From Candidatus Levybacteria bacterium RIFCSPHIGHO2_02_FULL_40_18 (GTDB lineage Bacteria; Patescibacteriota; Microgenomatia; Levybacterales; GWA1-39-11), in contig MFOC01000007.1 in the NCBI GenBank assembly GCA_001782235.1, positions 315,909-379,908 on the forward strand: a DNA stretch of 64,000 nucleotides. Direction: 5' to 3'. Of the stretch, positions 1 to 64,000 are shown piece by piece. The position numbers were made by a program, and so were the translations under genes. The notes beneath the pieces were generated by a model. The model made no database searches. It was not told where the DNA came from and worked only from the letters and a program-made list of their open reading frames with translations. Position 1 is the stretch's first letter. Every line of letters starts with the position of its first letter.

Positions 1-107
1 GTCACGCGGTATCAGGCATGCTCCCAAAAAACAAATTAAGGGCATCGATGCTAAGAAGACTTTATGTATTTTCGGGAGAACAACATCCATATGAAAACAA
101 GTTCTAA
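1..107 (+). CDS. rplM: 50S ribosomal protein L13, C-terminal fragment (5' partial at window edge)
   Basis: Frame-3 translation ends ...[20 protein letters not shown], matching the conserved L13 C-terminus (KLKVYAGxxHPHxAQ). It lies immediately upstream of rpsI, the canonical L13-S9 operon order. Confidence 0.5.
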
Positions 108-531
108 AAATTTTATTTTTGCCAAAGGTGGAAGAAAAGAAGCAGTTGCCCGCATACGGCTTTATAATATGGGCAAAGCATCAATTGATGGAGTCGAACT
201 CAAAAAAGGAGACATATTTGTAAATAGTAAACCGATTCAAGAATATTTTAGATTTAGCGCTTATGCTCCAATCTATAATAAATTTATACTTGATACCGGT
301 ATAAGCGGAAAGTACCCTTTTAGTATAAAAGTTGAGGGTGGGGGATTGGCAGGGCAATTAGACGCGGTAATTCTTGGAATGGCGAGAGCTCTTGACAAAT
401 TAGATCGCGAGCAATATCACAAAGTTCTTAGAAACCACGGATATCTGACTCGCGACGCTCGGGAGCGTGAGCGCCGAAAAGTCGGAATGGGCGGCAAAGC
501 TCGTCGCAAAAAACAATCGCCTAAACGTTAG
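91..531 (+). CDS. rpsI: 30S ribosomal protein S9
   Basis: ATG at 91 within ORF 64-531. [12 protein letters not shown] and the [10 protein letters not shown] motifs are present, with the basic C-terminal tail ...[11 protein letters not shown] typical of S9. Confidence 0.9.
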
Positions 532-1045
532 CCTTACGCAAAAGTTTTGTTATTACCTCGAAGGAGAAGCCTTTTCTTTGTAAAAATCCTCCCATTTTCT
601 TTTTAAATTGGTCTGGCGGAAGTTTGCCCAGGGTTTTTTTCTTTTTGTCGAACAAAATTCGGGCTGTTTCAAAATCGTCTTGTGCTTCTTTTAACAATGA
701 TTCGATTATATCTCCGTTTAACCCTTTTAGGCGAAGTTCATTTTTGAGAATAAATTTACTTCTTCCTTTGTGTTTTTGGCGGGATTCAATCCACTGGCGG
801 GCGAACTCTTCATCGTTTAAAAACTTTAAATCAATAAGTTTTTTTAAAACTGAATTTATTGTATCTTCGATAAAGTTTTTCCGAAGTAAATAATCATAAA
901 CTTCTTTAACACTGCGATCTCGATACGAGAGGTATTTTAACGAATAATTAAAGGCCCGTTCGACGGGCTCAGGGTAAACCTGCGAGCGATTTTCTTCAGA
1001 GTTATTTTTAGGCGGCAAGTTCTTCTTCCTCATTCTCTTCAACAC
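521..1045 (-). CDS. recX: recombination regulator RecX
   Basis: RecX-like helical repeats ([22 protein letters not shown]..., [11 protein letters not shown]). Sits immediately downstream of recA on the same strand. Start uncertain because it overlaps the recA 3' end. Confidence 0.75.
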
Positions 1046-2099
1046 CTACCGCAATAAGAGGTTTTTGGGTTTTTGATTTTTCCATTACTTCTGCGGTTAT
1101 TTTCTTTTGAATTTCAGGATTCTCGCGAATATAAGCTACGGCCGCAAGTTTTCCTTGACCAAGCATTAGATCTCCGAAACGTAAGAATGCACCTGTTTTT
1201 GAAATTACCCCTGTCTCAATCCCAACGTCTAAAATATTTCCTTCCTTTGAAATTCCTTCATGTGCCAAGACATCAAACTCGGCAACTCGGAATGGCGGGG
1301 CCACCTTATTTTTAACAATCTTGACACGGACGCGGCTGCCAATTGGTTTGTCTCCGTCCTTTAGGACCTCAATTTTTCTAGTATCAAGACGTACAGATGC
1401 ATAGAATTTTAAAGCCATGCCTCCGGTTGTCGTCTCAGGATTACCAAACATTATTCCAATTTTTTGTCTAAGTTGGTTTGTAAATATGACAATTGTTTTA
1501 CTTTTTGATATTGCTGCGGTAAGTTTTCGTAAGGCTTGTGACATAAGACGGGCCTGCATTCCCATCATGGCATCTCCCATTTCTCCTTCAATTTCGGCGC
1601 GTGGGACAAGAGCTGCAACAGAATCGATAACGATAACATCTAGCCCACCGCTTCTAATAAGCTGCTCTGTTATCTCAAGAGCTTGTTCCCCCGTGTCCGG
1701 TTGAGAAATTAATAGATCGTCAAGTTTCACTCCAATAGTTTGGGCCCAAAGAGGATCCAGTGCGTGTTCTGCGTCTATGAATGCTGCTACTCCGCCTCTT
1801 TTTTGTGCCTCTGCAATAACCGAGAGCGCCAAAGTGGTCTTGCCAGATGCCTCAGGTCCATAAATCTCAACAATTCTTCCGCGCGGAAGGCCTCCAACAC
1901 CAAGCGCTAAATCTAATGCCAATGAGCCGGTTGAAATTACATCAACTACCATACGTTCTGCAGCGTCTCCAAATTTCATGATCGAACCCTTGCCGTATTG
2001 TCTCTGGATTTGTTCCATTGCCATTGAGATTGCGGTGAGCTTTTCCGATTGAGGAGATTTTGAAGGGCCGTTTCCAACTTGAGTTTTGGAGTGTCTCGC
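1008..2099 (-). CDS. recA: recombinase RecA
   Basis: [31 protein letters not shown] (Walker A), [13 protein letters not shown]-terminal motif, and the L2 loop GNPETTTGG. Start chosen at MARHSK; the ORF track extends to 2141. Confidence 0.92.
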
Positions 2100-2170
2100 C
2101 ATAAGTGAGCCCATTTTAGGAAACTTTATTATAAATTGCAATAGATCAAAACCTATGTAACAATGTTATT

Positions 2171-2701
2171 ATGGCTAAGGATCCTGTTGAAAAATTTATT
2201 TCTGAGAATGTTCATTATTCAAAGAATAAGGATGATCTTTTAGATGTTCACATAGGAAATCCTCTTCGTCGAATTACGGAACTACTCGAAGAAATCAAAA
2301 GACAAAAAGCTTTCTCGTTTACTCTCAAGGGAAGTCTTGGTATTGCGGGGGTAATTCTCACTCTTTCGATTCTTGGGATTCTTGGGGCGGGGAATTTGCT
2401 TTGCGCCAAAGGTGTCCAGAAACAAATCGGGGTAGTCAAAGTATTAAACATAAAAGAAAAAGAGCCTCCGGCAATTCCCTTATTTTCCGACGTGATAGAT
2501 CTTTTTTTCGCAAGGCCAAAGCACAATAGCGTTGTTCTTGTTAAATCGGACGATACGGTTATCACGCTTCCATATTCAAGGAGTGTCAGCCTCAATCAAT
2601 ATGCCAGCCTTCCTGTAATTGCAACGGGAGATTATGACTCCTGCGGGCAGACGCTGACAATAAAAGACCCCACCGCAATCGAGATTTATACTTCACGATA
2701 A
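2171..2701 (+). CDS. hypothetical membrane-anchored protein
   Basis: 176-aa ORF with one predicted TM helix (LGIAGVILTLSILGILGAG). No recognisable motif. Confidence 0.4.
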   Translation: MAKDPVEKFISENVHYSKNKDDLLDVHIGNPLRRITELLEEIKRQKAFSFTLKGSLGIAGVILTLSILGILGAGNLLCAKGVQKQIGVVKVLNIKEKEPPAIPLFSDVIDLFFARPKHNSVVLVKSDDTVITLPYSRSVSLNQYASLPVIATGDYDSCGQTLTIKDPTAIEIYTSR

Positions 2702-2916
2702 TGGCTTGGATTAGAATCTTTAGGACAAGAAAGGAAGCGCTCTGGGCACAAAAAATTTTAGAGAAAGGCGGATTCAAAACTACTATCTCAGAAGATAAGC
2801 TTTTTGGAATTCCCATTCAGCGATTCGGTGTTCCGGCTCGATTTAGATTGTTAATCGAACGAGCGGATTTAGAAAAAGCTGCCGAATTCCTCGCCAAAAA
2901 AATCAAAAAGAAATAG
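2701..2916 (+). CDS. small DUF2007-like (putative signal-transducing) protein
   Basis: 71 aa, start overlaps the upstream stop (TAATGG). The beta-alpha-beta pattern with hydrophobic periodicity resembles DUF2007. Weak call. Confidence 0.35.
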   Translation: MAWIRIFRTRKEALWAQKILEKGGFKTTISEDKLFGIPIQRFGVPARFRLLIERADLEKAAEFLAKKIKKK

Positions 2917-3135
2917 ATTTGTCGAGTTGCTAAGACGAACCTTGAACTTTTTATACCACTTCGCGAGTCGATAAACAAATACTGGGATAGAAGTAAATAT
3001 GACTACGCCGTTTTTAGCCAAATAATCCTAGAATCTAGCAACGAATTTCAGTATAATGGAATGTACCGATATTAAGGAATATATCGAATAAATGCGCCAT
3101 GTGTCGCAATAAATTGCCCACCATGATAAATCACT

Positions 3136-4479
3136 ATGTCAATAATTCGAAAAGAAAAAATTACAAAACCTCGGATACTGTTTTTAGACTTCGACCCAAA
3201 GGTTGTTAAAGCGATTGCAGAAAAGGGCTACTTCACGATTCAAGGTGATTCTGGCCTAAGTGGGAAACCGACGAAAATCCCACAACACCCCAGTGAAGTG
3301 GAATTGATTTTTTGGGATTGCTCTAAATTGACCGTACGACCTTCTGGTATGGGCTTCTCACCCGATTATGACGCTATTCAAAAAATCCAGCCATATTTTA
3401 CATACGTAAGAAGTAAAAATGGGACAACTACTGTGTTGTTATCACGCGACACAATCGTCCCGAAGCATATTTCTGGTGCTACTGGTTACACTTTTGGTCT
3501 TACCCCACGCTCTACAACGAATATAATTCCGCCCACTTATGAGGAAGAAGGTATAGAACACTTAAAACCGCTTTTAGAACGCTTCGTACAAGACGAGAAC
3601 ATAAAGTTTTCAATCGGTTGGCTAGACAACAAAGTTGGGTACACTGATTTTTATACAGACGAGGACAATAATCGGTTTGTTGGGTTTTCTGACCCTGACT
3701 TGCTTATTTTCCCTTACGTAAATAGCCAGGTCGACTTTATTTTGTGCGCTCTGCAAGACTGTTTCCCTTATATGACAAACGAGGATATATTTCCTGACAT
3801 TCACAACGTAGTGTGGCTAAATTCAGACGAATTTATTTATCCAGAAGTGAAAACGCTTGAAGGCGAAATTGTCGACATACAGATAAAAGCACAAGAACAA
3901 ATAGGTAATGTCGAGAAGAAAATTCAGATTGTTCGTGACAAAACATCATTTTTGAACCAGGCGTTAATAGCCGACGACAGCGACGCATTTAACGAGGAAG
4001 GTAAGCTTAAACCACAGGTTGTAAAAATGTTTAAAGTATTAGGTTTTAAAGTAACTGACCTGGACGAAGAAAATAAAAAGTTAGGTCAGGCTCTAAAAGA
4101 AGATATACAAATATCAGATAGCGGATATTTCGCCTTAGTAGAGGTAAAAGGTACAGAACGAGGGGCGAAGGCTTCTTGGATTCGAGTCGACCTGAACGCG
4201 CACATCACAGAATATGCAAGAATAAAAAAAGTAGAAACTGTAAACCTCTGTTCTATGTTGGTTTTTAACCACGAACGACGAATAAACCCGCTAGACAGGA
4301 CGCCGCCGTTTGCTTCCGACCCAAATCTGATTACCTACTGTACGGATAGTAACATCACGCTTATACCGATTTACGAGCTATACAAACTCTGTGTAGCGGT
4401 ATTAACTGATAAAGTTAGTGTGGAAGACGCCCGAACTAAGCTAAAAAATCCAGGTTTATATAAATTTACAGAGAAATAA
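3136..4479 (+). CDS. uncharacterised protein with C-terminal PD-(D/E)xK nuclease-like domain
   Basis: 447 aa. The C-terminal motif ...QISDSGYFALVEVKGTERG... (D ... E-V-K) followed by ...NHERR... is a textbook restriction-endonuclease-fold signature. The middle is a predicted coiled coil (EVKTLEGEIVDIQIKAQEQIGNVEKKIQIV). The N-terminal alpha/beta domain is unrecognised. Local GC is higher than in neighbouring genes. Confidence 0.6.
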   Translation: MSIIRKEKITKPRILFLDFDPKVVKAIAEKGYFTIQGDSGLSGKPTKIPQHPSEVELIFWDCSKLTVRPSGMGFSPDYDAIQKIQPYFTYVRSKNGTTTVLLSRDTIVPKHISGATGYTFGLTPRSTTNIIPPTYEEEGIEHLKPLLERFVQDENIKFSIGWLDNKVGYTDFYTDEDNNRFVGFSDPDLLIFPYVNSQVDFILCALQDCFPYMTNEDIFPDIHNVVWLNSDEFIYPEVKTLEGEIVDIQIKAQEQIGNVEKKIQIVRDKTSFLNQALIADDSDAFNEEGKLKPQVVKMFKVLGFKVTDLDEENKKLGQALKEDIQISDSGYFALVEVKGTERGAKASWIRVDLNAHITEYARIKKVETVNLCSMLVFNHERRINPLDRTPPFASDPNLITYCTDSNITLIPIYELYKLCVAVLTDKVSVEDARTKLKNPGLYKFTEK

Positions 4480-4480
4480 T

Positions 4481-4723
4481 ATGACTAATCAGAACGATAC
4501 AAAGCAAAACACACCAGCAAAAGCTAACCCTGTTAAGCAAGTGGTAGAAGTAATGAGAAAAATTGACACAAAGTCGCCAGACGCCGCCCAAGAAAGGACA
4601 AAAAGACTAGCTTCGGTTGTGGGTCCACAACCGTTTTGTGGTACTAATTTTGAAATCCACAACTGCCCACAACTTAGCCTCGGCTGTCCACAAACTTGTG
4701 GAGTCCACAAGTTGTGGGATTAA
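4481..4723 (+). CDS. hypothetical small protein (uncertain; 3' half overlaps the CCACAA repeat array)
   Basis: Start ATG overlaps the upstream stop (TAATATG), suggesting translational coupling. The N-terminal 45 aa is polar and basic; the C-terminal Cys/His-rich part is encoded by the DNA repeats and may not be genuine coding sequence. Confidence 0.3.
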   Translation: MTNQNDTKQNTPAKANPVKQVVEVMRKIDTKSPDAAQERTKRLASVVGPQPFCGTNFEIHNCPQLSLGCPQTCGVHKLWD

Positions 4724-4737
4724 GATACCCACAAACA
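4613..4737. repeat. array of ~10 CCACAA/TTGTGG hexamers incl. three palindromic pairs (TTGTGGgtCCACAA; CCACAAacTTGTGG; CCACAAgTTGTGG)
   Basis: Read directly: ggttgtgggtccacaacc, ttttgtgg, atccacaa, cccacaac, gtccacaaacttgtgga, gtccacaagttgtggga, acccacaaac, all within 125 bp. Confidence 0.85.
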
Positions 4738-4780
4738 GACTTTTGTTGAAAGAATGTTTTCCAAATGCTAAGATTGATTC

Positions 4781-6595
4781 ATGTTTGATGATGATCCTAA
4801 AACCCCTACTAGAGACTTCTTTACTTCATTCACAAATTCAAAAGCAATAGGCGTAATAGTTGTTATTGGATTGATAGTTTTTTTTAACAGTTTATCAAAT
4901 CCATTTATCCTTGATGATAATGTTCAGATTCTTAATAATGCATCTATAAATAGCTTAAGCAATATCCCTTTATATTTTTTAAGAGGTGAAATATTTTCGG
5001 ATATTCCTTCAGTAAATATATTACAAATGCACTATAAGCCACTTTTTTATTCTGCTTATTCACTGATATATTTTTTTTCAGGTGACAATCCTGCGCTATT
5101 CCATTTAGTTCAATTAACGATATACATAGCAAATTCAATTTTGATTTTCTTTATTTTCTCACGCTTTCTGAACAAAGCGTTGTCACTTATTCTATCACTT
5201 ATACTGTTGGTTCACCCCATTAATAGTGAAGTTGCAATTTATATTGCTGACTTGCAAGATGTAATTTTTGTATTGTTTGGCTTATTAGCTTTTTATATCA
5301 CCATAAAAATTAAACATCCTATTACCTATAGATATATATTTTTATTATCATTTTTGTTACTTAGTTCACTTCTGTCAAAAGAGACAGGAATCCTCTTTTT
5401 AATTATTTGTCTATTCTATAGTTGGTTATTTAGTCGAAAAAGCCTCAAGCTAGTCACTGTCGGTGTTTCGATTTCATTAATTTCCTACATATCCCTCAGG
5501 TATTTAGCTTCATTGTCACCCTTATCGACTATAATACTACCCTCTGTTATTCAGTCAGCTCCTATTTTTAATGTTCTTTTAACTGTCCCTAAAATACTTC
5601 TTTATTATCTATCCAATTTCTTATACCCAGTTAATTTAGCAGTAGGACAAGAGTGGATAGTCAGACAGATTAGTTTTCAAGACTTTTATTTCCCAATTCT
5701 TCTTGATACGCTAGCCATCTTCGCTTTTGTTATCTGTGGAACCTTTCTCTATAGAAATAAAAGAAACTTACTTAAACAATTCATATTTTTTTCCTTATGG
5801 TTTTGGCTAGGCATGATAATTCATCTACAAATAATACAACTAGATTTTACTGTCGCAGATAGATGGTTTTATTTTCCGATAATAGGTCTTGCGGGAGCTA
5901 TGGGAACAGTGATAACAAGTTTTAAGTATGAAGGTAACAAGCGAAACTTAAAGAGCATCTTGGTCGCTATATTTATCTTTTTAATACTAATACTTTCAAT
6001 ATTAACTATTATAAGAAATTCACAGTGGCAAACTCCGTTAAAACTTTATGCACACGATGCAAAGTATGCGGAGAGCCCAGAGATTTACACTTATTACGGA
6101 GGACTTCTTATTCATGAGGGAAGGCACGATGAGGCCAAACTATATTTAGAAAAATCCATATCTCTAGATCCTTATCTTGGAAGCAACATAAATAACTTAG
6201 CTAAGCTTTATGTGTATAAAAAGGATTTTGCAAAAGCAAAAGAATTATATAGGCGTAATATAAGATCTAATAAAAGAAAATTAAGCCATAAGGACATTTC
6301 TTATATTGGATTAGCTCAAATTGAACTATTTATTGATAAGGATGCGCAAGAGGCAAAAAAATTTTCTCTACTCGCAACAAAAGAAAATAATTTTAATCTA
6401 AATGCTTTATTATATTTAGCGTTATCTGAATATCAACTTGGGGAGAGAGAAAAATCACTTCAAACAGCTCAAAAACTTTATACATCTGACCCCAGTCAGA
6501 AAAATCAGAGACTGTATTTACTAATTAAAGAAAATAAACTTTTATCAATAAGTGATCCTGCTTATGGACAAATATTTTTCGATTCAGAACGCTAA
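4781..6595 (+). CDS. polytopic membrane protein, GT39/ArnT/PMT_2-like glycosyltransferase fold with C-terminal TPR repeats
   Basis: More than 10 predicted TM helices. The HP-x-SE-V loop motif (LLVHPINSEVAIYIAD) is typical of ArnT/PMT-type glycosyltransferases. The C-terminus has TPR-like repeats (EAKLYLEKSISLDPYLGSNINNLAKLYVYKKDFAKAKELY). Confidence 0.6.
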   Translation: MFDDDPKTPTRDFFTSFTNSKAIGVIVVIGLIVFFNSLSNPFILDDNVQILNNASINSLSNIPLYFLRGEIFSDIPSVNILQMHYKPLFYSAYSLIYFFSGDNPALFHLVQLTIYIANSILIFFIFSRFLNKALSLILSLILLVHPINSEVAIYIADLQDVIFVLFGLLAFYITIKIKHPITYRYIFLLSFLLLSSLLSKETGILFLIICLFYSWLFSRKSLKLVTVGVSISLISYISLRYLASLSPLSTIILPSVIQSAPIFNVLLTVPKILLYYLSNFLYPVNLAVGQEWIVRQISFQDFYFPILLDTLAIFAFVICGTFLYRNKRNLLKQFIFFSLWFWLGMIIHLQIIQLDFTVADRWFYFPIIGLAGAMGTVITSFKYEGNKRNLKSILVAIFIFLILILSILTIIRNSQWQTPLKLYAHDAKYAESPEIYTYYGGLLIHEGRHDEAKLYLEKSISLDPYLGSNINNLAKLYVYKKDFAKAKELYRRNIRSNKRKLSHKDISYIGLAQIELFIDKDAQEAKKFSLLATKENNFNLNALLYLALSEYQLGEREKSLQTAQKLYTSDPSQKNQRLYLLIKENKLLSISDPAYGQIFFDSER

Positions 6596-6837
6596 TATTA
6601 ACGTAGCGCATCATAACAATTCTAGGATAAGCCAAACCTGTGCGAATTATATAGTTGAATCGATAATTTACCAGTTAATTAGTTATGTGTATTTTTCTAA
6701 TTAATATTTGTCAGAATTCAAATATCTTTAAATCATTGATTTTTTAAATATGCTTCTTCCGGACTTCCCAGACTGTTATGATCTATTTTACTCCAGTTGA
6801 CTTATTGATTTTAAGGTGATATGTTTATTTAATTAGA

Positions 6838-8559
6838 ATGAATAGCTTAATTAAAAAGCTAGGTATATTACTAACAACTTTCACGTTTCTTCTTTTTGGA
6901 TTTTTTATTACCGCTCATGCAAATCAAGCACTTGCACACACACTCTCGGGGAATGTTTCAGAAGCATCTGGTACAGATATAGTTGGAGCTGTTGTTGATG
7001 TAATTGATACAACTACTAGTAATAATATAGGAAGTGACACTACAGACAGTTCCGGAAATTATAGCGTAGAAGTAAATAGCGGGACATATGATATAGAAGT
7101 TACACCACCGGGAGGAAGTGGATTTGGCTCCGCAATTGCCCCGAGCAGAACTATTTCGGGTGATACTGTTGTAAATTTTATTTTAGTTCCTGCTGGGCCT
7201 GTTATTCTTAGCGGTCATGTATACGATCGATCTGGAAATGCTGTTCCTAATCAAACGGTAAGATTAGGGGATTCAGCTGGTAATACAACAAGTACGACTA
7301 CAAACAGCAATGGCGAATATTCTTTGCAAGTGTCGCCAGGTACTTTCCGTCTTGATGTAACTGGAGACAATAACCCTGTAACCCTAGAGATTCCAAGAAG
7401 GTACGAGATTACAAAGAATGGTTATTCTCTTACTCAGAGTACGACTTTAGATATTACAATTCCTGCAAAACAAGTAATTACTCATGTCCAAGATGCATCA
7501 GGAAACTCTATAAGTGGAATAGAGATTACCGTTGTACCTCCAACTGGTGTATCAGGAGGAGGTTATTCTATTGGTGGAGGTATTACAAATGCATTTGGCT
7601 CTTCCAGATATGTTAGTCCTGGATTAGTCACGAATCAGAACGGAGACGTAACATTTTGGCTTCTCCCGAATGAAGGGGGCGGCAATACCTATACCTTTAC
7701 AGCAACGCCACCAAGCGGAAGCATTTATTCACCTTTCAATTTAAATAATGTAGTTGTGGTATCGGATCAGACAGAAATAGTTTCACTGCAATTTATTCAT
7801 GATGCGCCGGTTACGACAGCAAACTTGGCAACCCAAAATGCAGACGGAACATACTCTGATCCGACAACAGTCACGCTTTCCGCAACGGCAGCGGAAGGAT
7901 TTACCATTGCCAATACTTATTACACGATTGATGGCGGTGCTCAACAGACTTATTCATCCCCTTTTCAAGTTTCAGGTGATGGACAGCACGCAATCACATT
8001 TTGGTCTATAGATAATGTTGGAGTTTTTGAAAATCCAAATGAACAAATCTTCACGATTAACGCAGTAGATCAGCTTACCTCCCTCTCCCCTGCCAACATC
8101 TGGATAGGTCTTAAGAACAGTGATGATGTTGGAACAAGATTTGATTTGAAAGCCGAAGTGTATAAAAATAGTACTGAACTTGTTAGTTCTGGACAGTTGG
8201 ACAATGTCTGGGGAGGGAGCAGCGGTTTTAATAATGCCAACCTACAAACCATTCCATTTAACACTTTTTCACCTGTAGATTTTCCAGAAGGATCAACTTT
8301 AAGCATTAAGCTATACGTTAGAAATGCTTGTCAAGGGCCTACGCATAATTCAGGAACTGCTCGTCTATGGTATGATGATGCGGCGGCTAATAGTAGATTC
8401 GATGCAACAATAGAAGGAAGCAATAGCAATTACTATCTTAGAAACAATTTTGTTCTTTCAACAGCAGTCGGTATCGGTCCAAAACAAAAGATTGATGTTC
8501 AGGCAGGATCTAAGTGCAGTCCTTTCAAGACCTTTGGAACATGGAGTATCACTCCGTAA
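6838..8559 (+). CDS. secreted cell-surface protein with CarboxypepD_reg-like (Cna-B/prealbumin-fold) repeats
   Basis: N-terminal signal peptide (MNSLIKKLGILLTTFTFLLFGFFITAHANQALA). Repeated SGxV-D-xG-xxGA-V-...-TD-xGxY-...-GTY-...-V units, plus a beta-sandwich-like C-terminal domain. Confidence 0.6.
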   Translation: MNSLIKKLGILLTTFTFLLFGFFITAHANQALAHTLSGNVSEASGTDIVGAVVDVIDTTTSNNIGSDTTDSSGNYSVEVNSGTYDIEVTPPGGSGFGSAIAPSRTISGDTVVNFILVPAGPVILSGHVYDRSGNAVPNQTVRLGDSAGNTTSTTTNSNGEYSLQVSPGTFRLDVTGDNNPVTLEIPRRYEITKNGYSLTQSTTLDITIPAKQVITHVQDASGNSISGIEITVVPPTGVSGGGYSIGGGITNAFGSSRYVSPGLVTNQNGDVTFWLLPNEGGGNTYTFTATPPSGSIYSPFNLNNVVVVSDQTEIVSLQFIHDAPVTTANLATQNADGTYSDPTTVTLSATAAEGFTIANTYYTIDGGAQQTYSSPFQVSGDGQHAITFWSIDNVGVFENPNEQIFTINAVDQLTSLSPANIWIGLKNSDDVGTRFDLKAEVYKNSTELVSSGQLDNVWGGSSGFNNANLQTIPFNTFSPVDFPEGSTLSIKLYVRNACQGPTHNSGTARLWYDDAAANSRFDATIEGSNSNYYLRNNFVLSTAVGIGPKQKIDVQAGSKCSPFKTFGTWSITP

Positions 8560-8845
8560 TTATCCTCTTGCAAAATAAGTTTTCACATAATATATTAAAA
8601 ACGGACTCAGCTTTTCGTAGATCATCTTTTTTTGTGGCGCACTTGTTCAGCAAGGAGATGATCTGAGCTGAGTCCAACAGGTGCGCCATCTTAGATTTAG
8701 GAATACATTAAAAAAATTTTCGCGTTTTCTTTCACTTCTTTTTGTTCTCAAGTTTCCGCCGTTTTCAAAAAGGGCTTTGAAACAATCCGCGCGACCCCCC
8801 ACGCGCGGAAGATTTTTGAGCTTCCTGCAACAGACTCTCTCTGTG

Positions 8846-8916
8846 TCGGGATGTGGGGAATTGAACCCCATCCACACGCACCCCATGCGCGCATTCTACC
8901 GTTAAACTACACCCCG
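8846..8916 (-). tRNA. tRNA-Pro (anticodon GGG)
   Basis: Manual fold of the reverse complement: acceptor CGGGGTG/CATCCCG (one G-U pair), D arm GTTT-AACGGTA-GAAT, anticodon stem CGCGC/GCGTG with loop AUGGGGU (U33, anticodon GGG, G37), T arm GGGG-TTCAATT-CCCC, discriminator A. No CCA is encoded. Confidence 0.8.
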
Positions 8917-8986
8917 TTCGACTCGCTTCGCTCGCTCAGGGCGAGTCCGTCGATATGTTCGTATTATATCGAATCCAGTATCGAAT

Positions 8987-9592
8987 TTGTACAATTGCTA
9001 TACTATGCATGTGGAAGGTTTGATTTTTTTTGCCCAAAATTATAACCCCGTTATTGTCGGGGCTCATCTGTTTGGGGTGGTTTTGGGTTTTGGCGCGGCT
9101 TTAATAGGCGACATTTTATTTTTTAAATTCTTAAAAGACTCTAAAATCGAAGAAAAAGAGGTGGATGTCTTAAAAACAATGTCAAAAATTGTCTGGACAG
9201 GACTTTTTATAATTGTTATTTCGGGCGTTTTTTTGTTTTTGTCAGACGTCGAACGTTATTCTCAATCTTCAAAATTTCTTGTAAAGATGATTGTCGTTGG
9301 GATAATTATTCTTAATGGTGGAGTGCTCAATTTGGCTGTCGCGCCGAAACTTACGTCTATCAATTTTAGTGAACCTAGGGGTTCGGGAATTCGGAGCCTT
9401 GCGTTTGCCTGCGGCGCGATTTCAGTAACCTCCTGGTGGACGGCATTTATTTTGGGCTTAATGCACATGTCTCCTGCCCCGTTTCATGTTTTACTTTCAA
9501 TCTATCTATTTATCCTTGCCGGCGCAATACTTATAAGCCAAATTTTAGAGCGGCTTATTTCTACTCATAAAATCAACCCTCCGGTTGTATAA
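8987..9592 (+). CDS. hypothetical integral membrane protein (4 TM)
   Basis: Hydrophobic helices (VIVGAHLFGVVLGFGAALIGDILFF, VWTGLFIIVISGVFLFL, MIVVGIIILNGGVLNL, and others). Start uncertain (ATG at 8987 or 9005). Confidence 0.45.
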   Translation: MYNCYTMHVEGLIFFAQNYNPVIVGAHLFGVVLGFGAALIGDILFFKFLKDSKIEEKEVDVLKTMSKIVWTGLFIIVISGVFLFLSDVERYSQSSKFLVKMIVVGIIILNGGVLNLAVAPKLTSINFSEPRGSGIRSLAFACGAISVTSWWTAFILGLMHMSPAPFHVLLSIYLFILAGAILISQILERLISTHKINPPVV

Positions 9593-9688
9593 TAGACCTA
9601 TGGATTTGACTAAGAAAAAGTGTAAGCCCTGTGAGGGCGGGCTTTCAATCAACGACTTTATCCTGGCCTCAAAAATCGAGCAACTTGA

Positions 9689-10258
9689 TTAATGTCGAAG
9701 CGTTCTAAAGAGTCCAAGCAAAGAGTCAAAAATTTTTCTTTTCTCACTCTCGCCAAGACTTGAACATCTATTGTTATTACTTACCAAATCTAGAATATCT
9801 GTCCCCATTTCTTCTATCTGTTCGACTGGAACAATGGGGGGGTGATGTTTTTCAATTATTGTTATGATGTCCTGATCGATTTCTCTTCCAAAATTCAAAA
9901 TTTTTTCAGAGCTTAAAATTGGTGTTCCAACTGCTAAGGCATAAGCAATCTCCGTACCCGTGCTATGACCGACATAGCCATTGGTAGCAACAACATACAT
10001 AAACCTTGCTCTTTTTATCGCCTCAAGAAAAAGACGTTCAAGCCGTTTTTTCTCGACAAGACCCCCCCCACCCCCTAAAAAAACAAAATTTACATCCAGA
10101 TAAATGGGTTCTGAATCTGGAAGAGGATAAACAGCAAATCCACTATCTGAAAATAAAGCCGAAACGCGTTGCGTCTCCCTAAAATGATCTTCCCGTCGAT
10201 AACTTGAGGCAATAACTATGTCTTTGTCTCTGATGAAAGGGGGAATCTCGACGCTCAT
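9689..10258 (-). CDS. LOG/TIGR00730-like Rossmann-fold protein (putative nucleotide-binding)
   Basis: Motifs in LOG-family order: FVFLGGGGGLVEK (compare GGGxxGLMG) then YVGHSTGTEIAYALAVGTPI (compare PGGxGTxEE). The track ORF (to 10468) overlaps the upstream gene, so the start is set at MSVEIP (10258). Confidence 0.4.
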   Translation of the reverse strand: MSVEIPPFIRDKDIVIASSYRREDHFRETQRVSALFSDSGFAVYPLPDSEPIYLDVNFVFLGGGGGLVEKKRLERLFLEAIKRARFMYVVATNGYVGHSTGTEIAYALAVGTPILSSEKILNFGREIDQDIITIIEKHHPPIVPVEQIEEMGTDILDLVSNNNRCSSLGESEKRKIFDSLLGLFRTLRH

Positions 10259-10361
10259 CCCGATTATTATAACACGATTTTTTACCAGTGGGTTCGGAGG
10301 TGGTTCCCTTCGACTTACTTCGTGGATCGGTAAACTCGCCGCTCGTTCGCTCAGGGCAAGC

Positions 10362-12017
10362 TTACCAGTTTTCCCTGAGGTGATGCATTGCGTATTCGAG
10401 GGAGCCATTGACTTTTTTGCCGCGATTGAAAATATTCTCCGGGTCAAATATTTTTTTGGTTTCTTCAAAAAGTTTGACGATTTTTTCTCCGTACATTTGT
10501 TTAAGATAGGGAGTTCTGATTAATCCGTCGTTATGTTCTCCCGTTGTCGAACCCCTGTATTCTGTAACTATTTTATACACTTTATTTGAAATCTCAGGAA
10601 TTGCGGTTCTAACTCTTGGATTTTTAATATCAACCAATGGAATTATGTGAAAATTGCCGTTTCCAACGTGTCCTGCAACCGTATAAATAAACTCAGGATA
10701 TTGTTTGAGGATGTCCGTAACCCGCGGCAAAACCTCCGAAATATATTCCGGCTTTATTACAAAATCATCTATAAAAGGAGCTGTGTGCTTATCTCGTATT
10801 TTTTTACGAAGCAAATTAAAACTTTCACGGCGGACCAGCCAATATTTTTTTTCCTGCCCTTCCTCGGCAGTTTGGGTGGTAGGGTGAAGCGGCTTTAATT
10901 TCTCGCGTAGCGCTTGAAGTTTGTCTTCAACCTCGCGTCTTTCATTGCTAGTAAAATCAACCTGAAGAACGAGTTTAGGTAGTTTTCTCCCGGTGAATAA
11001 TTCGAAGAATGCCGGCAAAAAAGCAAGTCCTGCCTCAATCATTCCAAAAAGCCCAAGCTGTTTTGCGAATTCGGGGAAATACTTGAGCGCCAATTTTAAT
11101 GTATTGTCATCATATGACTCAAAACTTTCAGGATTAAGTTCGAGAACCGCGTTAATTATTTGCCCAAGATGAGACATGTCATGAAGGTAAATGATTAACA
11201 TTCCACGGTGTTCGTGAACCGGAACAAGTTCAAGATCCCCCTCAAGCATTAGCCCTAATGTTCCTTGTGCGCCAACCCAAAGTTGAGTTAAGTCGAATGC
11301 TTTTTGTTCGCGATCATATACGTTCCAAAGAAAATATCCCGCCGAATTTTTTGACACATCCGGTTTTGCGTTCATAATCTCATCATAGTTATCATTTATT
11401 AGCTTATACATTTTTTGGTAAATTTCTCCTTCAAAATCGTTTTGCGACATTTTTTCTTTTAGTTCTTGTTCGCCAAGTTTTTTAAATTCATAAGTTTTCC
11501 CGTCTGATAGAACCACTTTTACGCGCCTTACATAATTTTCCGTTTTTCCATATTGGAGCGATTTTTCCCCTCCGGAATTATTATTAAATATTCCTCCCAT
11601 TGCACAGATTCCTTTCGATGCCGGATAAGAAGGGAAAATTAAATTGCGTTTTAATGTTTCTGTCTCGAAATCTCGATAAAAAACGCCCGGCTCTGTTGTC
11701 GAAATATTTCCATTTAGAACAGGTGTATGGTTAAAGTATTTACCAAAAGCTACAATAATCGATTCTGAAAGCGCTCCGCCGCTCATGTCAGTCCCCGCGG
11801 CACGCCCTGTGAGTGAAAGGCCGGGATTTTCTTTTTTATGTTTATTAACAAAATTAACTAGAGACTCAACGTCTTCTTGATCGCGAGGAAAAACCACAAC
11901 CTGGGGTTTCACTTCGAACAATGAAGCATCATGACTATATTCTGTAAGTGTCGTTTCGTCAGTTGAAATATCACCTTTTAAAGATTGTTTAAGCTCCTTT
12001 ATAAGATCATTGTTCAT
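10362..12017 (-). CDS. FAD-binding oxidoreductase (FAD-linked oxidase, GlcD/D-lactate dehydrogenase family)
   Basis: N-terminal FAD-binding PCMH-type region (VVFPRDQEDVESLVNFVNK...LTGRAAGTDMSGGAL) and a C-terminal FAD-oxidase domain. Confidence 0.75.
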   Translation of the reverse strand: MNNDLIKELKQSLKGDISTDETTLTEYSHDASLFEVKPQVVVFPRDQEDVESLVNFVNKHKKENPGLSLTGRAAGTDMSGGALSESIIVAFGKYFNHTPVLNGNISTTEPGVFYRDFETETLKRNLIFPSYPASKGICAMGGIFNNNSGGEKSLQYGKTENYVRRVKVVLSDGKTYEFKKLGEQELKEKMSQNDFEGEIYQKMYKLINDNYDEIMNAKPDVSKNSAGYFLWNVYDREQKAFDLTQLWVGAQGTLGLMLEGDLELVPVHEHRGMLIIYLHDMSHLGQIINAVLELNPESFESYDDNTLKLALKYFPEFAKQLGLFGMIEAGLAFLPAFFELFTGRKLPKLVLQVDFTSNERREVEDKLQALREKLKPLHPTTQTAEEGQEKKYWLVRRESFNLLRKKIRDKHTAPFIDDFVIKPEYISEVLPRVTDILKQYPEFIYTVAGHVGNGNFHIIPLVDIKNPRVRTAIPEISNKVYKIVTEYRGSTTGEHNDGLIRTPYLKQMYGEKIVKLFEETKKIFDPENIFNRGKKVNGSLEYAMHHLRENW

Positions 12018-12139
12018 ACAGAAAAAGGAAAGTGGTTATTTGAGATTAGAGAATAGTAATAGAAATTGGAAATTGGAGAATAGCTATTTTTCTATTCCCT
12101 ATTATCTATTTTCCATTACTAATTTTCATTTTCCAATAA

Positions 12140-13129
12140 CTATTTTCTAGATATAGCTTTTTTAACTGCTGCAATTACGGCGTCTTTGTCCATTTTGTAT
12201 TTTTTAATTAATTCGGCAGGTTTTCCCGATTCTCCAAAAGTATTTTGAAGACCAACGAATTCCATCGGGACAGATTTGTTTCGAACAAGAACTTCTGCAA
12301 TTGCACCTCCCAAGCCTCCTGTGATTTGATGGTCTTCTACTGAAACTGCGGTTCCTGCCTTTTGGGTGAGTTCGAGTATTGATTTTTCATCAATTGGTTT
12401 TATTGTTGAAACATTAGCAACAATCACTTCGATTCCTTGGATTGCGAGTTCTTTTGCGGCGAGGAGCGCCTGGTACAAGAGCCAGCCCATGCTAAAGATT
12501 ACTACCTGAGGTTTATTCGAAGTCCAAAAGACTTGAATTCTCCCGGGCTCAAAAGGAGTTTTTTCGGTGGTCATCACAGGGCTTTTGTCTCGAGTAAATC
12601 TTAGATAAACAGGCCCCTTTATTTTTCCTGCTTCAACAGTTGCTTTTTTGGCTTCAATTGCGTCACAGGGTACGAAAATCTTGATATTTGGCCATGCTCG
12701 GACTGACGCAATATCTTCTGTTGCTTGGTGAGTTGCACCATCAGGGCCTGTCATAATCCCCGAATGATGCCCTGCGATTTTAACATTTGAATCGTTATAT
12801 ATAATAGTTGTACGAATTGTTTCCCAATTCTTTCCGGGAGAAAAAGTTGCGTAAGATGAAATAAAGGCGGTTTTTCCTGAAATTCCAAGGCCGGCAGCGA
12901 TAGCGGCCATGTTTTGTTCGGCAACTCCCACTTCAAAAAAGCGGTCTGGGAATTTTTTAGCAAAGTCTTCAGATTTGGTCGACTCTGTTAAATCAGCACA
13001 AAGAACTACAACATTTGGATCTTGTTCGCCCAATTCTACAAGACCCGCGCCGTAGCCGGATCTCGTTGCATCCATCTCAACATCCTTATCAAAAAGTTTA
13101 GGGTTCAGTTTTAAATCAGGATTTAACAT
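12140..13129 (-). CDS. transketolase, C-terminal (pyrimidine-binding) subunit
   Basis: Transketolase Pyr and C-terminal domain motifs (FFEVGVAEQNMAAIAAGL..., GPDGATHQATEDIA). Pairs with the adjacent N-terminal subunit. Confidence 0.85.
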   Translation of the reverse strand: MLNPDLKLNPKLFDKDVEMDATRSGYGAGLVELGEQDPNVVVLCADLTESTKSEDFAKKFPDRFFEVGVAEQNMAAIAAGLGISGKTAFISSYATFSPGKNWETIRTTIIYNDSNVKIAGHHSGIMTGPDGATHQATEDIASVRAWPNIKIFVPCDAIEAKKATVEAGKIKGPVYLRFTRDKSPVMTTEKTPFEPGRIQVFWTSNKPQVVIFSMGWLLYQALLAAKELAIQGIEVIVANVSTIKPIDEKSILELTQKAGTAVSVEDHQITGGLGGAIAEVLVRNKSVPMEFVGLQNTFGESGKPAELIKKYKMDKDAVIAAVKKAISRK

Positions 13130-13133
13130 AATA

Positions 13134-13236
13134 AGAACTCAAAACTTAAAACTCAAAACTCAAATCTACAACTTTAAATCTTAAAACTTTTTAGATTTGA
13201 GATGTAGTTTTGACATTTGACATTTGAGATTTGACA
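13134..13236. repeat. family-B imperfect palindromic heptamer repeat (aaactca/aaactta ... agatttga/catttga) filling the gap between the two transketolase cistrons
   Basis: The left arm (aactcaaaacttaaaactcaaaactcaaatctacaactt) and right arm (agatttgagatgtagttttgacatttgacatttgagatttgac) are roughly reverse complements. Related fragments occur inside tsaE (54603-54650) and the SpoU gene (24781-24817). Confidence 0.75.
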
Positions 13237-13240
13237 TGAA

Positions 13241-14104
13241 TTATTGGTGTTCGCTTATAATCTTACCTTCAAGAGTCCTTAATTCTTTCAGTGCCTTTTT
13301 AGCTTCCTCCTCATTTGGCGGCTTTCCATGCCACTCAAATTTATTTTCCATAAAATCAACACCTTTTCCCGGAATTGTATGGGCAATTATCACAGATGGT
13401 TTTTGGTGAACAGCTTGCGCCTGATTTACTGCCTCGGTAAAGGCTCGGATATTATGTCCATCGACATCCTGCACGAACCAATTAAATGCTTCATATTTTG
13501 AACGTAAAAATTCAAGCGGCATTACGTTTTCCGTATATCCGTCTATTTGAATATTATTCCGGTCAATTATTACTGTTAAATTGTCAAGTTTATTTTTGGC
13601 TGCAAACATGGCTGCTTCCCAAGTATTTCCTTCTTGGTGTTCGCCATCTGACGCAATGCAGTAGACATGATAGTCTTTCTTGTCCAAACGTCCTGCAAGG
13701 GCCATTCCGATTGATTGAGATATTCCTTCACCAAGTGGGCCGGAAGTTGTTTCTACGCCCGGGAGGGCGGATCTATGAGGATGCCCTTGTAAACGCGAAT
13801 TAATTTTTCGCAGAGTTTTAAGTTCGGCGGCAGGGAAATATCCTGCCATTGCCATGGCAACGTAGCGAATAGGACAGATGTGTCCGTTTGATAAGACCAG
13901 ACGGTCACGGTCTGTCCAGAAAGGGTTCTTTGGATCGTGATTTAAAATATGAAAGTAAAAGGCGATAAAAATATCCGCCATTCCCAAAGGCCCTGCAGAG
14001 TGTCCTGATCCTGCCTCAAGTAAAGTTTCGATCACAAGTTCCCGCGCGCGAGTTGCTTTAAGCTCGAGATCTTTTAATTTTTCGTCATGTATTTCTTCTA
14101 ACAT
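13241..14104 (-). CDS. transketolase, N-terminal (thiamine-diphosphate-binding) subunit
   Basis: TPP-binding motifs (GSGHSAGPLGMADIF, GDGEHQEGNTWEAAMFAAK, GHPHR). Confidence 0.85.
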   Translation of the reverse strand: MLEEIHDEKLKDLELKATRARELVIETLLEAGSGHSAGPLGMADIFIAFYFHILNHDPKNPFWTDRDRLVLSNGHICPIRYVAMAMAGYFPAAELKTLRKINSRLQGHPHRSALPGVETTSGPLGEGISQSIGMALAGRLDKKDYHVYCIASDGEHQEGNTWEAAMFAAKNKLDNLTVIIDRNNIQIDGYTENVMPLEFLRSKYEAFNWFVQDVDGHNIRAFTEAVNQAQAVHQKPSVIIAHTIPGKGVDFMENKFEWHGKPPNEEEAKKALKELRTLEGKIISEHQ

Positions 14105-14105
14105 G

Positions 14106-15440
14106 CTATTTTCTTAGTACTATTATTAAATCAGATACATTGGAAGGAAGTCTACCCGTAGTAAGATTATCCCGAGTTTTCTTGAAGAACTCAAAACTAT
14201 TGTTGGTTTCCAAATATTTTAGGGGTTCAATCTCTAATTTTTTTGCTCTCTCGATAGTTTTATAGTCGCCAATTGCGCCTGCATGTTCGGTATTGTCCCA
14301 TCCGTCTGAAGCGAACGAACAAATTGTAATATCGCGGCCGACATGCTCAAGTGCTCCTAAAACTAGTTCTTGGTTTCGCCCGCCGCGACCCTCCCTCTGG
14401 GCCAGAGACTCTCTGGGCCGGAGACTCTTTTTTGCTACGTGAACGGTTGTTTCTCCCCCGCAAAGCAAGATCGAATTAAGATGAGTCTCAGAAATCAATT
14501 TTTTGCCTGCATCTCGTGCCTCTGATTCAAATCGATCGGAGAAAATCTCTGCATGGTAGCCTAGGTCTTTGGCCCCTTTTTGCATTGCAGAAAGTGCCGT
14601 ATCGTTACTTAAAACGATTATATTACGAACATTCTCAAAATATTTTTTATCATGAGGATTTTCAATAAAAGCGTCACGCGTCAAATTTAATTCTTGTTCG
14701 AGGTTATATTTTTTAATGATCCCAATTGCATCTTCAATTGTTGTTGGATCGTAGGCTGTTGGGCCTGAGGCAATGGTTGATAGATCATTTCCGGGAACAT
14801 CTGAATAAATCAAAGCTGCCACTTTTGCGGGGTACAAAATTTGAGCTAATCCTCCGCCTTTAACGTCCGATAAGTGCTTTCTGACTATATTCATTTCGGT
14901 AATATTTGCTCCGGATTTCAAAAGCGCTTTGCCGACCTCTATTTTTTGTTCGAGTGATATTGTATGCGGATGAACAAACATGGCAGACCCGCCGCCGCAA
15001 ATAACAACCAAAACAAGATCTTTTTCGGAAAGATTCGAAAGCCTTTCGAGAACCTTTTGGGTGAATTTAAAATTCGTTTCGGACGGAAGAGGATGAGTTC
15101 CCTTAGTAAATTCAAGTTTTTCAAGGCGAGGCCTTGCATGAGCTTGCCTTTCAGGGATGCTAGTATCGATCACGTAACCCTCCGTTAATTTGTCGGAAAT
15201 TAGATTTTCGAGTATCTTAGCATTCTCGGCCGAACCTTTTCCAAAGCCCAAGATAAAGACTCGTTCGAAATCATCCAGATCGAATTCCTGATCGCCGATC
15301 GTCAAAATATTCCCGTGTCTGTGAACGCTTGTTCTGAAAACCTCCTCCGGCTGAATCGAAGCAAGTGCAGCCTCAACAAGCTCTAAAATAATTTTTCTTT
15401 CAGGCGTCTTTGCAATCTCGGAGAAATTCTTAATAAACAT
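14106..15440 (-). CDS. glycerate 2-kinase (MOFRL family)
   Basis: MOFRL-family motifs (VFILGFGKGSAENAK; LVLVVICGGGSAMF; LLCGGETTVHV). Confidence 0.75.
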   Translation of the reverse strand: MFIKNFSEIAKTPERKIILELVEAALASIQPEEVFRTSVHRHGNILTIGDQEFDLDDFERVFILGFGKGSAENAKILENLISDKLTEGYVIDTSIPERQAHARPRLEKLEFTKGTHPLPSETNFKFTQKVLERLSNLSEKDLVLVVICGGGSAMFVHPHTISLEQKIEVGKALLKSGANITEMNIVRKHLSDVKGGGLAQILYPAKVAALIYSDVPGNDLSTIASGPTAYDPTTIEDAIGIIKKYNLEQELNLTRDAFIENPHDKKYFENVRNIIVLSNDTALSAMQKGAKDLGYHAEIFSDRFESEARDAGKKLISETHLNSILLCGGETTVHVAKKSLRPRESLAQREGRGGRNQELVLGALEHVGRDITICSFASDGWDNTEHAGAIGDYKTIERAKKLEIEPLKYLETNNSFEFFKKTRDNLTTGRLPSNVSDLIIVLRK

Positions 15441-15669
15441 AGGCAGTTACAGTTTATCGAGATTGAGTTTTGTTGTCCAATTTGAATGTGATATAATACT
15501 TTTGGTTGAGCCAATGGAAATGTGGATTCAAACGATTCGAATTCTTCGAATAGCCTAATTTTAGGCAGGTCTTCTTTTGGCCACAACACATTGTCATCCC
15601 CGACTTGATTGGGGAACCAGAAATAAAATAAAACTAGATTCCCGCTTTCGCGGGAATGACAAATCAACT

Positions 15670-16827
15670 ATGGACGATAAAGCTAAATATAGAAAAAAGC
15701 TTGAGGAGGTCTCAAGGATTTCTCTTGAAGAAGCAAAGAGGCAAATTTTAGAAGAAGCAAGAGACGAGGCAAAAGAGGATATTGCCAAAATAATCCGTGA
15801 GGCAGAAGAGGAGGCAAAGGCCACAGCTAATATCAAATCCCGGGAAATTCTTGCAGATGCGCTTCGCCACGGAGCATTAGATATCATTCCCGAATATACT
15901 GTTTCAGTTATAAAAATTCCCGATGAAGACATCAAGGGAAGAATTATTGGTAAGGAAGGTCGCAATATCCGCGCTTTTGAGACCGCAACCGGCGTTGATG
16001 TAGGACTTGATGAGGAAGGGATGATTCGTTTATCTTCCTTTGATTCGGTCCGCCGCGAAATAGCAAGACGTGCCCTCGAACTACTAATTAAAGATACTCG
16101 AATTCAACCAATTCGCATAGAAGAAGTCGTCGAACAACAAAAAAAGGAAGTCTCAAGAATTCTCTTTGAAGAAGGTCAAAAAATTGCAGAAGAAATTGGG
16201 GTATTAAATATTCATCCTGATCTTCTGTCAATGTTAGGACGCTTTAAGTTCAGAACTTCTTTTGGGCAAAATTTGGTAGTCCATTCTCTTGAAGTAGCAA
16301 AAATTGCAAGTCACCTGGCAGTAGAAATTGGTGCGAATGTTGAAATTGCAAAACTCGGGGCACTTTTTCATGATATAGGTAAAGTTGTATCGGACAAAGA
16401 AGGAAGTCACGTGCAATTAGGAGTCGAATTATTACAAAAATACAAAATGCCTCGGGAGGTAATCAATGCGGTGGCAGAGCATCATGAAGATAAGCCATTC
16501 TCGTCAATCGAGTCAGTTCTTGTATATATTGCGGATGCGGCGTCCGGCGGCCGCCCCGGCGCGCGTCATGAAGACGTTGAGGGATACGTTAAGAGAATCC
16601 GCGACATGGAGGAGATTGCAAAAGGGTTCAACGGAGTAACAGATGCATTTGCTTTTGAAGCAGGGAGAGAACTACGTGTAGTCATGGATCCCGGGAAAAT
16701 GGATGACATTGAAACTACAATTGCCGCCAAAAGAATAAAAGAAGAAATCGATAAAAAACTGATTGTCCCGGGCGTTGTTCGAGTAACAGCGATCCGCGAA
16801 TTTCGAGTTTCCGAACCAAAAGAGTAA
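15670..16827 (+). CDS. rny: ribonuclease Y
   Basis: KH domain (IIGKEGRNIRAFETATGVDV) and HD domain (HSLEVAKIASHLAVEIGANVEIAKLGALFHDIGK), with the conserved RPGARHE. Start taken at MDDKAKY; the N-terminal TM helix seen in many RNase Y proteins is missing. Confidence 0.85.
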   Translation: MDDKAKYRKKLEEVSRISLEEAKRQILEEARDEAKEDIAKIIREAEEEAKATANIKSREILADALRHGALDIIPEYTVSVIKIPDEDIKGRIIGKEGRNIRAFETATGVDVGLDEEGMIRLSSFDSVRREIARRALELLIKDTRIQPIRIEEVVEQQKKEVSRILFEEGQKIAEEIGVLNIHPDLLSMLGRFKFRTSFGQNLVVHSLEVAKIASHLAVEIGANVEIAKLGALFHDIGKVVSDKEGSHVQLGVELLQKYKMPREVINAVAEHHEDKPFSSIESVLVYIADAASGGRPGARHEDVEGYVKRIRDMEEIAKGFNGVTDAFAFEAGRELRVVMDPGKMDDIETTIAAKRIKEEIDKKLIVPGVVRVTAIREFRVSEPKE

Positions 16828-17122
16828 CAATGTTCAGGTAATGCCACTTGCTTAGTCGCTCGTGTCTTCAAAAAAGTACACTTCGCGCCTTTGGATTACT
16901 AAATCAGTCTATTGACAAATGCCTTTTTAAGAGTTATTGTTATATCAATATAAACTCATTATGACTCACCCGCCTATTCTTACTTCAAGCCTTTTCATCC
17001 CGATTTAATCGGGATTCGGTACCATTCGTACACGGCTTGAAGAGCGAATTATGGCGGGCATAAGAAATTGTAAGACTCACTTCGCTCGTCAACAATTTCT
17101 AATGAGGGGTGGTGATAAATAA

Positions 17123-17407
17123 ATGGCAAAATCTGTAACTAAAAAAGAGCTGATTGAGCTCGTAGCAAAAAAAGCAAACCTCACAAATAAGGCATCAAAA
17201 GAAGCAACTAAAGTCTTTCTTAATGGTATTCGAGACTCGTTAAAACGTGGAGAGAAGGTGGTTTTGACAGGATTTGGTACATTTTCGCTCCGAGCGAGAA
17301 AGCAAAGAAAAGGAAGAAATCCAAAGACAGGCGAAACAATTACTATCCCGGCAAGAAATGCCCCCGGATTTACACCCGGAAAAAGTCTCAAGAAAGCTGT
17401 AAGATAG
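17123..17407 (+). CDS. hup: DNA-binding protein HU
   Basis: ELIELVAKKANLTNKASKEATKVFL...VVLTGFGTFSLRARKQRKGRNPKTGETITIPARNAPGFTPGK matches the HU/IHF beta-arm signature. Confidence 0.9.
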   Translation: MAKSVTKKELIELVAKKANLTNKASKEATKVFLNGIRDSLKRGEKVVLTGFGTFSLRARKQRKGRNPKTGETITIPARNAPGFTPGKSLKKAVR

Positions 17408-17412
17408 CCCAC

Positions 17413-18315
17413 GTGAAGGCAATATTTATAGTAGGTCCAACAGCCGTTGGTAAAACGGATCTAGCATTCGGTATTTCTAAGGTTATTCCATCCATTTTAA
17501 TTTCTGCCGATTCTGTACAGGCTTACCGGGGCGCTGACATAATTTCGGGAAAAGATAAATCGGTTAAGACATATCTTCTTGATGTGGCACCCGCAACTCA
17601 GCCTTTTTCGGTCCGGGATTTTGTTGAAAATGTTCGACACATTGTTAAAAAAGCAAGGCTAGAAGGCAGAATCCCTATAGTTGTTGGGGGTACTGGTTTT
17701 TATATTGATGCGCTTTTTAGGAAAATCGATACTCTTTCTATTCCGCCTAATCAGGTTCTTCGAGAAAAACTTGAAAAATTGACTGTCAAAAAACTTCAGG
17801 AAAAATTAAAAAAACTATCCCTTGATCGCTTTCTTAAAATGAATAAGTCCGATGTTAGTAATAAAAGAAGGTTAATTCGTGCAATTGAGATAGCCCAGTC
17901 TAAGAAGCGAAACATAAAGAGCGATGAGTCAATTTTTAACCCCTCTGAAGTATTAATTATTGGGCTTAAAGCCTCGATGGACAATTTGAGAAAGCGAATT
18001 GCTGATCGCGTAGAGAAGAGGCTCGCGATAGGAGCAGTTGATGAAGCTAAAGAGTTATTTAAAGAGTACGAACATTTATCTCCCCAGCTAAAAACGGCCA
18101 ACGGATATAGGCAATTATTTGAATATCTAAAAGGAAAATTGACGTATAATGTGGCAAAAGAAGCATGGATAAATTCTGAAGTAAAAACTGCCAGGAATCA
18201 AATGACATGGCTTAAGAAGAACAAAAATATTAAATGGTTCGATATTGGCAAGAGAGATCTTGAGAGTAGAATTTCAAAGCTTATTGAAGAAGAGTTTGTG
18301 CTAGGAAGAGAGTAA
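17413..18315 (+). CDS. miaA: tRNA dimethylallyltransferase
   Basis: P-loop IVGPTAVGKTDLA followed by ISADSVQAYRGADIISGK. Confidence 0.85.
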   Translation: MKAIFIVGPTAVGKTDLAFGISKVIPSILISADSVQAYRGADIISGKDKSVKTYLLDVAPATQPFSVRDFVENVRHIVKKARLEGRIPIVVGGTGFYIDALFRKIDTLSIPPNQVLREKLEKLTVKKLQEKLKKLSLDRFLKMNKSDVSNKRRLIRAIEIAQSKKRNIKSDESIFNPSEVLIIGLKASMDNLRKRIADRVEKRLAIGAVDEAKELFKEYEHLSPQLKTANGYRQLFEYLKGKLTYNVAKEAWINSEVKTARNQMTWLKKNKNIKWFDIGKRDLESRISKLIEEEFVLGRE

Positions 18316-18684
18316 GCCAGATTCTGTTTTCTCGCCTCGATTCGAGTCGAAGCGGGTCGATTGCCATCTATCTCTGTTTCGATAAAGTGTCGAATCAGCC
18401 CCGATTTTACGGGATGCCCTAAACCTTGATGCTCCTGTAATGTAAGTAATAACGCATCAATTCGTAGGTTGCAGCGGGTAGGATTTCCCGTTTCACTTCT
18501 GCTCGTCTCTGTTGATCTCAAATCCTGTTGATTCAGAATCTGTTTCGAACCCCGTTTAGCAGAGTAAGGATCCGAAAACTAGCCATTTCTGATCGGAACT
18601 TACGTTCCATCCCCGACATTACGCCTGTCTGGACTTTCCTAGAGGTACCGTCTGGTACCCCTCGACAATCCTTCTTCCTAGCAT
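18298..18684 (-). ncRNA. rnpB: RNase P RNA (bacterial type, reduced)
   Basis: On the reverse complement: a 10-bp P1 helix (5' GCUAGGAAGA / 3' UCUUCCUAGC), a P3 hairpin (AGGGGUACC-AGAC-GGUACCUCU) directly followed by the P4 5' strand AGGAAAGUCCAGAC, and near the 3' end ACAGAAUCUGGCUUA (compare E. coli ACAGAACCCGGCUUA). The P4 strands carry compensatory changes. Roughly 390 nt are free of credible ORFs and have elevated GC. Confidence 0.75.
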
Positions 18685-18737
18685 AGTTAATTATACAACA
18701 ATGGGGGATCCGATGCAAACTATAAGCTCAATTGGTC

Positions 18738-18962
18738 TCACATTAATTCCCGAACAATGTAGTGGGTTATGTAGAGAATTACGAAACCTATTATAAAAGA
18801 AGCAGAAAATGATAATGTAGGATTTTCAGGGAAAAGATAAATATCCATTAGTCCCCACGCTCCTCTCCAAAAAGATACAACAGCAATCCCAATCCCAATA
18901 GCCATTATTAGCTTATGGTGAATTTTATATTTTATTTTATAGCGATGTGGAGACTTGGGCAT
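18738..18962 (-). CDS. small hypothetical membrane protein (2 TM)
   Basis: 74 aa with two hydrophobic helices (LIMAIGIGIAVVSFW; FIIGFVILYITHYIV). Confidence 0.4.
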   Translation of the reverse strand: MPKSPHRYKIKYKIHHKLIMAIGIGIAVVSFWRGAWGLMDIYLFPENPTLSFSASFIIGFVILYITHYIVRELM

Positions 18963-18980
18963 ATTTTAAGCATAGCAAAA

Positions 18981-21938
18981 TTAGTTGGCGGAACACAACA
19001 TTTTATATTCGCAGTTTTTGCAGATAATGCTCCTTGAGCACTTAAAGTCGCTTGATTCGATTTGTTCAATTTTCTTAAGAATTAGTTCACGAATTTCATC
19101 TATTCTTTCTTGCGTCATATCTTCCGATTTCTTTTTTCCCTCCTCTAGATATAAAAGAGAAACTCTTATATCTTCCGGTTTTCTTTTTAAAATCTTCTCT
19201 TCAACTTCTGTTGCGGCTAGAGCATAGACTCCTAGCTGTAAAGTATAGTTAAACTGCGACATTCCAGCAGACTTTCCTGTTTTGTAGTCGACAATCTCGA
19301 TCTTTCCATTTGAAAGCTTATTTATCCTATCAATTTTCCCGACAATTTTAACTGGATTTTTATGTTCGCGTTTAAGAAAAAAAGCAAAAGGCAATTCAAG
19401 AGAAACCGGTAAATTTTTGGGGTCAAACATTTTTTTATAATAATCCTTGACTATCTTCTCGCCAAGCGCAAACATCTTCCTCTCATAAGACTTATCGGAA
19501 TATCCTTCCGAAATCCATTTTGCCTGCAGTAAATTCAAAAAATCTGATAACGTTTGTTTCTTTCCATGTCGAAGAGCCTCGTAAAAATAATAGAAAGCGT
19601 CATGGATCGAACTTCCAAAAGAAAGAGGAGCGGTTTGAGGTGTTGGTAAATTCAATAAATGTCTTGCCCTGAAATGCAAAGGACAAATGTCAAAACTTTG
19701 TAATTGAGAATAGGAGATTCGTTCGATAGCTATTTGGGCCAAAGGCTCATCAGCCTCTGGCTGAAGCTTTTGAGGAGATTCTTGATAATCCCTTATTGTT
19801 TCGACTAATGATAATTGTTTTTCTTTTTTTTCACTTTCAATTTTCCTTATTAGATCTGGGAGCGCTTCAAAAACGAAAGGAGAAATTTTCCTCTCTCTTT
19901 TTCCGTCCGCATAAAATCTTGAGGCAGTGAAAAACAATAAGTCGCGAGTTCTGGTCATGCCTACATAAAAAAGTCGCCTTTCTTCCTGAAGATGATGATC
20001 CCCGAGAGGCACTATCTCTTTAATTAGTTGTTCGTTCAAAGGAATTTTTTCTCTTCTTTCTCTTGTCGGAAAGCGATCAACAACAAGATTCACCATAAAA
20101 ACAACCGAAAACTCAAGGCCCTTACTTCCATGCACTGTTAAAATATTGACAGCGTTCACTTCCTTAAAATCTATGTCTGAGACAAGAGGACTATCGCCTA
20201 TCTCCATTTGAAGGTCAAGCCAATCAACTATAGAATATACGTTTGCTTCAGGGTTTAGAGTTTCAAAAGTTTTGATTCTGTCAAAAAACTTTGCAATATT
20301 ATTTGCTTCTTTTTCGTCTTTTTCAGTTTTTATGTCTAGAAACGAATTTAAAAGCCCTGAATCAAGTAAGAAATAATAAAGAATTTGTCCAGGCGAATCT
20401 TTCTTAACTCTTTCTAAATGTCTTAAAATCATTTTTACTATTTTTTGGGCCTTTGCTTTTGTCTGATTCGGCAAGTCTGTTTCGTTCGCATGCTCGAGTG
20501 TTTCAAATAAAGTCCAATTTTTCTTTCGATTCCACGCTAAGAATTGATTAATTTCGCGCGATGTAAAGCTAAATATATCCATGTTTAAAACACGATATAG
20601 CGAAACTGAATCGTCAAGATTATATAAAACTTTAAAATAAGCAATTAGATTTTTGATCTCCTCCCGCTGGAAAAGATACCCCAGGCCTAGGAATTGGTAG
20701 GGAATTTTATTTCTTTGTAAGGAGACCATTATGGGTTGGGCGTGATTGTTTGCGCGGACAAGAATTGCGATATCTGAATACTTGTAATTTGACCCCGATT
20801 TAATCGGGGTTGAATTTCTCATAATCGATTTAATTTTTTGGGCGATTTTTTCTGCTTCTTCATCAACTCTGTCTGTTAAAATAATTTCAATAGGTTTCCC
20901 CCGAATTTTTCTTTCGGATACTAATTTTTTGTTTATGTTCTCAACAACCTCCAAACGATTTGGATTATTATTTTGAATCATAGCATAAGCGCGATCTAGA
21001 ATTTCTTGAGTAGATCGATAATTTTTAATCAAGGTTATAATTTTTGCTTTTGGGAAGTTATTCCTGAATTGTATTACGTTTGATAAAGCCGCTCCTCGCC
21101 AGCGATAGATCGCCTGGTCATCATCCGCAACAACGGTAATATTTTGCTGTGCTCCGGAAAGGAGCATCGCTAGCTCATTCTGCGCATAGTTAGTATCCTG
21201 AAATTCATCAACCAGAATATACTTGAATTGATTTTGATATCGCTTAAGAATATTTTTTCTGATTCGAAGTAAAAACAGTGCTTGAGAAATTAAATCTGCA
21301 AAATCCAACATCCCTTCTTTTAATTTAAGCTGCGAATATTGTTTATAAGCATTTGCTAATTCGAGGGTTTTCTCGACCTCAAGAATCTCCTCATCTTCTT
21401 TTGACTTTTTCCGCCCGAGGCGGATCAGCCTTTGGCTAAGGCTTTGGGCGAAGCTAACATATTCATCGGGTGTTATGTCTTCATCCGCAAGCCTTGAGAA
21501 GTGTGTTAGTAATGCTTCTAAAAACTTGTTCGGACTTCCAAGCGGGCGAAAATATTCAAGATCAAGTTTAAATAGGTGTTTTTTGAGGAACAAGATACTT
21601 TCTGATTCTGTAATTAACTTAAAATTTGGGTTTAATCCTATTGAAATTCCTTCTTGGCGAAGTATATTGTCGCAGAAAGTGTGGAATGTTGAGATCCACA
21701 TTTGGGTGTATCCATAGGGCATTATCCGGTCAACCCTGTCCTCCATCTCCTTTGCAGCCTTATCAGTAAACGTTAAGGCAAGAATTTCGTCCGGTTTTGC
21801 CAATTTTTGCTTGATTAGATATTTGATTCGCTCGGTAATCACGGTGGTCTTGCCAGTTCCTGCTCCTGCAATAATTAAAAGAGGTCCGATTCTATGTTCA
21901 ATTGCCTTCTTCTGTTCGGAGTTTAGTTTGAGAGCCAT
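18981..21938 (-). CDS. UvrD/PcrA-family ATP-dependent DNA helicase fused to C-terminal RecB/Cas4-like PD-(D/E)xK nuclease domain
   Basis: N-terminal GAGTGKTT Walker A and UvrD helicase motifs (DEFQDTN, VGMTRTRD...). The C-terminal ~250 aa carry a RecB-nuclease-like region (IEIVDYKTGK) ending in a Cys cluster (CSRSIICKNCEYKMLC), as in AddB/Cas4 Fe-S nucleases. Confidence 0.8.
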   Translation of the reverse strand: MALKLNSEQKKAIEHRIGPLLIIAGAGTGKTTVITERIKYLIKQKLAKPDEILALTFTDKAAKEMEDRVDRIMPYGYTQMWISTFHTFCDNILRQEGISIGLNPNFKLITESESILFLKKHLFKLDLEYFRPLGSPNKFLEALLTHFSRLADEDITPDEYVSFAQSLSQRLIRLGRKKSKEDEEILEVEKTLELANAYKQYSQLKLKEGMLDFADLISQALFLLRIRKNILKRYQNQFKYILVDEFQDTNYAQNELAMLLSGAQQNITVVADDDQAIYRWRGAALSNVIQFRNNFPKAKIITLIKNYRSTQEILDRAYAMIQNNNPNRLEVVENINKKLVSERKIRGKPIEIILTDRVDEEAEKIAQKIKSIMRNSTPIKSGSNYKYSDIAILVRANNHAQPIMVSLQRNKIPYQFLGLGYLFQREEIKNLIAYFKVLYNLDDSVSLYRVLNMDIFSFTSREINQFLAWNRKKNWTLFETLEHANETDLPNQTKAKAQKIVKMILRHLERVKKDSPGQILYYFLLDSGLLNSFLDIKTEKDEKEANNIAKFFDRIKTFETLNPEANVYSIVDWLDLQMEIGDSPLVSDIDFKEVNAVNILTVHGSKGLEFSVVFMVNLVVDRFPTRERREKIPLNEQLIKEIVPLGDHHLQEERRLFYVGMTRTRDLLFFTASRFYADGKRERKISPFVFEALPDLIRKIESEKKEKQLSLVETIRDYQESPQKLQPEADEPLAQIAIERISYSQLQSFDICPLHFRARHLLNLPTPQTAPLSFGSSIHDAFYYFYEALRHGKKQTLSDFLNLLQAKWISEGYSDKSYERKMFALGEKIVKDYYKKMFDPKNLPVSLELPFAFFLKREHKNPVKIVGKIDRINKLSNGKIEIVDYKTGKSAGMSQFNYTLQLGVYALAATEVEEKILKRKPEDIRVSLLYLEEGKKKSEDMTQERIDEIRELILKKIEQIESSDFKCSRSIICKNCEYKMLCSAN

Positions 21939-21956
21939 AAGGTGGGCTCTATTTTA

Positions 21957-22169
21957 TCACTTTTCGCCGAGTTGTTTTTTGAGGAGGGCTAGTGTGTTTC
22001 TTTTTGCCTCCTCCACTGTTTGCCCTTCGGCTTTTGCAGCTTCTTCAAACGTTTTTTCTGTTATATTTTCAGGATGCCCCATGTCGTCATCGGGCATCTC
22101 ACATCCGCAGTTATAACACATAGTCTTTTTCCCCAATTGGGTCTTGCCAATTAGGGGTCCCGATTTCAC
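21957..22169 (-). CDS. small Cys-rich hypothetical protein (possible metal-binding)
   Basis: MCYNCGCEMPDDDMGHPENI... The real start may be the internal Met (~54 aa). No confident family assignment. Confidence 0.3.
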   Translation of the reverse strand: MKSGPLIGKTQLGKKTMCYNCGCEMPDDDMGHPENITEKTFEEAAKAEGQTVEEAKRNTLALLKKQLGEK

Positions 22170-22179
22170 TTAGGTCTAT

Positions 22180-22560
22180 CTATTCTACAATAATAGTGCC
22201 CGTTTGTGAAGGCTTGAGATGGTTATGGTAGCCGTATATTCCTGTTTGCTCGAATGTCACTTGAACTGAGGAGCTGGAAGGAAATTCCCCACGATTCAGA
22301 AATCTATATAAGTTGTGGGTGGGATGAGGATCTGAATTTACAGTAACAGTATCTCCGCTTTGATTAATCCAAATCACAGTCTCACCCCTTTTAATCGTTA
22401 GTGACTGCGGGGAGAATCCGTCTTTGTTCACTATAACTTCACTCCTTGAAATAGGTGGCGGTCCCGGCTCGGTTTTCTTAAGAGTTTTAGAAACAAAAAA
22501 AAGTAGAAGTCCAATTCCAATGATAACTATCAAAACAATTGGAACAATAGGTTTTCGCAT
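22180..22560 (-). CDS. membrane-anchored cupredoxin-like (plastocyanin-fold) domain protein
   Basis: N-terminal TM helix followed by a ~90-aa beta-rich domain with His-rich segments (DPHPTHNLY ... GYHNH) reminiscent of cupredoxin and EfeO-like metal sites. No Cys ligand is present. Confidence 0.4.
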   Translation of the reverse strand: MRKPIVPIVLIVIIGIGLLLFFVSKTLKKTEPGPPPISRSEVIVNKDGFSPQSLTIKRGETVIWINQSGDTVTVNSDPHPTHNLYRFLNRGEFPSSSSVQVTFEQTGIYGYHNHLKPSQTGTIIVE

Positions 22561-22596
22561 GATATTGAACTGAGATCCTTCGCTTGCGCTCAGGAT

Positions 22597-22620
22597 GATA
22601 GTGGGATATATCCCACTATC
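22597..22620. promoter_or_regulatory. perfect 24-bp palindrome GATAGTGGGATA|TATCCCACTATC in divergent promoter region
   Basis: Sits between the start of the minus-strand cupredoxin-like gene (22560) and the plus-strand FAD/NAD oxidoreductase (22675). Confidence 0.7.
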
Positions 22621-22674
22621 AATAAGTTAGCATAAAGTATTGTATAAAATCAAGAAATAATTTATATTATTTCC

Positions 22675-23373
22675 ATGTCAAATCCCCCGCAAAGTTTTAT
22701 TTCTCGCTTAATAAGAAAAGAACAGCTCACGCAAGATACATATTCTTTATACTTTGGAAGGCCGCAAGCTTTCGAATTTATTCCCGGACAATACATAAAG
22801 ATGATATTAAATATCGATAATCCTGACGAGCGCGGTACATCGCGTTTCTTTACAATCGCTGCCTCACCAACAGAGCGCGATCATTTAATGATTGTAACAA
22901 GAATTCTTCAAAGTTCTTTCAAGAAAACACTTGGGAATTTGTCCATTGGCGCAGAGATTCAGATGAGGGGTCCGCATGGAGCATTCGTACTTGATGAAAA
23001 GGATATAAGAAAGAGGGTGTACTTAGCTGGAGGGATTGGAATAACACCTGCAAGATCAATGCTTGTGTATTTGCGAGATAAAAACCTTCCTATTCCTTTC
23101 ACTTTAATGGCGTCTTTTAGCAATAAAGATGAGATTATTTTTCAAGATGAATTAACTTCACTTTCTAATGATGCTCGAAGAATAATATATGTAATAACTT
23201 CTGAGGAAGGGCGAATTGATGAGGAGAAAATTAAGAAAAATATTCCAGACATTTTAAATTCGCTTTTTAATATATCAGGGCCTCCCGGATTTGTCAGCGC
23301 AATGGAGCAATTAGTCAAAAGTATTGGGGTTGCGGAAGAAAATATCAAAACTGAAGACTTCCCCGGTTACTGA
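22675..23373 (+). CDS. FAD/NAD(P)-binding oxidoreductase (ferredoxin-NADP reductase-like fold)
   Basis: The RFFTIAS motif (compare the RxYS FAD site) and YLAGGIGITP (NAD(P)-binding glycine motif). Confidence 0.7.
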   Translation: MSNPPQSFISRLIRKEQLTQDTYSLYFGRPQAFEFIPGQYIKMILNIDNPDERGTSRFFTIAASPTERDHLMIVTRILQSSFKKTLGNLSIGAEIQMRGPHGAFVLDEKDIRKRVYLAGGIGITPARSMLVYLRDKNLPIPFTLMASFSNKDEIIFQDELTSLSNDARRIIYVITSEEGRIDEEKIKKNIPDILNSLFNISGPPGFVSAMEQLVKSIGVAEENIKTEDFPGY

Positions 23374-23426
23374 CAAAATGTCTAGGAAATTAAATATCTT
23401 GCCTTAGAGTGGTATAATATACCTCC

Positions 23427-24554
23427 ATGATTCTCTATCTTGCTTTGGGATTTTTGTTAGGCACTATTATTGCCGCCTCGGTAGTCTTCTTACTCCTTAA
23501 AAGTAAGAATTCCAAAATTTCAGAAGAAATCGAAGACAAAATAAAAAGTAGTTTACCGGATTTATTCAAACCGATAACCGAGCAAGTTATAATGCTGGCG
23601 GAAGAGAAACTAAAGGCACAAAAGGACGATATAAAAACGGATTTAAATAATAAAAAAGATGCCATAGAAAAAATGGTTAAGCAAATAGGTGAAGATATGG
23701 CAAAAAATAACAAGAGATTGGAAGACAGTGATAAAGACAGAATAGGCTCATTTAGCGTATTAACTCAAGAGTTGAAAAATCAAAAAATACTTACCGAACA
23801 ACTTAAAATTACTACCGAAGGCTTAAAGAACGTACTTTCAAACAATCAACTTCGAGGACAGTTTGGTGAGCAAATAGCTGAGGATTTACTGAAAATGAGT
23901 GGATTTGTAGGTGGTGTTGATTATGTTAAGAATCAGAATCAATCAACAAATACTCGTCCAGACTTTACTATTCTACTTCCTGATGGAGTAAAAATAAATG
24001 TTGACTCAAAATTTCCATATGCAAATCTTCAAAAGGTAGCTGAGTCGGAAGGCAAGGTTGCTAAAGCTCAGCATATGAAAGCATTCGAAACAGATGTCAA
24101 AAATAAAATAAGAGATATAACGTCTAAAGATTACATAAATCCAGAAGAAAACACAGTAGATTTTGTAATACTTTTTGTTCCTAATGAAATGATATTTTCA
24201 TACATTTACGATAAAATGAATAATATTTGGACAGAAGGCATGAGGCGAAAGGTTATTTTCGCTGGACCGTTTAGCTTCACAGCAATATTAAGGCTAGTTA
24301 GACAATCTTACAGTAATTTTAAGTATCAAAAGGAACTCCATAATATTATTATGAATATTAAAGTTTTCGAAAACGAATTCAAGAAATATAATGAAGAATT
24401 CGAAAAAATAGGAGATAGAATTACTTCTTTAACAAAACAATACGATGAAGTCAATAATACTAGAACTAAGCAACTAAATCGGTCAATTGATAAAATCAAC
24501 TTAGAGTCAGCAGTTGAAGAACTTGCTCCACTTGAAGAACAGATAAAGAATTAA
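23427..24554 (+). CDS. rmuC: DNA recombination protein RmuC
   Basis: N-terminal TM helix, a long coiled coil, and the RmuC core (RPDFTILLPDGVKINVDSKFPYANL ... FVILFVPNEMIFS). Confidence 0.75.
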   Translation: MILYLALGFLLGTIIAASVVFLLLKSKNSKISEEIEDKIKSSLPDLFKPITEQVIMLAEEKLKAQKDDIKTDLNNKKDAIEKMVKQIGEDMAKNNKRLEDSDKDRIGSFSVLTQELKNQKILTEQLKITTEGLKNVLSNNQLRGQFGEQIAEDLLKMSGFVGGVDYVKNQNQSTNTRPDFTILLPDGVKINVDSKFPYANLQKVAESEGKVAKAQHMKAFETDVKNKIRDITSKDYINPEENTVDFVILFVPNEMIFSYIYDKMNNIWTEGMRRKVIFAGPFSFTAILRLVRQSYSNFKYQKELHNIIMNIKVFENEFKKYNEEFEKIGDRITSLTKQYDEVNNTRTKQLNRSIDKINLESAVEELAPLEEQIKN

Positions 24555-24555
24555 T

Positions 24556-25086
24556 TTATTTATTTCTCTCGAGGGATTTGTAAAGGACTATTGCCAGACT
24601 GACTATTACATTGAGGCTGACATTTACGCCAAACAGGGGGAGTTCGACAATTTGATCTGAGATTTCAAGAGTCTCTTTTGAGACGCCGCGGGTCTCATTT
24701 CCAACTACTAGCGCGATAGGGAATTCGTAATCTGCCTCCGTATATGGAATACTTTTCGAAGATTGCTCAATCGCAATCACTTTTAGATTTAAGATGTAAG
24801 ATTTAAGATGTAAGATGGCGGATTTGGTGTCAACGACATGCTCCCAGTCGACCCATTCGGTTGTGTTAATCGAAGCCTTCTTGATTCGGGAATTTGGCGG
24901 GGTTTCAGTGTATCCGCAAAGCAAAAGTTTTTTTGCAGCAACTGCATCAGCCAATCGAAAAATTGCACCGACATTATATGTATCCAAGACGTTATCAAGA
25001 ACTATATAAATATCGTTTTTTTTGATTTTACCTTTTTCTTTTTCAGAGGATGAGCTCCGCCTCAATTTATATGCGTTTAACTTCAT
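24556..25086 (-). CDS. SpoU/TrmH-family RNA 2'-O-methyltransferase
   Basis: SPOUT motifs (IYIVLDNVLDTYNVGAIFRLADA ... ALVVGNETRGVS ... LNVIVSLAIVLY). Confidence 0.75.
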   Translation of the reverse strand: MKLNAYKLRRSSSSEKEKGKIKKNDIYIVLDNVLDTYNVGAIFRLADAVAAKKLLLCGYTETPPNSRIKKASINTTEWVDWEHVVDTKSAILHLKSYILNLKVIAIEQSSKSIPYTEADYEFPIALVVGNETRGVSKETLEISDQIVELPLFGVNVSLNVIVSLAIVLYKSLERNK

Positions 25087-27152
25087 TGTTCACTTGGGGC
25101 AGGGGTAGATGGCACAGCTTGTTTCACAAGTTGGGCTTTAGTCCACACCGCAAAATCACACTTTGGATAGTTGCCGCATCCGTAAAATGTTCGGCCGCGG
25201 CGCGTCCTTTTCAGTACCATCTTACCTTGGTCGCGAGGGCATAAGTAACCCGATTCCTCAGCAAAAGATTCACGGAATTTGCAGTTCGGAAAATTAGAGC
25301 ATGCCTTAAACTTACCGAATCTACCGATTCTAATAACAACGTCACCGCCGTCGAGCGGACATTTTTCGCCTGTTTTTTCAAGCTCAATCTTAATTTTTTT
25401 CTCCTCTTGCGCATCTTTTAAGTGCTTCTCGAATGGTCCGTAAAATTCTTTTATAACCGGAACCCAGTCCGTTTTACCGTCTGCTACCTCATCAAGTTTG
25501 TCTTCCATAGACGCTGTAAAAGGAATATCATCTATTGTTGAGAAGTTTTTAACCAAAAAATCATTCACCAGAGTCCCTATCTCAGTTGGCTTAAAGCGAT
25601 TTTCTTCTTTTTCAACATAAAATCTTGCTTCTATTGTTGAAATAATCGGCGCATAAGTTGAGGGACGTCCGATTCCGTGTTCCTCAAGCGCACTAATCAA
25701 AGATGCTTCACTATATCTTGGAGGCGGATTGGTATTGTGAGAGGTGATATTAATTTTGCGAAGATCCAATTTTTCATCTTTTTGAAGTTCCGGTATCAAC
25801 TGCTCTTCATCCTCGTAAAACCAGATTTTAAGAAATCCATCGAATTTTATCACGCGACCATTTGCTACAAAATCATAAGCTTTGCTATCTTTCACCTGGG
25901 CCTCGACTCGGGTAGAAAGGAATACTGCATCTGCCATTTGAGTTGATAGAGCTCTTTTATATATAAGACTGTAAAGCTTTGCAAAATCTCTTCCGAGTTT
26001 TGCAGTGACCGTCTCTTCATCTTCGAATAAATTAGTGGGGCGTATTGCTTCGTGTGCTTCTTGAGCAAGCTTTGATTTCGTATGGTAAATTCGGGGTGTT
26101 TGAGGTAGGTATTTTCCCCCAAAATTTTTCTCAATATAATTTCTTGCAGCGGATATAAATTCATTCGAAAGATTGTAGGAATCGGTTCTGTGATAGCTTA
26201 TAAAGCCTTCTTCATATAATCTCTGTGCTAAGCCCATGGTTCGTTTACTTGTGTAACCGAAACGGCGAGAAGCCTCAATCTGAAGAAGCGATGTGGTAAA
26301 GGGAGGATAAGGCGCACGTTTTGTTTCTTTTTGAATTACGTCTGTAACAACAAAATCTTTATTTGCAAGATCGTTCTGGATTGATTCGGCATCCGTGTTC
26401 GACAATCGGGTTTCGGCATATTTGTATTCCCCATCATAAAGAGGTAGGGTAGTTGTTTTTTCAATCGGCTCATCGTTTATCTTAACCAACTCAAAAGTTA
26501 TCGGCTGGTTTTCTCCCCTCCAGGCCGGAGGCCCTCCAGGGCCGGAGGCCTGTTTATTAACGACGACAAAAACTCTATAAAATTCTGTGCTTTTGAATTT
26601 TTCAATTTCGCGCTCACGCTCAACAATTAATCGAAGCGCTATAGACTGAACGCGACCGGCTGACAATCCCTTTTTGATTTTCATCCAAAGAATTGGCGAA
26701 AGCTTGTATCCTACAACTCGATCTAAAACACGTCTTCCGGTTTGCGCGGCAACAAGATTCATGTCTATCTCCTTTGGATGTTCCAAGGCTTCGTTAATTG
26801 CGGTAGGCGTGATTTCATGGAAGACAATTCGATCGAACTTAGTTTTCTTATTTTCCTCCGATAAAACCGTTTTGAGATGATATGAGATTGCTTCTCCTTC
26901 GCGGTCCGGATCTGTTGCCAAAATTATTCGATCGACATCTTTTACTTCCTCAATTAAACCCTCAACAATTTTCCTCTTATCTTTTGGGATTACATACGAG
27001 GGTGTGAAGTCATGATCAATATCCACCCCCAAAGCCCCCTTTGGCAAATCTCGAATATGCCCCATCGATGCCTCTATTTTGTACTTTTCTCCAAGAAACC
27101 TCGATAATGTTTTCGCCTTAGTGGGAGACTCGACAAGTATTAAAGATTTCAT
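25083..27152 (-). CDS. topA: DNA topoisomerase I
   Basis: Toprim N-terminus (LILVESPTKAKTLSRFLG...GHIRDLP), the Topo IA core, and C-terminal Zn-ribbon repeats (CPLDGG..., CPRDQGKM..., CGNYPKC). Confidence 0.9.
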   Translation of the reverse strand: MKSLILVESPTKAKTLSRFLGEKYKIEASMGHIRDLPKGALGVDIDHDFTPSYVIPKDKRKIVEGLIEEVKDVDRIILATDPDREGEAISYHLKTVLSEENKKTKFDRIVFHEITPTAINEALEHPKEIDMNLVAAQTGRRVLDRVVGYKLSPILWMKIKKGLSAGRVQSIALRLIVEREREIEKFKSTEFYRVFVVVNKQASGPGGPPAWRGENQPITFELVKINDEPIEKTTTLPLYDGEYKYAETRLSNTDAESIQNDLANKDFVVTDVIQKETKRAPYPPFTTSLLQIEASRRFGYTSKRTMGLAQRLYEEGFISYHRTDSYNLSNEFISAARNYIEKNFGGKYLPQTPRIYHTKSKLAQEAHEAIRPTNLFEDEETVTAKLGRDFAKLYSLIYKRALSTQMADAVFLSTRVEAQVKDSKAYDFVANGRVIKFDGFLKIWFYEDEEQLIPELQKDEKLDLRKINITSHNTNPPPRYSEASLISALEEHGIGRPSTYAPIISTIEARFYVEKEENRFKPTEIGTLVNDFLVKNFSTIDDIPFTASMEDKLDEVADGKTDWVPVIKEFYGPFEKHLKDAQEEKKIKIELEKTGEKCPLDGGDVVIRIGRFGKFKACSNFPNCKFRESFAEESGYLCPRDQGKMVLKRTRRGRTFYGCGNYPKCDFAVWTKAQLVKQAVPSTPAPSEQ

Positions 27153-27282
27153 ATTTTTCAGTTCTCTGTTCTCAGTTTTCGGTTTTCGGATCCCGGTTTA
27201 CCGGTCGTCAGTTTATCAGTTAAATTAGTATAACAAAGAGAAGTCATGTATTGTAAAGGGCAGAAACCAGTTTTGCAAGGGG

Positions 27283-28377
27283 TCAGTCGAAGTAGAGGTC
27301 GGGAAGGGCGGTGATTTTGTGCCAGTCGACTGGTTTGTAATTTAGGAGGGCATAGGCGCCGATCATGGCGGCATTGTCTGTAGCGTAAGTTTTTGCAGGA
27401 GCGGAAATCTTAGCCGTTGGCAGTTGGCTTTTGGCTGTTAGCTCGAACTGTTGGCGGAGGGTTTGGTTTGCGGATACGCCGCCACCAAGAAGAATATTGT
27501 TAATTTTGTACAATTTTGCTGCTCGAATAGTTTTTTTGATCAACACAGCAAAAATTGCCTCTTGTAAAGCATGGCAAACCTCATTAATTAACCTTTCGGT
27601 TAAATGTTTTTTAACAATAAATCTTGATATTTCAGTCTTTAGTCCTGAAAACGAAAAATCAAAATCCTCGGTATTAATTAATGGACTATGAAATTTGGCT
27701 GTTGGTTGTTGGTTGTTAGCTCGGCGCTCGATTTCGGGACCGGCCGGATAAGATAGGCCAAGAATTCGGCCGACTTTGTCGAGTGCTTCTCCTGCCGCGT
27801 CGTCTCGAGTCCCGCCAAGCCATTTGAATTTAGATGCTGATTCGAACAACAACAAATCAGTATGGCCTCCGGAGACAATAAGGCCGATGAAGGGGAACAT
27901 TTTTCCAGTATTCAGTATTGAGTATTCAGTATTGAGTATAAAATTAGCAAAGAGGTGTGCGAGGAGATGATGAACGGGAATTATTGGCTTGTCGAATGCA
28001 AAAGATAGGGTTTTTGCTGTTTCGACTCCAACGAGAAGTGAACCTATTAAACCGGGGCCACTGGTGACGGCAATGGCGTCGATAGACTTTTTAAGTATTT
28101 CATTTGCTCGTTCGAACTGTTTCGAATTGTTCAATTGTTTGATTGCTTCATTGTTGATCCCTTCGGAATTAAGAAGTGCGCGGACAATAACCGGAATTAT
28201 TGCTTTGATTTGTTCGCGGGCTGCGAATTCCGGAATTATTCCGCCAGTTTTGGCATGGAGACTTGAAGAGGTGGCGGTAACATTTGATAAAACCCTTACG
28301 AATTGTTCGTTGTCTTTTTTTTCAACTACAGCCGCCCCCGTTTCATCACAGCTAGTCTCAAGACTTAGTATTATCAT
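27283..28377 (-). CDS. tsaD: tRNA N6-adenosine threonylcarbamoyltransferase
   Basis: MIILSLETSCDETGAAVV, HHLLAH, SGGHT and DFSFSGLKT, all Kae1/TsaD hallmarks. The start is taken at MIILSL; the track ORF extends further upstream. Confidence 0.88.
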   Translation of the reverse strand: MIILSLETSCDETGAAVVEKKDNEQFVRVLSNVTATSSSLHAKTGGIIPEFAAREQIKAIIPVIVRALLNSEGINNEAIKQLNNSKQFERANEILKKSIDAIAVTSGPGLIGSLLVGVETAKTLSFAFDKPIIPVHHLLAHLFANFILNTEYSILNTGKMFPFIGLIVSGGHTDLLLFESASKFKWLGGTRDDAAGEALDKVGRILGLSYPAGPEIERRANNQQPTAKFHSPLINTEDFDFSFSGLKTEISRFIVKKHLTERLINEVCHALQEAIFAVLIKKTIRAAKLYKINNILLGGGVSANQTLRQQFELTAKSQLPTAKISAPAKTYATDNAAMIGAYALLNYKPVDWHKITALPDLYFD

Positions 28378-28610
28378 AAATTGTTTCGCCTGCCCCGTAT
28401 AAGCGTCCTCGCGACGCGAGGACGAAGACCTCGGGAGTAAGTAAGCTTTGTGCGGGGTCACAAGAGGTCTCAATAGCCAAAACTCTCATTGAAATAAAGA
28501 AATTGGTTGTAAGAAATTGGAAAATGGTTATGGAAACTAGATATTGGAAATTGGTTTGTTTTAAAAAACTATTTTCTATTTTCCTATAACTATTTTCTAT
28601 CTTCTCTTTG

Positions 28611-29081
28611 CTATATTCCCTTGAAAGTAATCTTGATGCCTTTTTTAATTCCCAATTTCTTAACCTGTCCGGCGTTTAATTCCAAAACTCGATTTACGGG
28701 TACGTCAGGAATGTAAATAGTTAAATTTGGAGTCTGGGCGCCTGGCGAGGCATTTTCGACGATATAAACGACCATATCGTCATCAATAAATATAATATCT
28801 ATGGGAAACTTCATGTCTCTCATCCAAAAGCCGTATGTCCCCTTTTTTTCAAAAATAAATAACATTCCCTGGTCTTCCGGTAAATTATTCCTTCCCGAGA
28901 GCCCCTTCGTTCTATCTTTGTCAGATTTTGCAAGAATCAGGCTTATCTTTTTGTTATTGACTTGCGCCTCGGCGCCCCCTTTAAACGGAATTAAAGATGG
29001 CAGATTTCCTCCGGCTTTAAAAACTGCAAGGAGAATAACTGCAATTATAAGTGCCACATAAACTATAATTAATTTCTTCAT
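28611..29081 (-). CDS. DUF192 domain protein
   Basis: Signal/TM N-terminus plus the DUF192 core (GMLFIF...GFWMRDMKFPIDIIFID). Confidence 0.65.
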   Translation of the reverse strand: MKKLIIVYVALIIAVILLAVFKAGGNLPSLIPFKGGAEAQVNNKKISLILAKSDKDRTKGLSGRNNLPEDQGMLFIFEKKGTYGFWMRDMKFPIDIIFIDDDMVVYIVENASPGAQTPNLTIYIPDVPVNRVLELNAGQVKKLGIKKGIKITFKGI

Positions 29082-29551
29082 ATTTTTTCTTCCAGTCTTG
29101 TTGTAGAGTAATTTTTAATCCTTGAAATTACTTCAACAAGGTTGCCGCCGACCATCTTAGCGTATCTTTTTTTAAGATTCGAAAGCGCATCGGTTTTTGT
29201 GACTGCAATTATATCAGGTTGGAGCGTTTTTACAAGTTCTTCATAGTCTTGATCGCGTCTAAAGTAGGGAAGAAGAATAACATAATCAACCATAATAAAT
29301 CTTGATAGCACAAAAGCTCTGTCTTCCTGTGTGTTGACCGGTCTATTTTTGCCTTTAATTTCCCTTGTCTTTAAATCACTCTCCAAGAGCGCAATTAAAA
29401 TATCTCCCTCTTTTTTTGCTGCTTCAAGAAACTCAACATGGCCTTTATGGATTAAATCAAATATTCCACCAACCAACACAATCCTTTGTCCCTGGTGTTT
29501 TATTTTTTTTATTGTCCTCGCTGCTTGTTCGACCGTAATTATTTTCCCCAT
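29078..29551 (-). CDS. cytidylyl/adenylyl-transferase-like nucleotidyltransferase (HldE domain II/RfaE-like)
   Basis: HxGH motif in GGIFDLIHKGHVEFL and the overall ~150-aa size of cytidylyltransferase-family enzymes. Confidence 0.6.
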   Translation of the reverse strand: MGKIITVEQAARTIKKIKHQGQRIVLVGGIFDLIHKGHVEFLEAAKKEGDILIALLESDLKTREIKGKNRPVNTQEDRAFVLSRFIMVDYVILLPYFRRDQDYEELVKTLQPDIIAVTKTDALSNLKKRYAKMVGGNLVEVISRIKNYSTTRLEEKI

Positions 29552-29584
29552 ATTCTTAAAGTCCTAAATTCTAATATCTAAATC

Positions 29585-29735
29585 ATAGTTAATAAGAAAT
29601 TGGTTGTTGGAAATAAGAAAATGGTAATAGAAATTAGATATTAGAAATTGGTTTTTATTTATTTTTATTTAACTATTGTCTATTTTCTACTTTCCATTAC
29701 TAATTTCCATTTTCCTATAACTATTTTCTAATATA
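29585..29735. repeat. family-A palindromic heptamer-periodic intergenic repeat (~150 bp), copy A3; near-identical inverted copy at 46495-46650, shorter variants at 12030-12150 and 28487-28612
   Basis: The reverse complement of 46502-46648 aligns almost base for base with 29592-29733. Shared blocks are tagaaattgg, aaaatggtaatagaaa, ccattactaatttccattttcc and ataactattttcta. Confidence 0.85.
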
Positions 29736-29739
29736 TTAA

Positions 29740-31161
29740 TTATTCTTTGGTTCCTCGCAAGAAAATCGCCTGCCATGGTCTGTATGAAGAAACGAAAACA
29801 TCGTTAATGACTACTTGTCCGTCTTTTGTGACGGTTCTTGAGAATACGGATTTTCCTCCCGGTGCCGCAAAATCCACTTGTTTCTCAACCCCTTTTGGCA
29901 AATTGGGATCGTCTTGATAAAGAGGGGGCGGAGCAGGTACAACATTTGTTACAACCGGTTGCGTTACCACGACTTTTCTTCCATCAGACTTCCCATAGAT
30001 AGTAAATGTGAGACTCATATTAATAGGGTCAATTAATCCCTGAATTAGTACGTGATTTCCGGTGTCATTTTTAAATTTGAAGTCAACGCTTGGAGCATAC
30101 ACCGTTGCGTCAAATCCGGGCAGAGAGTCTTGTTCGTAGTATCCTACCCGGTACGCATGTGCACGTCTTTCCGTAATTGGCAGGCCCGAGTTTAAAATTG
30201 CCCGAAATAAAGTTGTGGAAACCTGGCAAACTCCGCCTCCGTCTCCAAGCACGGTTCTCCCGTTCTGGATAACATATGCCTCCTTATACCCCGTGAATTT
30301 TGAGACATCGCCAAGAGCTTTATTAAATGAGAATTCTTCACCCGGAGCAATAAGTACTCCATTGATTCGTGATGTTGCTAAGTTTATGTTATAAAATCTA
30401 TTTGCAATTGACCCCACAAAAATAGATTTACCGGCACCAATATCCTCAACTATCCCTAAATTATTTGCCTCCTCTGTTGTCACATCAGGTTTTAAGATTT
30501 TAATTGGGACTTCAATCGCTATGGTTTTTATGTCTCTTTCTCTTATAATTTCTTTGATCCTTTTTCTTAGCTCTTTCTTCACAGCATCAATGTCAATAGT
30601 TTTTCCTTCACTTGATTCCTGGAATGCTACGACCCTGTTATTCTCCACTTTAAATTGAGCATCTTGGGGATCCACGTGAATTACTTTTCGGATTGGTTCA
30701 AGTTCCGCGGTAAGTTTTTCCTCATCAAGTGTATAAGTTGAGGAGAGAAAAGTGCCATTAATATAGGAAGAAAGCGTTATGTAGGTATCGCTGAAAAGAT
30801 TTTTTGTTTTTCCAAGGCTAAGCGCCTGTTCTGTTATTAGGTTGATGTCATATCCGATGTCAAGTTTTTTGGCCGAGACTGTCGCGACATATGAATCTTG
30901 AGAAAAAATAAAAGTGTTCTCCCCAATTTTCTGATTCTTCGCAAGAAAGATTTTCTCAATGTCGGCGCGGGATTTTTCTCCGATATAAACATTATCGATA
31001 AAGATGCCCGGAATGACCCTGTTTTTAAAGGTATGTTGAAAATAAAAAAGAATAAGAGAAGAAAGCACCATGCTCGCCAAAATAAATCCTATCAAAAACC
31101 AATAAGACGATTTTGCGACATGGTAAATCGTTTGTTTTTTACGGGGTGAAAGTCTTAGCAT
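29740..31161 (-). CDS. VanW-family protein
   Basis: N-terminal TM helix and the VanW core motif (GGGVCQVSTTLFRAILNSGLPITERRAHAY). Confidence 0.75.
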   Translation of the reverse strand: MLRLSPRKKQTIYHVAKSSYWFLIGFILASMVLSSLILFYFQHTFKNRVIPGIFIDNVYIGEKSRADIEKIFLAKNQKIGENTFIFSQDSYVATVSAKKLDIGYDINLITEQALSLGKTKNLFSDTYITLSSYINGTFLSSTYTLDEEKLTAELEPIRKVIHVDPQDAQFKVENNRVVAFQESSEGKTIDIDAVKKELRKRIKEIIRERDIKTIAIEVPIKILKPDVTTEEANNLGIVEDIGAGKSIFVGSIANRFYNINLATSRINGVLIAPGEEFSFNKALGDVSKFTGYKEAYVIQNGRTVLGDGGGVCQVSTTLFRAILNSGLPITERRAHAYRVGYYEQDSLPGFDATVYAPSVDFKFKNDTGNHVLIQGLIDPINMSLTFTIYGKSDGRKVVVTQPVVTNVVPAPPPLYQDDPNLPKGVEKQVDFAAPGGKSVFSRTVTKDGQVVINDVFVSSYRPWQAIFLRGTKE

Positions 31162-31204
31162 TGTTGGCTTTTTGAAATCAACATATTATACTATATGAGA
31201 GTTT

Positions 31205-32590
31205 ATGGATGACAGTCAAAACCCGCAATCCCAGGTTTTAGAACCCACTCCCGAATTGGATAGTCAAAATACGGGGTCAGGTATAAAAAAGATAATCAGC
31301 TTAATAATTGGGCTCGTTTTAATTGTCGCTCTCGTAATTGTAGCTATCATTTTTATACTCCCTCGTTTTAAAGGCGGCGAGCCACGCGAAGCAGAACTTG
31401 TTTACTGGGGTGTCTGGGAGGATTCTCAGGCATTCCGAGAGATAGCGGATGAGTTTATGAAAGCACATCCCAATATTAAAATAAAATATGAAAAACAAGA
31501 TATTAAAGGTTTGGGAAAGTATGTTGACCGACTTTCAACAAGAATAGCAAATGGAACTGGCCCTGATATTTTTCGCTTTCACAACAGTTGGGCGACTCAA
31601 GTTAGGTCTCTTCTCTTACCATTCCCAAGTGACGTAGTAAATTCTCTTGAAATGGATAAGTTTTATAAGGTTATTCAAGAGGATCTTAAAATTAGCGGTG
31701 CATATTATGGCGTTCCTATTCAATTTGACACTCTTGCCCTCTTTGTAAATGTTCAAAGTTTTGCTGCGGCGGGCATTAACGAATATCCGTCAACATGGGA
31801 TGATCTTCTAGATGCCGCTCGCAAACTTACCGTCAAAGACGCTTCCGGCAGACTAGTTTCTTCAGGAGTTGCTCTTGGTACATACGATAATATTGCCCAT
31901 GCATCTGATATTATTTCTTTGCTTCTAATTCAGAATGGAGCAAACCTTAAGGATCTTAACGGCGAATCAAAACTGAATGCATTTGACACATTGGATTTCT
32001 ATACATCTTTTGCTCGGGGAGACGCAAAAGTTTGGGATGACACACTTGAGAATTCAAAGCTTGCCTTCGCAAAAGGAAAGTTGGCTATGTATTTTGGATA
32101 TTCATGGGACATATTAGACATCAAGGCATTAAATCCAAACCTTGAGTTTGCGGTTGTGCCGGTTCCTCATCTTCCATCACGTAATGCTACGATAGCAAGC
32201 TATTGGGTGGAGGGGGTGTCAAATAAAACGGAATTCGCAAGGGAAGCATTTGAATTTATAAAATTCTTGGCAAGTCGGCAGACCATGGAGAAACTTTACA
32301 GTAAAGAATCAAAAGTTAGATTATTTGGGGAGCTTTATCCAAGAACCGATATGGCAGATCTTCTAAAAGCAAATACGTTAATTTATCCCTTCGTGGAACA
32401 AGGTAAAATTGCGACCTCAACCATTTTTTCTTCCGATACCTATGATGATGCTATGGTTGATTCGCTAAATTCTTATTTTGGCAATGCTATAAGGTCTATG
32501 ATTAACCAAAACGCTTCCCCTCAAAGCGCCGTTGAGACGTTGGCAAGCGGCGTGGCTCAGGTTTTGGGCAGATATGAAGAACAACAGTAG
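31205..32590 (+). CDS. ABC transporter extracellular solute-binding protein (family 1, sugar-type)
   Basis: N-terminal TM/signal helix and SBP_bac_1-like sequence (LVYWGVWED..., GTGPDIFRFHNSWAT). Confidence 0.7.
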   Translation: MDDSQNPQSQVLEPTPELDSQNTGSGIKKIISLIIGLVLIVALVIVAIIFILPRFKGGEPREAELVYWGVWEDSQAFREIADEFMKAHPNIKIKYEKQDIKGLGKYVDRLSTRIANGTGPDIFRFHNSWATQVRSLLLPFPSDVVNSLEMDKFYKVIQEDLKISGAYYGVPIQFDTLALFVNVQSFAAAGINEYPSTWDDLLDAARKLTVKDASGRLVSSGVALGTYDNIAHASDIISLLLIQNGANLKDLNGESKLNAFDTLDFYTSFARGDAKVWDDTLENSKLAFAKGKLAMYFGYSWDILDIKALNPNLEFAVVPVPHLPSRNATIASYWVEGVSNKTEFAREAFEFIKFLASRQTMEKLYSKESKVRLFGELYPRTDMADLLKANTLIYPFVEQGKIATSTIFSSDTYDDAMVDSLNSYFGNAIRSMINQNASPQSAVETLASGVAQVLGRYEEQQ

Positions 32591-33488
32591 AATTTATCGT
32601 TCAATAATTAAAACGCTTTTATATTCGGATGTTTTTGATTATCCGTTGCGAAAAAGAGAGCTTTGGAAGTTTCTAAATATTCGCGGCCGAGTTAATAAAG
32701 ATTTGTTCAATAAAAATCTTGATGAAATGGTGCAATCAAGGCAGATTAAAATGAAAGACGGATATTATTTTTTAACGGGTAGAGGAAATGTAATATTTAC
32801 AAGGCTAGAAAGAACAAGAATAAGTAGAGACAAGATGGAAATAGCAAACAAAGCCGCAAGAATCCTGTCCTATATACCTACAATAAAATTAATTGGCATC
32901 TCGGGCAGTCTTTCTCTAAAAAACGCTTCGCTACAAGATGATATAGATTTTTTTATTATTGCAAAGCCTGATACTCTCTGGATCACAAGATTTTTAGTAA
33001 ATGTTCTATTGATTATAACTTCCCATAAGAGATCAATTCGAGATTCGCAAGGAATGAACTTGATTTGTCCAAACCTATTTCTTTCAGAATCCGAACTTTC
33101 AATGTCCATAGTGCGCCGCAATTTATTTTCTGCCCGAGAAATCGCCCAGCTATATGTTTTGTTTGAGCGGGACAGAACATATAAAAAATTTCTATCAGCT
33201 AATTTTTGGATAAAGAACTTTTTGCCAAATATTAAGATCCCAAAGAAAAAATATATTCATAAAAATGACAGAAGCATTTTGGGCTTTCTGGATAAGATTT
33301 TTTATGCTCTTCAGTTTTTGTATATGAGTAATAGAATAACGGCTGAGGAGATAAGGCGGAACGCAGCGTATTTTCATCCTAAAAATAAAGGAGAAATTAT
33401 TCTTAAGATCTATAAGCTGAGATATGAAAAGTATTTGAAAAATATACTCCAGGATATTGACAATAAATCACCTTTCCTGTATATATAA
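32574..33488 (+). CDS. predicted nucleotidyltransferase (Pol-beta superfamily NTase motif)
   Basis: GISGSLSLKNASLQDDIDFFI matches the G[GS]x9-13 D-x-D NTase motif. Start set at MKNNS (32574) just before the upstream stop. Confidence 0.45.
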   Translation: MKNNSRIYRSIIKTLLYSDVFDYPLRKRELWKFLNIRGRVNKDLFNKNLDEMVQSRQIKMKDGYYFLTGRGNVIFTRLERTRISRDKMEIANKAARILSYIPTIKLIGISGSLSLKNASLQDDIDFFIIAKPDTLWITRFLVNVLLIITSHKRSIRDSQGMNLICPNLFLSESELSMSIVRRNLFSAREIAQLYVLFERDRTYKKFLSANFWIKNFLPNIKIPKKKYIHKNDRSILGFLDKIFYALQFLYMSNRITAEEIRRNAAYFHPKNKGEIILKIYKLRYEKYLKNILQDIDNKSPFLYI

Positions 33489-33560
33489 GCTGGTAAATTA
33501 AATTACAAATTCCCCAAGAAACTGCGTCTTGGGGTTACTTGTAAAAAGGGTCAAAAAATT

Positions 33561-34034
33561 ATGGATGCAAAAAGTGTTTACGTGACACGCGACGGTCTTC
33601 ACGAGTTGAAAACTGAACTCGAAGAATTGAACCGGGTTAAACGCCCTGAGGTTCTTGAGAGAGTATCTCAGGCAAGATCCATGGGAGATTTGGCGGAGAA
33701 TTCGGAGTACACGGCGGCCCGGGAAGAACTATCTCTTATCGATGGCAGAATTGAAGAGCTAAGCGAGATAATTAAACGTGCAAGCTTAATTGAAGGAAGC
33801 CATAAAGGAGGCAAAAAAGCAATGGTTCAGCTAGGATCGGTAGTTACTCTCTCGGTAAATGGAAAGAAGGAAGAATTCAATTTGGTTGGCGAATGGGAGG
33901 CGGATCCTAAGGCCAAAAAAATCTCCCATGAATCTCCTCTTGGCAAGGCATTGATAGGTAAGTCAATCGGTGAAAAAGTTGAAGTAGAAGCCCCAGCAGG
34001 AAAAGTAGTCTATACAGTCGTCTCCATTCATTAA
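33561..34034 (+). CDS. greA: transcription elongation factor GreA
   Basis: Coiled-coil N-terminus with the acidic tip (ARSMGDLAENSEYTAAREE) and an FKBP-like C-terminal domain. Confidence 0.88.
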   Translation: MDAKSVYVTRDGLHELKTELEELNRVKRPEVLERVSQARSMGDLAENSEYTAAREELSLIDGRIEELSEIIKRASLIEGSHKGGKKAMVQLGSVVTLSVNGKKEEFNLVGEWEADPKAKKISHESPLGKALIGKSIGEKVEVEAPAGKVVYTVVSIH

Positions 34035-34121
34035 TCTTTGTTAAAATCTTAACAAAACCCCCAAAAAATCTAAAATCTTCTTAAAAATTGACACGCTCTT
34101 TAGGGCTGCTACAATATATAA

Positions 34122-34742
34122 ATGATCGATTACAGCATCGAGCTTGCCCATGTCTACGCAGATGAATCAATAAGGGATGAACAGATTAGGTCGCTTGTGG
34201 AAGGGGCAAGAATAATAAAGGAATTAAGCACAAGCTCTAAAAGCTTTTCAGTTTCTATTTTAATAGATGATTATAGCGTTCCCACTTTTACAGTTGATAC
34301 GAATAGATTAATTGATTTGGCAAAAAGTCATGGCATCTTAATTGACTTCATTGTAAAAGAAGCAAGGTTGAGCGCGGTAGCAGACCTTTTTTTGAAAGAA
34401 ATAAACCCTGGTGTATTGAGCACAGAAGAATTTCCCAAAGCAGGAAAACACAGCCTTGTTCTAACAAACAAAGGAGAGAAAATCGGCATCAGGGATTATT
34501 TCAGTGGTCATCAAAAAAACACATGCGCATCTCTTATTGCCGTATGGCAGCTTGCAAGACTTGGAGTTTATGAATTGGAAAAGGAGACCTTCATTAAACG
34601 TTCTGAAAAGCCTTTCTCGGCAGCAAGAACAATAACTGTATTACCTGAAAAGTACAGAGAAAGCGAAAATAAAGCAACTATTATCCTAAAGAACAGTAAT
34701 TTTGCTCATTTAGTTGACAAAATTGAACATGTTTTCTTTTAA
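34122..34742 (+). CDS. hypothetical protein
   Basis: 206-aa ORF with no recognisable motif. Confidence 0.4.
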   Translation: MIDYSIELAHVYADESIRDEQIRSLVEGARIIKELSTSSKSFSVSILIDDYSVPTFTVDTNRLIDLAKSHGILIDFIVKEARLSAVADLFLKEINPGVLSTEEFPKAGKHSLVLTNKGEKIGIRDYFSGHQKNTCASLIAVWQLARLGVYELEKETFIKRSEKPFSAARTITVLPEKYRESENKATIILKNSNFAHLVDKIEHVFF

Positions 34743-34777
34743 GGAAACGTTGCTTTTGCCAATGCTGCTATGCTACC

Positions 34778-35461
34778 ATGACAATAGAAATGGAATCTAT
34801 GGCTGGAGAGGGCGGAATGACAAATATATCAGTTGTTTCAGGTGCATCAATTTCGCCAAATGAAAGAACAAAATTTATGGATGGAGTTATGGAGGTCGAA
34901 CATAATTCTTGGCCACCAGAACTCGTGGGGCCAAGATGGAAATATGAGTCTAGACTAGAAATATTTCCAGATGGGTTTTTTTCCGCAGTGGAAGATGGTA
35001 AAACGAGGGGTTTTACTATCTCAGAGATTATGAATTACGACCCTGATTCCAAAAAAAGCTGGAATGAATTAACTGACAATGGTACTTTTAAGACTACCCA
35101 TAATCCCGAAGGCGATTCCTTATACGTTTCAACGGTTGTAGTTGCAAAAGATGCACAGGGTAAAGGAATAGGGGGGGAACTTGTTGATGTTCAAAAAGAA
35201 CTTGTAAAAAGGTTGCGTCTCAAGCGTCTATTTTTAGGTGCAAGAGCGCCAGGGTACGATAAATATTGCAGAGAAAACGGAGAAGTAACTGTAGAGGATT
35301 ATATAAAATTGAAAAATGAAAAAGATGAGCCTTTTGATCCTGAAATTAGATTTTATTCAAGACAAGGTTTACGACCAACAAAAGCGATTCCGGATTTTGA
35401 ACCCGACGATGCGAGCAGAAATTACGGCGTTGTAATGGTTTGGGATAATGCTTCGATGTAA
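34778..35461 (+). CDS. GNAT-family N-acetyltransferase
   Basis: Acetyl-CoA-binding motif (VSTVVVAKDAQGKGIGGELV). Confidence 0.65.
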   Translation: MTIEMESMAGEGGMTNISVVSGASISPNERTKFMDGVMEVEHNSWPPELVGPRWKYESRLEIFPDGFFSAVEDGKTRGFTISEIMNYDPDSKKSWNELTDNGTFKTTHNPEGDSLYVSTVVVAKDAQGKGIGGELVDVQKELVKRLRLKRLFLGARAPGYDKYCRENGEVTVEDYIKLKNEKDEPFDPEIRFYSRQGLRPTKAIPDFEPDDASRNYGVVMVWDNASM

Positions 35462-35518
35462 ACTCCCTAGCACTCATCTTCCGGTGTAATTTTCCTCAAA
35501 TTAAGCTATAATTACCTC

Positions 35519-37000
35519 ATGTTTTGGGCGGATAAAATACTTGAAGATCAAAAGGGAAAGCAATTAATTAATGACTCATGGACTCCGTCTGGAATAGTGC
35601 ATATGGGCTCCTTAAAAGGCCCTGTAATTCACGATACTTTGTTTCGAATCCTCAAGGAAAAAGGCACAGATGTAAAGTTCATGTATGGATTCGATGATTT
35701 TGATCCTATCGATGGATTACCGGCAGATCTTGCTGAATTCCACAGTAAATATCTCGGCGTTCCAATATCAATTGCTCCTTCGCCAGATGGCAATGGATCT
35801 TTTGGGGATTATTTTGGAAACAAAATGAAAAAGTTGCTTGATAAACTTGGCATTGAAGCTGAGATGTATAAAACAAGCGAGCTTTACAGTGGGGGGAAAT
35901 TCAATGATGCAATAATTTATGTTCTTGACCACGCCCAGGAAATAAGAGATGTCTACGGGAAAATCTATAAAAAAGAAATTGGGAAAGACTGGCATCCTCT
36001 TCAGGTCATTTGCCCAAATTGTGGGAAATTAGGAACAACTCGCGTCACTTCTTGGGATGGAAAAGAAGTATCTTTTTCATGCGAGGAAGATCTAGTCGAA
36101 TGGGCAAAAGGTTGTAGAATAAAAGGCAAACTTGATCCATTGAATGGAAATAGCAAGATGCTATGGAAAGTTGAATGGGCTGCAAAATGGTGGACCTTTG
36201 GTGTAACTATTGAGGGCGCGGGTAAAGATCATGCGTCAGCAGGCGGTTCATATGATGTAGCATTGCAGCTTGCTTCTGATGTGTTTAAAATTAAAAGACC
36301 ATTACAGTTTGGCTATGAGTTTTTCCTAGTAGGCGGAAAGAAAATGTCCTCATCAAAAGGAATTGGATTGACAGGGGAAGAATTACTAGAAGTTTTAACA
36401 CCTCAGGTCGCGCGTTTTTTGATGATTAAAACAAGGCCGGAACAAGCAGTCGAATTTGATCCAAGAAGTCCTGACATAATTCCAAGACTTTACGATGACT
36501 ACCAAATAGCTGCTAACAGTAAGGATGACTTTCATAGAGCATTTATGTTGTCGCAAACAGGGGGAGCTGAGAAAGTTCCCGAATTAAGATTCTGGTCATT
36601 GTCTCAATGGATCCAGTTCCCAGACATGGAGAGTGAGATTAAGAGTGAAGGATTGGAAAATTGGTCCTCTTATGCCAAAACCTGGGTAGAAAAGTATGCA
36701 CCAGGCGACATTAAATTTTCTATCCAGGAGAGCATTCCAGAGCAAGCCAGGAGTTTAACACAAAAACAAAAGGAGTTTTTAGGTAAAAAGTTGTTGCCGG
36801 AAATTGACAACGCAAAAGATCCAGAGGTATATCAAAGAAATATCTATGAATGGGCAAAGGAGTATGGTTTATCATCAGCTGAAGCATTTGAAGCAATATA
36901 TAAATCACTAATAGGAAAAGATCATGGTCCCAAAGCTGCTTGGTTAATATTTAAGTATAAGGATATAGCTAAAAAGAGATTCCAGGAAATTGCTTCTTGA
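35519..37000 (+). CDS. lysK: lysine--tRNA ligase, class I
   Basis: Class I HIGH-type motif (TPSGIVHMGSLKG) and KMSKS (GGKKMSSSKG), with the LysK-type Zn-binding CxxC (CPNCGK). Confidence 0.75.
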   Translation: MFWADKILEDQKGKQLINDSWTPSGIVHMGSLKGPVIHDTLFRILKEKGTDVKFMYGFDDFDPIDGLPADLAEFHSKYLGVPISIAPSPDGNGSFGDYFGNKMKKLLDKLGIEAEMYKTSELYSGGKFNDAIIYVLDHAQEIRDVYGKIYKKEIGKDWHPLQVICPNCGKLGTTRVTSWDGKEVSFSCEEDLVEWAKGCRIKGKLDPLNGNSKMLWKVEWAAKWWTFGVTIEGAGKDHASAGGSYDVALQLASDVFKIKRPLQFGYEFFLVGGKKMSSSKGIGLTGEELLEVLTPQVARFLMIKTRPEQAVEFDPRSPDIIPRLYDDYQIAANSKDDFHRAFMLSQTGGAEKVPELRFWSLSQWIQFPDMESEIKSEGLENWSSYAKTWVEKYAPGDIKFSIQESIPEQARSLTQKQKEFLGKKLLPEIDNAKDPEVYQRNIYEWAKEYGLSSAEAFEAIYKSLIGKDHGPKAAWLIFKYKDIAKKRFQEIAS

Positions 37001-37554
37001 TGAAAAAGCTTTGCTTTGTAACCAGCAATAAGGACAAGGTAGATGAAGCGAGAGAAATCCTTGGAATACCAATTGAAATAGTTGATATAGATATTGATGA
37101 GATCCAGAGCATGGATCTTAGGAAAATCGTAAAGCATAAGGCTCTTGCGGCATATAAAAGAGTTAAAAGACCCGTGATTGTTGATGATGTAAGTTTTGAG
37201 GTTCGCGCATGGAATGGTTTTCCCGGTCCGTTTATTAAGTATATTTGTCAGGTGAGCAATAATACATGCGACCTTATGCTTAGAATGCTATCGGCAGAAA
37301 AAGATAGAACCGTCAAAGTTATCGCAGGAATCGGTTATCATGATGGCAAGAGAGTACATGTAATTGAAGGATCATTTATTGGGACAATAGTCGAACGAAG
37401 AGGAGATAGGGGATGGGGGTTTGATCCGTATGTTATTCCACGAGGTTATACAAAGACATTTGGTGAACTTTCGGAAAGTGTAAAAAATAAGATCTCACAT
37501 AGAGCACGGGCATTGCGGAAGTTCAAAAAATTACTTAATAGCCAAAAGAAATAA
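36997..37554 (+). CDS. rdgB: non-canonical purine NTP pyrophosphatase (RdgB/Ham1)
   Basis: Ham1 motifs (CFVTSNKDKVDEA ... FGELSESVKNKISHRARAL). Confidence 0.8.
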   Translation: MMKKLCFVTSNKDKVDEAREILGIPIEIVDIDIDEIQSMDLRKIVKHKALAAYKRVKRPVIVDDVSFEVRAWNGFPGPFIKYICQVSNNTCDLMLRMLSAEKDRTVKVIAGIGYHDGKRVHVIEGSFIGTIVERRGDRGWGFDPYVIPRGYTKTFGELSESVKNKISHRARALRKFKKLLNSQKK

Positions 37555-37593
37555 AACGAGATATAATTTAGTGATTAGGATTAAAGGATTAAA

Positions 37594-37878
37594 GTGATTA
37601 GTAATTATAAGGAGTTACTCTTTTGGCAAAGGGCTCATCAGGTCATATTGTTAGTGATAAAATTATGTAAAAATCTACCTAAGGATGGGATTTCGGTAAT
37701 TTTAATTAATCAAGTAATAAGAGCAGCGGGTTCAGTGGGGGCAAATATTGCTGAAGGCTTCGGAAGATATAAGGGGAAAGAGTATAAACGTTTTATTCAA
37801 ATCGCTTTAGGATCGGCGAACGAGACAGAATACTGGCTACTAGTAATTTCCGAAAGAAAATTAAACAACAAGCAATAA
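37594..37878 (+). CDS. four-helix-bundle protein (TIGR02436 / 23S rRNA IVS-protein family)
   Basis: ELLFWQRAHQVILLVIKL...VIRAAGSVGANIAEGFGRYKGKEYKRFIQIALGSANETEYWL. Confidence 0.7.
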   Translation: MISNYKELLFWQRAHQVILLVIKLCKNLPKDGISVILINQVIRAAGSVGANIAEGFGRYKGKEYKRFIQIALGSANETEYWLLVISERKLNNKQ

Positions 37879-37919
37879 CTAATCATTTTAGTCTTTTAGT
37901 CTTTTAATCTTAAACAATT

Positions 37920-39182
37920 ATGCTTGATATTAAGTTTATTCGGGAGAATCCGGATAAAGTTCGTGAAGGGGCAAAAAATAAAAATATCAATGTTCCGATT
38001 GATGAAATACTTCGTCTAGACCAAGAACATCGCGAATTGTCTCGGATACTCCAAGAATTGTATACCCAAAGAAACCGCGCCGCAAAAGAAAGAGATATTG
38101 AAGGCGGTCGGGAGGTTAAAGCAGAGGTTGATTCTAGCGAAGATAAACTTGGGAAAATCAAAGAAAGATTGGATGAACTTCTTTATGCCGTACCAAATTT
38201 GCCGGCCCTTGATGTAAAAATAGGAAAAGACGAATCGGAAAATGAGATTATTCGAAAAGTTGGTTCGCCGAAAAAGTTTTCATTCAAAGTTCGTGACCAT
38301 GTTGAGTTGGGAGAATTGCTTGAAATTATCGACCTTGAACGAGCAGCAAAAGTTTCCGGTACCCGATTCGCATATTTAAAAAATGAAGGAGTTCTTCTTG
38401 AATTCGCACTCGCCCAATTTGCCTTAGACAGCTTAATAAAGGAAGGATTTATTCCGATAATTCCGCCCGTGCTTATTAAGACGGAAACAATGAAAAAGGT
38501 CGGTTATATGGAACACGGTGGGGATGAGGACATGTTTCATATCGAAAAAGATGGTTTGACCCTCGTGGGAACTGCCGAGCATTCAATCGTCGCAATGCAT
38601 CAAGACGAAACATTTTTGGAACGTGATCTACCTGTAAGATATGTCGGGTTTTCATCTGCCTTCAGGCGTGAAGCGGGATCTTACGGCAAAGACACTCGGG
38701 GAATTCTTCGCGTCCACCAATTTGATAAAGTAGAAATGGTTTCATATACGACTCCTGAAAAGAGCGATAGTGAACAAGACTATCTTTTGAATATTGAAGA
38801 GAAGTTTTTTCAGGCGCTCAAGATCCCTTATCAAGTTGTCAAAATGTGTACAGCCGATTTAGGATTTGTTCAGGCCAAAAAATATGATATTGAAGCATGG
38901 ATTCCGTCTCAAGAGAAATATCGAGAGATGACCTCCGCATCGCATCTTACAGATTTTCAAGCAAGACGGTTGAATATTAAATTCCTGCCTGCCGGCAGGC
39001 AAGGCCAAAAAGGTTTGGAAAAAGAATTCATACACACTCTCAACGCCACAGGTTTTGCAATTGGCCGAACTTTAATTGCAATTCTTGAAAATTATCAAGA
39101 AAAGGATGGTTCAGTTGTTGTACCAGAAATTTTGCGAAATTACGTAAATATAGATAAGATTTCACCAAAGAAATTAAAATAG
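37920..39182 (+). CDS. serS: serine--tRNA ligase
   Basis: N-terminal coiled-coil arm and the class II core (FRREAGSYGKDTRGILRVHQFDKVE). Confidence 0.9.
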   Translation: MLDIKFIRENPDKVREGAKNKNINVPIDEILRLDQEHRELSRILQELYTQRNRAAKERDIEGGREVKAEVDSSEDKLGKIKERLDELLYAVPNLPALDVKIGKDESENEIIRKVGSPKKFSFKVRDHVELGELLEIIDLERAAKVSGTRFAYLKNEGVLLEFALAQFALDSLIKEGFIPIIPPVLIKTETMKKVGYMEHGGDEDMFHIEKDGLTLVGTAEHSIVAMHQDETFLERDLPVRYVGFSSAFRREAGSYGKDTRGILRVHQFDKVEMVSYTTPEKSDSEQDYLLNIEEKFFQALKIPYQVVKMCTADLGFVQAKKYDIEAWIPSQEKYREMTSASHLTDFQARRLNIKFLPAGRQGQKGLEKEFIHTLNATGFAIGRTLIAILENYQEKDGSVVVPEILRNYVNIDKISPKKLK

Positions 39183-39579
39183 TTAAAATGGTTGGAATAG
39201 TTGAATGGTTTTGATAGCCATGTAACCATGTAGCTATTTTAGCCATTGGCTCTTTTGATTTTTGTTGATTTATCAGTCTAAACCTTAATTTTCGAAGCAG
39301 GCAATTTTCTTGACAAAATTTTTTATTTTTTTCACGATTAAATTGGAGCATAATAAGTTCTAGTTTGAGATACTGTTTGGTCCGCCAGACCTTACTTTAG
39401 GGCTTTTCAGTATTATTCATACACGCCCTAAAGAGCGGTCTTCGGCGGACGTAAGAAACTGTAAACTCACTTTACAGTTCGTTAACAGTTTCTAACGGAG
39501 GTGATATTTTCATGGCAAGAAAAAAAGCAAAGAGAAGGAAGAGGAGATAAAATAAATTCCAAAGAATGATCATCTTTTG

Positions 39580-39610
39580 GATAAAAGAGTCCCGCACCAG
39601 AATTGGTGCG
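39580..39610 (+). terminator. Rho-independent terminator-like hairpin
   Basis: tcccgcacca-gaat-tggtgcggga followed by a ttttta T-run. Confidence 0.6.
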
Positions 39611-39737
39611 GGATTTTTATACTCCTCCATTCGTATTTTAGCCTCATTTATGGTAAAATTGAAAGTCAACCGAATTTTAGGATAGTAATCTTGTTGACTT
39701 TCATCCCGAACTTGATTCGGGATCTCATATTCTAATT

Positions 39738-42512
39738 ATGCTTGGTGTTTTGTCTAAGTTTTTTGACTCAAACGAGCGAGAGATTAAAAAATTTTTACCC
39801 ATTGTTGATGAGATCAATGCTCTTTCGGAGAAAACTAAAAAACTTCGCGATTCTGATTTTCCAAAAAAAACAGAAGAACTAAAAAAAAGAATAGAAAAAG
39901 GCGAAAGTATTTTCATGGTTTTACCTGAAGCTTTCGCTCTTGTACGTGAAGCTTCTCTAAGAACCACGGGTTTACGGCCATATGATGTTCAACTAATCGC
40001 GGCCACTGTTCTTTCTCAAGGCAAAGTCGCAGAGCAAAAAACAGGAGAAGGAAAAACTCTTTCGGCAGTCCCCGCCCTATACTTGAACGCCCTTACAGGC
40101 AATACGGTTCATCTTGTTACCGTAAATGACTATCTTGCTCGTCGTGACGCAGGATGGATGGGGGCAATTTTTGACTTTTTAGGAATGAACGTTTCCTCAA
40201 TAATTTCCGATGCTTCTTTTATTTACGATACCAAATACACAGATGAATCGGCACAGGACTTCAGGCTCCTTCATCTCAGGCCTATATCTCGAAAAGAAGC
40301 ATATCAAGCCAATATAGTTTACGGAATCAATTCTGAATTTGGATTCGATTATCTTCGCGACAACATGGTCTTTAATAGCGAACAATTGGCTCAAACAGGA
40401 CACACATATGCAATTATTGATGAGGTAGACTCGGTTTTAATCGATGAAGCAAGAACGCCCCATATAATCTCAATGCCGGACGCTACGCCTTCCCAAAAAT
40501 ATTATGAATATGCAAAAATTGTCGATAAACTCAACAAGGAAATAGACTATAAAGTAGATGAGAAGACAAGAACTGCACACTTAACAGATCACGGGATTGA
40601 AAAGGTTGAAAAGCTTTACGGCGTCAAAGATATATATGAAAAGGATTTTGATACGGTTTATCATATAGAAGCCGCTCTTAAGGCAAATACCCTGTTTCAT
40701 AAAGACCGCGATTACATTGTCCGCGACAACCAAGTTATTCTAGTTGATGAGTTTACCGGAAGACTTCTTGAAGGAAGGCGTTTGTCAGAAGGTCTCCATC
40801 AGGCAATTGAGGCAAAGGAAGGCGTCGCGATCCAGCAAGAGTCAAAAACTCTTGCAACTGTTTCTCTTCAAAACTACTTCAGAATGTATGAAAAGATTGC
40901 GGGAATGACGGGAACAGCCGTAACTGAGGCTGAGGAGTTTCAAAAGATCTACAAACTTGATGTAGTTTCGATCCCTACTCATAAAGAGATGATTCGCGAA
41001 GATCTTGGCGATCAGATCTATAAGACTACGCGCGCAAAAGTGGCTGCAGTAGTTAGGGAGATTGAGGAAGCACATAAAAAAGGACAGCCGGTGTTAGTTG
41101 GCACTACATCAATTGATAAGAACGAAATAATTTCAGAATATCTAAAAAGAAAAGGGATCCTGCACGAGGTTTTAAATGCTAAAAATCACATTCGGGAGGC
41201 AATGATTATTCAGAATGCGGGTAAAAAAGGCGCGGTTACAGTTGCGACAAATATGGCTGGTCGAGGGGTAGATATTATTTTAGGAGGCCAGCCTCCATCA
41301 CAATTTGATATTGCCCACAAGGGAAAAAGCGGTCAGAAAAAACTTCGTGAAGATATGGAGAGATGGCAGAAGGAGCATGATGAGGTGGTCTCGCTTGGCG
41401 GGCTTTATTTAATTGGTACCGAAAAACACGAATCAAGAAGAATTGATAATCAGCTAAGGGGAAGATCTGGCCGCCAAGGAGATCCCGGAAAATCTATGTT
41501 CATTGTTTCTTTGGAGGATGATCTTATGAGAGTCTTTGGGGGAGAGCAGATTTCAAACCTAATGACTCGGTTTAATTTTCCGGAGGATCAACCACTCGCC
41601 CATGGTTTAGTTTCGCGTGTTATAGAACAAGCGCAAGTCAAGGTAGAAGGGTTTAATTTTGAAGCAAGAAAACACCTTCTTGATTATGACGATGTTTTAA
41701 ACAAGCAAAGAGAAATTATCTATAAAATGAGACAAGGAGTAGTAGGGAATGAAGCCGCCGGCCCAGAGGCCTCTGGCCAGAGGGATGATATAGTTGAAAT
41801 AGTTTTAGGGAAAGTCGCGAGCGTAATTGCAAATAATGTTCAATTTAATCTTTCAACAGAAACCCAAGAAGACGGGCGCAAAACCATAATTTCGGAATTC
41901 GCAAGCATTGTCCCCTTTGATGAACATTCGCAAGAACATCTCTATAAACAAATTCAGCAATATCAAACCGCAGAACAAATTTCGGACTTTTTAATCGGAA
42001 TAGCAAAGCAAATTTCTAAGAAATGGGAAGAGCAATTTGGCCGCGATCATTTGGCTCACGCATATAAAATCGTATTTCTATCAACAATCGATAATCTCTG
42101 GATGGACCATTTAACCTCGATGGAAGATCTTAGAACAGGAATCGGGCTACGGGGCTACGGACAGAGAGATCCTCTTATCGAATACAAAAACGAGGCATTT
42201 ACCATGTTTGAGCGTTTAATTTCGCAAATTGACGACGGTATAGCTCACCGCGCTTTTCGAATTAACATCGGAGAAATTCCTCCTCCGGCAGTCAGAGTAA
42301 ATATACAAGCAAACGTTCCGGAGTCAGAAGTGGGAGAAAAAGCTGAGAAGGTTAGCCGAGCTCCGCAAATCGCGAATCGAACAGAAATAGCTTCGAATAA
42401 TAATTTGAATGGTACTACAGGTGTCGAAAAAAAGAAAATCGGCCGCAACGACCCCTGCCCTTGCGGTTCGGGAAAGAAGTGGAAAAAGTGCCACTATCCC
42501 AACCTCCCATAA
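39738..42512 (+). CDS. secA: preprotein translocase ATPase SecA
   Basis: SecA DEAD motor motifs and the C-terminal Zn finger CPCGSGKKWKKCH. Confidence 0.92.
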   Translation: MLGVLSKFFDSNEREIKKFLPIVDEINALSEKTKKLRDSDFPKKTEELKKRIEKGESIFMVLPEAFALVREASLRTTGLRPYDVQLIAATVLSQGKVAEQKTGEGKTLSAVPALYLNALTGNTVHLVTVNDYLARRDAGWMGAIFDFLGMNVSSIISDASFIYDTKYTDESAQDFRLLHLRPISRKEAYQANIVYGINSEFGFDYLRDNMVFNSEQLAQTGHTYAIIDEVDSVLIDEARTPHIISMPDATPSQKYYEYAKIVDKLNKEIDYKVDEKTRTAHLTDHGIEKVEKLYGVKDIYEKDFDTVYHIEAALKANTLFHKDRDYIVRDNQVILVDEFTGRLLEGRRLSEGLHQAIEAKEGVAIQQESKTLATVSLQNYFRMYEKIAGMTGTAVTEAEEFQKIYKLDVVSIPTHKEMIREDLGDQIYKTTRAKVAAVVREIEEAHKKGQPVLVGTTSIDKNEIISEYLKRKGILHEVLNAKNHIREAMIIQNAGKKGAVTVATNMAGRGVDIILGGQPPSQFDIAHKGKSGQKKLREDMERWQKEHDEVVSLGGLYLIGTEKHESRRIDNQLRGRSGRQGDPGKSMFIVSLEDDLMRVFGGEQISNLMTRFNFPEDQPLAHGLVSRVIEQAQVKVEGFNFEARKHLLDYDDVLNKQREIIYKMRQGVVGNEAAGPEASGQRDDIVEIVLGKVASVIANNVQFNLSTETQEDGRKTIISEFASIVPFDEHSQEHLYKQIQQYQTAEQISDFLIGIAKQISKKWEEQFGRDHLAHAYKIVFLSTIDNLWMDHLTSMEDLRTGIGLRGYGQRDPLIEYKNEAFTMFERLISQIDDGIAHRAFRINIGEIPPPAVRVNIQANVPESEVGEKAEKVSRAPQIANRTEIASNNNLNGTTGVEKKKIGRNDPCPCGSGKKWKKCHYPNLP

Positions 42513-42624
42513 TTATATTAAAATCCTAAGAAACTTTTAAAATTTATGACTTTATGTTAAAATTACAACACTTCGACTCGTTTCACTCGCTCAGTGCGAG
42601 TAGTTCGTTTCGGATAATTATACA

Positions 42625-43269
42625 ATGGTTACAGTGCCTGAAGCTACTAAAAAGATTGTCGAACGTTCAAGATATCTTTCAGAGGCTATCTCGAAAGGTC
42701 TTATAAACTATTCGTCTCTTGCACGCTATATAAAGCCTGAACTTGAGGAAATGCTTTTAAAAAAAGTAAGCATCGCATCTATAATTATGGCTTTAAACCG
42801 CCTCGAATCTGATTTTCAACCAAAGTTTACGCAAAGCAATATTTTTAAAACTCCTCCGGAAATCACAGTTCGCTCAAATCTGATCTTAGCAGGGCTGTCG
42901 AATATTGATGTTCAAGGGCTATCGATACTTATCTCGCGTGACACTAATTCTCGTTCGCTTTTTTTAAAAAATCAGGGGATACACGAGGCCTCGTTTATTA
43001 TGAGTCAAGATTTATTCGAGAAATACAAAAATACTATAGAAAGCAAGAATCCTTTGGTGTTTCAGGATAAAGTTTCGACCATTACAATTTACCTACCCAA
43101 GGAAGCGCAGGAAACCTCTGGAATCTATTATTTTTTTCTAAAATCCCTTGCCTGGGAGGGTATAAACATACTCGAATTAGTTTCAACACCACAAGAACTT
43201 ACCATTGTTGTTTCCGACCATGATGTCGAGAGAGCGTTTGGTATTATTAAGTCCCTGTTCGCTTCCTAA
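42625..43269 (+). CDS. hypothetical protein (possible ACT-like regulatory domains)
   Basis: 214 aa with two beta-alpha-beta-beta-alpha-beta-like segments. Weak call. Confidence 0.35.
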   Translation: MVTVPEATKKIVERSRYLSEAISKGLINYSSLARYIKPELEEMLLKKVSIASIIMALNRLESDFQPKFTQSNIFKTPPEITVRSNLILAGLSNIDVQGLSILISRDTNSRSLFLKNQGIHEASFIMSQDLFEKYKNTIESKNPLVFQDKVSTITIYLPKEAQETSGIYYFFLKSLAWEGINILELVSTPQELTIVVSDHDVERAFGIIKSLFAS

Positions 43270-44750
43270 TCTTTCGAATCATAATTGACTTTGTACAAAT
43301 AAGCAGTTCCGATTTGCTTCTCAAGTCTTATTTTCCCAACCTTTTCCATATTTTTTACTCCCTCGCGAAAGTTCCGGGGGCTTTCGAGAAGCTGAATGAG
43401 AGTTTGTTGCTCGCTTAAGTTAACCATTATATATTCGGCTTCTTTTGGGAAATCAAGCCACCAGCAGAGCTTTCTTCCGCAGGGATTATTCTCAATTTCA
43501 TGTTCGCGAGGATATATTAGATAGATTTGGTTTCTGTGAGAAATGTGGGGGACTATGTTTTGCGTCGAGGCAATACTCGCATCTTTCGGGATAGACGTGA
43601 TTAGCTTTCCCGTGTCTTTCATCCATTGTTCGCTCTTATAATATATTGGCTTTGACAATTTATTTAGAGCAAAGTGGAATTTGTATTGCAGGAGGAGAGC
43701 TACGGATACCATTACAATAGCAATAATCTCGGGCTTTCCCGCGAAGCGGGATCCCGCCCTGCGGGAAAATTTTCGCTTCAAAATATTAATTGCGTCCAGA
43801 GTCCCCAATAGTAAAAATGGTGCAAGGATTGCCCTGTGATGCATAAATGGGCTCCACATTCGTGCAAAGGCTTCGCCCGTTACAAAATATTGCGAAAGAT
43901 CAAGCGTAACCGCAAGAATTGCTCCGGGCGAGAGAAGAGGAAGAGCGGAGAACCAGGAAAATGAATAAAGCCACACCTGTTGTTTTTCTTGGCTATTGAA
44001 GAAATTGCTGATTAGATTTGCTGGCTGTAAGTCGATTTGAGGTGTATATTCGAACCCAATCGGCGAGAAATATCGAGTTAGAGTGATAGCGATAAGCGTT
44101 GCTAAAAAACCTCCAAAGATGAATCCTAGCGCAGCTTTACGATATTGTTTTTGAAACAAATAAATAAGTCCCAGAGAAGCAAGGGCGATGCCCATGTTTT
44201 CCTGTGTTAGAAGTAGTAAAATTATTGATCCGGATAACAGTTTCCAGTTTTTTGTTTCCAAAAAATAAGCGATCCAAGGAATTAAACCCACCCCTATTGC
44301 AACGGGATGAAAATCAAAAAATACCAAAAATTGTATTCCGTAGAAAAGGCTATAGACAAAGCTTAAACATAGGGCTACTAATGAAAAATAGCCTCTATTT
44401 CGCACCAAAAGAAATATGGGAAGCGCAGAAAGACTTACCCAAAACGCCTGAAAAAGCAATAAGATTCTTACATCATCCCAAATCCAAAAAAGGGGCGAAA
44501 GAAGCGGGAGAGTTAACGCAAGATGATCACCTAAGATAAACCTATTTTTAATTGTGTTGTATGGAGCCTGAAATTGAGAATATTGCCAGATGGATTGATC
44601 GTAAAGACCAAGATCAAAGGCGCCCGATTGGAAATTGTTATGTCGCACAATAGAAAGTGTCGAATAGAGCATAGTCAAAGTAACAATCCATACAAACAGA
44701 AGCTTTACGGAAGATCGTTCGATTAATGGAATAAATCCCTTAAGATTCAT
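43266..44750 (-). CDS. DUF2079-family integral membrane protein
   Basis: Polytopic protein with the DUF2079 N-terminal motif (RHNNFQSGAFDLGLYDQSIWQ). Confidence 0.7.
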   Translation of the reverse strand: MNLKGFIPLIERSSVKLLFVWIVTLTMLYSTLSIVRHNNFQSGAFDLGLYDQSIWQYSQFQAPYNTIKNRFILGDHLALTLPLLSPLFWIWDDVRILLLFQAFWVSLSALPIFLLVRNRGYFSLVALCLSFVYSLFYGIQFLVFFDFHPVAIGVGLIPWIAYFLETKNWKLLSGSIILLLLTQENMGIALASLGLIYLFQKQYRKAALGFIFGGFLATLIAITLTRYFSPIGFEYTPQIDLQPANLISNFFNSQEKQQVWLYSFSWFSALPLLSPGAILAVTLDLSQYFVTGEAFARMWSPFMHHRAILAPFLLLGTLDAINILKRKFSRRAGSRFAGKPEIIAIVMVSVALLLQYKFHFALNKLSKPIYYKSEQWMKDTGKLITSIPKDASIASTQNIVPHISHRNQIYLIYPREHEIENNPCGRKLCWWLDFPKEAEYIMVNLSEQQTLIQLLESPRNFREGVKNMEKVGKIRLEKQIGTAYLYKVNYDSKD

Positions 44751-44804
44751 TAACTTGATACTAAAATTCTAATCCAAATTTCTTCTTTTTGCTATTATTA
44801 AAGT

Positions 44805-45677
44805 ATGGATTCTTCAGGACACTATAGAAAGCTTGCGGATAAGTGGATCAAGCGGCACCGTGATTTTCAGGAACAGTTGTGGGCTTCGCACGGAGATGCA
44901 ATAAATGACTTTATAAACAGCACAAAAAATTTTGCCATTGGGTCAATCTCGGGGCTAATGCTTTTATCAAGTCCAGCCGCAAATTTAATTGGGCCAGTCA
45001 GTGCGCTGACGGTCGAAGAACAAAAATTACCCGTAGATAAAAGCGCTTTTTTGGCCTCAGATGTTCTTTCTGTTTTGCCAAAGGAGGTTCGTCCATTAAC
45101 GCCGGAAGAAGAAAATTCCATTTCTCAGATTTTTACTCGGGATTTTGGGTTTAAAGTCGCACATGAACTTTCAGGTATTCGATTGAATCGATCATATGGT
45201 TATATAGGGGCCGAGCAGCATCTGGCGCGATATCCCGGTGACACAATGACTACTCATTTCGAGGATAGTTCGGATAGTTCAAAATTCTATTCGTCCGGAA
45301 TGGCACCGGGACTGGGTGCCTGGGGTTATTTTGCAAATTCTCGTTCGGAATTAACCCAAAAAGACATAGATCGTGAGAAATATTATATTGCCGTTCAAAC
45401 ATTTCTTGCTCCGGGATTCGCGGAGCACACGGGAAAATACATTACTTTTTTTAAATTTCGGAAAATGCTTGTAGTGAATCCTCATACCGGGCGTGCTATA
45501 GTAGTGGTGATAGGTGATGCCGGACCCGCTGAATGGACTGGAAAGAGTTTGGGCGGGTCGCCCGAGGTTATGAAGTATCTTGAGCGTGTTGACGGTAGCG
45601 GGAGAGGGCCGGTTCTGTATTTTTTTATAGACGATCCAGAAGACAAGGTTCCACTGGGACCAATCGAAATTAAATAG
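44805..45677 (+). CDS. hypothetical protein with possible RlpA-like double-psi beta-barrel domain
   Basis: The C-terminal segment LVVNPHTGRAIVVVIGDAGPAEWTGKSLGGSPEVMKYL resembles the DPBB pattern V.V.N..NGR.V.V.V.DRGP. Confidence 0.35.
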   Translation: MDSSGHYRKLADKWIKRHRDFQEQLWASHGDAINDFINSTKNFAIGSISGLMLLSSPAANLIGPVSALTVEEQKLPVDKSAFLASDVLSVLPKEVRPLTPEEENSISQIFTRDFGFKVAHELSGIRLNRSYGYIGAEQHLARYPGDTMTTHFEDSSDSSKFYSSGMAPGLGAWGYFANSRSELTQKDIDREKYYIAVQTFLAPGFAEHTGKYITFFKFRKMLVVNPHTGRAIVVVIGDAGPAEWTGKSLGGSPEVMKYLERVDGSGRGPVLYFFIDDPEDKVPLGPIEIK

Positions 45678-45740
45678 TTAAAATGGTTAAAATAGTTAGA
45701 ATAGTTCAAAACCATGTAGCCATTTAACTATTTAGCTATT
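45672..45740. repeat. family-C repeat (aaatagttaaaatggtt ... aaccatgtagccat ... aactatttagctatt), copy C2; other copies 39178-39250, 50536-50625, 52268-52312, 59403-59478
   Basis: Five copies, each starting at or overlapping the stop codon of a + strand gene. Some contain an in-frame ATGGCTAAATGG. Confidence 0.8.
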
Positions 45741-45749
45741 GATTACTCT

Positions 45750-46079
45750 ATGATTAAACACTTTTATTCATATCATGTTGAGATTGACTCGCTAATTATT
45801 GAAATCGAGTCCCTTCCAATCGAGGAACACGAAAAGAGACATCTAGTTGAACTTGCAGAATCTCAAGTTCACAATGCCATTTTGGATTCGATTCTTTCAG
45901 AATTAATTACGGAAGATAAGAGATTATTTCTTAAGCATTTAAATTCTAAAAATCATGAAATAATTTGGAAATTTTTAAGATCAAAAGTAAAAGATATTGA
46001 AGAAAAAATTGAAGGCGTCGCGCTTTCCGTTAAAAAAGAATTATATAGAGACATAAGAGAAATTAAGGGACAATCTTAA
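45750..46079 (+). CDS. hypothetical protein
   Basis: 109-aa ORF, helical and charged. Confidence 0.35.
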   Translation: MIKHFYSYHVEIDSLIIEIESLPIEEHEKRHLVELAESQVHNAILDSILSELITEDKRLFLKHLNSKNHEIIWKFLRSKVKDIEEKIEGVALSVKKELYRDIREIKGQS

Positions 46080-46080
46080 A

Positions 46081-46464
46081 ATGGCATACAAAAAAATAGA
46101 TAAACCCAGATTGCTTGAAGGGGAGACTGTCGAAGCCCGATGGGATCCAAAGAAAATAATAATAGGAGTTGTAATCCTTGCAGCATTGGGCCTTTTGGGA
46201 GCAATAATGTTGACCGGAATCGGAAGACAAGGTTCGGTAAGTGGTCGAGAGACTTTGGGTACAACAAACGAAGCGCCATCCCTCCCATCATCTGAGAATA
46301 TTGAAAGGATTATCCGTGAAACCCGTGAAACAATGTCCAATATAACTGCCGATAATCTTACCTCCTCACAGGCGGCAATCCAGAAGATGATTTCAGATCT
46401 TGAAATTCTTCAAGGGAAAAAAGATGTAAAAGACGTAATTTGCGAGTTAATCTGTAAGAAATAA
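46081..46464 (+). CDS. hypothetical membrane-anchored protein
   Basis: 127 aa with a single TM helix (IIIGVVILAALGLLGAIMLTGI). Its start overlaps the upstream stop (TAAAATGG). Confidence 0.4.
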   Translation: MAYKKIDKPRLLEGETVEARWDPKKIIIGVVILAALGLLGAIMLTGIGRQGSVSGRETLGTTNEAPSLPSSENIERIIRETRETMSNITADNLTSSQAAIQKMISDLEILQGKKDVKDVICELICKK

Positions 46465-46684
46465 ATTCAAATTCCTAAATTCTAAAAAATATATCAATAT
46501 ATTATTAGAAAATAGTTACAGGAAAATGGAAATTAGTAATAGAAAGTAGAAAATAGAAAGTAGTTAAATAAAAATAAATAAAAACCAATTTCTAATATCT
46601 AATTTCTATTACCATTTTCTTATTTCCAACAACCAATTTCTTATTGACAGAATTTTGATATTCGAATTTAGGATTTAAAATAGT

Positions 46685-47950
46685 ATGCTGAAGAAACTTA
46701 AAAAACTTCTATCGTTGCTGGGGCCGGGATTCATTACCGGCGCATCGGATGATGACCCATCGGGAATTGCAACATATGCCCAAACTGGCGCACAATTCGG
46801 ATATTCCCAGCTTTGGACCGCACCTTTCTCTTTTCCCTTCATGACGGCAATTCAAGAGATGTGTGGAAGAATAGGGCTCGTAACAGGAAAGGGGCTTTCG
46901 GGCGTTATCAAAAAATATTATTCAAGGCCCGTTCTCTACATTGCTGTTTTAATTCTTTTTACCGCGAACACTGTGAATATAGGGGCAAATCTTGGGGCAA
47001 TGGCAAGCGCGGCTGGTTTATTATTCGACATACCTTTTATTTTCTGGCTTGTGGGAATGACCGTTTTAACTTTAATTCTTGAAGTTTTTGTATCATATAA
47101 ACTTTATTCAAAATACCTAAAGTATCTTGCGTTCTCACTTTTTGCATATGTGCTGGTGGTGTTTGTAGTAAGACAGAATTGGGAGCAAATAATAGCTTCA
47201 ACAATTGTCCCAAGTTTCGCTCTAAGTGGTAGTTATCTACTTAATATTGTTGCAATTTTGGGAACTACAATTTCTCCATATCTTTTTTTCTGGCAAGAGA
47301 CAGAGGAGGTTGAGGAGGAAGTCGAAAAAGGTAAGATCATGGGGATTGGGCGAGGTATACCAAAAGTATTAAAAAGAGACATTAGAATCATGAGAATAGA
47401 CACGGTTATCGGAATGTTTTTCTCGAATCTTGTAATGTTCTTTATTATCGCGACTGTCGCATCAACCCTTTATGCTTCAGGGATCCATAATATAAACACG
47501 GCCGATCAAGTGGCCGAAGCACTCAGACCATTAGCAGGAGATTTTGCCTATCTGCTTTTTGCGGCAGGAATAATTGGGACCGGTCTTCTTTCTGTTCCAA
47601 TCCTGGCAGGTTCGGCGTCATATGCGCTAGCCGAAGCTCTTGGGTGGCGCGAAGGATTGTATCGAAAGTTAAAACAGGCTCATGGATTTTATGGTGCAAT
47701 AACTATTGCAACGCTGATTGGCTTACTTGTGAATTTTTTGCATATACCGCCATTTCAAATGCTTTATTACACAGCCGTACTCAACGGGATCGCCGCTCCG
47801 CCGCTTATTATTCTTATTTTATTAATCTCAAACAACAAAAAAATCATGGGCGGACGCACCAATTCGACACTTTCGAATGCATTGGGAATAACAATAACTG
47901 CAGTTATGTCTTTCGCCGCATTAGCCCTCCTCTTTGATCTCATTTTTTGA
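46685..47950 (+). CDS. mntH: NRAMP-family divalent metal (Mn2+/Fe2+) transporter
   Basis: NRAMP signature LGPGFITGASDDDPSGIATY and 11-12 predicted TM helices. Confidence 0.82.
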   Translation: MLKKLKKLLSLLGPGFITGASDDDPSGIATYAQTGAQFGYSQLWTAPFSFPFMTAIQEMCGRIGLVTGKGLSGVIKKYYSRPVLYIAVLILFTANTVNIGANLGAMASAAGLLFDIPFIFWLVGMTVLTLILEVFVSYKLYSKYLKYLAFSLFAYVLVVFVVRQNWEQIIASTIVPSFALSGSYLLNIVAILGTTISPYLFFWQETEEVEEEVEKGKIMGIGRGIPKVLKRDIRIMRIDTVIGMFFSNLVMFFIIATVASTLYASGIHNINTADQVAEALRPLAGDFAYLLFAAGIIGTGLLSVPILAGSASYALAEALGWREGLYRKLKQAHGFYGAITIATLIGLLVNFLHIPPFQMLYYTAVLNGIAAPPLIILILLISNNKKIMGGRTNSTLSNALGITITAVMSFAALALLFDLIF

Positions 47951-48049
47951 TAGACTCCGTTAGAGACTTGAGAAAAATAATTTTTATAAATTATTTTTCT
48001 ACTTAGTAGTTGCGCTATGCGTCTCTAACGGGGTAAAATTAGCTTTGCT

Positions 48050-49051
48050 ATGAATGATTTCATTAAACGGGCAAAAATTTTGCTTGAAAAAATGGATGTT
48101 AAACAAAATAAGGTTCGCATTCAGGAAATTGAGACTGAATCCACATCGCCGGATTTTTGGAAGGATACTAAGTTAGCCACTCAAAAAATGAAGGAGATGG
48201 CGGCTCTTCAAAAAGAAGTCGAGAGCGCTGAGAAGCTTTCGAAATATATAGAATCGAACAACACGACAGGTTTAAGTTCATTACTTTCTGATATGGAGGT
48301 CTATTTTTATCTGTCAGGTCCATATGATAAGAATAATGCTATTCTGTCAATTCATGCAGGACAGGGAGGCGCAGATGCTATGGACTTCTCAGAGATGCTT
48401 AAGCGAATGTATGTTCGTTATTTTGAAAAAAAGGATTGGAAGTATGACATTTTAGATGAAACGCCGGGCGAAGAAGCAGGAATTAAAAGTGTTTCTTTAT
48501 CAATCGAAGGGCAGTTTGCTTATGGATATTTGAAAGGCGAGCAAGGGGTCCATCGTTTGGTTCGTCTATCTCCGTTTAGCGCGAGCAAACTAAGGCACAC
48601 TTCCTTTGCGCTTGTGGAAGTTTTGCCTCAGGTTGAAACCTTCGAATTTGAAATAAAAGAGGATGATCTTGAGTGGGAGTTTTATCGAGCATCAGCGCAT
48701 GGTGGTCAAAATGTCCAAAAAGTCTCATCAGCTGTTCGCTTAAAACATACACCAACAGGAATTACAGTTTCATGTCAGACCGAAAGATATCAAGCGCAAA
48801 ATAGAGAGAATGCATTGAAACTTTTAAAAGCAAAATTATGGGCGCGCGAGCAGGAGGAACGTTCGGAGGAAGAAAAAAAACTAAAAGGCGAATATAAACC
48901 TGCTTCTTGGGGAAATCAGATCCGTTCCTATGTTTTACACCCTTATCAAATGGTAAAAGACCTGCGGACACAAACGGAAACCAGCAACACACAGGGAGTA
49001 TTAGACGGCGATATTGACATATTTATAGACGCAGAACTTAAGGCCGATTAA
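48050..49051 (+). CDS. prfB: peptide chain release factor 2
   Basis: GGQ motif (HGGQNVQKVSSAVRLKHTPTGI) and the SPF tripeptide (RLSPFSAS), which specifies RF2. The ORF is uninterrupted from the N-terminus, so no +1 frameshift site. Confidence 0.88.
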   Translation: MNDFIKRAKILLEKMDVKQNKVRIQEIETESTSPDFWKDTKLATQKMKEMAALQKEVESAEKLSKYIESNNTTGLSSLLSDMEVYFYLSGPYDKNNAILSIHAGQGGADAMDFSEMLKRMYVRYFEKKDWKYDILDETPGEEAGIKSVSLSIEGQFAYGYLKGEQGVHRLVRLSPFSASKLRHTSFALVEVLPQVETFEFEIKEDDLEWEFYRASAHGGQNVQKVSSAVRLKHTPTGITVSCQTERYQAQNRENALKLLKAKLWAREQEERSEEEKKLKGEYKPASWGNQIRSYVLHPYQMVKDLRTQTETSNTQGVLDGDIDIFIDAELKAD

Positions 49052-49053
49052 GT

Positions 49054-49461
49054 ATGGAGAAAATAGTTAGGTCCGGAGTATCGGTAATAATTATAAAAAA
49101 CGGCAAAGTACTGCTCGCCAAAAGATTGAGTCGTCACGGATATAGAACGTGGGGATTTCCTGGCGGTCACTTGGAGCATCTTGAGAGCTTTGAGGATTGT
49201 GCTATTCGTGAGGTTTTTGAAGAAACATCGCTTAAGGTAAAAAATATAAGATTCGGGTCGATTACAAATGACATTTTTGAAAGTGGTAAACACTACATAA
49301 CGATTTTTATGGTGTGTGGCTGGAAGTCTGGTGAGGCGCGTTCGATGGAACCTGAAAAGGCGGGTGAATGGGATTGGTTCGAGTGGGAAAATTTGCCAAA
49401 ACCTCTGTTTTTACCAATCGTTAATTTACTCAAGCAAAACTTCCACCCCCTAGAGCAATAG
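49054..49461 (+). CDS. NUDIX hydrolase
   Basis: Nudix box GFPGGHLEHLESFEDCAIREVFEETSL. Confidence 0.8.
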   Translation: MEKIVRSGVSVIIIKNGKVLLAKRLSRHGYRTWGFPGGHLEHLESFEDCAIREVFEETSLKVKNIRFGSITNDIFESGKHYITIFMVCGWKSGEARSMEPEKAGEWDWFEWENLPKPLFLPIVNLLKQNFHPLEQ

Positions 49462-49540
49462 TTTCCTCATTCATAGACTCTTAACGATTGATTATTGACA
49501 ACCTAATAGATTTATAAGTAATATTATTCCGTTCATCTGA

Positions 49541-50002
49541 ATGACCGGTATTTTACTATATGATATGATGCAGGTTTCAAAGAATTATTTGTCTAAGAAT
49601 TTAGAAAATAAATTGTTCGAACTGTTTTTTGATTCTTTAGCTCATATTTCGAATCGTTCTGACATTGAAAAATTCCTATTCAGTTTAATTAGTCCATTCG
49701 AGAAAACGATGTTGGCAAAAAGATTAGGAATTGCCATCCTTTTAACAAAAGGATATCGACAAGAAGAGATAAGGAAGATTTTGAGAGTCTCTAATGAAAC
49801 AGTTTCGCGAGTAAGTATGGCTTTAAATTATAGAGGCGAAGGATACAAAATAGTTATAAAGAGAGCGTTGGACAAAGAGCGATTCAATGAAATCTTCGGA
49901 ACGATTTTGAAAGAAACATTATCCGCATTTTCATATTCTAATTATCGAAAATGGCCAGGATTGGAACCTCATAAGGGTGACAAGAAAACTCCTCTTGGCT
50001 AG
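49541..50002 (+). CDS. TrpR/YerC-YecD-like DNA-binding protein
   Basis: MLAKRLGIAILLTKGYRQEEIRKILRVSNETVSRV matches the TrpR-like HTH of the YerC/YecD family. Confidence 0.55.
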   Translation: MTGILLYDMMQVSKNYLSKNLENKLFELFFDSLAHISNRSDIEKFLFSLISPFEKTMLAKRLGIAILLTKGYRQEEIRKILRVSNETVSRVSMALNYRGEGYKIVIKRALDKERFNEIFGTILKETLSAFSYSNYRKWPGLEPHKGDKKTPLG

Positions 50003-50123
50003 CTCACTTATTATTGCCTTGCCAAAATTGTTGAAATGTGGTTTACTAGTGGTTATGGAAAAGGATCAGCCCCGATCTGATCGGGGTGAATTGGTTCATA
50101 ATTTTAGTGGATCAGACGCAAAA

Positions 50124-50540
50124 ATGACTGCTTCCAAAAGCACACCTTCTAAAGTCCCGATAATTTTGTTTTTAATCCTTGCGGTTTTAGGTATAGGAAC
50201 GGGTTTTTTACTTTCCCAAACTCAGAATGCCTCCTTGGTTGGCGGGCCTTCTTCACCGCTGTCAAAAGTCGCAGGTCCGCAAAAAGGTCAGACTTTTGGA
50301 TCAAAAGATGAAAAAACTTTCAAAGACAGTGCGGAAGGAACTCTTCGTGAAGGAGGCATAGATGGCGAGGGCGCATACCATCTTGAAAGACCGGGCGGAG
50401 AATCTCAAAATGTATATCTTACGTCATCGGTGCTCGATTTGTCCCAGTTTATAAGTAAAAAAGTGAAAGTCTGGGGGGAGACACATGCAGCCGAGAAGGC
50501 TGGTTGGCTGATGGACGTAGGCCGACTCCAGGTTTTATAG
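50124..50540 (+). CDS. hypothetical secreted/membrane-anchored protein
   Basis: Start chosen at MTASK, giving an N-terminal anchor (VPIILFLILAVLGIGTGFLL). The track ORF begins at 49977. Confidence 0.4.
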   Translation: MTASKSTPSKVPIILFLILAVLGIGTGFLLSQTQNASLVGGPSSPLSKVAGPQKGQTFGSKDEKTFKDSAEGTLREGGIDGEGAYHLERPGGESQNVYLTSSVLDLSQFISKKVKVWGETHAAEKAGWLMDVGRLQVL

Positions 50541-50629
50541 CTAAATAGTTAGAATAGCTAAATGGCTACATGGTTTTATTTTTATGTTCAGCTATTTAAC
50601 CATTCAACTATTTTAGCTATTTTTATTCG

Positions 50630-51418
50630 ATGATTGAATTTAAAGATGTTACAAAAAAATTCGCCAGCGAGCCTGTCCTTGACAAAATAAATTTCCTTAT
50701 TGATAAAGGCAGCTTCGTATATCTTGTGGGGCCTACAGGATCCGGTAAAACGACAATTTTCAGGCTTATTATAAGAGATATTTTGCCCTCAGAAGGTACT
50801 ATAGCCCTTGGGGACTGGGACTTATTAACTCTTCCTCGTTCAAAAGTTCCACATCTTCGTCGCCGCGTTGGAGTTGTTTTTCAAGACCTCAGATTATTGA
50901 TGGACAGAACTGTTTCGGAGAACGTAATGCTGCCGCTTGAGTTCTCGGGGATGAGTGAGACTGAGGCACGCGAGAAAGCGGAAAAAGTACTTTCAGAAGT
51001 TGGACTTGCGGGAAAATTTGACCAATTCCCTTTGCAGCTGTCAGGAGGAGAGAGACAAAGAGTGGCTATTGCCCGGGCGCTCGTTTTTGAACCGGAGATA
51101 ATACTTGCGGATGAACCAACCGGAAACCTTGATATTGAAACTTCTTTTCAGATTCTTGATTTACTTCAGACCATAAATAAAAAAGGAACCACCGTGTTTA
51201 TGGCAACACATAATGAAAAGCTCATCTCAGGCCATGATCGAGTAATTGTTCTTGAGAAAGGACGCATTGTAGAAGATAGGTCCTCAGAAAAGTCAAAGAA
51301 AAAATCCTCCTCAAAAGAAGACTCGCAAGAAAAAGTAGAGACGTCCAAAGAGACTGAGAAAAAATCCCACCCTGCGGAAGATAAAATAAAACTTGAAATA
51401 CTAGCAAAAAATGATTAG
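50630..51418 (+). CDS. ftsE: cell division ATP-binding protein FtsE (with K/E/S-rich C-terminal tail)
   Basis: Walker A GPTGSGKTT, ABC signature LSGGERQRVAIARAL and Walker B ILADEPTGNLD. About 45 extra charged residues at the C-terminus. Confidence 0.88.
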   Translation: MIEFKDVTKKFASEPVLDKINFLIDKGSFVYLVGPTGSGKTTIFRLIIRDILPSEGTIALGDWDLLTLPRSKVPHLRRRVGVVFQDLRLLMDRTVSENVMLPLEFSGMSETEAREKAEKVLSEVGLAGKFDQFPLQLSGGERQRVAIARALVFEPEIILADEPTGNLDIETSFQILDLLQTINKKGTTVFMATHNEKLISGHDRVIVLEKGRIVEDRSSEKSKKKSSSKEDSQEKVETSKETEKKSHPAEDKIKLEILAKND

Positions 51419-52271
51419 TACTGTTTCAAAATATGTTAGAAGGTCGCCGTATCAGGCACTTTCTGCAGCTCTTATCATGAGCCTGACTTTCTTTGCGATT
51501 ACTATCTTTTCTATTCTTACAATTCTTTCAATTCGTTTTATCTCCTATTTTGAAACACGACCTCAGCTCACCGTCTTTTTTAAAGATTCGGCAAGTCGGG
51601 ATGAGATCCGAGGGCTTGAAAATAAACTTTCAGATACCGGTAGAACTTCTTCCATTACGTATGTTTCAAAAGAAGAGGCCCTTGCCATATACAAAGAGCA
51701 AAATAAAAAAGATCCGATTCTACTTGACTTGGTTACCGCAGATATTCTCCCGGCCTCAATAGAGGTTCAGGCAACACAAGCAGAATACCTTGCAGACCTT
51801 GCGGGAATCGTGCGTGGTTCCCCATTAGTTGAAGAAGTTGTCTTTCAGAAAGATATTGTCGACACGCTGATCTCTTGGACAAATGCCGCAAGAAGACTTG
51901 GAATAGCCATTATTGCTATTCTTGTCACTGTTTCAGTGTTAGTCATAATTACAATAATTGGAATAAAGATTACCGTAAGGCGTGAAGAGATAGAGACAAT
52001 GAAGCTTTTGGGCGCGACAAATTGGTTTATTAGGGCACCATTTCTTTTGGAAGGGGCATTTTACGGATTTGTAGGTTCTCTTGCCGGTGGGGGTCTGGCA
52101 ATAGCCTTATTTTATTACTTCTCGCCGTCTTTTGAAGCGTTCCTGCGAGGAGTTGCCATTTTTCCGATCTCGCCGGTCATGATGCTTGAGCTTCTTGCAA
52201 TTGAGACGATTGTTGCCTGCCTCTTAGGAATGTTCGCAAGTTACATGGCAGTACTACGATACTTAAAATAA
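51411..52271 (+). CDS. ftsX: cell division permease FtsX
   Basis: Four-TM FtsX topology with a large periplasmic loop. Overlaps ftsE by 8 nt. Confidence 0.82.
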   Translation: MISTVSKYVRRSPYQALSAALIMSLTFFAITIFSILTILSIRFISYFETRPQLTVFFKDSASRDEIRGLENKLSDTGRTSSITYVSKEEALAIYKEQNKKDPILLDLVTADILPASIEVQATQAEYLADLAGIVRGSPLVEEVVFQKDIVDTLISWTNAARRLGIAIIAILVTVSVLVIITIIGIKITVRREEIETMKLLGATNWFIRAPFLLEGAFYGFVGSLAGGGLAIALFYYFSPSFEAFLRGVAIFPISPVMMLELLAIETIVACLLGMFASYMAVLRYLK

Positions 52272-52278
52272 ATACTCA

Positions 52279-53544
52279 ATGGCTAAATGGTTACATGGTT
52301 ACATAGTTAGATCATCTTTCGCAATTCTCGTTCTGTTTCTTTCTTTATTCTTAGGCAGGATTGTTTTTGCACAAACGGTAACGCCATCCCCAACGCTTTC
52401 ACCTACGCCAACTCCGGAATCGAATTCTTCGTCAAATGTCTGTACTGGCGTTCAGGAATGTGCCGATCAAAAATTAGATTGCTCAAAGTGTATAGAATAT
52501 TTAACAAACAAGAAGAATGAGGCTTCGGGCAAAGCAAAAACTCTCTCGTCGGAAATCGCCGTAACAAATAACCAAATTAAATTAACTGAGGCAAGAATAA
52601 GAGCAACCGAACAGAAAATAAAAGAGCTTCAGAAAGACATAGGCATTGCAAAAGGAAAGATAGAGGAGCTTGAAAGCACGATAGATAGGGCAACAAGACT
52701 CTTGATTGAAAGAATTGCCGCCGTATATCAGGTGGGAAGAATTGAGCCTTGGCAAATATTCTTGACCGCAAGGAATATTGATGATGTTTTTTCAAGACTT
52801 AAGTATCTTCGTTTAGTTCAAATTTATGATAAGAGACAAGTTTATGCAGCGGAACAGGCAAAAACTGACTATGCAAACCAAAAAGAAATTTTTGAGGACA
52901 AAGAAGGCGAGGCAAAAAGCCTAAGTGCAAAACTCGAAGGTTATAATCAACAACTTGAAACAGAAAAAGCCGGAAAGCAAGAATTGCTGAATATAACCCG
53001 GAATGATGAGGCAAGATATCAAAGATTCTTAGCCCAAGCAAGAGCTGAGCGAGCAATAATCCAGGGTGGGGGGACGGAGGTATTTTTGCGGAATGTTAAT
53101 GTAGGCGATTCGGTCGGAACAATAATTTCAGGTAGATCCGGTTGTTCCACGGGTACACATGTTCACTTCAGTGTTTATCAAGGAACTTCTCCGCGCGATC
53201 CAAGCGATTTCCTCTCATCAAAGGGGGTTTCCTACTCGTATCCCGAGTCGCAGTATGGATATTATGGCACTGTAAATCCGCATGGAAGTTATCCATGGCC
53301 TCTTGACGACCCAATTCAAGTTAATCAGGGATATGGTTCGCATGGGTTTGCTCAGCAGTTTTATCCAAGTGGGTTTCATGACGGGATTGATATGGAGGGC
53401 GGAAGTCTTAATGTTAAGGCAGTCCGCGCTGGCAAGCTTTATGAAGGAAGTTACGGCGGCTGTAGTTATGGTCCCCTGACTTACGCAAAAGTTGAGCACG
53501 ATGATGGATTGATAACTTGGTATCTTCACATAACTCCCCACTAG
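52279..53544 (+). CDS. M23-family peptidoglycan metalloendopeptidase with N-terminal coiled coil (EnvC-like)
   Basis: Signal/TM segment, ~200 aa of coiled coil, then an M23 (LytM) domain (GCSTGTHVHFSVYQG ... HDGIDMEGG ... YLHIT). Sits directly after ftsEX. Confidence 0.8.
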   Translation: MAKWLHGYIVRSSFAILVLFLSLFLGRIVFAQTVTPSPTLSPTPTPESNSSSNVCTGVQECADQKLDCSKCIEYLTNKKNEASGKAKTLSSEIAVTNNQIKLTEARIRATEQKIKELQKDIGIAKGKIEELESTIDRATRLLIERIAAVYQVGRIEPWQIFLTARNIDDVFSRLKYLRLVQIYDKRQVYAAEQAKTDYANQKEIFEDKEGEAKSLSAKLEGYNQQLETEKAGKQELLNITRNDEARYQRFLAQARAERAIIQGGGTEVFLRNVNVGDSVGTIISGRSGCSTGTHVHFSVYQGTSPRDPSDFLSSKGVSYSYPESQYGYYGTVNPHGSYPWPLDDPIQVNQGYGSHGFAQQFYPSGFHDGIDMEGGSLNVKAVRAGKLYEGSYGGCSYGPLTYAKVEHDDGLITWYLHITPH

Positions 53545-53592
53545 AAATAGTATCTAGATATTAGATACTAGATATTAGATAATAGGTGCGAA

Positions 53593-54411
53593 ATGATGAG
53601 ACGATTCTTGTTGGTTTTATTCTTGATTTCGGTGACCTTTTTTATTTTACCCAGCGAAATATATGCTTCTATTACAATTAACGAATTCAGTTCTAGTACG
53701 TCTAGCGATGACTGGGTAGAAATATATTTTGAGAGCGAAGACACTGCATTATATCAGCTAGTAGATGCTTCGGATAATACAAAAAACTTATCAGATGGAA
53801 GTTGTTCTGGTAATTTTTGTACAGTTGATTGGTCGAACAGATTAAATAATAATGGCGACACAATAAAACTTCGGCTGATATCCTCTAGTTCAGTCGTGGA
53901 TGAAATAACTTACGGGAATGATTCACTATCGGCTCCATCTGATGGGCAAACGGTCGGTCGACTTCCGGATGGAACAGGTTCGTTTGTGATGTTGTCTTCT
54001 TCATCGAAAGGGAGTTCGAATAATTCTTCGAATGCTGTAGTCTCGCCGACGGCGACGCCAACTAATACACCCACGCCTACGGATTCGCCGGATCCAACAA
54101 ACACGCCTACACCTACAAAAACTCCCACCCCAAAAAAGACGCCAACCCCGACTAAAAGACCAACCCCAACCCCTACAAAACTACAAGAGAAAGAGGCGGG
54201 GACGGATGATTTATTTGTTGCTGGCGAGACCAAAATTGCGCTTGATAAGTCTCCTACGCCTTCTGGAGTCACTGAGATTTTGGGAGAAAGCACATCAAAA
54301 CAGCCCCTTATTTTTATCGGCCTTGGGGCAATAGTTCTTGCAGTGTGCGGAATTCTTGCATATTTCCAGTTTGGAAACAAAATCCTTGTATGGAAGAAAC
54401 AGAATTTATAA
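53593..54411 (+). CDS. secreted lamin-tail-domain (LTD) protein with Pro/Thr-rich linker and C-terminal membrane anchor
   Basis: Signal peptide; LTD motif (SITINEFSSSTSSDDWVEIYFESED ... NNGDTIKLR); a (TPTP)n linker; a C-terminal hydrophobic helix. Confidence 0.7.
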   Translation: MMRRFLLVLFLISVTFFILPSEIYASITINEFSSSTSSDDWVEIYFESEDTALYQLVDASDNTKNLSDGSCSGNFCTVDWSNRLNNNGDTIKLRLISSSSVVDEITYGNDSLSAPSDGQTVGRLPDGTGSFVMLSSSSKGSSNNSSNAVVSPTATPTNTPTPTDSPDPTNTPTPTKTPTPKKTPTPTKRPTPTPTKLQEKEAGTDDLFVAGETKIALDKSPTPSGVTEILGESTSKQPLIFIGLGAIVLAVCGILAYFQFGNKILVWKKQNL

Positions 54412-54878
54412 CTCGCTCGGCGAGAGAAACAGAAGATTTAGGTTCAAAACTTGCTCATAACTTTCGAATCGGTAATATTATTGTGTTGACGGGCGAACTA
54501 GGGGCAGGAAAAACTACCTTTGTTCAGGGGGTAGGCAAAGCATTTAATATTAAAAGCCGAATCATTTCGCCTACATTTATTTTGGTTAGAAGACACAAAG
54601 TGAAACTCAAAACTCAAAACTCAAAACTCAAAACTACAACTCCCCTCGATGAAACTCGGGGCAAGCAAAACTTAAAAACTCTCTATCATATTGATTTATA
54701 TCGGCTGGAGGATTCGGAGGAAATTAAAAATTTGGGGCTCGAGGAGATTTTTGAAGATCCGAACGCCATTTTTTTCGTCGAGTGGGGAGAAAAACACGAG
54801 GAGTTGAAAGCCTCTTGGGAAATAAACTTCGAGATCCTTGAGAAAGACAAGAGACGTATAACGCTCAAACATGAATAA
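54390..54878 (+). CDS. tsaE: tRNA threonylcarbamoyladenosine biosynthesis ATPase TsaE
   Basis: P-loop LTGELGAGKTTFVQG and the conserved SPTF..V..H...LYHIDLYRL. Carries a ~20-aa insertion encoded by a heptamer tandem repeat. Confidence 0.85.
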   Translation: MEETEFITRSARETEDLGSKLAHNFRIGNIIVLTGELGAGKTTFVQGVGKAFNIKSRIISPTFILVRRHKVKLKTQNSKLKTTTPLDETRGKQNLKTLYHIDLYRLEDSEEIKNLGLEEIFEDPNAIFFVEWGEKHEELKASWEINFEILEKDKRRITLKHE

Positions 54879-55449
54879 AAATTTATTAAAAGCGCTCGAA
54901 ACTGTTAAGAAAGGAGGAATCATTATTTTTCCAACGGATACGGCATTCGGGATTGGATGTCGAGTTGATGATGAAAAAACCGTTGAACGATTATTTCAAA
55001 TTCGAAAACGACCAAAAGAAAAGGCTGTTCCTGTTCTTGCAAGTTCAATCAATATGGTTGAAGACTATGTCGAATATATCAAACCTGATGTTCGAAAGCT
55101 TATGGGGAAATATTGGCCGGGCGCTTTAACTTTGGTCTTGCCAGCGAAAGTAGAAAGAGTGTCGAATTTGATTCGCGGTGGTGGGAAAACAATAGGGATT
55201 CGGATTCCGGATCATGATTCAATTCTTAGGGTTATTAGGGCGGTTGGGGTGCCGATTTTGGGGCCATCCGCGAACCTTGCGGGAGAGAAAACGCCTTTTA
55301 AAATGTCTGATTTAGATCCGAATTTGGTACGATTGGTTGATTTTGTTTTGCACGGCCGTTGTAAAATTAAGAAGCCCTCCACAGTTCTTGACGTTTCGAA
55401 AAAGCCATGGAAGGTGATTCGGCAGGGAGCCGTCCGTCTAACAAAGTAA
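54871..55449 (+). CDS. tsaC: L-threonylcarbamoyladenylate synthase (YrdC/Sua5 family)
   Basis: YrdC motifs (GGIIIFPTDTAFGIGC ... AVPVLASS ... WPGALTLVLPA ... IGIRIPDH). Confidence 0.85.
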   Translation: MNKNLLKALETVKKGGIIIFPTDTAFGIGCRVDDEKTVERLFQIRKRPKEKAVPVLASSINMVEDYVEYIKPDVRKLMGKYWPGALTLVLPAKVERVSNLIRGGGKTIGIRIPDHDSILRVIRAVGVPILGPSANLAGEKTPFKMSDLDPNLVRLVDFVLHGRCKIKKPSTVLDVSKKPWKVIRQGAVRLTK

Positions 55450-55475
55450 CAAATTGACCAATTAACAAATTAACC

Positions 55476-55787
55476 GTGAATAAATTATATATTGATACAA
55501 GAGATAATAACCGGATTGTCGTTCGGTTAAATAAAAATGGAGAGGTATTCCAAGAAATATCGGTAGCAAGCAAAAATAAAGCTCAGATAACACTTCCTTT
55601 GATCGAGGAAGTTTTAAACAAGGCGAAACTTACGATTAGCGATATTGACAAAATTGATGTGGAAACAGGGCCGGGGTCTTTTACCGGGCTGCGGGTAGGA
55701 ATCTCGATTGCCAACGCACTGTCCTTCACAGGATTAGTCCGAATCAACGGCAAAAAACTCGGCGAGGTTGAAATACCCCAATACTAA
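55476..55787 (+). CDS. tsaB: TsaB-like protein, short form (N-terminal YeaZ domain only)
   Basis: LYIDTRDNNRIVVRL ... VETGPGSFTGLRVGISIANALSF matches the TsaB/YeaZ N-terminal half. Only 103 aa, against ~230 aa in E. coli. Confidence 0.7.
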   Translation: MNKLYIDTRDNNRIVVRLNKNGEVFQEISVASKNKAQITLPLIEEVLNKAKLTISDIDKIDVETGPGSFTGLRVGISIANALSFTGLVRINGKKLGEVEIPQY

Positions 55788-55929
55788 AAGTTTGGGTTTT
55801 GGTTTGTGTTTGGGCTGCTAGTATAGTCATGGTTTGGGTCTTGGGTTAAATTACCAAAAACCAAACCCTCTTACCATACGAGCTGCTCCACCCATACCCT
55901 TAAACTATAACTTTTGATATGATAAAACT

Positions 55930-56817
55930 ATGTTCGGATTTCTAAAACATCTATTAATTCCTCATGAGAAAAATAATCACAGAGCAAAGCTCCTTCATAA
56001 TTCAAGCCTCGCTACAATTCTTTCGCTGTTTCTTATCTTAAATTTTGCTTGGTACTTAATCAGCGCATTAAGGCCGGATGTTTTAGGTGTTTCCTACTCA
56101 ATTTCGGAGAGCGAACTGCTTGAATTAGTAAATAAGGAGAGAGGCCAAAATGGGCGTGCCCCGCTGACATTAAACCCTCAGTTGTCGGATGCCGCAAGAA
56201 GAAAAGCAGCAGATATGCTTGAGAAAAATTATTGGGCCCATTTTTCTCCGGACGGATCAACTTCTCCCTGGGGATTCATACGTGCGGCAGGATACAATTA
56301 TGTTCATGCCGGAGAGAATTTGGCACGCGGCTTTACGGATTCGTCAGCAGTAGTCACTGCCTGGATGGCCTCCCAATCTCACCGCGACAACATCTTGGCA
56401 GACAAATATCGCGATGTTGGATTTGCTATAGTGCCGGGGACATTAAACGGGGAAGAAACGGTCTTGATTGTGGAGATGTTTGGATCATCCGTGTCGCCAT
56501 TTATAGCTACTGTTTCATCAAATGAAGAAGTAAAGCAAGTATCCACCGAATCCGCTCCTCTATCTTCTTCCCCATCGGGCACTGCCATTGAAAACCCCAC
56601 AAAACTTCTCGCAGCGCCCAAGATAGACTCAAGAATTACATCAAGAGCTATCTCAACAGTTGGCTTGACATTCCTGGCTTTTGCGTTTATTACGGATCTT
56701 GTTATTGTTGAAAGAAAAAAGATTCCAAGAATTGTAGGTCATAATCTTGATCATATAATATTAATAGTTGGGTTTCTATTATTTGTTATATTACAGAGAA
56801 GTGGAAGCATTTTATGA
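55930..56817 (+). CDS. CAP/SCP/PR-1 domain protein, membrane-anchored
   Basis: CAP-domain motifs (YWAHFSPDGS ... HAGENLARG ... AWMASQSHRDNIL) with TM helices at both ends. Confidence 0.7.
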   Translation: MFGFLKHLLIPHEKNNHRAKLLHNSSLATILSLFLILNFAWYLISALRPDVLGVSYSISESELLELVNKERGQNGRAPLTLNPQLSDAARRKAADMLEKNYWAHFSPDGSTSPWGFIRAAGYNYVHAGENLARGFTDSSAVVTAWMASQSHRDNILADKYRDVGFAIVPGTLNGEETVLIVEMFGSSVSPFIATVSSNEEVKQVSTESAPLSSSPSGTAIENPTKLLAAPKIDSRITSRAISTVGLTFLAFAFITDLVIVERKKIPRIVGHNLDHIILIVGFLLFVILQRSGSIL

Positions 56818-57080
56818 TTTTGGAAAGAATCCCACACCAATTATACTATTTACTCGAGCTTTTAGCCTTAACTTTAGGTTTTTTCTTAGTTTTTTTACTT
56901 TCTACAAACTTTATACTTCAATTATTGACAATTGGCATAATGTTGTCTTTGTACACACTTATTGGAATAGTGCACCATAAGATTCATCACACTCTCAAAC
57001 TTAAAGTTGTGGTAGAATATATACTTGTAAGTGCAGTCCTATTTGCTGCATTTTTGTTTCTAAACATAAGCAAATTCTAA
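56814..57080 (+). CDS. small hypothetical membrane protein (3 TM)
   Basis: 88 aa, almost entirely hydrophobic helices. Overlaps the upstream stop. Confidence 0.4.
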   Translation: MILERIPHQLYYLLELLALTLGFFLVFLLSTNFILQLLTIGIMLSLYTLIGIVHHKIHHTLKLKVVVEYILVSAVLFAAFLFLNISKF

Positions 57081-57184
57081 TAAGTTAGTTTGTCATCCTG
57101 AGCCTACAGGCGAAGGATCTTTGTATTAAAAGCGCTCTAGGGCAAGATTCTTCACTACGTTCAGAATGACATTATAATGAAAAT

Positions 57185-57922
57185 ATGAAGGGAGTGATAC
57201 TTGCAGGAGGACTTGCTACACGCTTAAGACCACTTACTTGGGTTACTAACAAACATCTTCTGCCCGTATACAACAAGCCGATGATCTATTATCCGCTTGA
57301 GGCGATGGCCCGCGCAGAAGTAAAAGAGGTTCTGCTCACAAGTTCGTCAGATCATTCGGGAGATTTTGAAACACTTCTTAAAAGCGGTGAAGAATTCGGA
57401 CTCCAATTATTTTATGCAGTCCAGGAAAATCCCAAAGGTGGAATTGCGGAGGCTATAATGCTTGCTGAGGAGTTTGCCCAAGGTGAGAGAATCGTTGTAA
57501 TCCTTGGGGATAATATTTTTAACTTTGACCTTAGAAGCGCAAGAGAAAAGTTCGAGAAAAGAGGCGAAGGGGCAATGGTATTTGGAGTTCGCATGCCAAC
57601 AGAGTCAAAGCAATATGGAGTAATTGAAATTGATTCTAGTGGAAAGGTTATTTCAATAGAAGAGAAACCTGAAAAGCCAAAATCTGACATTGCGCAAACT
57701 GGAATATATATGTATGACGAGACTGTTTTTGACAAGATTAAAAACCTCTCTCCCTCTGCACGTGGAGAGATTGAAGTTACGGATCTAAATAACATTTTTG
57801 TTAAAGAGGGAACAGCCATATGTGAATTAATAGACTGGTGGATTGACGCAGGAACATCTCATGATGAGCTGCTTAGGGCAAATAACCTGGTTTACGAGAA
57901 GGTAAAGGCAGGCGAGCTATGA
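57185..57922 (+). CDS. sugar-1-phosphate nucleotidyltransferase (short RmlA-like glucose-1-phosphate thymidylyltransferase)
   Basis: GVILAGGLATRLRPLT...KHLLPVYNKPMIYY N-terminal signature of RmlA/GlmU-type NTP transferases. Confidence 0.75.
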   Translation: MKGVILAGGLATRLRPLTWVTNKHLLPVYNKPMIYYPLEAMARAEVKEVLLTSSSDHSGDFETLLKSGEEFGLQLFYAVQENPKGGIAEAIMLAEEFAQGERIVVILGDNIFNFDLRSAREKFEKRGEGAMVFGVRMPTESKQYGVIEIDSSGKVISIEEKPEKPKSDIAQTGIYMYDETVFDKIKNLSPSARGEIEVTDLNNIFVKEGTAICELIDWWIDAGTSHDELLRANNLVYEKVKAGEL

Positions 57923-58392
57923 TCGAATGTGAGTTTGAAAATGGCAACAAAGCAAATCTTCGACATGTTACAGTAAAGGCACTGACAATTAATGATAGAC
58001 ACGAAGTTCTTCTAACCAAGAGGGCTCCACATTTGTTGAGAGGCGGAAAATACGATATTCCCGGAGGCTTTATGGATCGTGATGAAGATACAAGGGAATG
58101 TGCGCTAAGAGAGTTGTTTGAAGAAACAGGTATTAAAGGGGAGGTCGAATTTCTTTTGAGGATAAATGACAATCCAGAAAGACCAAAAGAAGATAGGCAA
58201 AATGTGGATTTTATATATGTTGTGAAAGCAGTGGAGGGAGAGCTAAGGCTTGATCATGAGGGTATAGAGGTCGGGTGGTTTTCCGAAAAGGATTTACCCT
58301 CAGAAGATAAATTTGCTTTTGATCATCGTGATTCCATCCTCAAATACTTTCAATATTTGAAAGCGCCGTTTGAACTCCCTATAATTGGATAG
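57919..58392 (+). CDS. NUDIX hydrolase
   Basis: Nudix box GGKYDIPGGFMDRDEDTRECALRELFEETGI. Confidence 0.75.
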   Translation: MIECEFENGNKANLRHVTVKALTINDRHEVLLTKRAPHLLRGGKYDIPGGFMDRDEDTRECALRELFEETGIKGEVEFLLRINDNPERPKEDRQNVDFIYVVKAVEGELRLDHEGIEVGWFSEKDLPSEDKFAFDHRDSILKYFQYLKAPFELPIIG

Positions 58393-58394
58393 GT

Positions 58395-59408
58395 ATGAGA
58401 TTGTTAGTCACCGGTGGAGCTGGATTTATCGGTTCGAATTTTATTCTTTATTGGTTAAAAAACCATCCAGAAGATGAAATTGTAAACTTTGATAAGCTAA
58501 CTTATGCAGGAAACCTTGAGAACTTAAAAAGTATCGAGGGCACTCCGAATTATAAGTTTGTAAAAGGTGATATTGCAAATGCGGATGATGTCGCGGCAGT
58601 AATTCTCGGGATTGATATTGTTGTTCATTTTGCCGCAGAAAGTCATGTTGACCGTTCAATTCATGATTCTGCCCCATTCATCATGACAAACGTCGCCGGG
58701 ACTCAAATTCTCCTTGACGCTGCGCTTAAAAATAATGTTAAAAGGTTCCACCATGTCAGTACGGATGAGGTTTTTGGATCACTAGAATTGAACGATCCGA
58801 ACAAATTTAATGAACGAACAAATTATAACCCCAGAAGTCCTTATTCGGCAAGTAAAGCCGGTTCGGATCATTTGGTTAGTGCTTATTATTATACATACAA
58901 TCTTCCGATTACAATTACAAACTGCTCAAACAATTTCGGTCCGTATCAGTTCCCTGAAAAAATTATTCCTCTTGCAATCACTAATCTTCTTGAAGGAAAA
59001 AAAGTTCCAATATACGGAGATGGTTTGTATGTTCGCGATTGGCTTTATGTGGAGGATCATGTAAAGGCAATCGAAGCGGTTCTTGACAAAGGAAAAATCG
59101 GCGAAACTTATCTTATAGGTGGCATGACAGAAGATATTCCTAACATTGAAGTTGCCAAAAAAATTGTTCGCATTTTAGGAAAATCGGAAGGTGATATTGA
59201 ATTTGTTAAGGATCGTCCCGGACATGACAGGCGTTATGCTATTGATTGGTCAAAAATTAAAAACGAGTTAGGCTGGAAGCCACTCCATGATTTTGACACG
59301 TGGCTTAAGAAAACAGTAGAGTGGTATAAAGAGAATGAAGATTGGTGGAGAGAGGTAAAGAGCGGTGAATATCAGAAGTACTATGAAAAACAGTACAATA
59401 ATAAATAG
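58395..59408 (+). CDS. rfbB: dTDP-glucose 4,6-dehydratase
   Basis: LVTGGAGFIGSNF Rossmann motif, YSASKAGSDHL catalytic YxxxK and HVSTDEVFG. Confidence 0.88.
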   Translation: MRLLVTGGAGFIGSNFILYWLKNHPEDEIVNFDKLTYAGNLENLKSIEGTPNYKFVKGDIANADDVAAVILGIDIVVHFAAESHVDRSIHDSAPFIMTNVAGTQILLDAALKNNVKRFHHVSTDEVFGSLELNDPNKFNERTNYNPRSPYSASKAGSDHLVSAYYYTYNLPITITNCSNNFGPYQFPEKIIPLAITNLLEGKKVPIYGDGLYVRDWLYVEDHVKAIEAVLDKGKIGETYLIGGMTEDIPNIEVAKKIVRILGKSEGDIEFVKDRPGHDRRYAIDWSKIKNELGWKPLHDFDTWLKKTVEWYKENEDWWREVKSGEYQKYYEKQYNNK

Positions 59409-59479
59409 CTATATAGCTTAAATGGTTAAAATAGTTTTAAAACTATTTAGCTATTCAACTATTTAGCTATTTTTATATT

Positions 59480-60418
59480 ATGAAGATAGCATTGACTGGG
59501 GCGAGTGGACTTATTGGCTCGCGTTTTTTTGACTTACTCAAAAGTAAATATGAAATTATACCCCTCTCTTCCTCGTATGGCGTGGATATAACCGATAAGA
59601 CTAAGCTAGAGAGATTTTTATCTAACAAAAATCCGGCACTTATTGCTCACATGGCAGCAAAGACAGGCGTTGATAGCTGTGAGCAAGATCGGGAAACCGA
59701 TATCAAAAAGCTAAAAAAAGCTCGAGTCTATATAGAAGATAAAAAATTAGACGTTTTAGCAATAGATCCAACCGAATGGAAGAATGAAGTTTCCGCCTTT
59801 GCAATCAACGTAGTTGGAACCAAAAACCTCTCGGATTATGCTCAAAAAAATGAAATTCCACTAATTTACATCTCTACAGATTTTGTTTTTGACGGAGAAA
59901 AAAACGGCGAGTATACGGAAGAAGACGAGACGAATCCTATTAATTGGTATGGACAAACTAAACTTTGGGGAGAGAAGGTTCTGCCCCAAGAACATTTAAT
60001 AACGAGAACGTCTTACCCTTATGGATATAAATCACAGATAAAGAAAGATTTTATATGGAGCCTTGTGGATCTTATTCAAAGTCAAGATATTGCAAGACTT
60101 GTTTCAGACCAGATTATTACACCGACTTTTATTGACAACATAGTTTACGCACTTGATTTTTTGATAGAGAAAAAAGCGCGAGGTTTATTAAATGTCGTGG
60201 GCAATAACTTTCTCTCGCCATACGAAATAGGCATTGCGATTTCTCGTGAATTTGGCATTCCCGAGATAAAAATTGAGACTGTAACGCGAGAAAAACTATA
60301 TAAAGGTCGAGCGCACCGACCCTTTAAAGTAATGCTTAAAAATGATAAACTTAGGGATCTCGGTTTTGAAATGACCGATTTTTTTGAAACTCTAAAGTTA
60401 ATTAAGAAAGGAATATAG
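59480..60418 (+). CDS. rfbD: dTDP-4-dehydrorhamnose reductase-like NAD(P)-dependent reductase (with ~50-aa insertion)
   Basis: IALTGASGLIGSRF N-terminus and RmlD-like C-terminal region (YISTDFVFDGEK...YGQTK). Confidence 0.7.
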   Translation: MKIALTGASGLIGSRFFDLLKSKYEIIPLSSSYGVDITDKTKLERFLSNKNPALIAHMAAKTGVDSCEQDRETDIKKLKKARVYIEDKKLDVLAIDPTEWKNEVSAFAINVVGTKNLSDYAQKNEIPLIYISTDFVFDGEKNGEYTEEDETNPINWYGQTKLWGEKVLPQEHLITRTSYPYGYKSQIKKDFIWSLVDLIQSQDIARLVSDQIITPTFIDNIVYALDFLIEKKARGLLNVVGNNFLSPYEIGIAISREFGIPEIKIETVTREKLYKGRAHRPFKVMLKNDKLRDLGFEMTDFFETLKLIKKGI

Positions 60419-60489
60419 GCTTGTAGGCCCTCTCCTAAAATCCTCTCCCTTGAGGGAAAGGAAAGAAGAAGAAAGGCGGAATGCATATT

Positions 60490-61779
60490 ATGAAAATCGC
60501 TTTTGTTGGTCACGGATATGTCGGACTTGTCACGGCCGCTGTTTTTGCCGATTTTGGAAATGAAGTTTTTGTCATCGGGCATACAAAAAAGAAGGTTGAA
60601 GACTTAAAACGGGGAATAATTCCTTTTTATGAGCCGGGACTTTCAGAATTAGTTAAAAAAAACATAGAGGCAAAAAGATTGAATTTTACACTTGATTACA
60701 CGCCTTCTGTGCCAGAGTCTGATGCCGTATTCATAGCTGTTGGGACTCCTGCAACTCTGACAGGGGACGCAGATTTATCAACGGTTCTTGAGGTTGCGCA
60801 AGAGATAGGAAAAAATCTTGAAGGCTATACTGTGGTTGCAACAAAGAGTACGGTTCCAACGGGGACAAATAAAAAAGTTCAGAAGATTCTTGAGGAGGCA
60901 AAGCCTCGCGGAGCAGAAGTTGACTACGCATCAGTTCCTGAGTTTTTACGCGAGGGAAGCGCGATTTCGGACACCATGAACCCAGATAGAGTTGTCATAG
61001 GGACTGAGTCTGCCCGCGCTCAAGAAGTTTTAATTAAATTACATGAACCAATTGGCGCGCCAATTCTTTTAACCAATTTCGAAACGGCAGAACTTATAAA
61101 ATATGCCTCTAACTCTTTTTTGGCGCTAAAGATTTCCTATGCCAATGCTATAGCAAAACTCTCAGAACTCGTGGGAGCAGATGCTTTAAAAGTTCTCGAG
61201 GGATTAGGTATGGATAAAAGAATTGGTAACATGTTTTTAGCTCCAGGACCGGGGTACGGAGGAAGTTGTTTCCCAAAAGATGTAAAAGCACTTATATCAA
61301 TTGCAAAGGATAATGATTATGCCTTTTCATTACTCGAAGAGGTGGAAAACATAAATCATCAGGCAAGGCGCGACATCGTTCGAAAAGCTCGAAAAATTTT
61401 AGGGGATGTTAGGGGCAAAAAGATTGGGATTTTTGGACTTGCTTTTAAGCCGAACACTGATGATATGAGATATGCTCCAAGCATAGATATAATCACAATG
61501 CTTACGAATGATGGAGCAAAGATAACCGCGTTTGACCCAAAAGCCCACAATAACGCAAAAGACGTTCTATCTAATATAGCTTATGCAGATGATATGTATT
61601 CTGTTTCAGACGATGCGGATCTATTAATCTTGTTAACCGAGTGGAATGAATTTCGCGAGATAAATTTTAATGAAATAAAGAAGCGTATGAAAGCACTTAA
61701 CATTATTGATGGCCGCAATATTTATGACCCTGAGCAACTTCGCGCGCTTGGTTTCAATTATGTGGGAGTTGGTAGATGA
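60490..61779 (+). CDS. ugd: UDP-glucose 6-dehydrogenase (nucleotide-sugar dehydrogenase family)
   Basis: IAFVGHGYVGLVTAAVFA Rossmann motif and the catalytic GGSCFPKD. Confidence 0.85.
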   Translation: MKIAFVGHGYVGLVTAAVFADFGNEVFVIGHTKKKVEDLKRGIIPFYEPGLSELVKKNIEAKRLNFTLDYTPSVPESDAVFIAVGTPATLTGDADLSTVLEVAQEIGKNLEGYTVVATKSTVPTGTNKKVQKILEEAKPRGAEVDYASVPEFLREGSAISDTMNPDRVVIGTESARAQEVLIKLHEPIGAPILLTNFETAELIKYASNSFLALKISYANAIAKLSELVGADALKVLEGLGMDKRIGNMFLAPGPGYGGSCFPKDVKALISIAKDNDYAFSLLEEVENINHQARRDIVRKARKILGDVRGKKIGIFGLAFKPNTDDMRYAPSIDIITMLTNDGAKITAFDPKAHNNAKDVLSNIAYADDMYSVSDDADLLILLTEWNEFREINFNEIKKRMKALNIIDGRNIYDPEQLRALGFNYVGVGR

Positions 61780-62732
61780 AAAAGGCATTTATTACAGGGA
61801 TTACTGGCTTTGCGGGAAGTTTTTTGGCCGAACACCTTGTTGGGGAAGGGGAGTATGAAATTTCAGGTACTTACTTGACAGATGGGAGCCTTAAAAATGT
61901 ATCAAACATTCAGTCCAAGGTTAAATTAAATAAAGTAGATCTTCAGGACGCAAGCGCTGTCAAAGCAATAATCACAGAAGTAAAACCAGATTTAATATTT
62001 CATCTGGCTGCTCTAACGGCTCCCGGAGAAAGTTTTGAAAATCCGGGCGAATTCATCACTAATAATATTTTAGCTCAGGTTAACGTGTTTGAGGCAGTAA
62101 GAAGTTCCAAGCTTAAATCAAAAATTCTTATTGTTTCTTCCGCAGAGGTGTATGGAAATGTTAGTCCGCAAGATCTCCCGGTTGATGAGGAGACACGCCT
62201 TTTGCCTGTCAACCCATACGCAGTATCAAAAGTTGCCTGCGATTTTTTGGGCCTGCAATATTTCCTGGCATATAAAATACCGATAATTCGTGTTCGGCCA
62301 TTTAATCACATTGGACCAAGGCAATCTCCGTCTTTTGTTGTTGCTTCTTTTGCCAAGAAAATCGCTGAGATTGAGACAGAAAAGATCGAACCGGTTTTAA
62401 AGGTTGGAAATCTCTTGGCAAAACGCGATTTAACCGATGTTCGTGATACTGTTCGTTCTTATCAACTATTGATTGAGAAAGGAGAGCCAGGCGAGGTTTA
62501 CAATATAGGATCGGGTCGATCTTATGAAATTAAATACCTGTTAGATACGCTTTTATCATTCTCGAGTAAAAAAATAAATGTGGAATCTGATCCGGCGCTT
62601 ATGCGGCCGGTTGATGTTCCGGAACTTGTTTGCGACAACTCAAAGATCAGAAAGCAAACAGGTTGGGAGCCAAAAATTCCAATAGAACAGACAATTCGTG
62701 AGACTCTAGACTATTGGAGAAGCATAGTTTAA
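61776..62732 (+). CDS. rmd: GDP-6-deoxy-D-mannose reductase-like NAD-dependent epimerase/dehydratase
   Basis: FITGITGFAGSFLAEHL and the YAVSKVACD YxxxK motif. Sits immediately upstream of gmd. Confidence 0.7.
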   Translation: MKKAFITGITGFAGSFLAEHLVGEGEYEISGTYLTDGSLKNVSNIQSKVKLNKVDLQDASAVKAIITEVKPDLIFHLAALTAPGESFENPGEFITNNILAQVNVFEAVRSSKLKSKILIVSSAEVYGNVSPQDLPVDEETRLLPVNPYAVSKVACDFLGLQYFLAYKIPIIRVRPFNHIGPRQSPSFVVASFAKKIAEIETEKIEPVLKVGNLLAKRDLTDVRDTVRSYQLLIEKGEPGEVYNIGSGRSYEIKYLLDTLLSFSSKKINVESDPALMRPVDVPELVCDNSKIRKQTGWEPKIPIEQTIRETLDYWRSIV

Positions 62733-62741
62733 AATAATTGC

Positions 62742-63719
62742 ATGGCAAAAAAGGCTTTAATTACGGGAATTACTGGGCAAGATGGTTCATATCTTGCAGA
62801 ATTTCTGCTTAAAAAGGGGTATAAAGTTTATGGTTTAACTCGTCGTACGAGTACGGTAAATTTTGAAAGAATAAAGCATATTGAGGATCAAATAGAACTT
62901 ATCCAAGGTGACCTTTTAGATCAAGGCTCATTGCACGATGCTTTATATACCACACAACCTGAGGAGGTATATAATCTTGGCGCGCAGTCTTTTGTTAAGA
63001 CTTCCTGGAATCAACCAGTCTTAACAGGCGAGGTAACTGCAATAGGTGTTACTAGAATGCTTGAGGCAATACGGGCGGTTAATCTTAAGATTAAATTTTA
63101 TCAAGCTTCATCCTCTGAAATGTTTGGAAAAGTTACCGAAACCCCACAAAAGGAAACAACCCGTTTCCATCCAAGAAGCCCTTATGGCGTTGCAAAAGTC
63201 TACGGGCATTATATAACCGTAAATTACAGAGAAAGTTATGGTATCTTTGCTTGTTCCGGTATTTGTTTCAATCATGAATCTCCCCGCCGCGGACTTGAAT
63301 TTGTTACGAGGAAAATTAGTCACGGAGTTGCTCGTATTAGTCTTGGTAAGCAAAAGAAAATTGAACTAGGAGATTTAAAACCAAAACGAGATTGGGGATT
63401 TGCAGGCGATTATGTTGAAGCAATGTGGCATATGCTGCAGCAAGACGAGCCCGATGACTATGTGATCGCAACCGGTGAGAATCACAGTGTCGAAGAGTTT
63501 GTAAAACTTGCTTTTGATGTGATTGGAATTAAAAATTGGCAGGATCATGTTGAGCCAAATAAAGAAGCACATATGAGACCGGCAGAAGTAGATTATCTTG
63601 TTGGTGATTATTCAAAGGCAAAAAAGGTATTAGGATGGGAGCCAAAAACGAGCTTCAAAGAACTTGTTCGAATGATGGTTGAGGCAGATATTGAGATGGA
63701 GAAAAAGAACCATTCATAA
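62742..63719 (+). CDS. gmd: GDP-mannose 4,6-dehydratase
   Basis: [39 protein letters not shown] and the Gmd-specific NHESPRRG. Confidence 0.9.
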
Positions 63720-63786
63720 TTTTCCCCAATTTAAACTACTAGTTGCTCAAATGCTTCAAAAGACGATAGAATAGTTATAAAGCTTT

Positions 63787-64000
63787 ATGAAGGCTGTTGT
63801 TATAATTCCCACTTACAACGAGAGGGGCAATATAGAAAGAATTGTTCCTATTACCGAAGAGGTATTTAAGAAAATAAAGAATTACGAGATGGCAATTCTT
63901 GTTGCAGATGACAACTCGCCTGATGGAACCGCAGAGTTAGTCAAAGATCTCTCCAAAAAATACAACAATATAGAATTATCGCAGGGTGAACGGCAAGGTT
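63787..64000 (+). CDS. GT2 glycosyltransferase (polyprenol-phosphate mannose synthase-like), 3' partial at window edge
   Basis: MKAVVIIPTYNERGNIERIV...AILVADDNSPDGTAELV matches the GT2 / Dpm1-like N-terminus. Truncated by the window end. Confidence 0.75.
   Translation, partial: MKAVVIIPTYNERGNIERIVPITEEVFKKIKNYEMAILVADDNSPDGTAELVKDLSKKYNNIELSQGERQG

Follow-up and report, generated by a model that had tools for sequence, protein, structure and literature searches.

Heptanucleotide repeats are the commonest long microsatellites of bacteria; to our knowledge no function has been established for them, and the way they evolve is poorly characterised. In Nostoc punctiforme, very small structured elements (SDR), reportedly described by Elhai et al. 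in 2008, are said to insert into genes and to be linked to heptameric repeat contexts. Three tandem heptanucleotides (STRR, short tandemly repeated repetitive sequences) occur in Calothrix PCC 7601, according to the account of Mazel et al. 1990 given in PMC4692102. The TAACTGA repeats of Beggiatoaceae, cyanobacteria and Bacteroidetes come in sets of 2–6 and lie mostly just upstream of start codons, and those inside ORFs are present only in the stop-free orientation, where they encode a 7-aa-periodic peptide, LSVISYQ (MacGregor 2015, PMC4679880). PMC4679880 and PMC4692102 summarise the survey of Mrazek, Guo and Shah 2007 to the effect that, in many prokaryotes, the class of long simple-sequence repeat (long-SSR) with the highest abundance is that of heptamers, put down to polymerase slippage; within genes, in the same summaries, unit lengths that are multiples of three predominate.

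The repeats considered here belong to an uncultured groundwater bacterium, Candidatus Levybacteria (CPR), and were analysed in a window, i.e., the whole stretch of DNA under study, of 64 kb. The central gene and the tandem repeats in it are:

27283–28377, minus strand: tsaD, encoding tRNA N6-adenosine threonylcarbamoyltransferase, 364 aa (Pfam PF00814, E = 3.6e-75)
27906–27939, minus strand: tract 1, a heptamer repeat in tsaD (TRF, PDB gap, orthologue DNA, AlphaFold pLDDT, codon test)
27695–27723, minus strand: tract 2 in tsaD (TRF, direct repeat D1, orthologue comparison)
27417–27445, minus strand: tract 3 in tsaD (TRF, direct repeat with tract 2, orthologues)
28125–28153, minus strand: AATTGTTC-like tract of period 8 within EGINNEAIKQLNNSKQ, the variable segment near the N terminus of tsaD (TRF, homologue alignment)

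The tsaD product is the same sequence as the Candidatus Levybacteria protein OGH16518.1. It has the PF00814 domain, HxxxH motif and ASKHA fold of the TsaD/Kae1/Qri7 family, and its AF2 model (pLDDT 83.7 for the whole protein) superposes on E. coli TsaD 4ydu, and likewise on 4wq5, with a TM score of 0.82 (Foldseek). The metal-binding residues H137 and H141 of HxxxH are invariant across the alignment, and the catalytic motifs are intact. The true start of the protein is MIILSLETS; gene callers sometimes push it to 28461 or 28473, across a GC-rich 5' element. The N-terminal variable segment with the period-8 tract is an indel hot spot among homologues.

On the coding strand, tract 1 reads ATACTCA ATACTGA ATACTCA ATACTGA ATACT(GG) and is translated as ILNTEYSILNT(G). 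TRF reports it at 27906–27939 as 4.9 copies of a 7-nt period (88% matches) and, in a second call at 27907–27939, as 2.4 copies of a 14-nt period (100% matches); the chance expectation for ATACTSAATACTSAATACT in the window is 0.04 occurrences. The tract occupies the loop after the HxxxH helix, which varies in sequence and length across homologues. An earlier note on this DNA had proposed that it adds 7 aa (21 nt, three heptamers) between HxxxH and FPF, and phmmer alignments bear this out, with a gap of 7 residues relative to E. coli TsaD (4ydu_A) and of 8 residues relative to the Aquifex enzyme (8iey_A) exactly at this loop. Relatives that lack tract 1 (L089/P0013, P0018, P0022, P0023, P0050 and P0058) do not have loops of equal length; theirs are 6–7 aa shorter, and among 120 homologues the loop lengths have modes at 7 and 14. 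Residues 151–157 in the tract are modelled by AlphaFold as coil with pLDDT <50, as would be expected for an exposed loop.

Tract 2 reads CGAGCTAA CAACCAA CAACCAA CAGCCAA on the coding strand and encodes RANNQQPTAK (TRF: TTGGTTG x3.3 at 27695–27717, 93%), and tract 3 reads CGAGCTAA CAGCCAA AAGCCAA CTGCCAA and encodes (F)ELTAKSQLPT (TRF: 4.0 copies at 27416–27443), in which AK completes the ELTAKSQLPTAK motif immediately downstream. Together they form a direct repeat of 29 nt (27417–27445 versus 27695–27723) that is identical at 25 of 29 positions, and the two copies are read in different frames. The 15-mer TTGGCTGTTAGCTCG is present as an exact copy at 27431–27445 and with one mismatch at 27709–27723, so that its recurrence had been recognised correctly, at coordinates (27434–27448) that are off by 3 nt. 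Tract 2 is likewise real as a tract. In the source genome it is no net insertion relative to E. coli, and among relatives the site has 12 aa in some and 19 aa (7 extra) in P0004, P0017 and L092.

Repeats of the same kind are found elsewhere in the window, both in genes and between them:

54390–54878, plus strand: tsaE, encoding 162 aa, ~23 of which form an insert that separates SPTFILV from LYHIDLYRL
54603–54635, plus strand: heptamer tract in tsaE, (AAACTCA)x4.7, 100% matches by TRF, encoding KLKTQNSKLKT
54642–54661, plus strand: small GC-rich hairpin CCCCTCGATGAAACTCGGGG in tsaE, adjoining the heptamer tract (from sequence)
24781–24817, minus strand: tract ATCTTAC/ATCTTAA x5 in a SpoU-family methylase gene (24556–25086), encoding ILHLKSYILNLK
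13136–13234, no strand assigned: family C element, intergenic, with an arm of (AACTCAA)n and, after it, the inverted complement (TTTGAGA/TTTGACA)n
28486–28620, minus strand: family A hairpin element, intergenic, with 7-nt units, upstream of tsaD (families D1 and D2; inverted pair I1, 146 nt, 97%)

In phmmer, the tsaE product aligns with T. maritima TsaE (6n9a_E) in two separate stretches, one on either side of the ~23-aa insert. Homologues of TsaE have peptides with 7-aa periodicity at the same site, and their insert lengths group at 10–12, 17–19, 24–27 and 31–32 aa. Positions 54604–54641 of tsaE match the intergenic segment 13136–13173 with 95% identity over 38 nt, the non-periodic tail CTACAACT included (family D4), and a 27-nt stretch containing the adjoining hairpin folds with -7.8 kcal/mol. 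At the SpoU tract the length is unchanged; every orthologue has 176–177 aa, with AAACTCA or GATCTAA units at the tract position instead. The proposal that tsaD, tsaE and the SpoU gene all carry repeat-derived inserts can therefore be retained for tract 1 of tsaD and for tsaE, and not for SpoU. Nor is tract 2 a match to family A, as the earlier note had it: its true partner is tract 3, and with family A it has in common just the exact 11-mer TTGGTTGTTGG (29600 and 46626, minus strand), which is weak evidence.

The window has 15 period-7 tracts where 0.4 would be expected by chance, an excess of about 40-fold. Enrichment extends to periods 8 and 9 (8 versus 0.7 and 6 versus 0.5) and to 14 and 21, the harmonics of 7, and periods 3–6 and 10–13 are at chance. 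Most of the period-7 tracts are intergenic, those in ORFs being confined to tsaD (three), tsaE (one) and the SpoU methylase gene (one), and the heptamer units fall into at least 12 classes, genic and intergenic. The intergenic arrays are located a few nucleotides upstream of start codons; the family C element lies upstream of gene 12140–13129 (minus strand), at a distance of 7 nt from its start. Further copies of family A are present at 12015–12149, 29583–29733 and 46495–46648, and the family folds with z=-3.5 and z=-4.8. With at least three head-to-tail copies, over-representation relative to composition-matched random sequence and several dispersed unit families, the repeats are best placed among heptanucleotide repeats of the STRR/long-SSR kind.

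As in the STRR of heterocystous cyanobacteria, there are tandem 7-nt units in several families per genome, at many dispersed loci and with no known function. STRR arrays are, however, described as mostly intergenic and often long, whereas the tracts here consist of ~5 units, are in-frame in conserved enzymes of a CPR host, and occupy sites that persist across species. The TAACTGA repeats are similar with respect to heptamers upstream of starts in intergenic arrays, and ATACTGA of tract 1 is TAACTGA with two bases swapped; that family has one dominant unit and is found in ORFs at protein termini or in hypothetical proteins, unlike the many units, the internal loops of universal enzymes and the orthologous persistence seen here. 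Period 7 is dominant as in the long-SSR survey, and is in excess also in 80 unrelated tsaD loci among the matches listed, but in contrast to the pattern for genes in the summaries of that work, 7-nt units here sit in genes, confined to 21-nt steps. A 30-nt GC-rich hairpin nested in the tract of one relative (L092) and the hairpin beside the tsaE tract may be analogous to SDR, with the difference that the GC-rich mini-inserts have no shared sequence family by 11-mer matching. Repeats of this kind are already known; what is new is their same-site persistence across species and an unusual conservation at the DNA level.

In 11 Levybacteria tsaD orthologues, period-7 windows are present at three sites only: loop 1 (10/11, with differing units), tract 3 (6/11) and tract 2 (2/11). 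Under a strict criterion of at least 20 of 28 period-7 matches per 35-nt window, no period other than 7 is enriched in these genes. Loop 1 of L087 has an identical A-to-G change in units 1 and 3, and that of L092 contains the nested hairpin noted above; the protein P0024 has the peptide IRNTKYLILNT. Between lineages, loops differ by about 7 aa (three units), single-unit steps being invisible in an ORF. The copy number of tract 1 is equal in five species, and the tract is in frame in orthologues from independent samples. If the earlier note had length polymorphism of tract 1 in mind, this is not what is observed, since the 90% protein cluster (three members, >40 contigs, several assemblies) has a single length throughout.

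In five lineages with 68–77% nucleotide identity, where synonymous sites elsewhere are near saturation, tract 1 is almost base for base alike. Of the eight codons of tract 1 that can be compared, seven are the same in every one of the five lineages, while the figure for the rest of the gene is 24% (P=3e-4 to 7e-4), rare codons being among those kept (CTG, CTC and TAC, with 6%, 9% and 27% of their families, respectively), and the tract is the 33-nt window with the least variation in tsaD. Because the few changes are mostly non-synonymous (four versus one synonymous), protein-level constraint alone is insufficient to account for this conservation. Tract 1 is ancient, common to many Levybacteria lineages, and it is fixed rather than phase-variable.

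On balance, the tracts are probably heptanucleotide simple-sequence repeats of the STRR/long-SSR kind that were fixed in frame in permissive, disordered loops of tsaD, an assignment that we hold with some reservation. Such a tract would originate by slipped-strand or template-switch duplication of a 7-nt unit, giving ~5 units and ~35 nt. Since 7 is coprime to 3, only three-unit steps keep the frame, and gains and losses would be limited to 21 nt, which gives the +7-aa step. All unit phases are translated, so stop triplets are barred in the read phases, and this explains the orientation of the tracts; for the same reason, unit 3 of tract 1 is ATACTCA (TCA, Ser) rather than ATACTGA (TGA, stop). 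Because the same sites in tsaD, tsaE and SpoU hold tracts in most relatives, with units that differ, established arrays would appear to stay in place without decay and to be homogenised unit against unit, possibly by concerted evolution through misaligned templating together with 21-nt slippage.

The different frames of tracts 2 and 3, the presence of the same repeat type in intergenic DNA, and the match of the tsaE tract to 13136–13173 all point to an origin at the level of DNA rather than protein. Protein-level heptad selection as the origin was rejected on the grounds that tracts 2 and 3 differ in frame and that intergenic DNA is full of the same repeats. With a disordered loop, intact catalytic motifs and relatives that do without the tract, the peptide encoded by tract 1 would be a tolerated passenger and not a functional module. 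Three observations sit uneasily with fixation of passenger repeats. A neutral tract should decay, yet tract 1 does not; simple slippage of 7 or 14 nt would throw an essential gene out of frame, so that homogenisation without change of length has to rely on a postulated mechanism; and loop tolerance does not obviously account for tsaD and tsaE as favoured hosts. In addition, units recur at unrelated sites above chance, which could indicate copying of tracts rather than slippage in situ, a point weakened by unrelated viral contigs, where homogeneous arrays of these units occur unconnected with tsaD.

The alternative that the tracts are copies of small dispersed heptamer-unit elements, pasted into ORFs by ectopic repair, template switching or an unknown Nostoc-like transposition rather than grown in situ, we consider unlikely, although it deserves serious attention. 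Tracts 2 and 3 share the non-periodic head CGAGCTAA in addition to their units, in different frames, and the tsaE tract shares a non-periodic tail with its intergenic counterpart. AAACTCA is found at four independent sites, AAATTGG at three and AAATTTC at two, giving ~11 coincident pairs versus 0.4–1.4 expected, and GC-rich hairpin mini-inserts occur within or beside tracts (L092 loop 1 and tsaE). Tract 1 does not conform to this pattern: no near-identical copy sharing non-periodic ends with it turned up, and a search of both strands of the 64-kb window gave no other ATACTSA tract. Among 5.8 billion clusters searched with the peptide (ILNTEYS)x6, no other host protein was found for the tract 1 peptide; 785 candidates shared words with it, and the single match, of 36 aa, was unrelated and had period 8. 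No terminal repeats, target-site duplications or associated transposase are apparent where the tracts begin and end. Units are swapped at constant length at the site of tract 3 and at that in SpoU, contrary to insertion, and the homogeneous viral arrays imply that recurrence of units can arise independently.

That the tracts instead function at the DNA or RNA level, and are kept by selection preferentially in tsaD and tsaE, appears improbable. Examples of such a role would be sites for nucleic-acid-binding proteins, or ANN-rich codon runs through which the translation of the t6A machinery would itself respond to t6A status (a 'modification-tunable transcript'). The conserved synonymous sites of tract 1 are in favour of function, as are the retention of periodicity at fixed sites while units change, the 7-aa-periodic peptides at a single site in TsaE homologues, and the location of five of five in-ORF tracts of the window in tsaD, tsaE and SpoU. 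The intergenic arrays close upstream of starts are reminiscent of the TAACTGA repeats, for which a role in translation was proposed (PMC4679880). In 79 distant loci (identity <=54%, among the matches listed in metagenome contigs), tsaD has 25 tracts in 86 kb versus nine in 322 kb of other ORFs (P=8e-11), or about 10-fold more per kb than neighbouring ORFs, with tracts counted as independent where many may descend from few ancient events. The excess in these loci, among the matches listed, persists if only loci with any tract are counted.

Against function, units differ between sites and lineages, which excludes a single sequence-specific binder, and several close relatives have no tract (L089, P0018, P0022 and P0023), as is the case for two further genes of this window, miaA and tsaC. 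Of the codons in tracts, 48% are of the ANN type, versus 32% genome-wide (P=0.008), a modest excess that is a consequence of the A-rich units, and an ANN run in tsaD would lead to positive, not homeostatic, feedback. A scan of 27100–28700 gave no promoter or terminator inside tract 1, with counts over the scanned segment at chance, and the RNA fold of the tract region is unstructured (z=0.13); the sole Rfam match in the whole window is a tRNA at 8846–8916, with none at the tracts. The more specific proposal that heptamer arrays are long-lived cis elements, held at fixed tsaD and tsaE sites across a broad CPR group by nucleotide-level selection and not as neutral passengers, is quite improbable; selection would then conserve periodicity and synonymous sites during the concerted turnover of units, and the arrays would serve as sensors of translation rate or t6A status, or as protein-binding platforms like the arrays upstream of starts. 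The idea that the units mimic the 7-nt anticodon loop found in t6A substrates was dropped because they lack the U36-A37-A38 pattern.

A phase-variable contingency locus, in which slippage in tract 1 toggles tsaD on and off, is highly improbable. Gain or loss of a single 7-nt unit in the ORF would indeed cause a frameshift, and in the account of PMC8262952 hmw1A of Haemophilus influenzae is phase-variable owing to heptanucleotide repeats; there, as here, a short tandem repeat with a unit not divisible by 3 is linked to a gene. Unlike loci of the hmw1A type, tract 1 has only ~5 imperfect units, no copy-number polymorphism and conservation across species, and its host is a housekeeping enzyme and not a surface, virulence or restriction-modification gene. 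Phase variation was rejected in view of the absence of length variants among the cluster members (>40 contigs). An artefact of assembly or gene calling has a negligible probability and was rejected on the agreement of independent assemblies. Mis-assembly of tandem repeats can occur, but tract 1 (34 nt) is below typical read or assembly k-mer length, an identical protein is present in NCBI, JGI, ENA and Logan assemblies, and the orthologous tracts from independent samples are in frame.

Taken as heptanucleotide repeats fixed in frame, the tracts in these universal, alignable genes provide a natural experiment in which age, turnover and constraint can be measured against a protein scaffold. The case shows how protein indels come in steps of 7 aa when the unit length and 3 are coprime. 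It also shows that arrays stay in the same loops from one species to the next while their units are replaced in concert, and that synonymous sites are conserved in one tract at least. Should the preference for tsaD and tsaE and the nucleotide constraint be true in complete genomes, this would speak for a layer of cis-regulation or genome maintenance that has gone unrecognised in CPR bacteria. Otherwise, the use lies in annotation, where 7-aa-periodic low-complexity loops in CPR proteins would be read as microsatellite-derived, and 5' extensions of gene calls across adjacent repeat elements as artefacts. As a minor observation, a scan of genome contigs gave a single locus, which is labelled 'uncultured Gammaproteobacteria' and is Levybacteria-like.

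Besides the two heptamer repeats that the earlier note had claimed in tsaD, the gene holds a third, and we interpret all three as heptanucleotide SSRs that belong to the known STRR/LSSR class (Mazel 1990; Mrazek 2007, via PMC4679880 and PMC4692102; MacGregor 2015, PMC4679880) and are fixed, in frame, within permissive loops. When at least 20 of 28 period-7 matches are required per 35-nt window, a strict threshold applied to about 60 genes, the only in-ORF tracts are those in tsaD (three), tsaE (one) and the gene for a SpoU-family methylase (one).

27283–28377, minus strand: tsaD, 364-aa TsaD (Pfam PF00814, E=3.6e-75)
27939–27906, coding (minus) strand of tsaD: tract 1, ATACTCA ATACTGA ATACTCA ATACTGA ATACT(GG)
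27695–27723, tsaD coding strand: tract 2, CGAGCTAA CAACCAA CAACCAA CAGCCAA, encoding RANNQQPTAK
27417–27445, tsaD coding strand: tract 3, CGAGCTAA CAGCCAA AAGCCAA CTGCCAA, encoding (F)ELTAKSQLPT
54390–54878: tsaE, with (AAACTCA)x4.7 at 54603–54635, then a small GC hairpin
24781–24817: tract in the SpoU-family methylase gene, ILHLKSYILNLK

The AlphaFold2 model of TsaD (mean pLDDT 83.7) superposes on the E. coli and Aquifex enzymes with a TM of ~0.8. Tract 1 (TRF: period 7, 4.9 copies; period 14, 2.4 copies at 100%) encodes the peptide ILNTEYSILNT(G) in the stretch that links the HxxxH helix to the FPF strand, here called loop 1, and phmmer leaves a gap exactly there, of 7 residues against E. 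coli TsaD (4ydu_A) and 8 against Aquifex TsaD (8iey_A). In close relatives that lack the repeat (locus L089, protein P0013, ANFISNKSSILFPF; proteins P0018, P0022 and P0023) the loop is 6–7 aa shorter. Together with the 7-residue gap this bears out the insertion of net +7 aa relative to E. coli proposed in the earlier note, and the equal loop lengths in repeat-less relatives that the note had named as evidence to the contrary were therefore not found. Loop-1 lengths in 120 homologues have modes at 7 and 14 residues, and 38 of the 120 contain 7-aa-periodic tracts, compared with 10 or fewer for the other tested periods except period 5 (31 proteins). Residues 151–157 are modelled as coil with pLDDT <50, as expected of an exposed flexible loop, and the tract-1 loop is thus predicted to be disordered. 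Tract 2 brings no net insertion in the window's genome; in two homologues and one retrieved locus (P0004, P0017, L092) its site measures 19 vs 12 aa (+7), with an AGCCAAC-type unit as in tract 2. Tracts 2 and 3 are identical at 25 of 29 nt in differing reading frames, and the AK completing ELTAKSQLPTAK lies just downstream of tract 3. A 15-mer said to recur in the gene does have an exact copy, at 27431–27445, 3 nt from where it had been placed, and a second copy with one mismatch at 27709–27723.

The heptamer tracts of the window exceed chance: a simple periodicity score finds 15 period-7 tracts, where Markov-shuffled sequence would give 0.4. There is likewise an excess for period 8 (8 vs 0.7), period 9 (6 vs 0.5) and the harmonics 14 and 21 of period 7; periods 3–6 and 10–13 show no excess by this score in the window. 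For the tract-1 pattern, 0.04 chance occurrences are expected. Most of the period-7 to period-9 tracts are intergenic, as arms of long imperfect hairpin elements (folds with z=-4.8 and z=-3.5) that form three families.

12015–12149, 28486–28620, 29583–29733, 46495–46648: family A, intergenic
39164–39254, 45659–45740, 50543–50623, 52278–52309, 59398–59479: family B, intergenic
13136–13234: family C, intergenic

These elements consist of 7–9-nt tandem units; each has a purine-rich arm and, after it, the complement of that arm, and lies in the direction of transcription, often with a start codon a few nt beyond its end. Over 146 nt, 29588–29733 and 46503–46648 show 97% complementarity. Many arrays stop 7–10 nt ahead of a start codon, and arrays before starts include 53555–53585 (ORF at 53593), 55439–55474 (55476) and 59443–59472 (59480).

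That tracts 2 and 3 differ in reading frame, and that intergenic DNA is filled with the same repeats, shows that the tracts originated at the DNA level. A rival to slippage would be copy-paste of dispersed heptamer elements, a good account of tracts 2 and 3 and of tsaE, where 54604–54641 matches family C at 95% over 38 nt, non-periodic tail included, and units recur above chance. It fits tract 1 poorly, however, and unrelated viral contigs contain the same units too: 26 such contigs from IMG/VR (L097–L122), giant-virus bins and high-GC contigs among them, have homogeneous arrays of (ATACTCA)n, (ATACTGA)n and (AAACTCA)n, 4–12 units long. By our own estimate ~2e-4 chance matches to the tract-1 pattern ATACTSA are expected there, and the same heptamers thus expand independently of one another in very different genomes.

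As SSRs, the tracts would have arisen through slippage and been homogenised via misaligned templating or cycles of 21-nt gain and loss. From the sequence it follows that only three-unit steps would preserve the reading frame and that a unit must lack stop triplets in the phases read; unit 3 of tract 1 must be ATACTCA, because ATACTGA would give an in-frame TGA. Tract 1 is fixed, with no polymorphism seen: NCBI Candidatus Levybacteria entries (OGH16518.1 and others) hold the identical TsaD protein, and the identical sequence is found on >40 contigs (NCBI, JGI, ENA and Logan assemblies), which places the window in a CPR/Microgenomates bacterium. Phase variation of tract 1 is disfavoured by the lack of length variants, and an assembly artefact by the agreement of independent assemblies.

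The inserts in the other two genes fared differently. In tsaE, the insert claimed earlier is confirmed, with ~23 extra residues vs T. maritima TsaE; many TsaE homologues have 7-aa-periodic peptides at this one site, and the segment lengths group at 10–12, 17–19, 24–27 and 31–32 aa. The SpoU gene does contain the tract, but its protein length is unchanged.

Ten syntenic Levybacteria loci were retrieved, which with the window gives 11 tsaD genes. In 10 of these, loop 1 is built from heptamers, with differing units.

Loop-1 units in the window and retrieved loci (L numbers)
Window, L083, L085, L087, L091: ATACTSA x5
L092: ATAC.. ATACTTA, broken by a 30-nt GC-rich hairpin
L093: AAATTTC x4
L094: CAATTTC/CAGTTTC
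L096: ACTCAAA x4
L095: degenerate ATACCAA form

In the aligned genes, strong period-7 windows are confined to three places: loop 1 (10/11), tract 2 (2/11) and tract 3 (6/11). The tract-3 site has the same protein length in 10 of the 11 genes, with the units AGCCAAC, TGGAAAT, AAATTTG, TAAAAAT, TAATAAA and CCACCTG, and the SpoU site behaves alike (ATCTTAM, AAACTCA, GATCTAA). Since units differ at unchanged tract-3, SpoU and loop-1 sites, it is the periodicity that is conserved in place and not the sequence, a pattern that, judged from these alignments, marks a tandem array evolving in concert. An identical A-to-G change is present in units 1 and 3 of L087.

The five lineages with ATACTSA-encoded (ILNT-type) loops share 68–77% tsaD DNA identity. 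At columns with an invariant amino acid, all five use the same codon in 24% of cases outside tract 1 and in 7 of 8 inside (binomial P=3e-4; amino-acid-specific P=7e-4), and rare codons are among those retained (CTG 6%, CTC 9%, TAC 27% of their families). No 33-nt window of the gene varies less than tract 1 (4 variable sites vs a mean of 15.5; catalytic segments approach this with 5–6), and the limits of the identity island are the tract borders; its substitutions are 4 non-synonymous vs 1 synonymous. ILNT-type loops are spread over the whole clade in a rough NJ tree, and tract 1 therefore appears to be ancestral and to have been lost or replaced several times.

A metagenome scan gave at least 80 more distant tsaD loci (L003–L082; 37–54% identity). 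Among the matches listed (79 loci), tsaD contains 25 period-7 tracts in 86 kb vs 9 in 322 kb of other long ORFs, a ~10-fold excess per kb (P=8e-11) that persists among loci with any tract. Such P values assume independent tracts and would be inflated if a few old arrays were shared by descent. The ValRS gene downstream of tsaD holds three of the nine (L014, L024, L028). The tsaD tracts occupy homologous, permissive sites (~aa 20, ~aa 70, loop 1, before LPRPM, and tract 3), as in L012:3052-4085, L015:190-1126, L024:3063-3412 and L028:3046-3969; five tracts in L012 are the most per gene among the distant, mostly CPR, relatives listed. Conservation of tract 1 and enrichment in tsaD are what a DNA- or RNA-level function would have in its favour, but tract 1 coincides with no promoter, terminator, Rfam family or RNA structure, and we regard it as quite improbable that the arrays are selected cis elements of t6A genes.

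The heptanucleotide repeat class itself is already known; new are the CPR host lineage, the location inside internal loops of universal enzymes, the persistence of sites while units turn over, the synonymous-site conservation of tract 1, and an apparent preference for tsaD and tsaE.

Several further features were noted in and around tsaD. A period-8 tract (AATTGTTC-like) at 28125–28153 lies in an N-terminal variable segment, where homologues have many different insertions (up to ~40 aa in P0011). Around 27500–27545 (residues VLIKKTIRAAKLYKI) codons are almost invariant in nearly all ten orthologues, diverged ones included, placing it among the least variable 33-nt windows (~6 variable sites). 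Upstream of tsaD, 28385–28470 (minus strand) is GC-rich in an AT-rich genome, forms two or three strong hairpins (its 86 nt fold at -28.9 kcal/mol) and has no Rfam match; some gene callers run through it, adding 28 spurious residues (P0001, 392 aa vs 364 aa at NCBI).

Two TsaD proteins are mosaics, P0002 joining an N-terminus from one Levybacteria lineage to a C-terminus from that of the window, and P0126 showing the reverse arrangement. The SpoU gene L094:5829-6362 likewise resembles L083 over codons 1–28 and the window in its middle; either recombination between co-occurring lineages or chimeric assembly would explain them. CAYIRD010000052.1 (L001/L086), titled 'uncultured Gammaproteobacteria bacterium', has the Levybacteria gene order (SBP, VanW, CTP-transferase, DUF192, tsaD, topA) and a TsaD 74–78% identical to that of the window, and is probably mis-binned or mislabelled.

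GC-rich 16–17-nt tandem duplications occur at 14395–14428 (CTCTGGGCCAGAGACT x2.1) and at 26516–26550 in topA (CCCTCCAGGGCCGGAGG x2.1), the latter translated inside topoisomerase I as SGPGGPPAWRGE; this topA duplication may represent another class of in-frame repeat insert. Small GC-rich hairpin mini-inserts (20–54 nt, -8 to -32 kcal/mol), among which no shared sequence family was detected, are translated in frame in TsaD and TsaE loops, some nested in or beside heptamer tracts (L092:2461-2494, L083:4661-4697, L085:4533-4586 and window 54642–54661; TsaE homologues P0144, P0145, P0153 with PPPRGLWPGG, P0154 and P0155).

Follow-up and report, generated by a model that had tools for sequence, protein, structure and literature searches.

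A heptamer-periodic palindromic element in intercistronic spacers of a Levybacterium, and its relation to four-helix-bundle genes

Short gaps between genes of Candidatus Levybacteria bacterium RIFCSPHIGHO2_02_FULL_40_18 hold copies of a palindrome of about 150 bp, one of them at positions 29585-29735 of the 64,000-nucleotide stretch of DNA analysed here (the window). What kind of element is this, how did it come to lie in these gaps, and how might it be tolerated there? An earlier note, made from the sequence alone, had suggested either a recently active, non-autonomous mobile element of the MITE/REP type or a conserved signal for transcription punctuation.

Four related palindromes in the window

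Four related imperfect palindromes are present in the window, at about 12.0, 28.5, 29.6 and 46.5 kb (12023-12149, approximately 28490-28599, 29588-29733 and 46503-46648), as the earlier note had described. We refer to them as family A, and to the individual copies as 12k, 28k, 29k and 46k. In a repeat search of the window, the 29k core (29588-29733) and 46k (46503-46648) are 97% reverse-complementary over 146 nt, which bears out the inverted near-identity noticed for this pair, and the same search ties 12023-12149 and 28486-28599 to these two copies at 60-88%. A 22-mer common to all copies, ATTTTCCNNTAACTATTTTCTA, occurs six times at three mismatches or fewer, against 0.02 occurrences expected. 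The copies and their adjoining segments are:

12018-12149, no strand assigned: family-A copy 12k, an old copy, found at the same position in two other Levybacteria
28490-28599, no strand assigned: family-A copy 28k, shorter and diverged, 81% identical to the left arm of 29k, with weak periodicity
29552-29585, minus strand: extension of 29k on the side of the downstream gene, about 76% identical to the matching stretch of 46k
29586-29743, no strand assigned: family-A copy 29k, core 29588-29733, a young insertion with empty sites in relatives
46465-46502, no strand assigned: outer left arm of a second palindrome that encloses 46k, AAATTCCTAAATTCT...
46503-46648, no strand assigned: family-A copy 46k, inverted in the window relative to 29k
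46649-46684, plus strand: outer right arm of the palindrome that encloses 46k, GATATTCGAATTTAGGATTT...

An assembly artefact, raised by the earlier note as a possible objection, can be set aside. An independent JGI assembly of another sample (L002) reproduces 20.5 kb of the sequence, including the 28k and 29k copies, with a difference of 1 nt, and we conclude from this that the repeats are not artefacts of assembly. The window sequence is also identical to contig MFOK01000002.1 of GCA_001782345.1.

Each copy folds as one long imperfect hairpin, with -33 to -43 kcal/mol on the better strand and z scores of -5.1 to -6.8; none of 200 shuffled sequences folded as well as a family-A copy. Raw folding energies from a sliding-window scan were uninformative, because they follow GC content. 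The claim that the palindromes are built of 7-nt units holds firmly for three copies, in which the lag-7 periodicity is strong (z 6.3 for 12k, 5.4 for 29k and 5.3 for 46k; lag-7 identity 0.55-0.56, against a window-wide mean of 0.27), and weakly for 28k (z only 2.4; identity 0.43). The units are degenerate, not perfect, and the consensus of the purine-rich arm is a series of about eight units of the form T-R-G-A-A-A-W. Mismatches between one arm and the other fall at the degenerate R and W positions and are common to all copies. A and T predominate in the stems, where only about every seventh position is a G-C pair. Between 29k and 46k just four positions differ, all of them in the 5' arm as read on the sense strand, and the two copies have the same orientation relative to their respective flanking genes.

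All four copies lie in short gaps between co-directional genes, as previously noted, and none contains an ORF. The fit to the neighbouring genes is close. The 12k copy takes in the final 10 nt (CTAGAAAATAG) of the transketolase C-subunit coding sequence and the TAG stop (12140-12142), and its stem stops 9 nt short of the FAD-oxidase ATG; the proposal that the terminus of the element supplies this stop codon was borne out, the coding sequence ending TCT AGA AAA TAG in three species. The parallel proposal for the DUF192 gene was not. Its stop (28611-28613) lies 12 nt outside the 28k copy, which ends at 28599 and lies between that stop and the relic tsaD start (ATG at 28489). A supposed fragment of the element in frame within tsaD, at 27693-27722, also proved mistaken: it shares only an 11-mer with the element and lies in a linker that is variable, and the orthologues are at least as long as the window protein, which means that this segment is not an insertion. 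The outermost pairing of 29k extends to the TAA stop (29740-29742) of the VanW-like gene.

The likeness of 29k and 46k continues beyond their cores, at about 76% identity over 41 nt up to the downstream ATG, and this stretch includes the motif TTTAGGA 10-11 nt before the ATG. A Shine-Dalgarno (SD)-like AGGA is found accordingly at 29562-29565 (minus strand), 10 nt ahead of the CTP_transf ATG and within the 29k extension, and at 46670-46673, 11 nt ahead of the NRAMP ATG and within the outer right arm around 46k. The palindrome that encloses 46k (AAATTCCTAAATTCT... / ...GAATTTAGGATTT) resembles an element in the DUF192/TsaD spacer of a relative.

Family A is not the only periodic sequence in the window, which also contains:

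39164-39254, 45659-45740, 50541-50629 and 59398-59479: family B, period 8-9
13130-13240: family C, period 7, z 8.2
27153-27282, 53545-53592 and 55788-55929: shorter tracts

Most of the periodic tracts in the window are palindromic, 27153-27282 being periodic and not palindromic, and many of them begin at or include a TAG stop. The tsaE gene product of the window carries an in-frame 54-nt heptamer array together with a hairpin insertion. For the protein encoded at 60481-61779, a look-up found nothing on record.

Insertion, dispersal and change in place

We asked what occupies the same spacers in related Levybacteria. The spacer between the VanW and CTP_transf genes is 188 nt long in the window and 3-7 nt long in five related loci (TAA-CCT-ATG, or 4-7 nt), all of which retain the gene order VanW, CTP_transf, DUF192, TsaD, TopA, SpoU, with the neighbouring protein 63-76% identical. 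The spacer upstream of NRAMP measures 220 nt in the window, 80 nt in one relative (L120, 89% identity) and 28 nt in another (L121, 83% identity); the 80-nt spacer is a different, (TAGNNNN)n palindrome, and the 28-nt spacer has no palindrome. A further relative (L119) matches the window upstream of NRAMP and L120 downstream of it, and so does not count as independent evidence. At about eight orthologous spacers L121 has only 7-44 nt, and the window and L120 carry different periodic fillers there. Judged by these comparisons with related Levybacteria, 29k and 46k are insertions. The 12k copy, by contrast, is found at the orthologous spacer in two other species, in which the neighbouring gene is 88-89% identical. 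Since 12k has been kept across species and the 29k and 46k sites are empty or otherwise filled in relatives, the family has both old and young copies, here one old and two young.

Family A is also dispersed well beyond this contig. When species-representative genomes were scanned for exact matches to a pattern, another Levybacteria MAG proved to have four copies (L007, L008, L022 and L023). Orthology of these with the window copies was rejected, as tblastn of the window proteins found no flanking genes in common. A scan of groundwater and sediment metagenomes returned 76 loci with at least 28 full-length copies, 26 of them unique, in unrelated flanks, and half-copies besides. About 13 of the 76 matches are coding and read ITNFHFP; we take these to be queA. 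Empty sites in relatives, together with copies in unrelated flanks in other genomes and metagenomes, support the suggestion of a recently active, non-autonomous mobile element.

The junctions are less informative. At the 29k site, 188 nt stand in place of CCT and AAGAATA recurs at both junctions, and a reading of this heptamer as a target duplication needs an extra 5-nt deletion. At 46k the spacer is wholly replaced relative to relatives, and no target-site duplication is definable. In the two youngest copies flanking similarity is confined to one side, so the boundaries of the element are not sharp. Neither the annotated genes of the window nor those of the related and element-adjacent loci that we fetched include a transposase, and no RAYT (Y1 transposase) gene was seen in the 64-kb window or the roughly 3 kb upstream of it, together about 67 kb of source contig. 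A phage or viral origin was dropped: blastn found no match in a phage collection, and there was no exact pattern match in viral contigs.

Arrays of this kind also change where they stand. Orthologous copies in two contigs (L039 and L046) differ by 14-nt indels, indels are multiples of 7, and many arrays seem to start from a local stop codon, from which we conclude that in-situ slippage contributes. Slippage clearly reshapes the arrays. Could it have built them? On such an account slippage amplifies 7 nt around a stop codon, a template switch makes the inverted arm, and likeness between loci reflects gene conversion or convergence and not mobility. The 14-nt indels are what this would produce, as are arrays that begin with or include the upstream TAG and a unit that varies by locus (aacTAG TGACTAG GGACTAG... 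in L120; from ...AAATAG in family B). Heptanucleotide repeats are, moreover, reported to be the commonest class of long simple sequence repeats in prokaryotes, and slippage has been proposed for them (Mrazek 2007, as cited in PMC4679880). However, the same arm of about 60 nt, with its particular mismatches, is found again in dozens of contigs and at non-orthologous loci of another MAG; the 188-nt block stands against 3 nt in relatives, with no intermediate stages; and the window itself holds two unlinked loci with unrelated flanks that share 146 nt at 97% identity. Slippage alone cannot account for the last of these observations, and we regard growth in situ as an unlikely origin of the family.

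Four-helix-bundle genes between periodic arrays

In three metagenome contigs (L105, L093 and L090) the arms of family A are separated not by a short loop but by an ORF of 133-149 codons. The encoded protein matches PF05635, the 23S rRNA intervening-sequence protein (E 2.5e-15 and 1.8e-14), and also TIGR02436, four helix bundle protein. This is the only kind of ORF that we found between family-A arms, and these ORF-bearing forms of family A occur in metagenome contigs, with none in the source contig. The window does contain a related cassette:

37560-37915, plus strand: related ORF-bearing cassette with a PF05635/TIGR02436 gene at 37594-37878 (E 1.4e-25), between Ham1 and SerRS

The gene at 37594-37878 is flanked by mutually complementary short-period arrays, GGATTAAAG... 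upstream and CTTTTAGTC... downstream, whose unit differs from that of family A. L120 has a PF05635 gene inserted where the window and L121 have none, flanked by AGTATTC... and ...GAATACT arrays, the AGTATTC array containing the TAG of the upstream gene. A similar array-flanked layout surrounds PF05635 genes in another contig (L074, with TTAACGA units), in two Bacteroidota MAGs and in a TA06 MAG.

For a test unbiased by pattern searches, we used 12 tblastn matches on PLSDB plasmids, from Nostoc (two), Leptolyngbya, Geminocystis, Pseudanabaena, Picosynechococcus, Bernardetia, Chondrinema, Riemerella, Chlorohelix, Gemmatirosa and Treponema. All 12 plasmids, which span Cyanobacteriota, Bacteroidota, Chloroflexota, Spirochaetota and Gemmatimonadota, showed period-7/8 arrays on both sides of the four-helix-bundle gene, and in each the gene was co-directional with its neighbours. 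Where both neighbours are annotated, the gene usually lies between related host genes (cas10 and cmr3; cas6 and cas4; an RND adaptor and a permease). Of the two arrays, the upstream one is usually purine-rich and extends as far as the ATG, and the downstream one is usually complementary to it. Complementarity of the arms is clear in most of these loci, with duplex z scores of -2.0 to -8.7 where computed; the exceptions are Nostoc 7120, in which the arms are not complementary, Treponema, in which complementarity is marginal, and Pseudanabaena, in which the arrays are direct and not inverted. Periodicity reached p ≤ 0.015 in 19 of 23 flanking spacers, compared with 0 of 8 other spacers of the same loci. 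Every PF05635/TIGR02436 gene examined, in about eight phyla, lies between period-7/8 arrays, which are usually inverted.

To our knowledge, the four-helix-bundle protein has no nuclease or recombinase activity, and it may be cargo rather than driver. Within the part of the journal literature that our search covered, we found no published link between this gene family and heptamer arrays. TCAGTTA, present in the Chondrinema arrays, is the reverse complement of TAACTGA, the repeat described in MacGregor 2015.

Hairpin, tolerance and origin

A long hairpin formed by the RNA is plausible on the folding models, and its geometry relative to genes is regular. In 16 of 18 co-directional loci, the upstream stop and the downstream start are each no more than about 15 nt from the base of the stem; being close to both, the hairpin fills the whole intercistronic spacer. 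Covariation provided no sign that the structure as such is selected. Arm complementarity is 0.73-0.90 within copies, not above the 0.75-0.91 between copies in a swap test; the RNAalifold covariation term for family A is -0.08; and 21 of 34 pairs are invariant, with changes on both sides of a pair no more frequent than in shuffles. With swap test, RNAalifold and pair counts all lacking a signal, we gave up covariation as proof of a selected hairpin, bearing in mind that when most pairs are invariant the test says little either way. As far as alignments can tell, the hairpin is conserved as sequence, and selection on structure gains no support from covariation.

For each of the four copies in the window, folding is better by 10-15 kcal/mol, through G-U pairs, on the strand antisense to the genes. 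A function as antisense RNA or as template-strand single-stranded DNA, considered because of this asymmetry, was rejected: orientation in the metagenome loci is evenly divided and the energy difference has no consistent sign. Because the sense arm reads UAG or UGG every 7 nt, a (UAG-N4)n binding site for a HutP-like protein was also considered, but we saw no such protein among the annotated genes. TIGR-Tas arrays have a unit of about 36 nt with spacers and lie near a tas gene; as guide arrays of this type they were considered for family A, and nothing of the kind was seen there.

Could the hairpins instead serve the host as cis-regulatory devices, whether as unconventional terminators or attenuators, mRNA-stabilising 3' hairpins, RNase III sites or translational couplers? 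Much in their appearance would suit operon punctuation: stems that run exactly from stop to start, a stability far above that of shuffled sequence, an SD-like motif supplied by the young copies, and the retention of 12k at one spacer in three species. However, orthologous copies differ in arm length, orientation relative to the flanking genes is 9:9 among the 18 co-directional loci, covariation is lacking, and the element is missing from the same spacers of close relatives in which the operon is otherwise intact. The stems also lack a T-run and GC-richness, and no terminator-like site (a GC-rich stem followed by a run of T) was found in 28300-29900 or 46300-46800. No promoter-like sites coincide with the elements. 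An Rfam scan of the window brought only a tRNA-Pro to gathering score, and the only match at E ≤ 1 in 28350-29800 was to a sub-threshold plant snoRNA model, RF02539, outside the elements. Terminator, promoter and Rfam explanations were dropped, these scans having given nothing at the elements. The conserved punctuation signal of the earlier note has little in its favour, and we think regulatory hairpins maintained for host benefit improbable.

Nor did the MITE/REP label hold up. Family A does share with MITEs a small non-coding sequence, inverted symmetry at its ends, dispersed copies and presence/absence polymorphism at orthologous sites, and transposases that act on single-stranded DNA hairpins (IS200/IS605, REP/RAYT) recognise imperfect palindromes, but mobilisation in trans by a transposase elsewhere in the genome (DDE, IS200/IS605 Y1 or RAYT) is very unlikely for elements that have neither fixed termini nor a definable target-site duplication, lack a transposase in the annotated genes of the window and of the fetched element-adjacent loci, are much longer than a REP and without a GTAG head, and have PF05635 as the only ORF found between their arms.

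We favour a different explanation, to which we assign a probability of roughly 0.55: family A would be the ORF-less relative of a palindromic cassette resembling the intervening sequences (IVSs) of 23S rRNA, which invades intercistronic spacers, is co-transcribed with the surrounding genes and loops out as an RNA hairpin. The element is envisaged as a dispersed selfish sequence, an imperfect palindrome of 110-150 bp with arms made of inverted degenerate-heptamer arrays; its ORF-bearing form would have a PF05635/TIGR02436 (S23p/Avd-like) gene between the same arms. Copies would enter the very short stop-to-start spacer between consecutive genes of an operon and, once co-transcribed, their arms would pair into one long hairpin. 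The base of that hairpin would bring the upstream stop and the downstream start back together, and we propose that the insertion is tolerated for this reason. Tolerance might be achieved in either of two ways, by the hairpin looping out or being melted by the terminating ribosome, or by RNase III cutting it as it cuts the stems of rRNA IVSs. Young copies in addition bring TTTAGGA before the downstream ATG, where this SD-like motif may act as a ribosome-binding site.

Several known palindromic repeats bear comparison with family A. Correia elements of Neisseria have defined 26-bp terminal inverted repeats and a TA duplication, and their transcript hairpin has been reported as an RNase III substrate. 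They resemble family A in size (about 100-150 bp), inverted termini, copy number and position between co-transcribed genes, and in that they can supply expression signals, whereas family A is palindromic throughout and heptamer-periodic, has no detectable duplication and shows no sequence similarity to them. REPs are short (20-40 nt), carry a conserved GTAG head, are linked to a Y1 transposase and can stabilise upstream mRNA. Like family A, REPs and BIMEs are extragenic imperfect palindromes that follow stop codons inside operons; unlike them, family A is 110-150 nt long, AT-rich and heptamer-periodic, with no head of the GTAG type. Rickettsia palindromic elements (RPEs) are not heptamer-periodic, are typically intragenic and can land in frame. 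They share with the window repeats a palindromic form and a reduced host genome, and the in-frame insertion in the TsaE of the window is comparable to them, whereas the family-A copies are intercistronic.

The closest likeness is to the IVSs of 23S rRNA in Leptospira, Coxiella, Xanthomonas and Brucella, which are described as selfish insertions whose inverted repeats pair into a stem that RNase III cuts; some of them carry an S23p ORF, for which a role in mobility has been suggested as a possibility (PMC4990558). Family A would match them as a selfish insertion with complementary termini and a long stem. In both, the ORF, when present, belongs to PF05635/TIGR02436, forms with and without it coexist, and a sporadic distribution suggests horizontal spread. 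They differ in site and in construction: IVSs occupy helix 9, 25 or 45 of 23S rRNA, whereas family A lies between protein-coding genes, with no rRNA in the window, and the termini of IVSs are unique inverted repeats, whereas the arms of family A are degenerate-heptamer arrays. Excision of family A from the transcript by RNase III would be predicted by analogy.

Heptanucleotide arrays offer a second parallel. TAACTGA repeats are found immediately before start codons in Beggiatoaceae, Cyanobacteria and Bacteroidetes (PMC4679880), and the GGGAATC repeats of Xanthomonas are 89-93% intergenic, about 28 nt from the upstream ORF and mostly between co-oriented genes, with 70-75 convergent pairs able to form stem-loops (PMC4692102). 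Together with the cyanobacterial STRR and Nostoc GGGGAYT arrays, these resemble family A in a period of 7, an intergenic position, for the most part with ORFs of the same orientation on either side and near the 3' end of the upstream one or just before a start codon, and a length that varies among relatives. They are near-perfect tandem copies of one unit, whereas family A has a fixed degenerate set of about eight units per arm that is copied whole. An association with the four-helix-bundle gene is not reported for such arrays in PMC4692102 or PMC4679880.

That family A has arms in common with four-helix-bundle genes points to a cross-phylum family of selfish gene cassettes. A bolder and more doubtful idea is that the heptamer arrays of Cyanobacteria (STRR), Xanthomonas, Beggiatoaceae and Bacteroidota, the IVSs of 23S rRNA and the palindromes of the candidate phyla radiation (CPR) constitute one ancient class of mobile cassettes, with TIGR02436/PF05635 (Avd-like, pentameric) as its sole gene. 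If so, the protein might recognise the flanking arrays and promote their spread or amplification, and family A would be made up of non-autonomous passengers. Spread might then use hairpin-bounded RNA and a reverse transcriptase acting in trans, by analogy with Avd and the reverse transcriptase of diversity-generating retroelements.

For the annotation of CPR MAGs these elements matter in a practical way, as they break assemblies and shift the calling of gene starts, as at tsaD here. For the biology of the organism, our analysis indicates that selfish DNA is still being gained by a CPR genome as small and streamlined as this one, in the 3-nt gaps of translationally coupled operons, and that a hairpin restoring the juxtaposition of stop and start, with an imported ribosome-binding motif, may be what makes such gains tolerable. 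The cross-phylum association of gene and arrays is the part most deserving of follow-up. It gives a handle on two old puzzles, the nature of intergenic heptamer repeats and the role of the '23S rRNA intervening-sequence protein', and, if the link is causal, thousands of genes annotated as 'four helix bundle protein' and many tracts of simple repeats would be parts of one class of element.

Heptamer arrays within and before genes, and a duplicated tsaD start

54590-54660: in-frame heptamer-array insertion inside TsaE (54345-54878, plus strand)
28377-28489, minus strand: duplicated tsaD start region, between the 28k family-A palindrome and tsaD
27153-27282: non-palindromic heptamer-periodic tract adjoining the TopA start codon

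The TsaE gene in the window contains an in-frame insertion of 54 nt (18 aa), consisting of an (AAACTCA)n heptamer array and a GC hairpin, that is present in one related Levybacteria locus (L120) and missing from another (L121). Because of this insertion, we conclude that heptamer-array elements are able to insert in frame within genes, a mode of landing that resembles that of Rickettsia RPEs. Similarity links the TsaE array to the family-C palindrome (period 7, 13130-13240), one arm of which it matches.

The tsaD gene has two starts on the minus strand: a relic ATG at 28489, which encodes MRVLAIETSCD, and the real start at about 28377, which reads MIILSLETSCDET... and lies 3' of the 80-nt GC-rich segment that separates the two. 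This segment includes a perfect palindrome, GTCCTCGCG-T-CGCGAGGAC. The N-termini of TsaD from relatives match the relic start more closely than the real one, and two related Levybacteria loci (L112 and L116) have a 72-nt GC-rich leader at the equivalent position. The duplication looks like an insertion that arrived with a further copy of codons 1-11 inside it.

Upstream of TopA, the sense strand of the heptamer tract reads GAAAACC GAAAACT GAGAACA GAGAACT and reaches the start codon, the same placement as that of published TAACTGA repeats. The TopA spacer of relatives is 45-137 nt long and differs in content.

Family-B palindromes and neighbouring elements

39164-39254, 45659-45740, 50541-50629 and 59398-59479: family-B palindrome copies (period 8-9, units TTAAAATRG)
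37594-37878 (cassette 37560-37915): PF05635/TIGR02436 four-helix-bundle gene, between Ham1 and SerRS
39255-39737: long SerRS-SecA spacer with GC-rich structured segments

All four family-B copies in the window start at the TAG stop codon of the upstream gene, and the copies also resemble one another over about the last 18 nt of the coding sequence before it. The 50.5k copy has a conserved orthologue in L120 and none in L121. An ENA scaffold (L119) carries a sequence identical to that of the window on the upstream side of NRAMP and, in the NRAMP/RF spacer, one identical to that of L120. Either this scaffold comes from a recombinant strain or its assembly is chimeric, the junction lying inside NRAMP.

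Complementary short-period arrays flank the four-helix-bundle gene on both sides, and its GTG start falls within the upstream array. Within the SerRS-SecA spacer, a small ORF is predicted on the minus strand (39472-39669), and no Rfam family matched at gathering score. An RNA gene missing from the annotation may lie here.

Recurrence in distant phyla

The exact 22-mer ATTTTCCNNTAACTATTTTCTA was found in MAGs of Bacteroidota, TA06, Saccharibacteria and Nealsonbacteria, often in several copies per MAG. These occurrences lie in similar ATAGAAAATGG... / ...CCATTTTCTAT arrays. This recurrence across distant phyla points to one of two histories: horizontal spread, or a heptamer unit that has converged strongly.

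Follow-up and report, generated by a model that had tools for sequence, protein, structure and literature searches.

Several known systems of repeated palindromic DNA are comparable to the element considered here. The Rickettsia palindromic elements (RPE), ~150 bp in length, belong to about ten families confined to Rickettsia and are found in frame within many unrelated, often housekeeping, genes as well as in intergenic DNA, the added peptide segment being tolerated by the function of the protein (PMC10969869). The GC clusters of yeast mitochondria are short GC-rich palindromes of an AT-rich genome, mostly intergenic but in some cases genic, where they constitute optional in-frame insertions; their copies merge or decay fast, AG-type flanks have been discussed as their targets, and the examples within genes comprise the in-frame cluster of var1 and, in Magnusiomyces, the "byp" inserts, which are bypassed in translation (PMC8811140). 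The REP and REPIN sequences, moved by RAYT (Y1 HUH) transposases, are non-autonomous, GC-rich imperfect palindromes of 20–40 nt without target duplication; REPs lie outside genes and bear a conserved tetranucleotide of the GTAG type, and each species or genus has its own, accompanied by a single RAYT gene. Finally, bacterial MITEs such as QMITE of Coxiella, ERIC and Correia usually measure 50–500 bp, are flanked by target-site duplications and have a recognisable parent IS.

The insertion in secA

The locus considered here lies in a 64,000-nt stretch of DNA (the window, 39% GC) of a Levybacteria genome, in which a sequence-only reading had singled out a GC-rich palindromic segment, inserted in frame in secA, as the third of a family of short palindromes residing in essential genes. 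The features concerned are the following.

39738..42512, plus strand: secA ORF, 924 aa, in which the insertion lies
41754..41783, plus strand: 30-nt in-frame insertion GCCGCCGGCCCAGAGGCCTCTGGCCAGAGG, encoding AAGPEASGQR (residues 673–682)
41764..41775, no strand assigned: perfect 12-nt palindrome CAGAGGCCTCTG in the insertion, with only one copy in the window

Positions 41748–41790 read AATGAA GCCGCCGGCCCAGAGGCCTCTGGCCAGAGG GATGAT, corresponding in the SecA frame to N-E-AAGPEASGQR-D-D within a peptide that, as inferred from translation, runs ...GNEAAGPEASGQRDDIV...; 24 of the 30 inserted bases are G or C, and GGCC begins at 41760, 41768 and 41775. The insertion is real. Indeed, AAGPEASGQR is missing in the five closest SecA homologues (83–85% identity; P0002–P0006), which have NE|EDIV or NE|GDIV with no residues in between, and altogether in ~115 of 120 relatives; empty sites are likewise observed at the DNA level (AATGAA|GAGGAT in L001, AATGAG|GGGGAT in L003). 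Conservation of the segment in SecA relatives, the finding that would have refuted an insertion, is not encountered.

The alignment places the segment at the junction between the scaffold helix and the helical wing, as had been anticipated. In the AlphaFold model, residues 673–682 are coil with a pLDDT below 50, between helices 623–670 and 685–706, and the insertion is accordingly predicted to be a disordered loop joining the scaffold helix to the wing domain. The length of SecA at this site is variable among homologues, the E. coli protein being longer there, and the site is filled in three separate clades, each having empty sister lineages.

Structure of the element

The sequence to which the secA segment belongs, hereafter family 1, is the 33-nt quasi-palindrome GCCGCCGGCCCAGAGGGCCTCTGGCCCGGAGGG, with the consensus pattern GCC[G/A/T]CCGGCCCAGAGGGCCTCTGGCCCGGAGGG. 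By inspection of the consensus, it consists of two arms of 16 nt around one central G, complementary at 13 of 16 positions, and it folds into one 12-bp hairpin with two mismatches (DNA ΔG −10.9 kcal/mol), in which stem pair 12/22 covaries among copies, being A-T, G-T or G-C. The element is ~85% G+C and stop-free in every frame, a property that does not qualify as a special design, since 42–73% of composition-matched shuffles are equally stop-free.

Together with the next G (41784), the secA insertion gives a 31-nt match to this consensus with 3 edits, and it is identical at 30 of 31 positions to an intergenic copy (L072) in an unrelated contig of 34% GC. Two of the traits that define family 1, namely a distance of few edits from GCCGCCGGCCCAGAGGGCCTCTGGCCCGGAGGG and presence/absence at orthologous sites, are thus displayed by the secA copy. 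On the other hand, the single imperfect 12-bp hairpin is not formed by the secA copy, whose fold (−5.9 kcal/mol) is no better than that of shuffles: it is a decayed, poorly folding member, and its 12-nt palindrome CAGAGGCCTCTG is the old stem apex of the element from which the central G has been lost. The perfect palindrome and the GGCC repeats noticed at the outset are present, but they do not describe the element, which in its canonical form is one imperfect 33-nt hairpin and not a set of GGCC repeats round a 12-mer.

Derivation of the secA copy from the 33-mer would require three 1-nt deletions, each of which, taken singly, shifts the frame of an essential gene. The copy may alternatively stem from a 31-nt subfamily, represented by L072, in which case one base at the boundary would belong to both element and flank; the precise insertion junction is not resolvable.

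Related copies in the window

The sequence-only reading had proposed that the secA segment shares its core with an insert in a glycerate kinase gene. The 8-mer GGCCAGAG is indeed common to the secA insertion and to positions 14400–14407 of the kinase ORF, but its occurrence in the window (three times, against 0.85 expected) is matched by 9 of 100 shuffles. Short shared words alone are not significant; the weight of the evidence rests on full-length comparison. Screening of the window against the 33-nt consensus, with up to 7 edits allowed, gave exactly three segments, those of SecA (3 edits), kinase (5) and TopA (5), whereas in five shuffled windows there was none. The two further copies and their host genes are listed below.

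14106..15440: glycerate 2-kinase (DUF4147/MOFRL) ORF, with a 33-nt in-frame insertion (LRPRESLAQRE) formed by the family-1 copy
14393..14425, minus strand: family-1 copy GTCTCCGGCCCAGAGAGTCTCTGGCCCAGAGGG, 5 substitutions and no indel
25083..27152: topoisomerase I ORF, with a net 33-nt in-frame insertion (region QASGPGGPPAWRGE) formed by the family-1 copy
26516..26549, minus strand: family-1 copy GCCTCCGGCCCTGGAGGGCCTCCGGCCTGGAGGG, 5 edits

All three window insertions are lineage-specific and in frame, so that the status of the secA segment as third member of a family of short palindromes is borne out by a search of the coding sequences. The kinase insertion is missing in 117 of 120 homologues, and the same site in L007 holds a copy with 27 of 33 positions identical and no derived changes in common. 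The kinase copy also has the look of a tandem duplication, AGTCTCYGGCCCAGAG occurring twice. Net insert lengths in SecA, kinase and TopA are 30, 33 and 33 nt, and the inserts that other lineages have at these sites measure 33, 21 and 33 nt; every measured value is a multiple of 3, the regularity for which the sequence-only reading had suggested looking.

Not far from secA, the window holds an element of a different sequence, family 2, whose behaviour is like that of family 1.

43266..44750: DUF2079 membrane-protein ORF, host gene of the family-2 element
43737..43766, no strand assigned: 30-nt perfect double hairpin TCCCGCGAAGCGGGA|TCCCGCCCTGCGGGA, fold z = −3.3, in frame as SRRAGSRFAG on the minus strand

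Further copies of family 2 occur in L076 (29/30, within the TopA loop) and in L063 (28/30), and the element is orthologously shared between L003 and L004. Reoccupation of the same loop is a recurrent observation: the TopA loop contains three different hairpin families in three lineages, and the SecA, kinase and TopA loops have received independent insertions in other lineages, including two further 30-nt hairpin families, one of them being the family found in the DUF2079 gene of the window. The layout of families 2 and 3 is a tandem double hairpin and not a head-to-head arrangement.

Four other GC-rich islands occur in the window, at 445–478, 11770–11825, 16526–16579 and 42440–42472. Considered as candidate insertions, they were judged, by eye and from Pfam labels, to be native conserved motifs: the S9 C-terminus, an FAD-binding motif, the RNase Y motif GGRPGAR and the SecA zinc finger. 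An explanation of the element by GGCC avoidance or restriction sites was discarded, the window having 112 GGCC sites against 93 expected.

Dispersal across genomes

A pattern scan for the 33-mer over the contigs of 185,579 species genomes yielded 60 loci, against ~1 by chance as estimated from the information content of the pattern and the size of the database. The 33-mer is identical or nearly so across these loci, and the unique flanks diverge directly beyond GCC...GGAGGG; this near-invariance is in part forced by the exact-match pattern used in the scan. The carriers are Levybacteria, Woesebacteria, other Patescibacteria, Syntrophales-type MAGs and a few other lineages, and the matches derive from many independent source projects, long-read MAGs included.

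The contexts are heterogeneous. At least 8 canonical copies, in addition to all three window copies, lie within coding sequences; four unrelated domains contain them in frame (LytR_cpsA_psr, DnaX_C, NFACT-R_2 and abhydrolase), as does a 5′-3′ exonuclease in its C-terminal tail. In five unrelated genes the copy is located directly 5′ of the ribosome-binding site, GGAGGG immediately preceding AGGTGA; some copies occupy intergenic gaps of 49 nt, and in Syntrophales-type MAGs the 33-mer is nested in a MITE-like repeat of ~140 nt, where it forms the apex. A restriction of the family to this genome or to coding regions is accordingly ruled out by the copies in other genomes, in UTRs and in intergenic DNA. 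As to the idea of a family residing in essential genes, the in-frame part holds whereas "essential" is incidental, copies being found also in non-essential genes, in 5′ UTRs and in another repeat. Presence and absence are found together in a single assembly, GCA_016204525.1, in which the intergenic copy L043 is present and the kinase (L008) and TopA (P0245) sites are empty.

Transport by phages or plasmids was rejected: a single viral contig of IMG/VR carries family-1 copies, family 2 is absent from viral contigs, PLSDB plasmids give no match, and GenBank phages give one match, at chance level. No Rfam family was retrieved at gathering threshold from 8 element-bearing loci. Literature searches returned nothing relevant for the exact sequence in either orientation and only known analogues for in-frame palindromic elements in Patescibacteria.

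Orientation, target and mobilising enzyme

About 19 of 20 copies in coding sequences or UTRs are in the sense orientation with respect to the gene. No target-site duplication is seen when filled and empty sites are compared (SecA, kinase) or in 25 pairs of flanks, the flanking dinucleotides being identical at 3 of 25 sites, approximately as by chance. A duplication of "AG", though it yields a perfect Shine–Dalgarno sequence in L032, fails for the L007 kinase copy and was abandoned. A purine is found at position −1 in 25 of 25 sites and at +1 in 23 of 25, and AG on both flanks in 3 of 25. This purine|purine preference is too weak to account for repeated insertion at one codon, so that either a selection for permissive loops or a targeting rule as yet unrecognised is needed.

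An all-against-all BLAST of 828 ORFs from the 60 loci revealed no recurrent neighbour gene or transposase, the sole recurrent neighbours being spurious ORFs that span the MITE, and neither a transposase nor a RAYT appears among the best 25 of the 89 Pfam families of the 60 window ORFs, which are housekeeping only. Since no transposase or recurrent gene adjoins the copies, the inference of mobility has no other basis than their distribution; polymorphism within one population, which would attest to very recent transposition, has not been seen. Three traits of IS200/IS605-type elements are displayed, namely insertion without target duplication, hairpin ends and strand bias. As to the other traits of that system, insertion 3′ of a fixed target of 4–5 nt and a TnpA (Y1) enzyme acting on the hairpin, conservation is limited to the purines at −1 and +1, and no enzyme has been identified.

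Origin of the secA segment

The interpretation that best fits these data, to which we assign a probability of roughly 0.75, is that the segment in secA represents an old copy, now partly decayed, of a palindromic mobile element that is ultra-short, non-autonomous and so far undescribed.

An origin on the spot, by slippage, duplication or hairpin-templated synthesis in a variable SecA loop, the likeness to other sequences being a coincidence of G+C-rich Gly, Pro and Ala codons, could find support in the variable length of the SecA site (with its longer E. coli segment), in the resemblance of the kinase copy to a AGTCTCYGGCCCAGAG tandem duplication and in the lack of significance of the shared 8-mer. 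It is nevertheless very improbable, and already effectively refuted, given the 30/31 identity with an intergenic copy in an unrelated contig of 34% GC, the presence of the 33-mer, only 3 edits away, at 60 loci in other genomes and the absence of comparable matches in shuffled windows. The possibility that the segment arose in assembly or sequencing, for instance from a chimeric read or an adapter-like hairpin, can be considered negligible: an identical 33-mer in very different organisms could mimic a contaminant, yet the secA insertion is in frame with one gene on both sides, the same inserts recur in at least 4 NCBI MAGs, in 24 contigs of the species (identical-length cluster members) and in SRA-derived assemblies, divergence or decay is evident among the copies, some of which are orthologous (family 2 in L003/L004, the kinase copy of L007), and numerous independent projects contribute to the matches, long-read MAGs among them.

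Two further explanations have been considered. A cis-acting DNA or RNA site under selection, for instance a hairpin with a Shine–Dalgarno-like GGAGG or a protein-binding palindrome, might have been spread by recombination without being selfish, the secA copy being then a relic; the strong conservation between phyla, the marked sense-strand bias, the five copies adjoining ribosome-binding sites and the covariation at one stem pair all speak in this sense. What renders it improbable is the mixture of contexts (four unrelated domains, C-terminal tails, UTRs and a MITE), the emptiness of most orthologous sites, the lack of an Rfam match and the decay of the window copies by 3–5 edits, with loss of the SecA fold, which is unexpected for a maintained site. 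Slightly more improbable still is a scar left upon excision of a larger transposon or integrative element having GC-rich TIRs, of which ~16 nt per end would have remained head to head. The near-perfect inverted 16-nt arms round one central base are what such an event would leave, and neither a target-site duplication nor a nearby transposase is seen; on the other hand, halves split by cargo are found at 0 of ~80 loci, and the same central G recurs at dozens of independent sites, whereas repair scars are normally variable at the junction. Furthermore, some copies reside inside a different small repeat or in intergenic gaps of 49 nt, and the two other families are tandem double hairpins instead of head-to-head arms.

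If the secA segment is a decayed mobile element, as we favor, the element would have entered secA as DNA at the purine-rich stretch GAA|GAK, which codes for the loop between the long scaffold helix and the helical wing domain. With a length divisible by 3 and no stop codon in any frame, the insertion would merely have lengthened a tolerant loop at the protein surface by ~10–11 residues, small or charged, leaving the gene functional, and could then have become fixed in this Levybacteria species. Translation of the insert, as opposed to its bypassing, is an inference, and so is its neutrality. Subsequent loss of the central G and of two other bases, together with one substitution, would have left the 12-nt perfect DNA palindrome and low hairpin-forming ability, and because little of this ability remains the secA copy is probably no longer mobile.

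The transposition chemistry, and with it the way in which the element moves, is likewise inferred. The imperfect hairpin with fixed mismatches, the absence of target duplication and the strong orientation bias fit an element that is moved in trans, in the form of a single-stranded hairpin, by an enzyme of HUH/Y1 type, in the style of IS200/IS605 or REP-RAYT; this is the guess we prefer, though we hold it to be less likely than not.

Implications

A wider generalization can be made, though we hold it to have somewhat less than an even chance of being correct: families 1–3 would constitute an undescribed class comprising the smallest known bacterial mobile elements, single or double hairpins of 30–33 nt whose every insertion preserves the frame by virtue of length (a multiple of 3) and composition. 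Patescibacteria (CPR) and the anaerobes that live alongside them, such as Syntrophales, would actively exchange these elements; the enzyme or mechanism moving them would be one as yet unlinked to them, and they would contribute significantly to the loop insertions found in housekeeping proteins of the CPR.

Should the interpretation as a mobile element be right, the occurrence of selfish palindromes inside protein genes, described in Rickettsia and in the mitochondria of fungi, would also include the Candidate Phyla Radiation, with an element several-fold shorter than every described bacterial case. The near base-for-base sharing between phyla would indicate that the element has recently spread, by horizontal transfer, through the communities of anoxic groundwater and sediment, and it might be used to trace the exchange of DNA between CPR bacteria and their neighbours or hosts. 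The lineage-specific loop insertions that are frequent in CPR proteins would acquire a concrete, testable origin, and GC-rich inserts of 10–11 residues such as PPAQRASGPEG, AAGPEGLWPGG and RRPRGPLARRE would be footprints of mobile elements and not homologous characters, a distinction calling for caution on the part of annotators and phylogeneticists. Were the enzyme that mobilises a hairpin of 33 nt to be discovered, it might be useful in biotechnology.

Comparison with known systems

Family 1 resembles the RPE in being palindromic, in occurring in frame in unrelated genes and also between genes, and in adding a peptide that the protein tolerates (PMC10969869). It departs from them in length (30–33 nt instead of ~100–150 bp), in consisting of a single hairpin and in being near-identical in Patescibacteria, Syntrophales-type and other MAGs, whereas the RPE are confined to one genus.

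With REP and REPIN, family 1 has in common the GC-rich imperfect palindrome of 20–40 nt, the non-autonomous nature, the lack of target duplication and a presumed activity as a single-stranded DNA hairpin. Unlike REPs, it has intragenic copies and a sequence shared across phyla, and GTAG/CTAC is found neither in its consensus nor adjoining it; among the best 25 Pfam families of the window ORFs and the recurrent neighbours at the 60 loci, no RAYT was found.

The likeness to the mitochondrial GC clusters resides in the short GC-rich palindrome inserted, optionally and in frame, in genes of an AT-rich genome (PMC8811140). These clusters are fungal, organellar and of unknown mechanism (a ribozyme activity has been proposed), whereas family 1 has a bacterial host, in Patescibacteria; the AG/TAG terminal repeats of the former are not matched by the purine-rich flanks of the latter, with AG on both sides in the few cases mentioned above. 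Moreover, translational bypassing is not required for family 1, because every genic copy seen keeps the frame.

QMITE, ERIC and Correia share with family 1 the non-autonomous nature and the inverted ends and are at times translated in host proteins (PMC5896051, PMC10969869). The arms of family 1 satisfy the definition of terminal inverted repeats; at 33 nt, it is below the usual size of MITEs and lacks their target-site duplications, no parent IS has been recognised for it, and in Syntrophales-type genomes it is itself the cargo of a MITE-like repeat.

The insert in secA

The sequence-only reading had described positions 41751-41790 as an in-frame GC-rich palindromic insert in secA, the third member of a family. 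The analysis confirms the observation, and supports and extends the interpretation given there: the segment is a fixed, decayed, frame-preserving copy belonging to a family of short palindromic elements (family 1), found within and outside the window, whose mobility is inferred from their distribution. The window contains three such copies, and a second family occupies a DUF2079 gene there.

41754-41783, plus strand: secA insert, GCCGCCGGCCCAGAGGCCTCTGGCCAGAGG, encoding AAGPEASGQR in frame
39738..42512, plus strand: secA ORF, 924 codons, assigned from Pfam (SecA_DEAD, P-loop_SecA, SecA_SW) and from an alignment with solved structures of SecA
14106..15440, minus strand: glycerate 2-kinase ORF (DUF4147/MOFRL) with a family-1 copy, coding strand GTCTCCGGCCCAGAGAGTCTCTGGCCCAGAGGG
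25083..27152, minus strand: topoisomerase I (TopA) ORF with a family-1 copy, GCCTCCGGCCCTGGAGGGCCTCCGGCCTGGAGGG, a net 33-nt insertion
43737-43766, in frame in the minus-strand DUF2079 membrane-protein ORF 43266..44750: family-2 element, TCCCGCGAAGCGGGA|TCCCGCCCTGCGGGA

With 24 of its 30 bases being G or C in a window of ~39% G+C, the secA insert is among the most GC-rich 30-mers of the window. The 12-nt perfect palindrome CAGAGGCCTCTG is indeed present at 41764-41775, GGCC occurs at three sites in the segment, and GGCCAGAG is common to the segment and the glycerate-kinase ORF (14400-14407); by themselves these short words are not in excess over chance, and the frequency of GGCC in the rest of the window is not unusual.

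SecA proteins from Candidatus Levybacteria (Patescibacteria/CPR) are the best homologues of the secA product. In the five nearest homologues, at 83-85% identity, the junction is RNE|EDIV or RNE|GDIV, with zero residues against the ten of the window, and the ten-residue insert is likewise missing from ~115 of the 120 best matches; at the DNA level the empty sites read AATGAA|GAGGAT (locus L001) and AATGAG|GGGGAT (L003). The segment is an insertion, with empty sites in both protein and DNA. An assembly error was rejected as its source, the identical insert being present in the same-length cluster members, which represent no fewer than four NCBI MAGs from this one species (RIFCSPHIGHO2_02_FULL_40_18 and RIFCSPHIGHO2_01_FULL_40_58 among them) and 24 contigs.

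In the AlphaFold model (60 homologues) the insert corresponds exactly to residues 673-682, predicted as a coil with pLDDT <50; the long scaffold helix (623-670) precedes it and the first helix of the wing domain (685-706) follows. Since E. coli SecA has a longer segment here in the alignment to solved structures, length variation is tolerated at the site. The effect on SecA itself, a floppy loop, is probably nil, and the interest rests with the element family and not with SecA.

In the closest relative, secA is followed a few kb downstream by a gene of the bAvd / 23S_rRNA_IVP family (L003, 12090-12455; L004, 11280-11645), which is missing from the syntenic place in the window; bAvd serves diversity-generating retroelements as an accessory protein.

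Further copies and repeated insertion in the same loops

Two further GC-rich islands of the window, in the kinase and TopA genes, look like the secA insert. The kinase insert (33 nt, LRPRESLAQRE) immediately precedes the conserved GRGGRNQE motif and is lacking in 117 of 120 homologues, the empty site of locus L008 reading AAAAGC|GGTCGA, while the TopA loop carrying the insert is NKK-NSNQP in most relatives. Scanning the window by edit distance from the family consensus yielded exactly three sites (SecA 3 edits, kinase 5, TopA 5) and zero matches in five shuffled windows; all three are in the sense orientation of their host gene.

The remaining GC-rich islands (S9 C-terminus, FAD-binding motif, RNase Y GGRPGAR, SecA zinc finger), some with Pfam labels, were read by us as native conserved motifs and not as inserts. 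Strong GC-rich hairpins also occur at 28404-28424 (CGTCCTCGCG-A-CGCGAGGACG, 10-bp stem, near the start of a TsaD-like ORF) and at 8779-8812 (CCGCGCG-N8-CGCGCGG, beside tRNA-Pro(GGG) at 8845-8916); they may represent additional hairpin elements or else terminators.

In a neighbor-joining tree the insert-bearing SecA proteins fall into three separate clades, each with empty sisters: the window protein (P0001); P0020, whose gene has a 21-nt truncated copy, CGCCCCACAGGGCCTCTCGGG; and P0022 with P0024, in which an AT-rich remnant and a half-decayed 33-nt copy are found, respectively. In locus L007, whose kinase is 73% identical at the protein level, CGCCGGCCCGGAGGGCCTCTGCCCCGGAGGGAG occupies exactly this position; 27 of 33 bases equal those of the window copy, with zero shared derived changes, and all relatives closer than L007 are empty at this site. 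The same TopA loop contains three different hairpin elements in three lineages, namely family 1 in the window, family 2 in L076 (TCCCGCGAAACGGGATCCCGCCCTGCGGGA, a 29/30 copy) and family 3 in L075 at ~3601-3630 (P0250; CCGCCTTTGGCGAGTCTCGCCTCTGGCGGA, 30 nt, PPLASLASGG). The window's family-2 element, 30 nt long, consists of two perfect hairpins in tandem (DNA dG -12.5 kcal/mol, z = -3.3) and is DNA-identical in the L003/L004 orthologue of the DUF2079 ORF; another copy (28/30) occurs in L063, and none was found in viral contigs. These genomes thus harbor three or more families of GC-rich hairpin elements, 30-33 nt in length, that behave alike.

Family 1 in other genomes

The pattern CCGGCCCRGAGN{2,3}CTCYGSCCN{0,1}RGAGGG, derived from the window and L007 copies, was searched in 596 Gb of species-representative genomes, where ~1 match or fewer was expected by chance, and yielded 60 loci. 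The matched sequence is near-invariant, reaching four bases left of the pattern, and defines the 33-nt consensus GCC[G/A/T]CCGGCCCAGAGGGCCTCTGGCCCGGAGGG; directly beyond it the flanks of the unique-context loci differ. The near-invariance is in part due to ascertainment, since only exact pattern matches are retrieved; the window's own three copies would have been missed.

As labelled, eight carriers are Patescibacteria MAGs (four Levybacteria, two Woesebacteria, two others), ~ten are Thermodesulfobacteriota / "Deltaproteobacteria" / Syntrophaceae MAGs, several of them multi-copy, and four are low-GC Gammaproteobacteria MAGs; single matches occur in one MAG of the Anaerolineae and in a few more MAGs. 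The low-GC Gammaproteobacteria labels may be unreliable, since one such locus (L026) has two proteins in common with the Levybacteria locus L032. Upstream of one gene in L026 (~2155-2277) are two family-1 copies 90 nt apart. Family 1 was not found in PLSDB plasmids and is essentially missing from GenBank phages; in IMG/VR a single viral contig has it, IMGVR_UViG_3300009127_000006 (53.5 kb; L069, L070, L077, L078), with at least five copies in repeated upstream regions.

According to Pfam, canonical copies lie in frame inside or beside unrelated proteins of different genomes:

L020: LytR_cpsA_psr domain
L063: DnaX_C
L052: NFACT-R_2 of a ThiI-like protein
L025: alpha/beta-hydrolase
L047: C-terminal tail of a 5'-3' exonuclease

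Six copies are read as PPAQRASGPEG, two as AGPEGLWPGGS and one (L037) is antisense, and five more occupy short intergenic gaps directly 5' of an AGGTGA ribosome-binding site of unrelated genes. In GCA_016204525.1 an intergenic copy (L043) coexists with an empty kinase site (L008) and an empty TopA loop (P0245). The L043 copy lies within GGATTTA repeats, and a similar setting is seen at L072 (~8140-8180; contig of 34% GC), where a variant of 31 nt that matches the secA copy at 30/31 positions is flanked on both sides by GAAAATT, a 7-nt unit repeated in tandem. Syntrophales-type genomes contain many copies of a ~140-nt repeat bounded by terminal inverted repeats AAACCCCGTTAGAAAT (e.g., L053 ~1930-2100, among L009-L068). 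Its central hairpin has the 33-mer at the apex, so that family 1 is here carried as cargo by a MITE-like element, which subsequently multiplied.

Fold, target and mode of propagation

The consensus folds into a single hairpin of 12 bp, interrupted by two single mismatches and closed by a 3-nt loop. The stem pair 12/22 is A-T in canonical copies; three loci have G-T instead, and G-C is seen in L062, in the TopA copy of the window and in the viral copies, a covariation that gives modest evidence for the importance of the fold. In the secA copy the central G is missing and folding is no stronger than for shuffled sequence, so that this copy is probably inert.

At 25 independent sites the preceding base is a purine in all cases and the following base in 23 (A in 16), within A/G-rich surroundings (Lys and Glu codons, Shine-Dalgarno regions). 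This purine preference is the only visible target rule, despite repeated insertion at the same codon boundary; selection may suffice to explain the latter, if essential proteins have only few loops that tolerate an insert, and an unrecognised targeting rule remains possible. A length that is a multiple of three, which the sequence-only reading had suggested as a point to check, is intrinsic to family 1, whose intergenic copies also measure 33 nt, and is prone to ascertainment for families 2 and 3, both found in genes; the absence of stops in all six frames is largely a consequence of composition. Reduction of a 33-mer to 30 nt in the essential secA would entail, by three separate 1-nt deletions, a frameshift at each step; a 31-nt subfamily exists (L072), and the last G of the secA copy may be shared with the flank. 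Family-1 sequences are strikingly alike in CPR and Syntrophales-type genomes; position 4, often A in the former and G in the latter, argues for propagation within lineages rather than cross-contamination.

Comparison of filled and empty SecA and kinase sites revealed no target-site duplication, and no transposase was found among the neighbor genes of the 60 loci or, among the Pfam matches listed, in the window ORFs. Movement by a single-strand HUH/Y1 system (IS200/IS605, REP-RAYT) would fit an element that forms one imperfect hairpin, makes no target duplication, favors one strand and has no coding capacity, and is inference only. Approximately 19 of 20 gene or UTR copies are in sense orientation; this cannot be separated from replication direction because the window's genes, mostly on the minus strand up to ~31.2 kb, are all on the plus strand beyond it, and GC skew becomes positive after ~32 kb. 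The region at ~29.7-32.6 kb may be a replication origin.

Comparison with known systems

No Rfam family matched the element and, within an incomplete literature coverage, no paper was found containing the 33-mer or describing such elements in Patescibacteria, so that "undescribed" is provisional. Rickettsia palindromic elements (~150 bp) occur in frame in many genes (PMC10969869); the GC clusters of yeast mitochondria are short, optional GC-rich palindromes, in frame in var1 and with AG/TAG flanks, and those of Magnusiomyces are bypassed during translation (PMC8811140). Family 1 differs from the Rickettsia elements in size and host, from REP in its lack of an exclusively extragenic location and of the GTAG motif, from MITEs in target duplication and size, and from GC clusters in not having an organellar host. 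On the other hand, Rickettsia palindromic elements, yeast mitochondrial GC clusters, REP/REPIN and in-frame-fusing MITEs are its closest analogues, and family 1 works alike.
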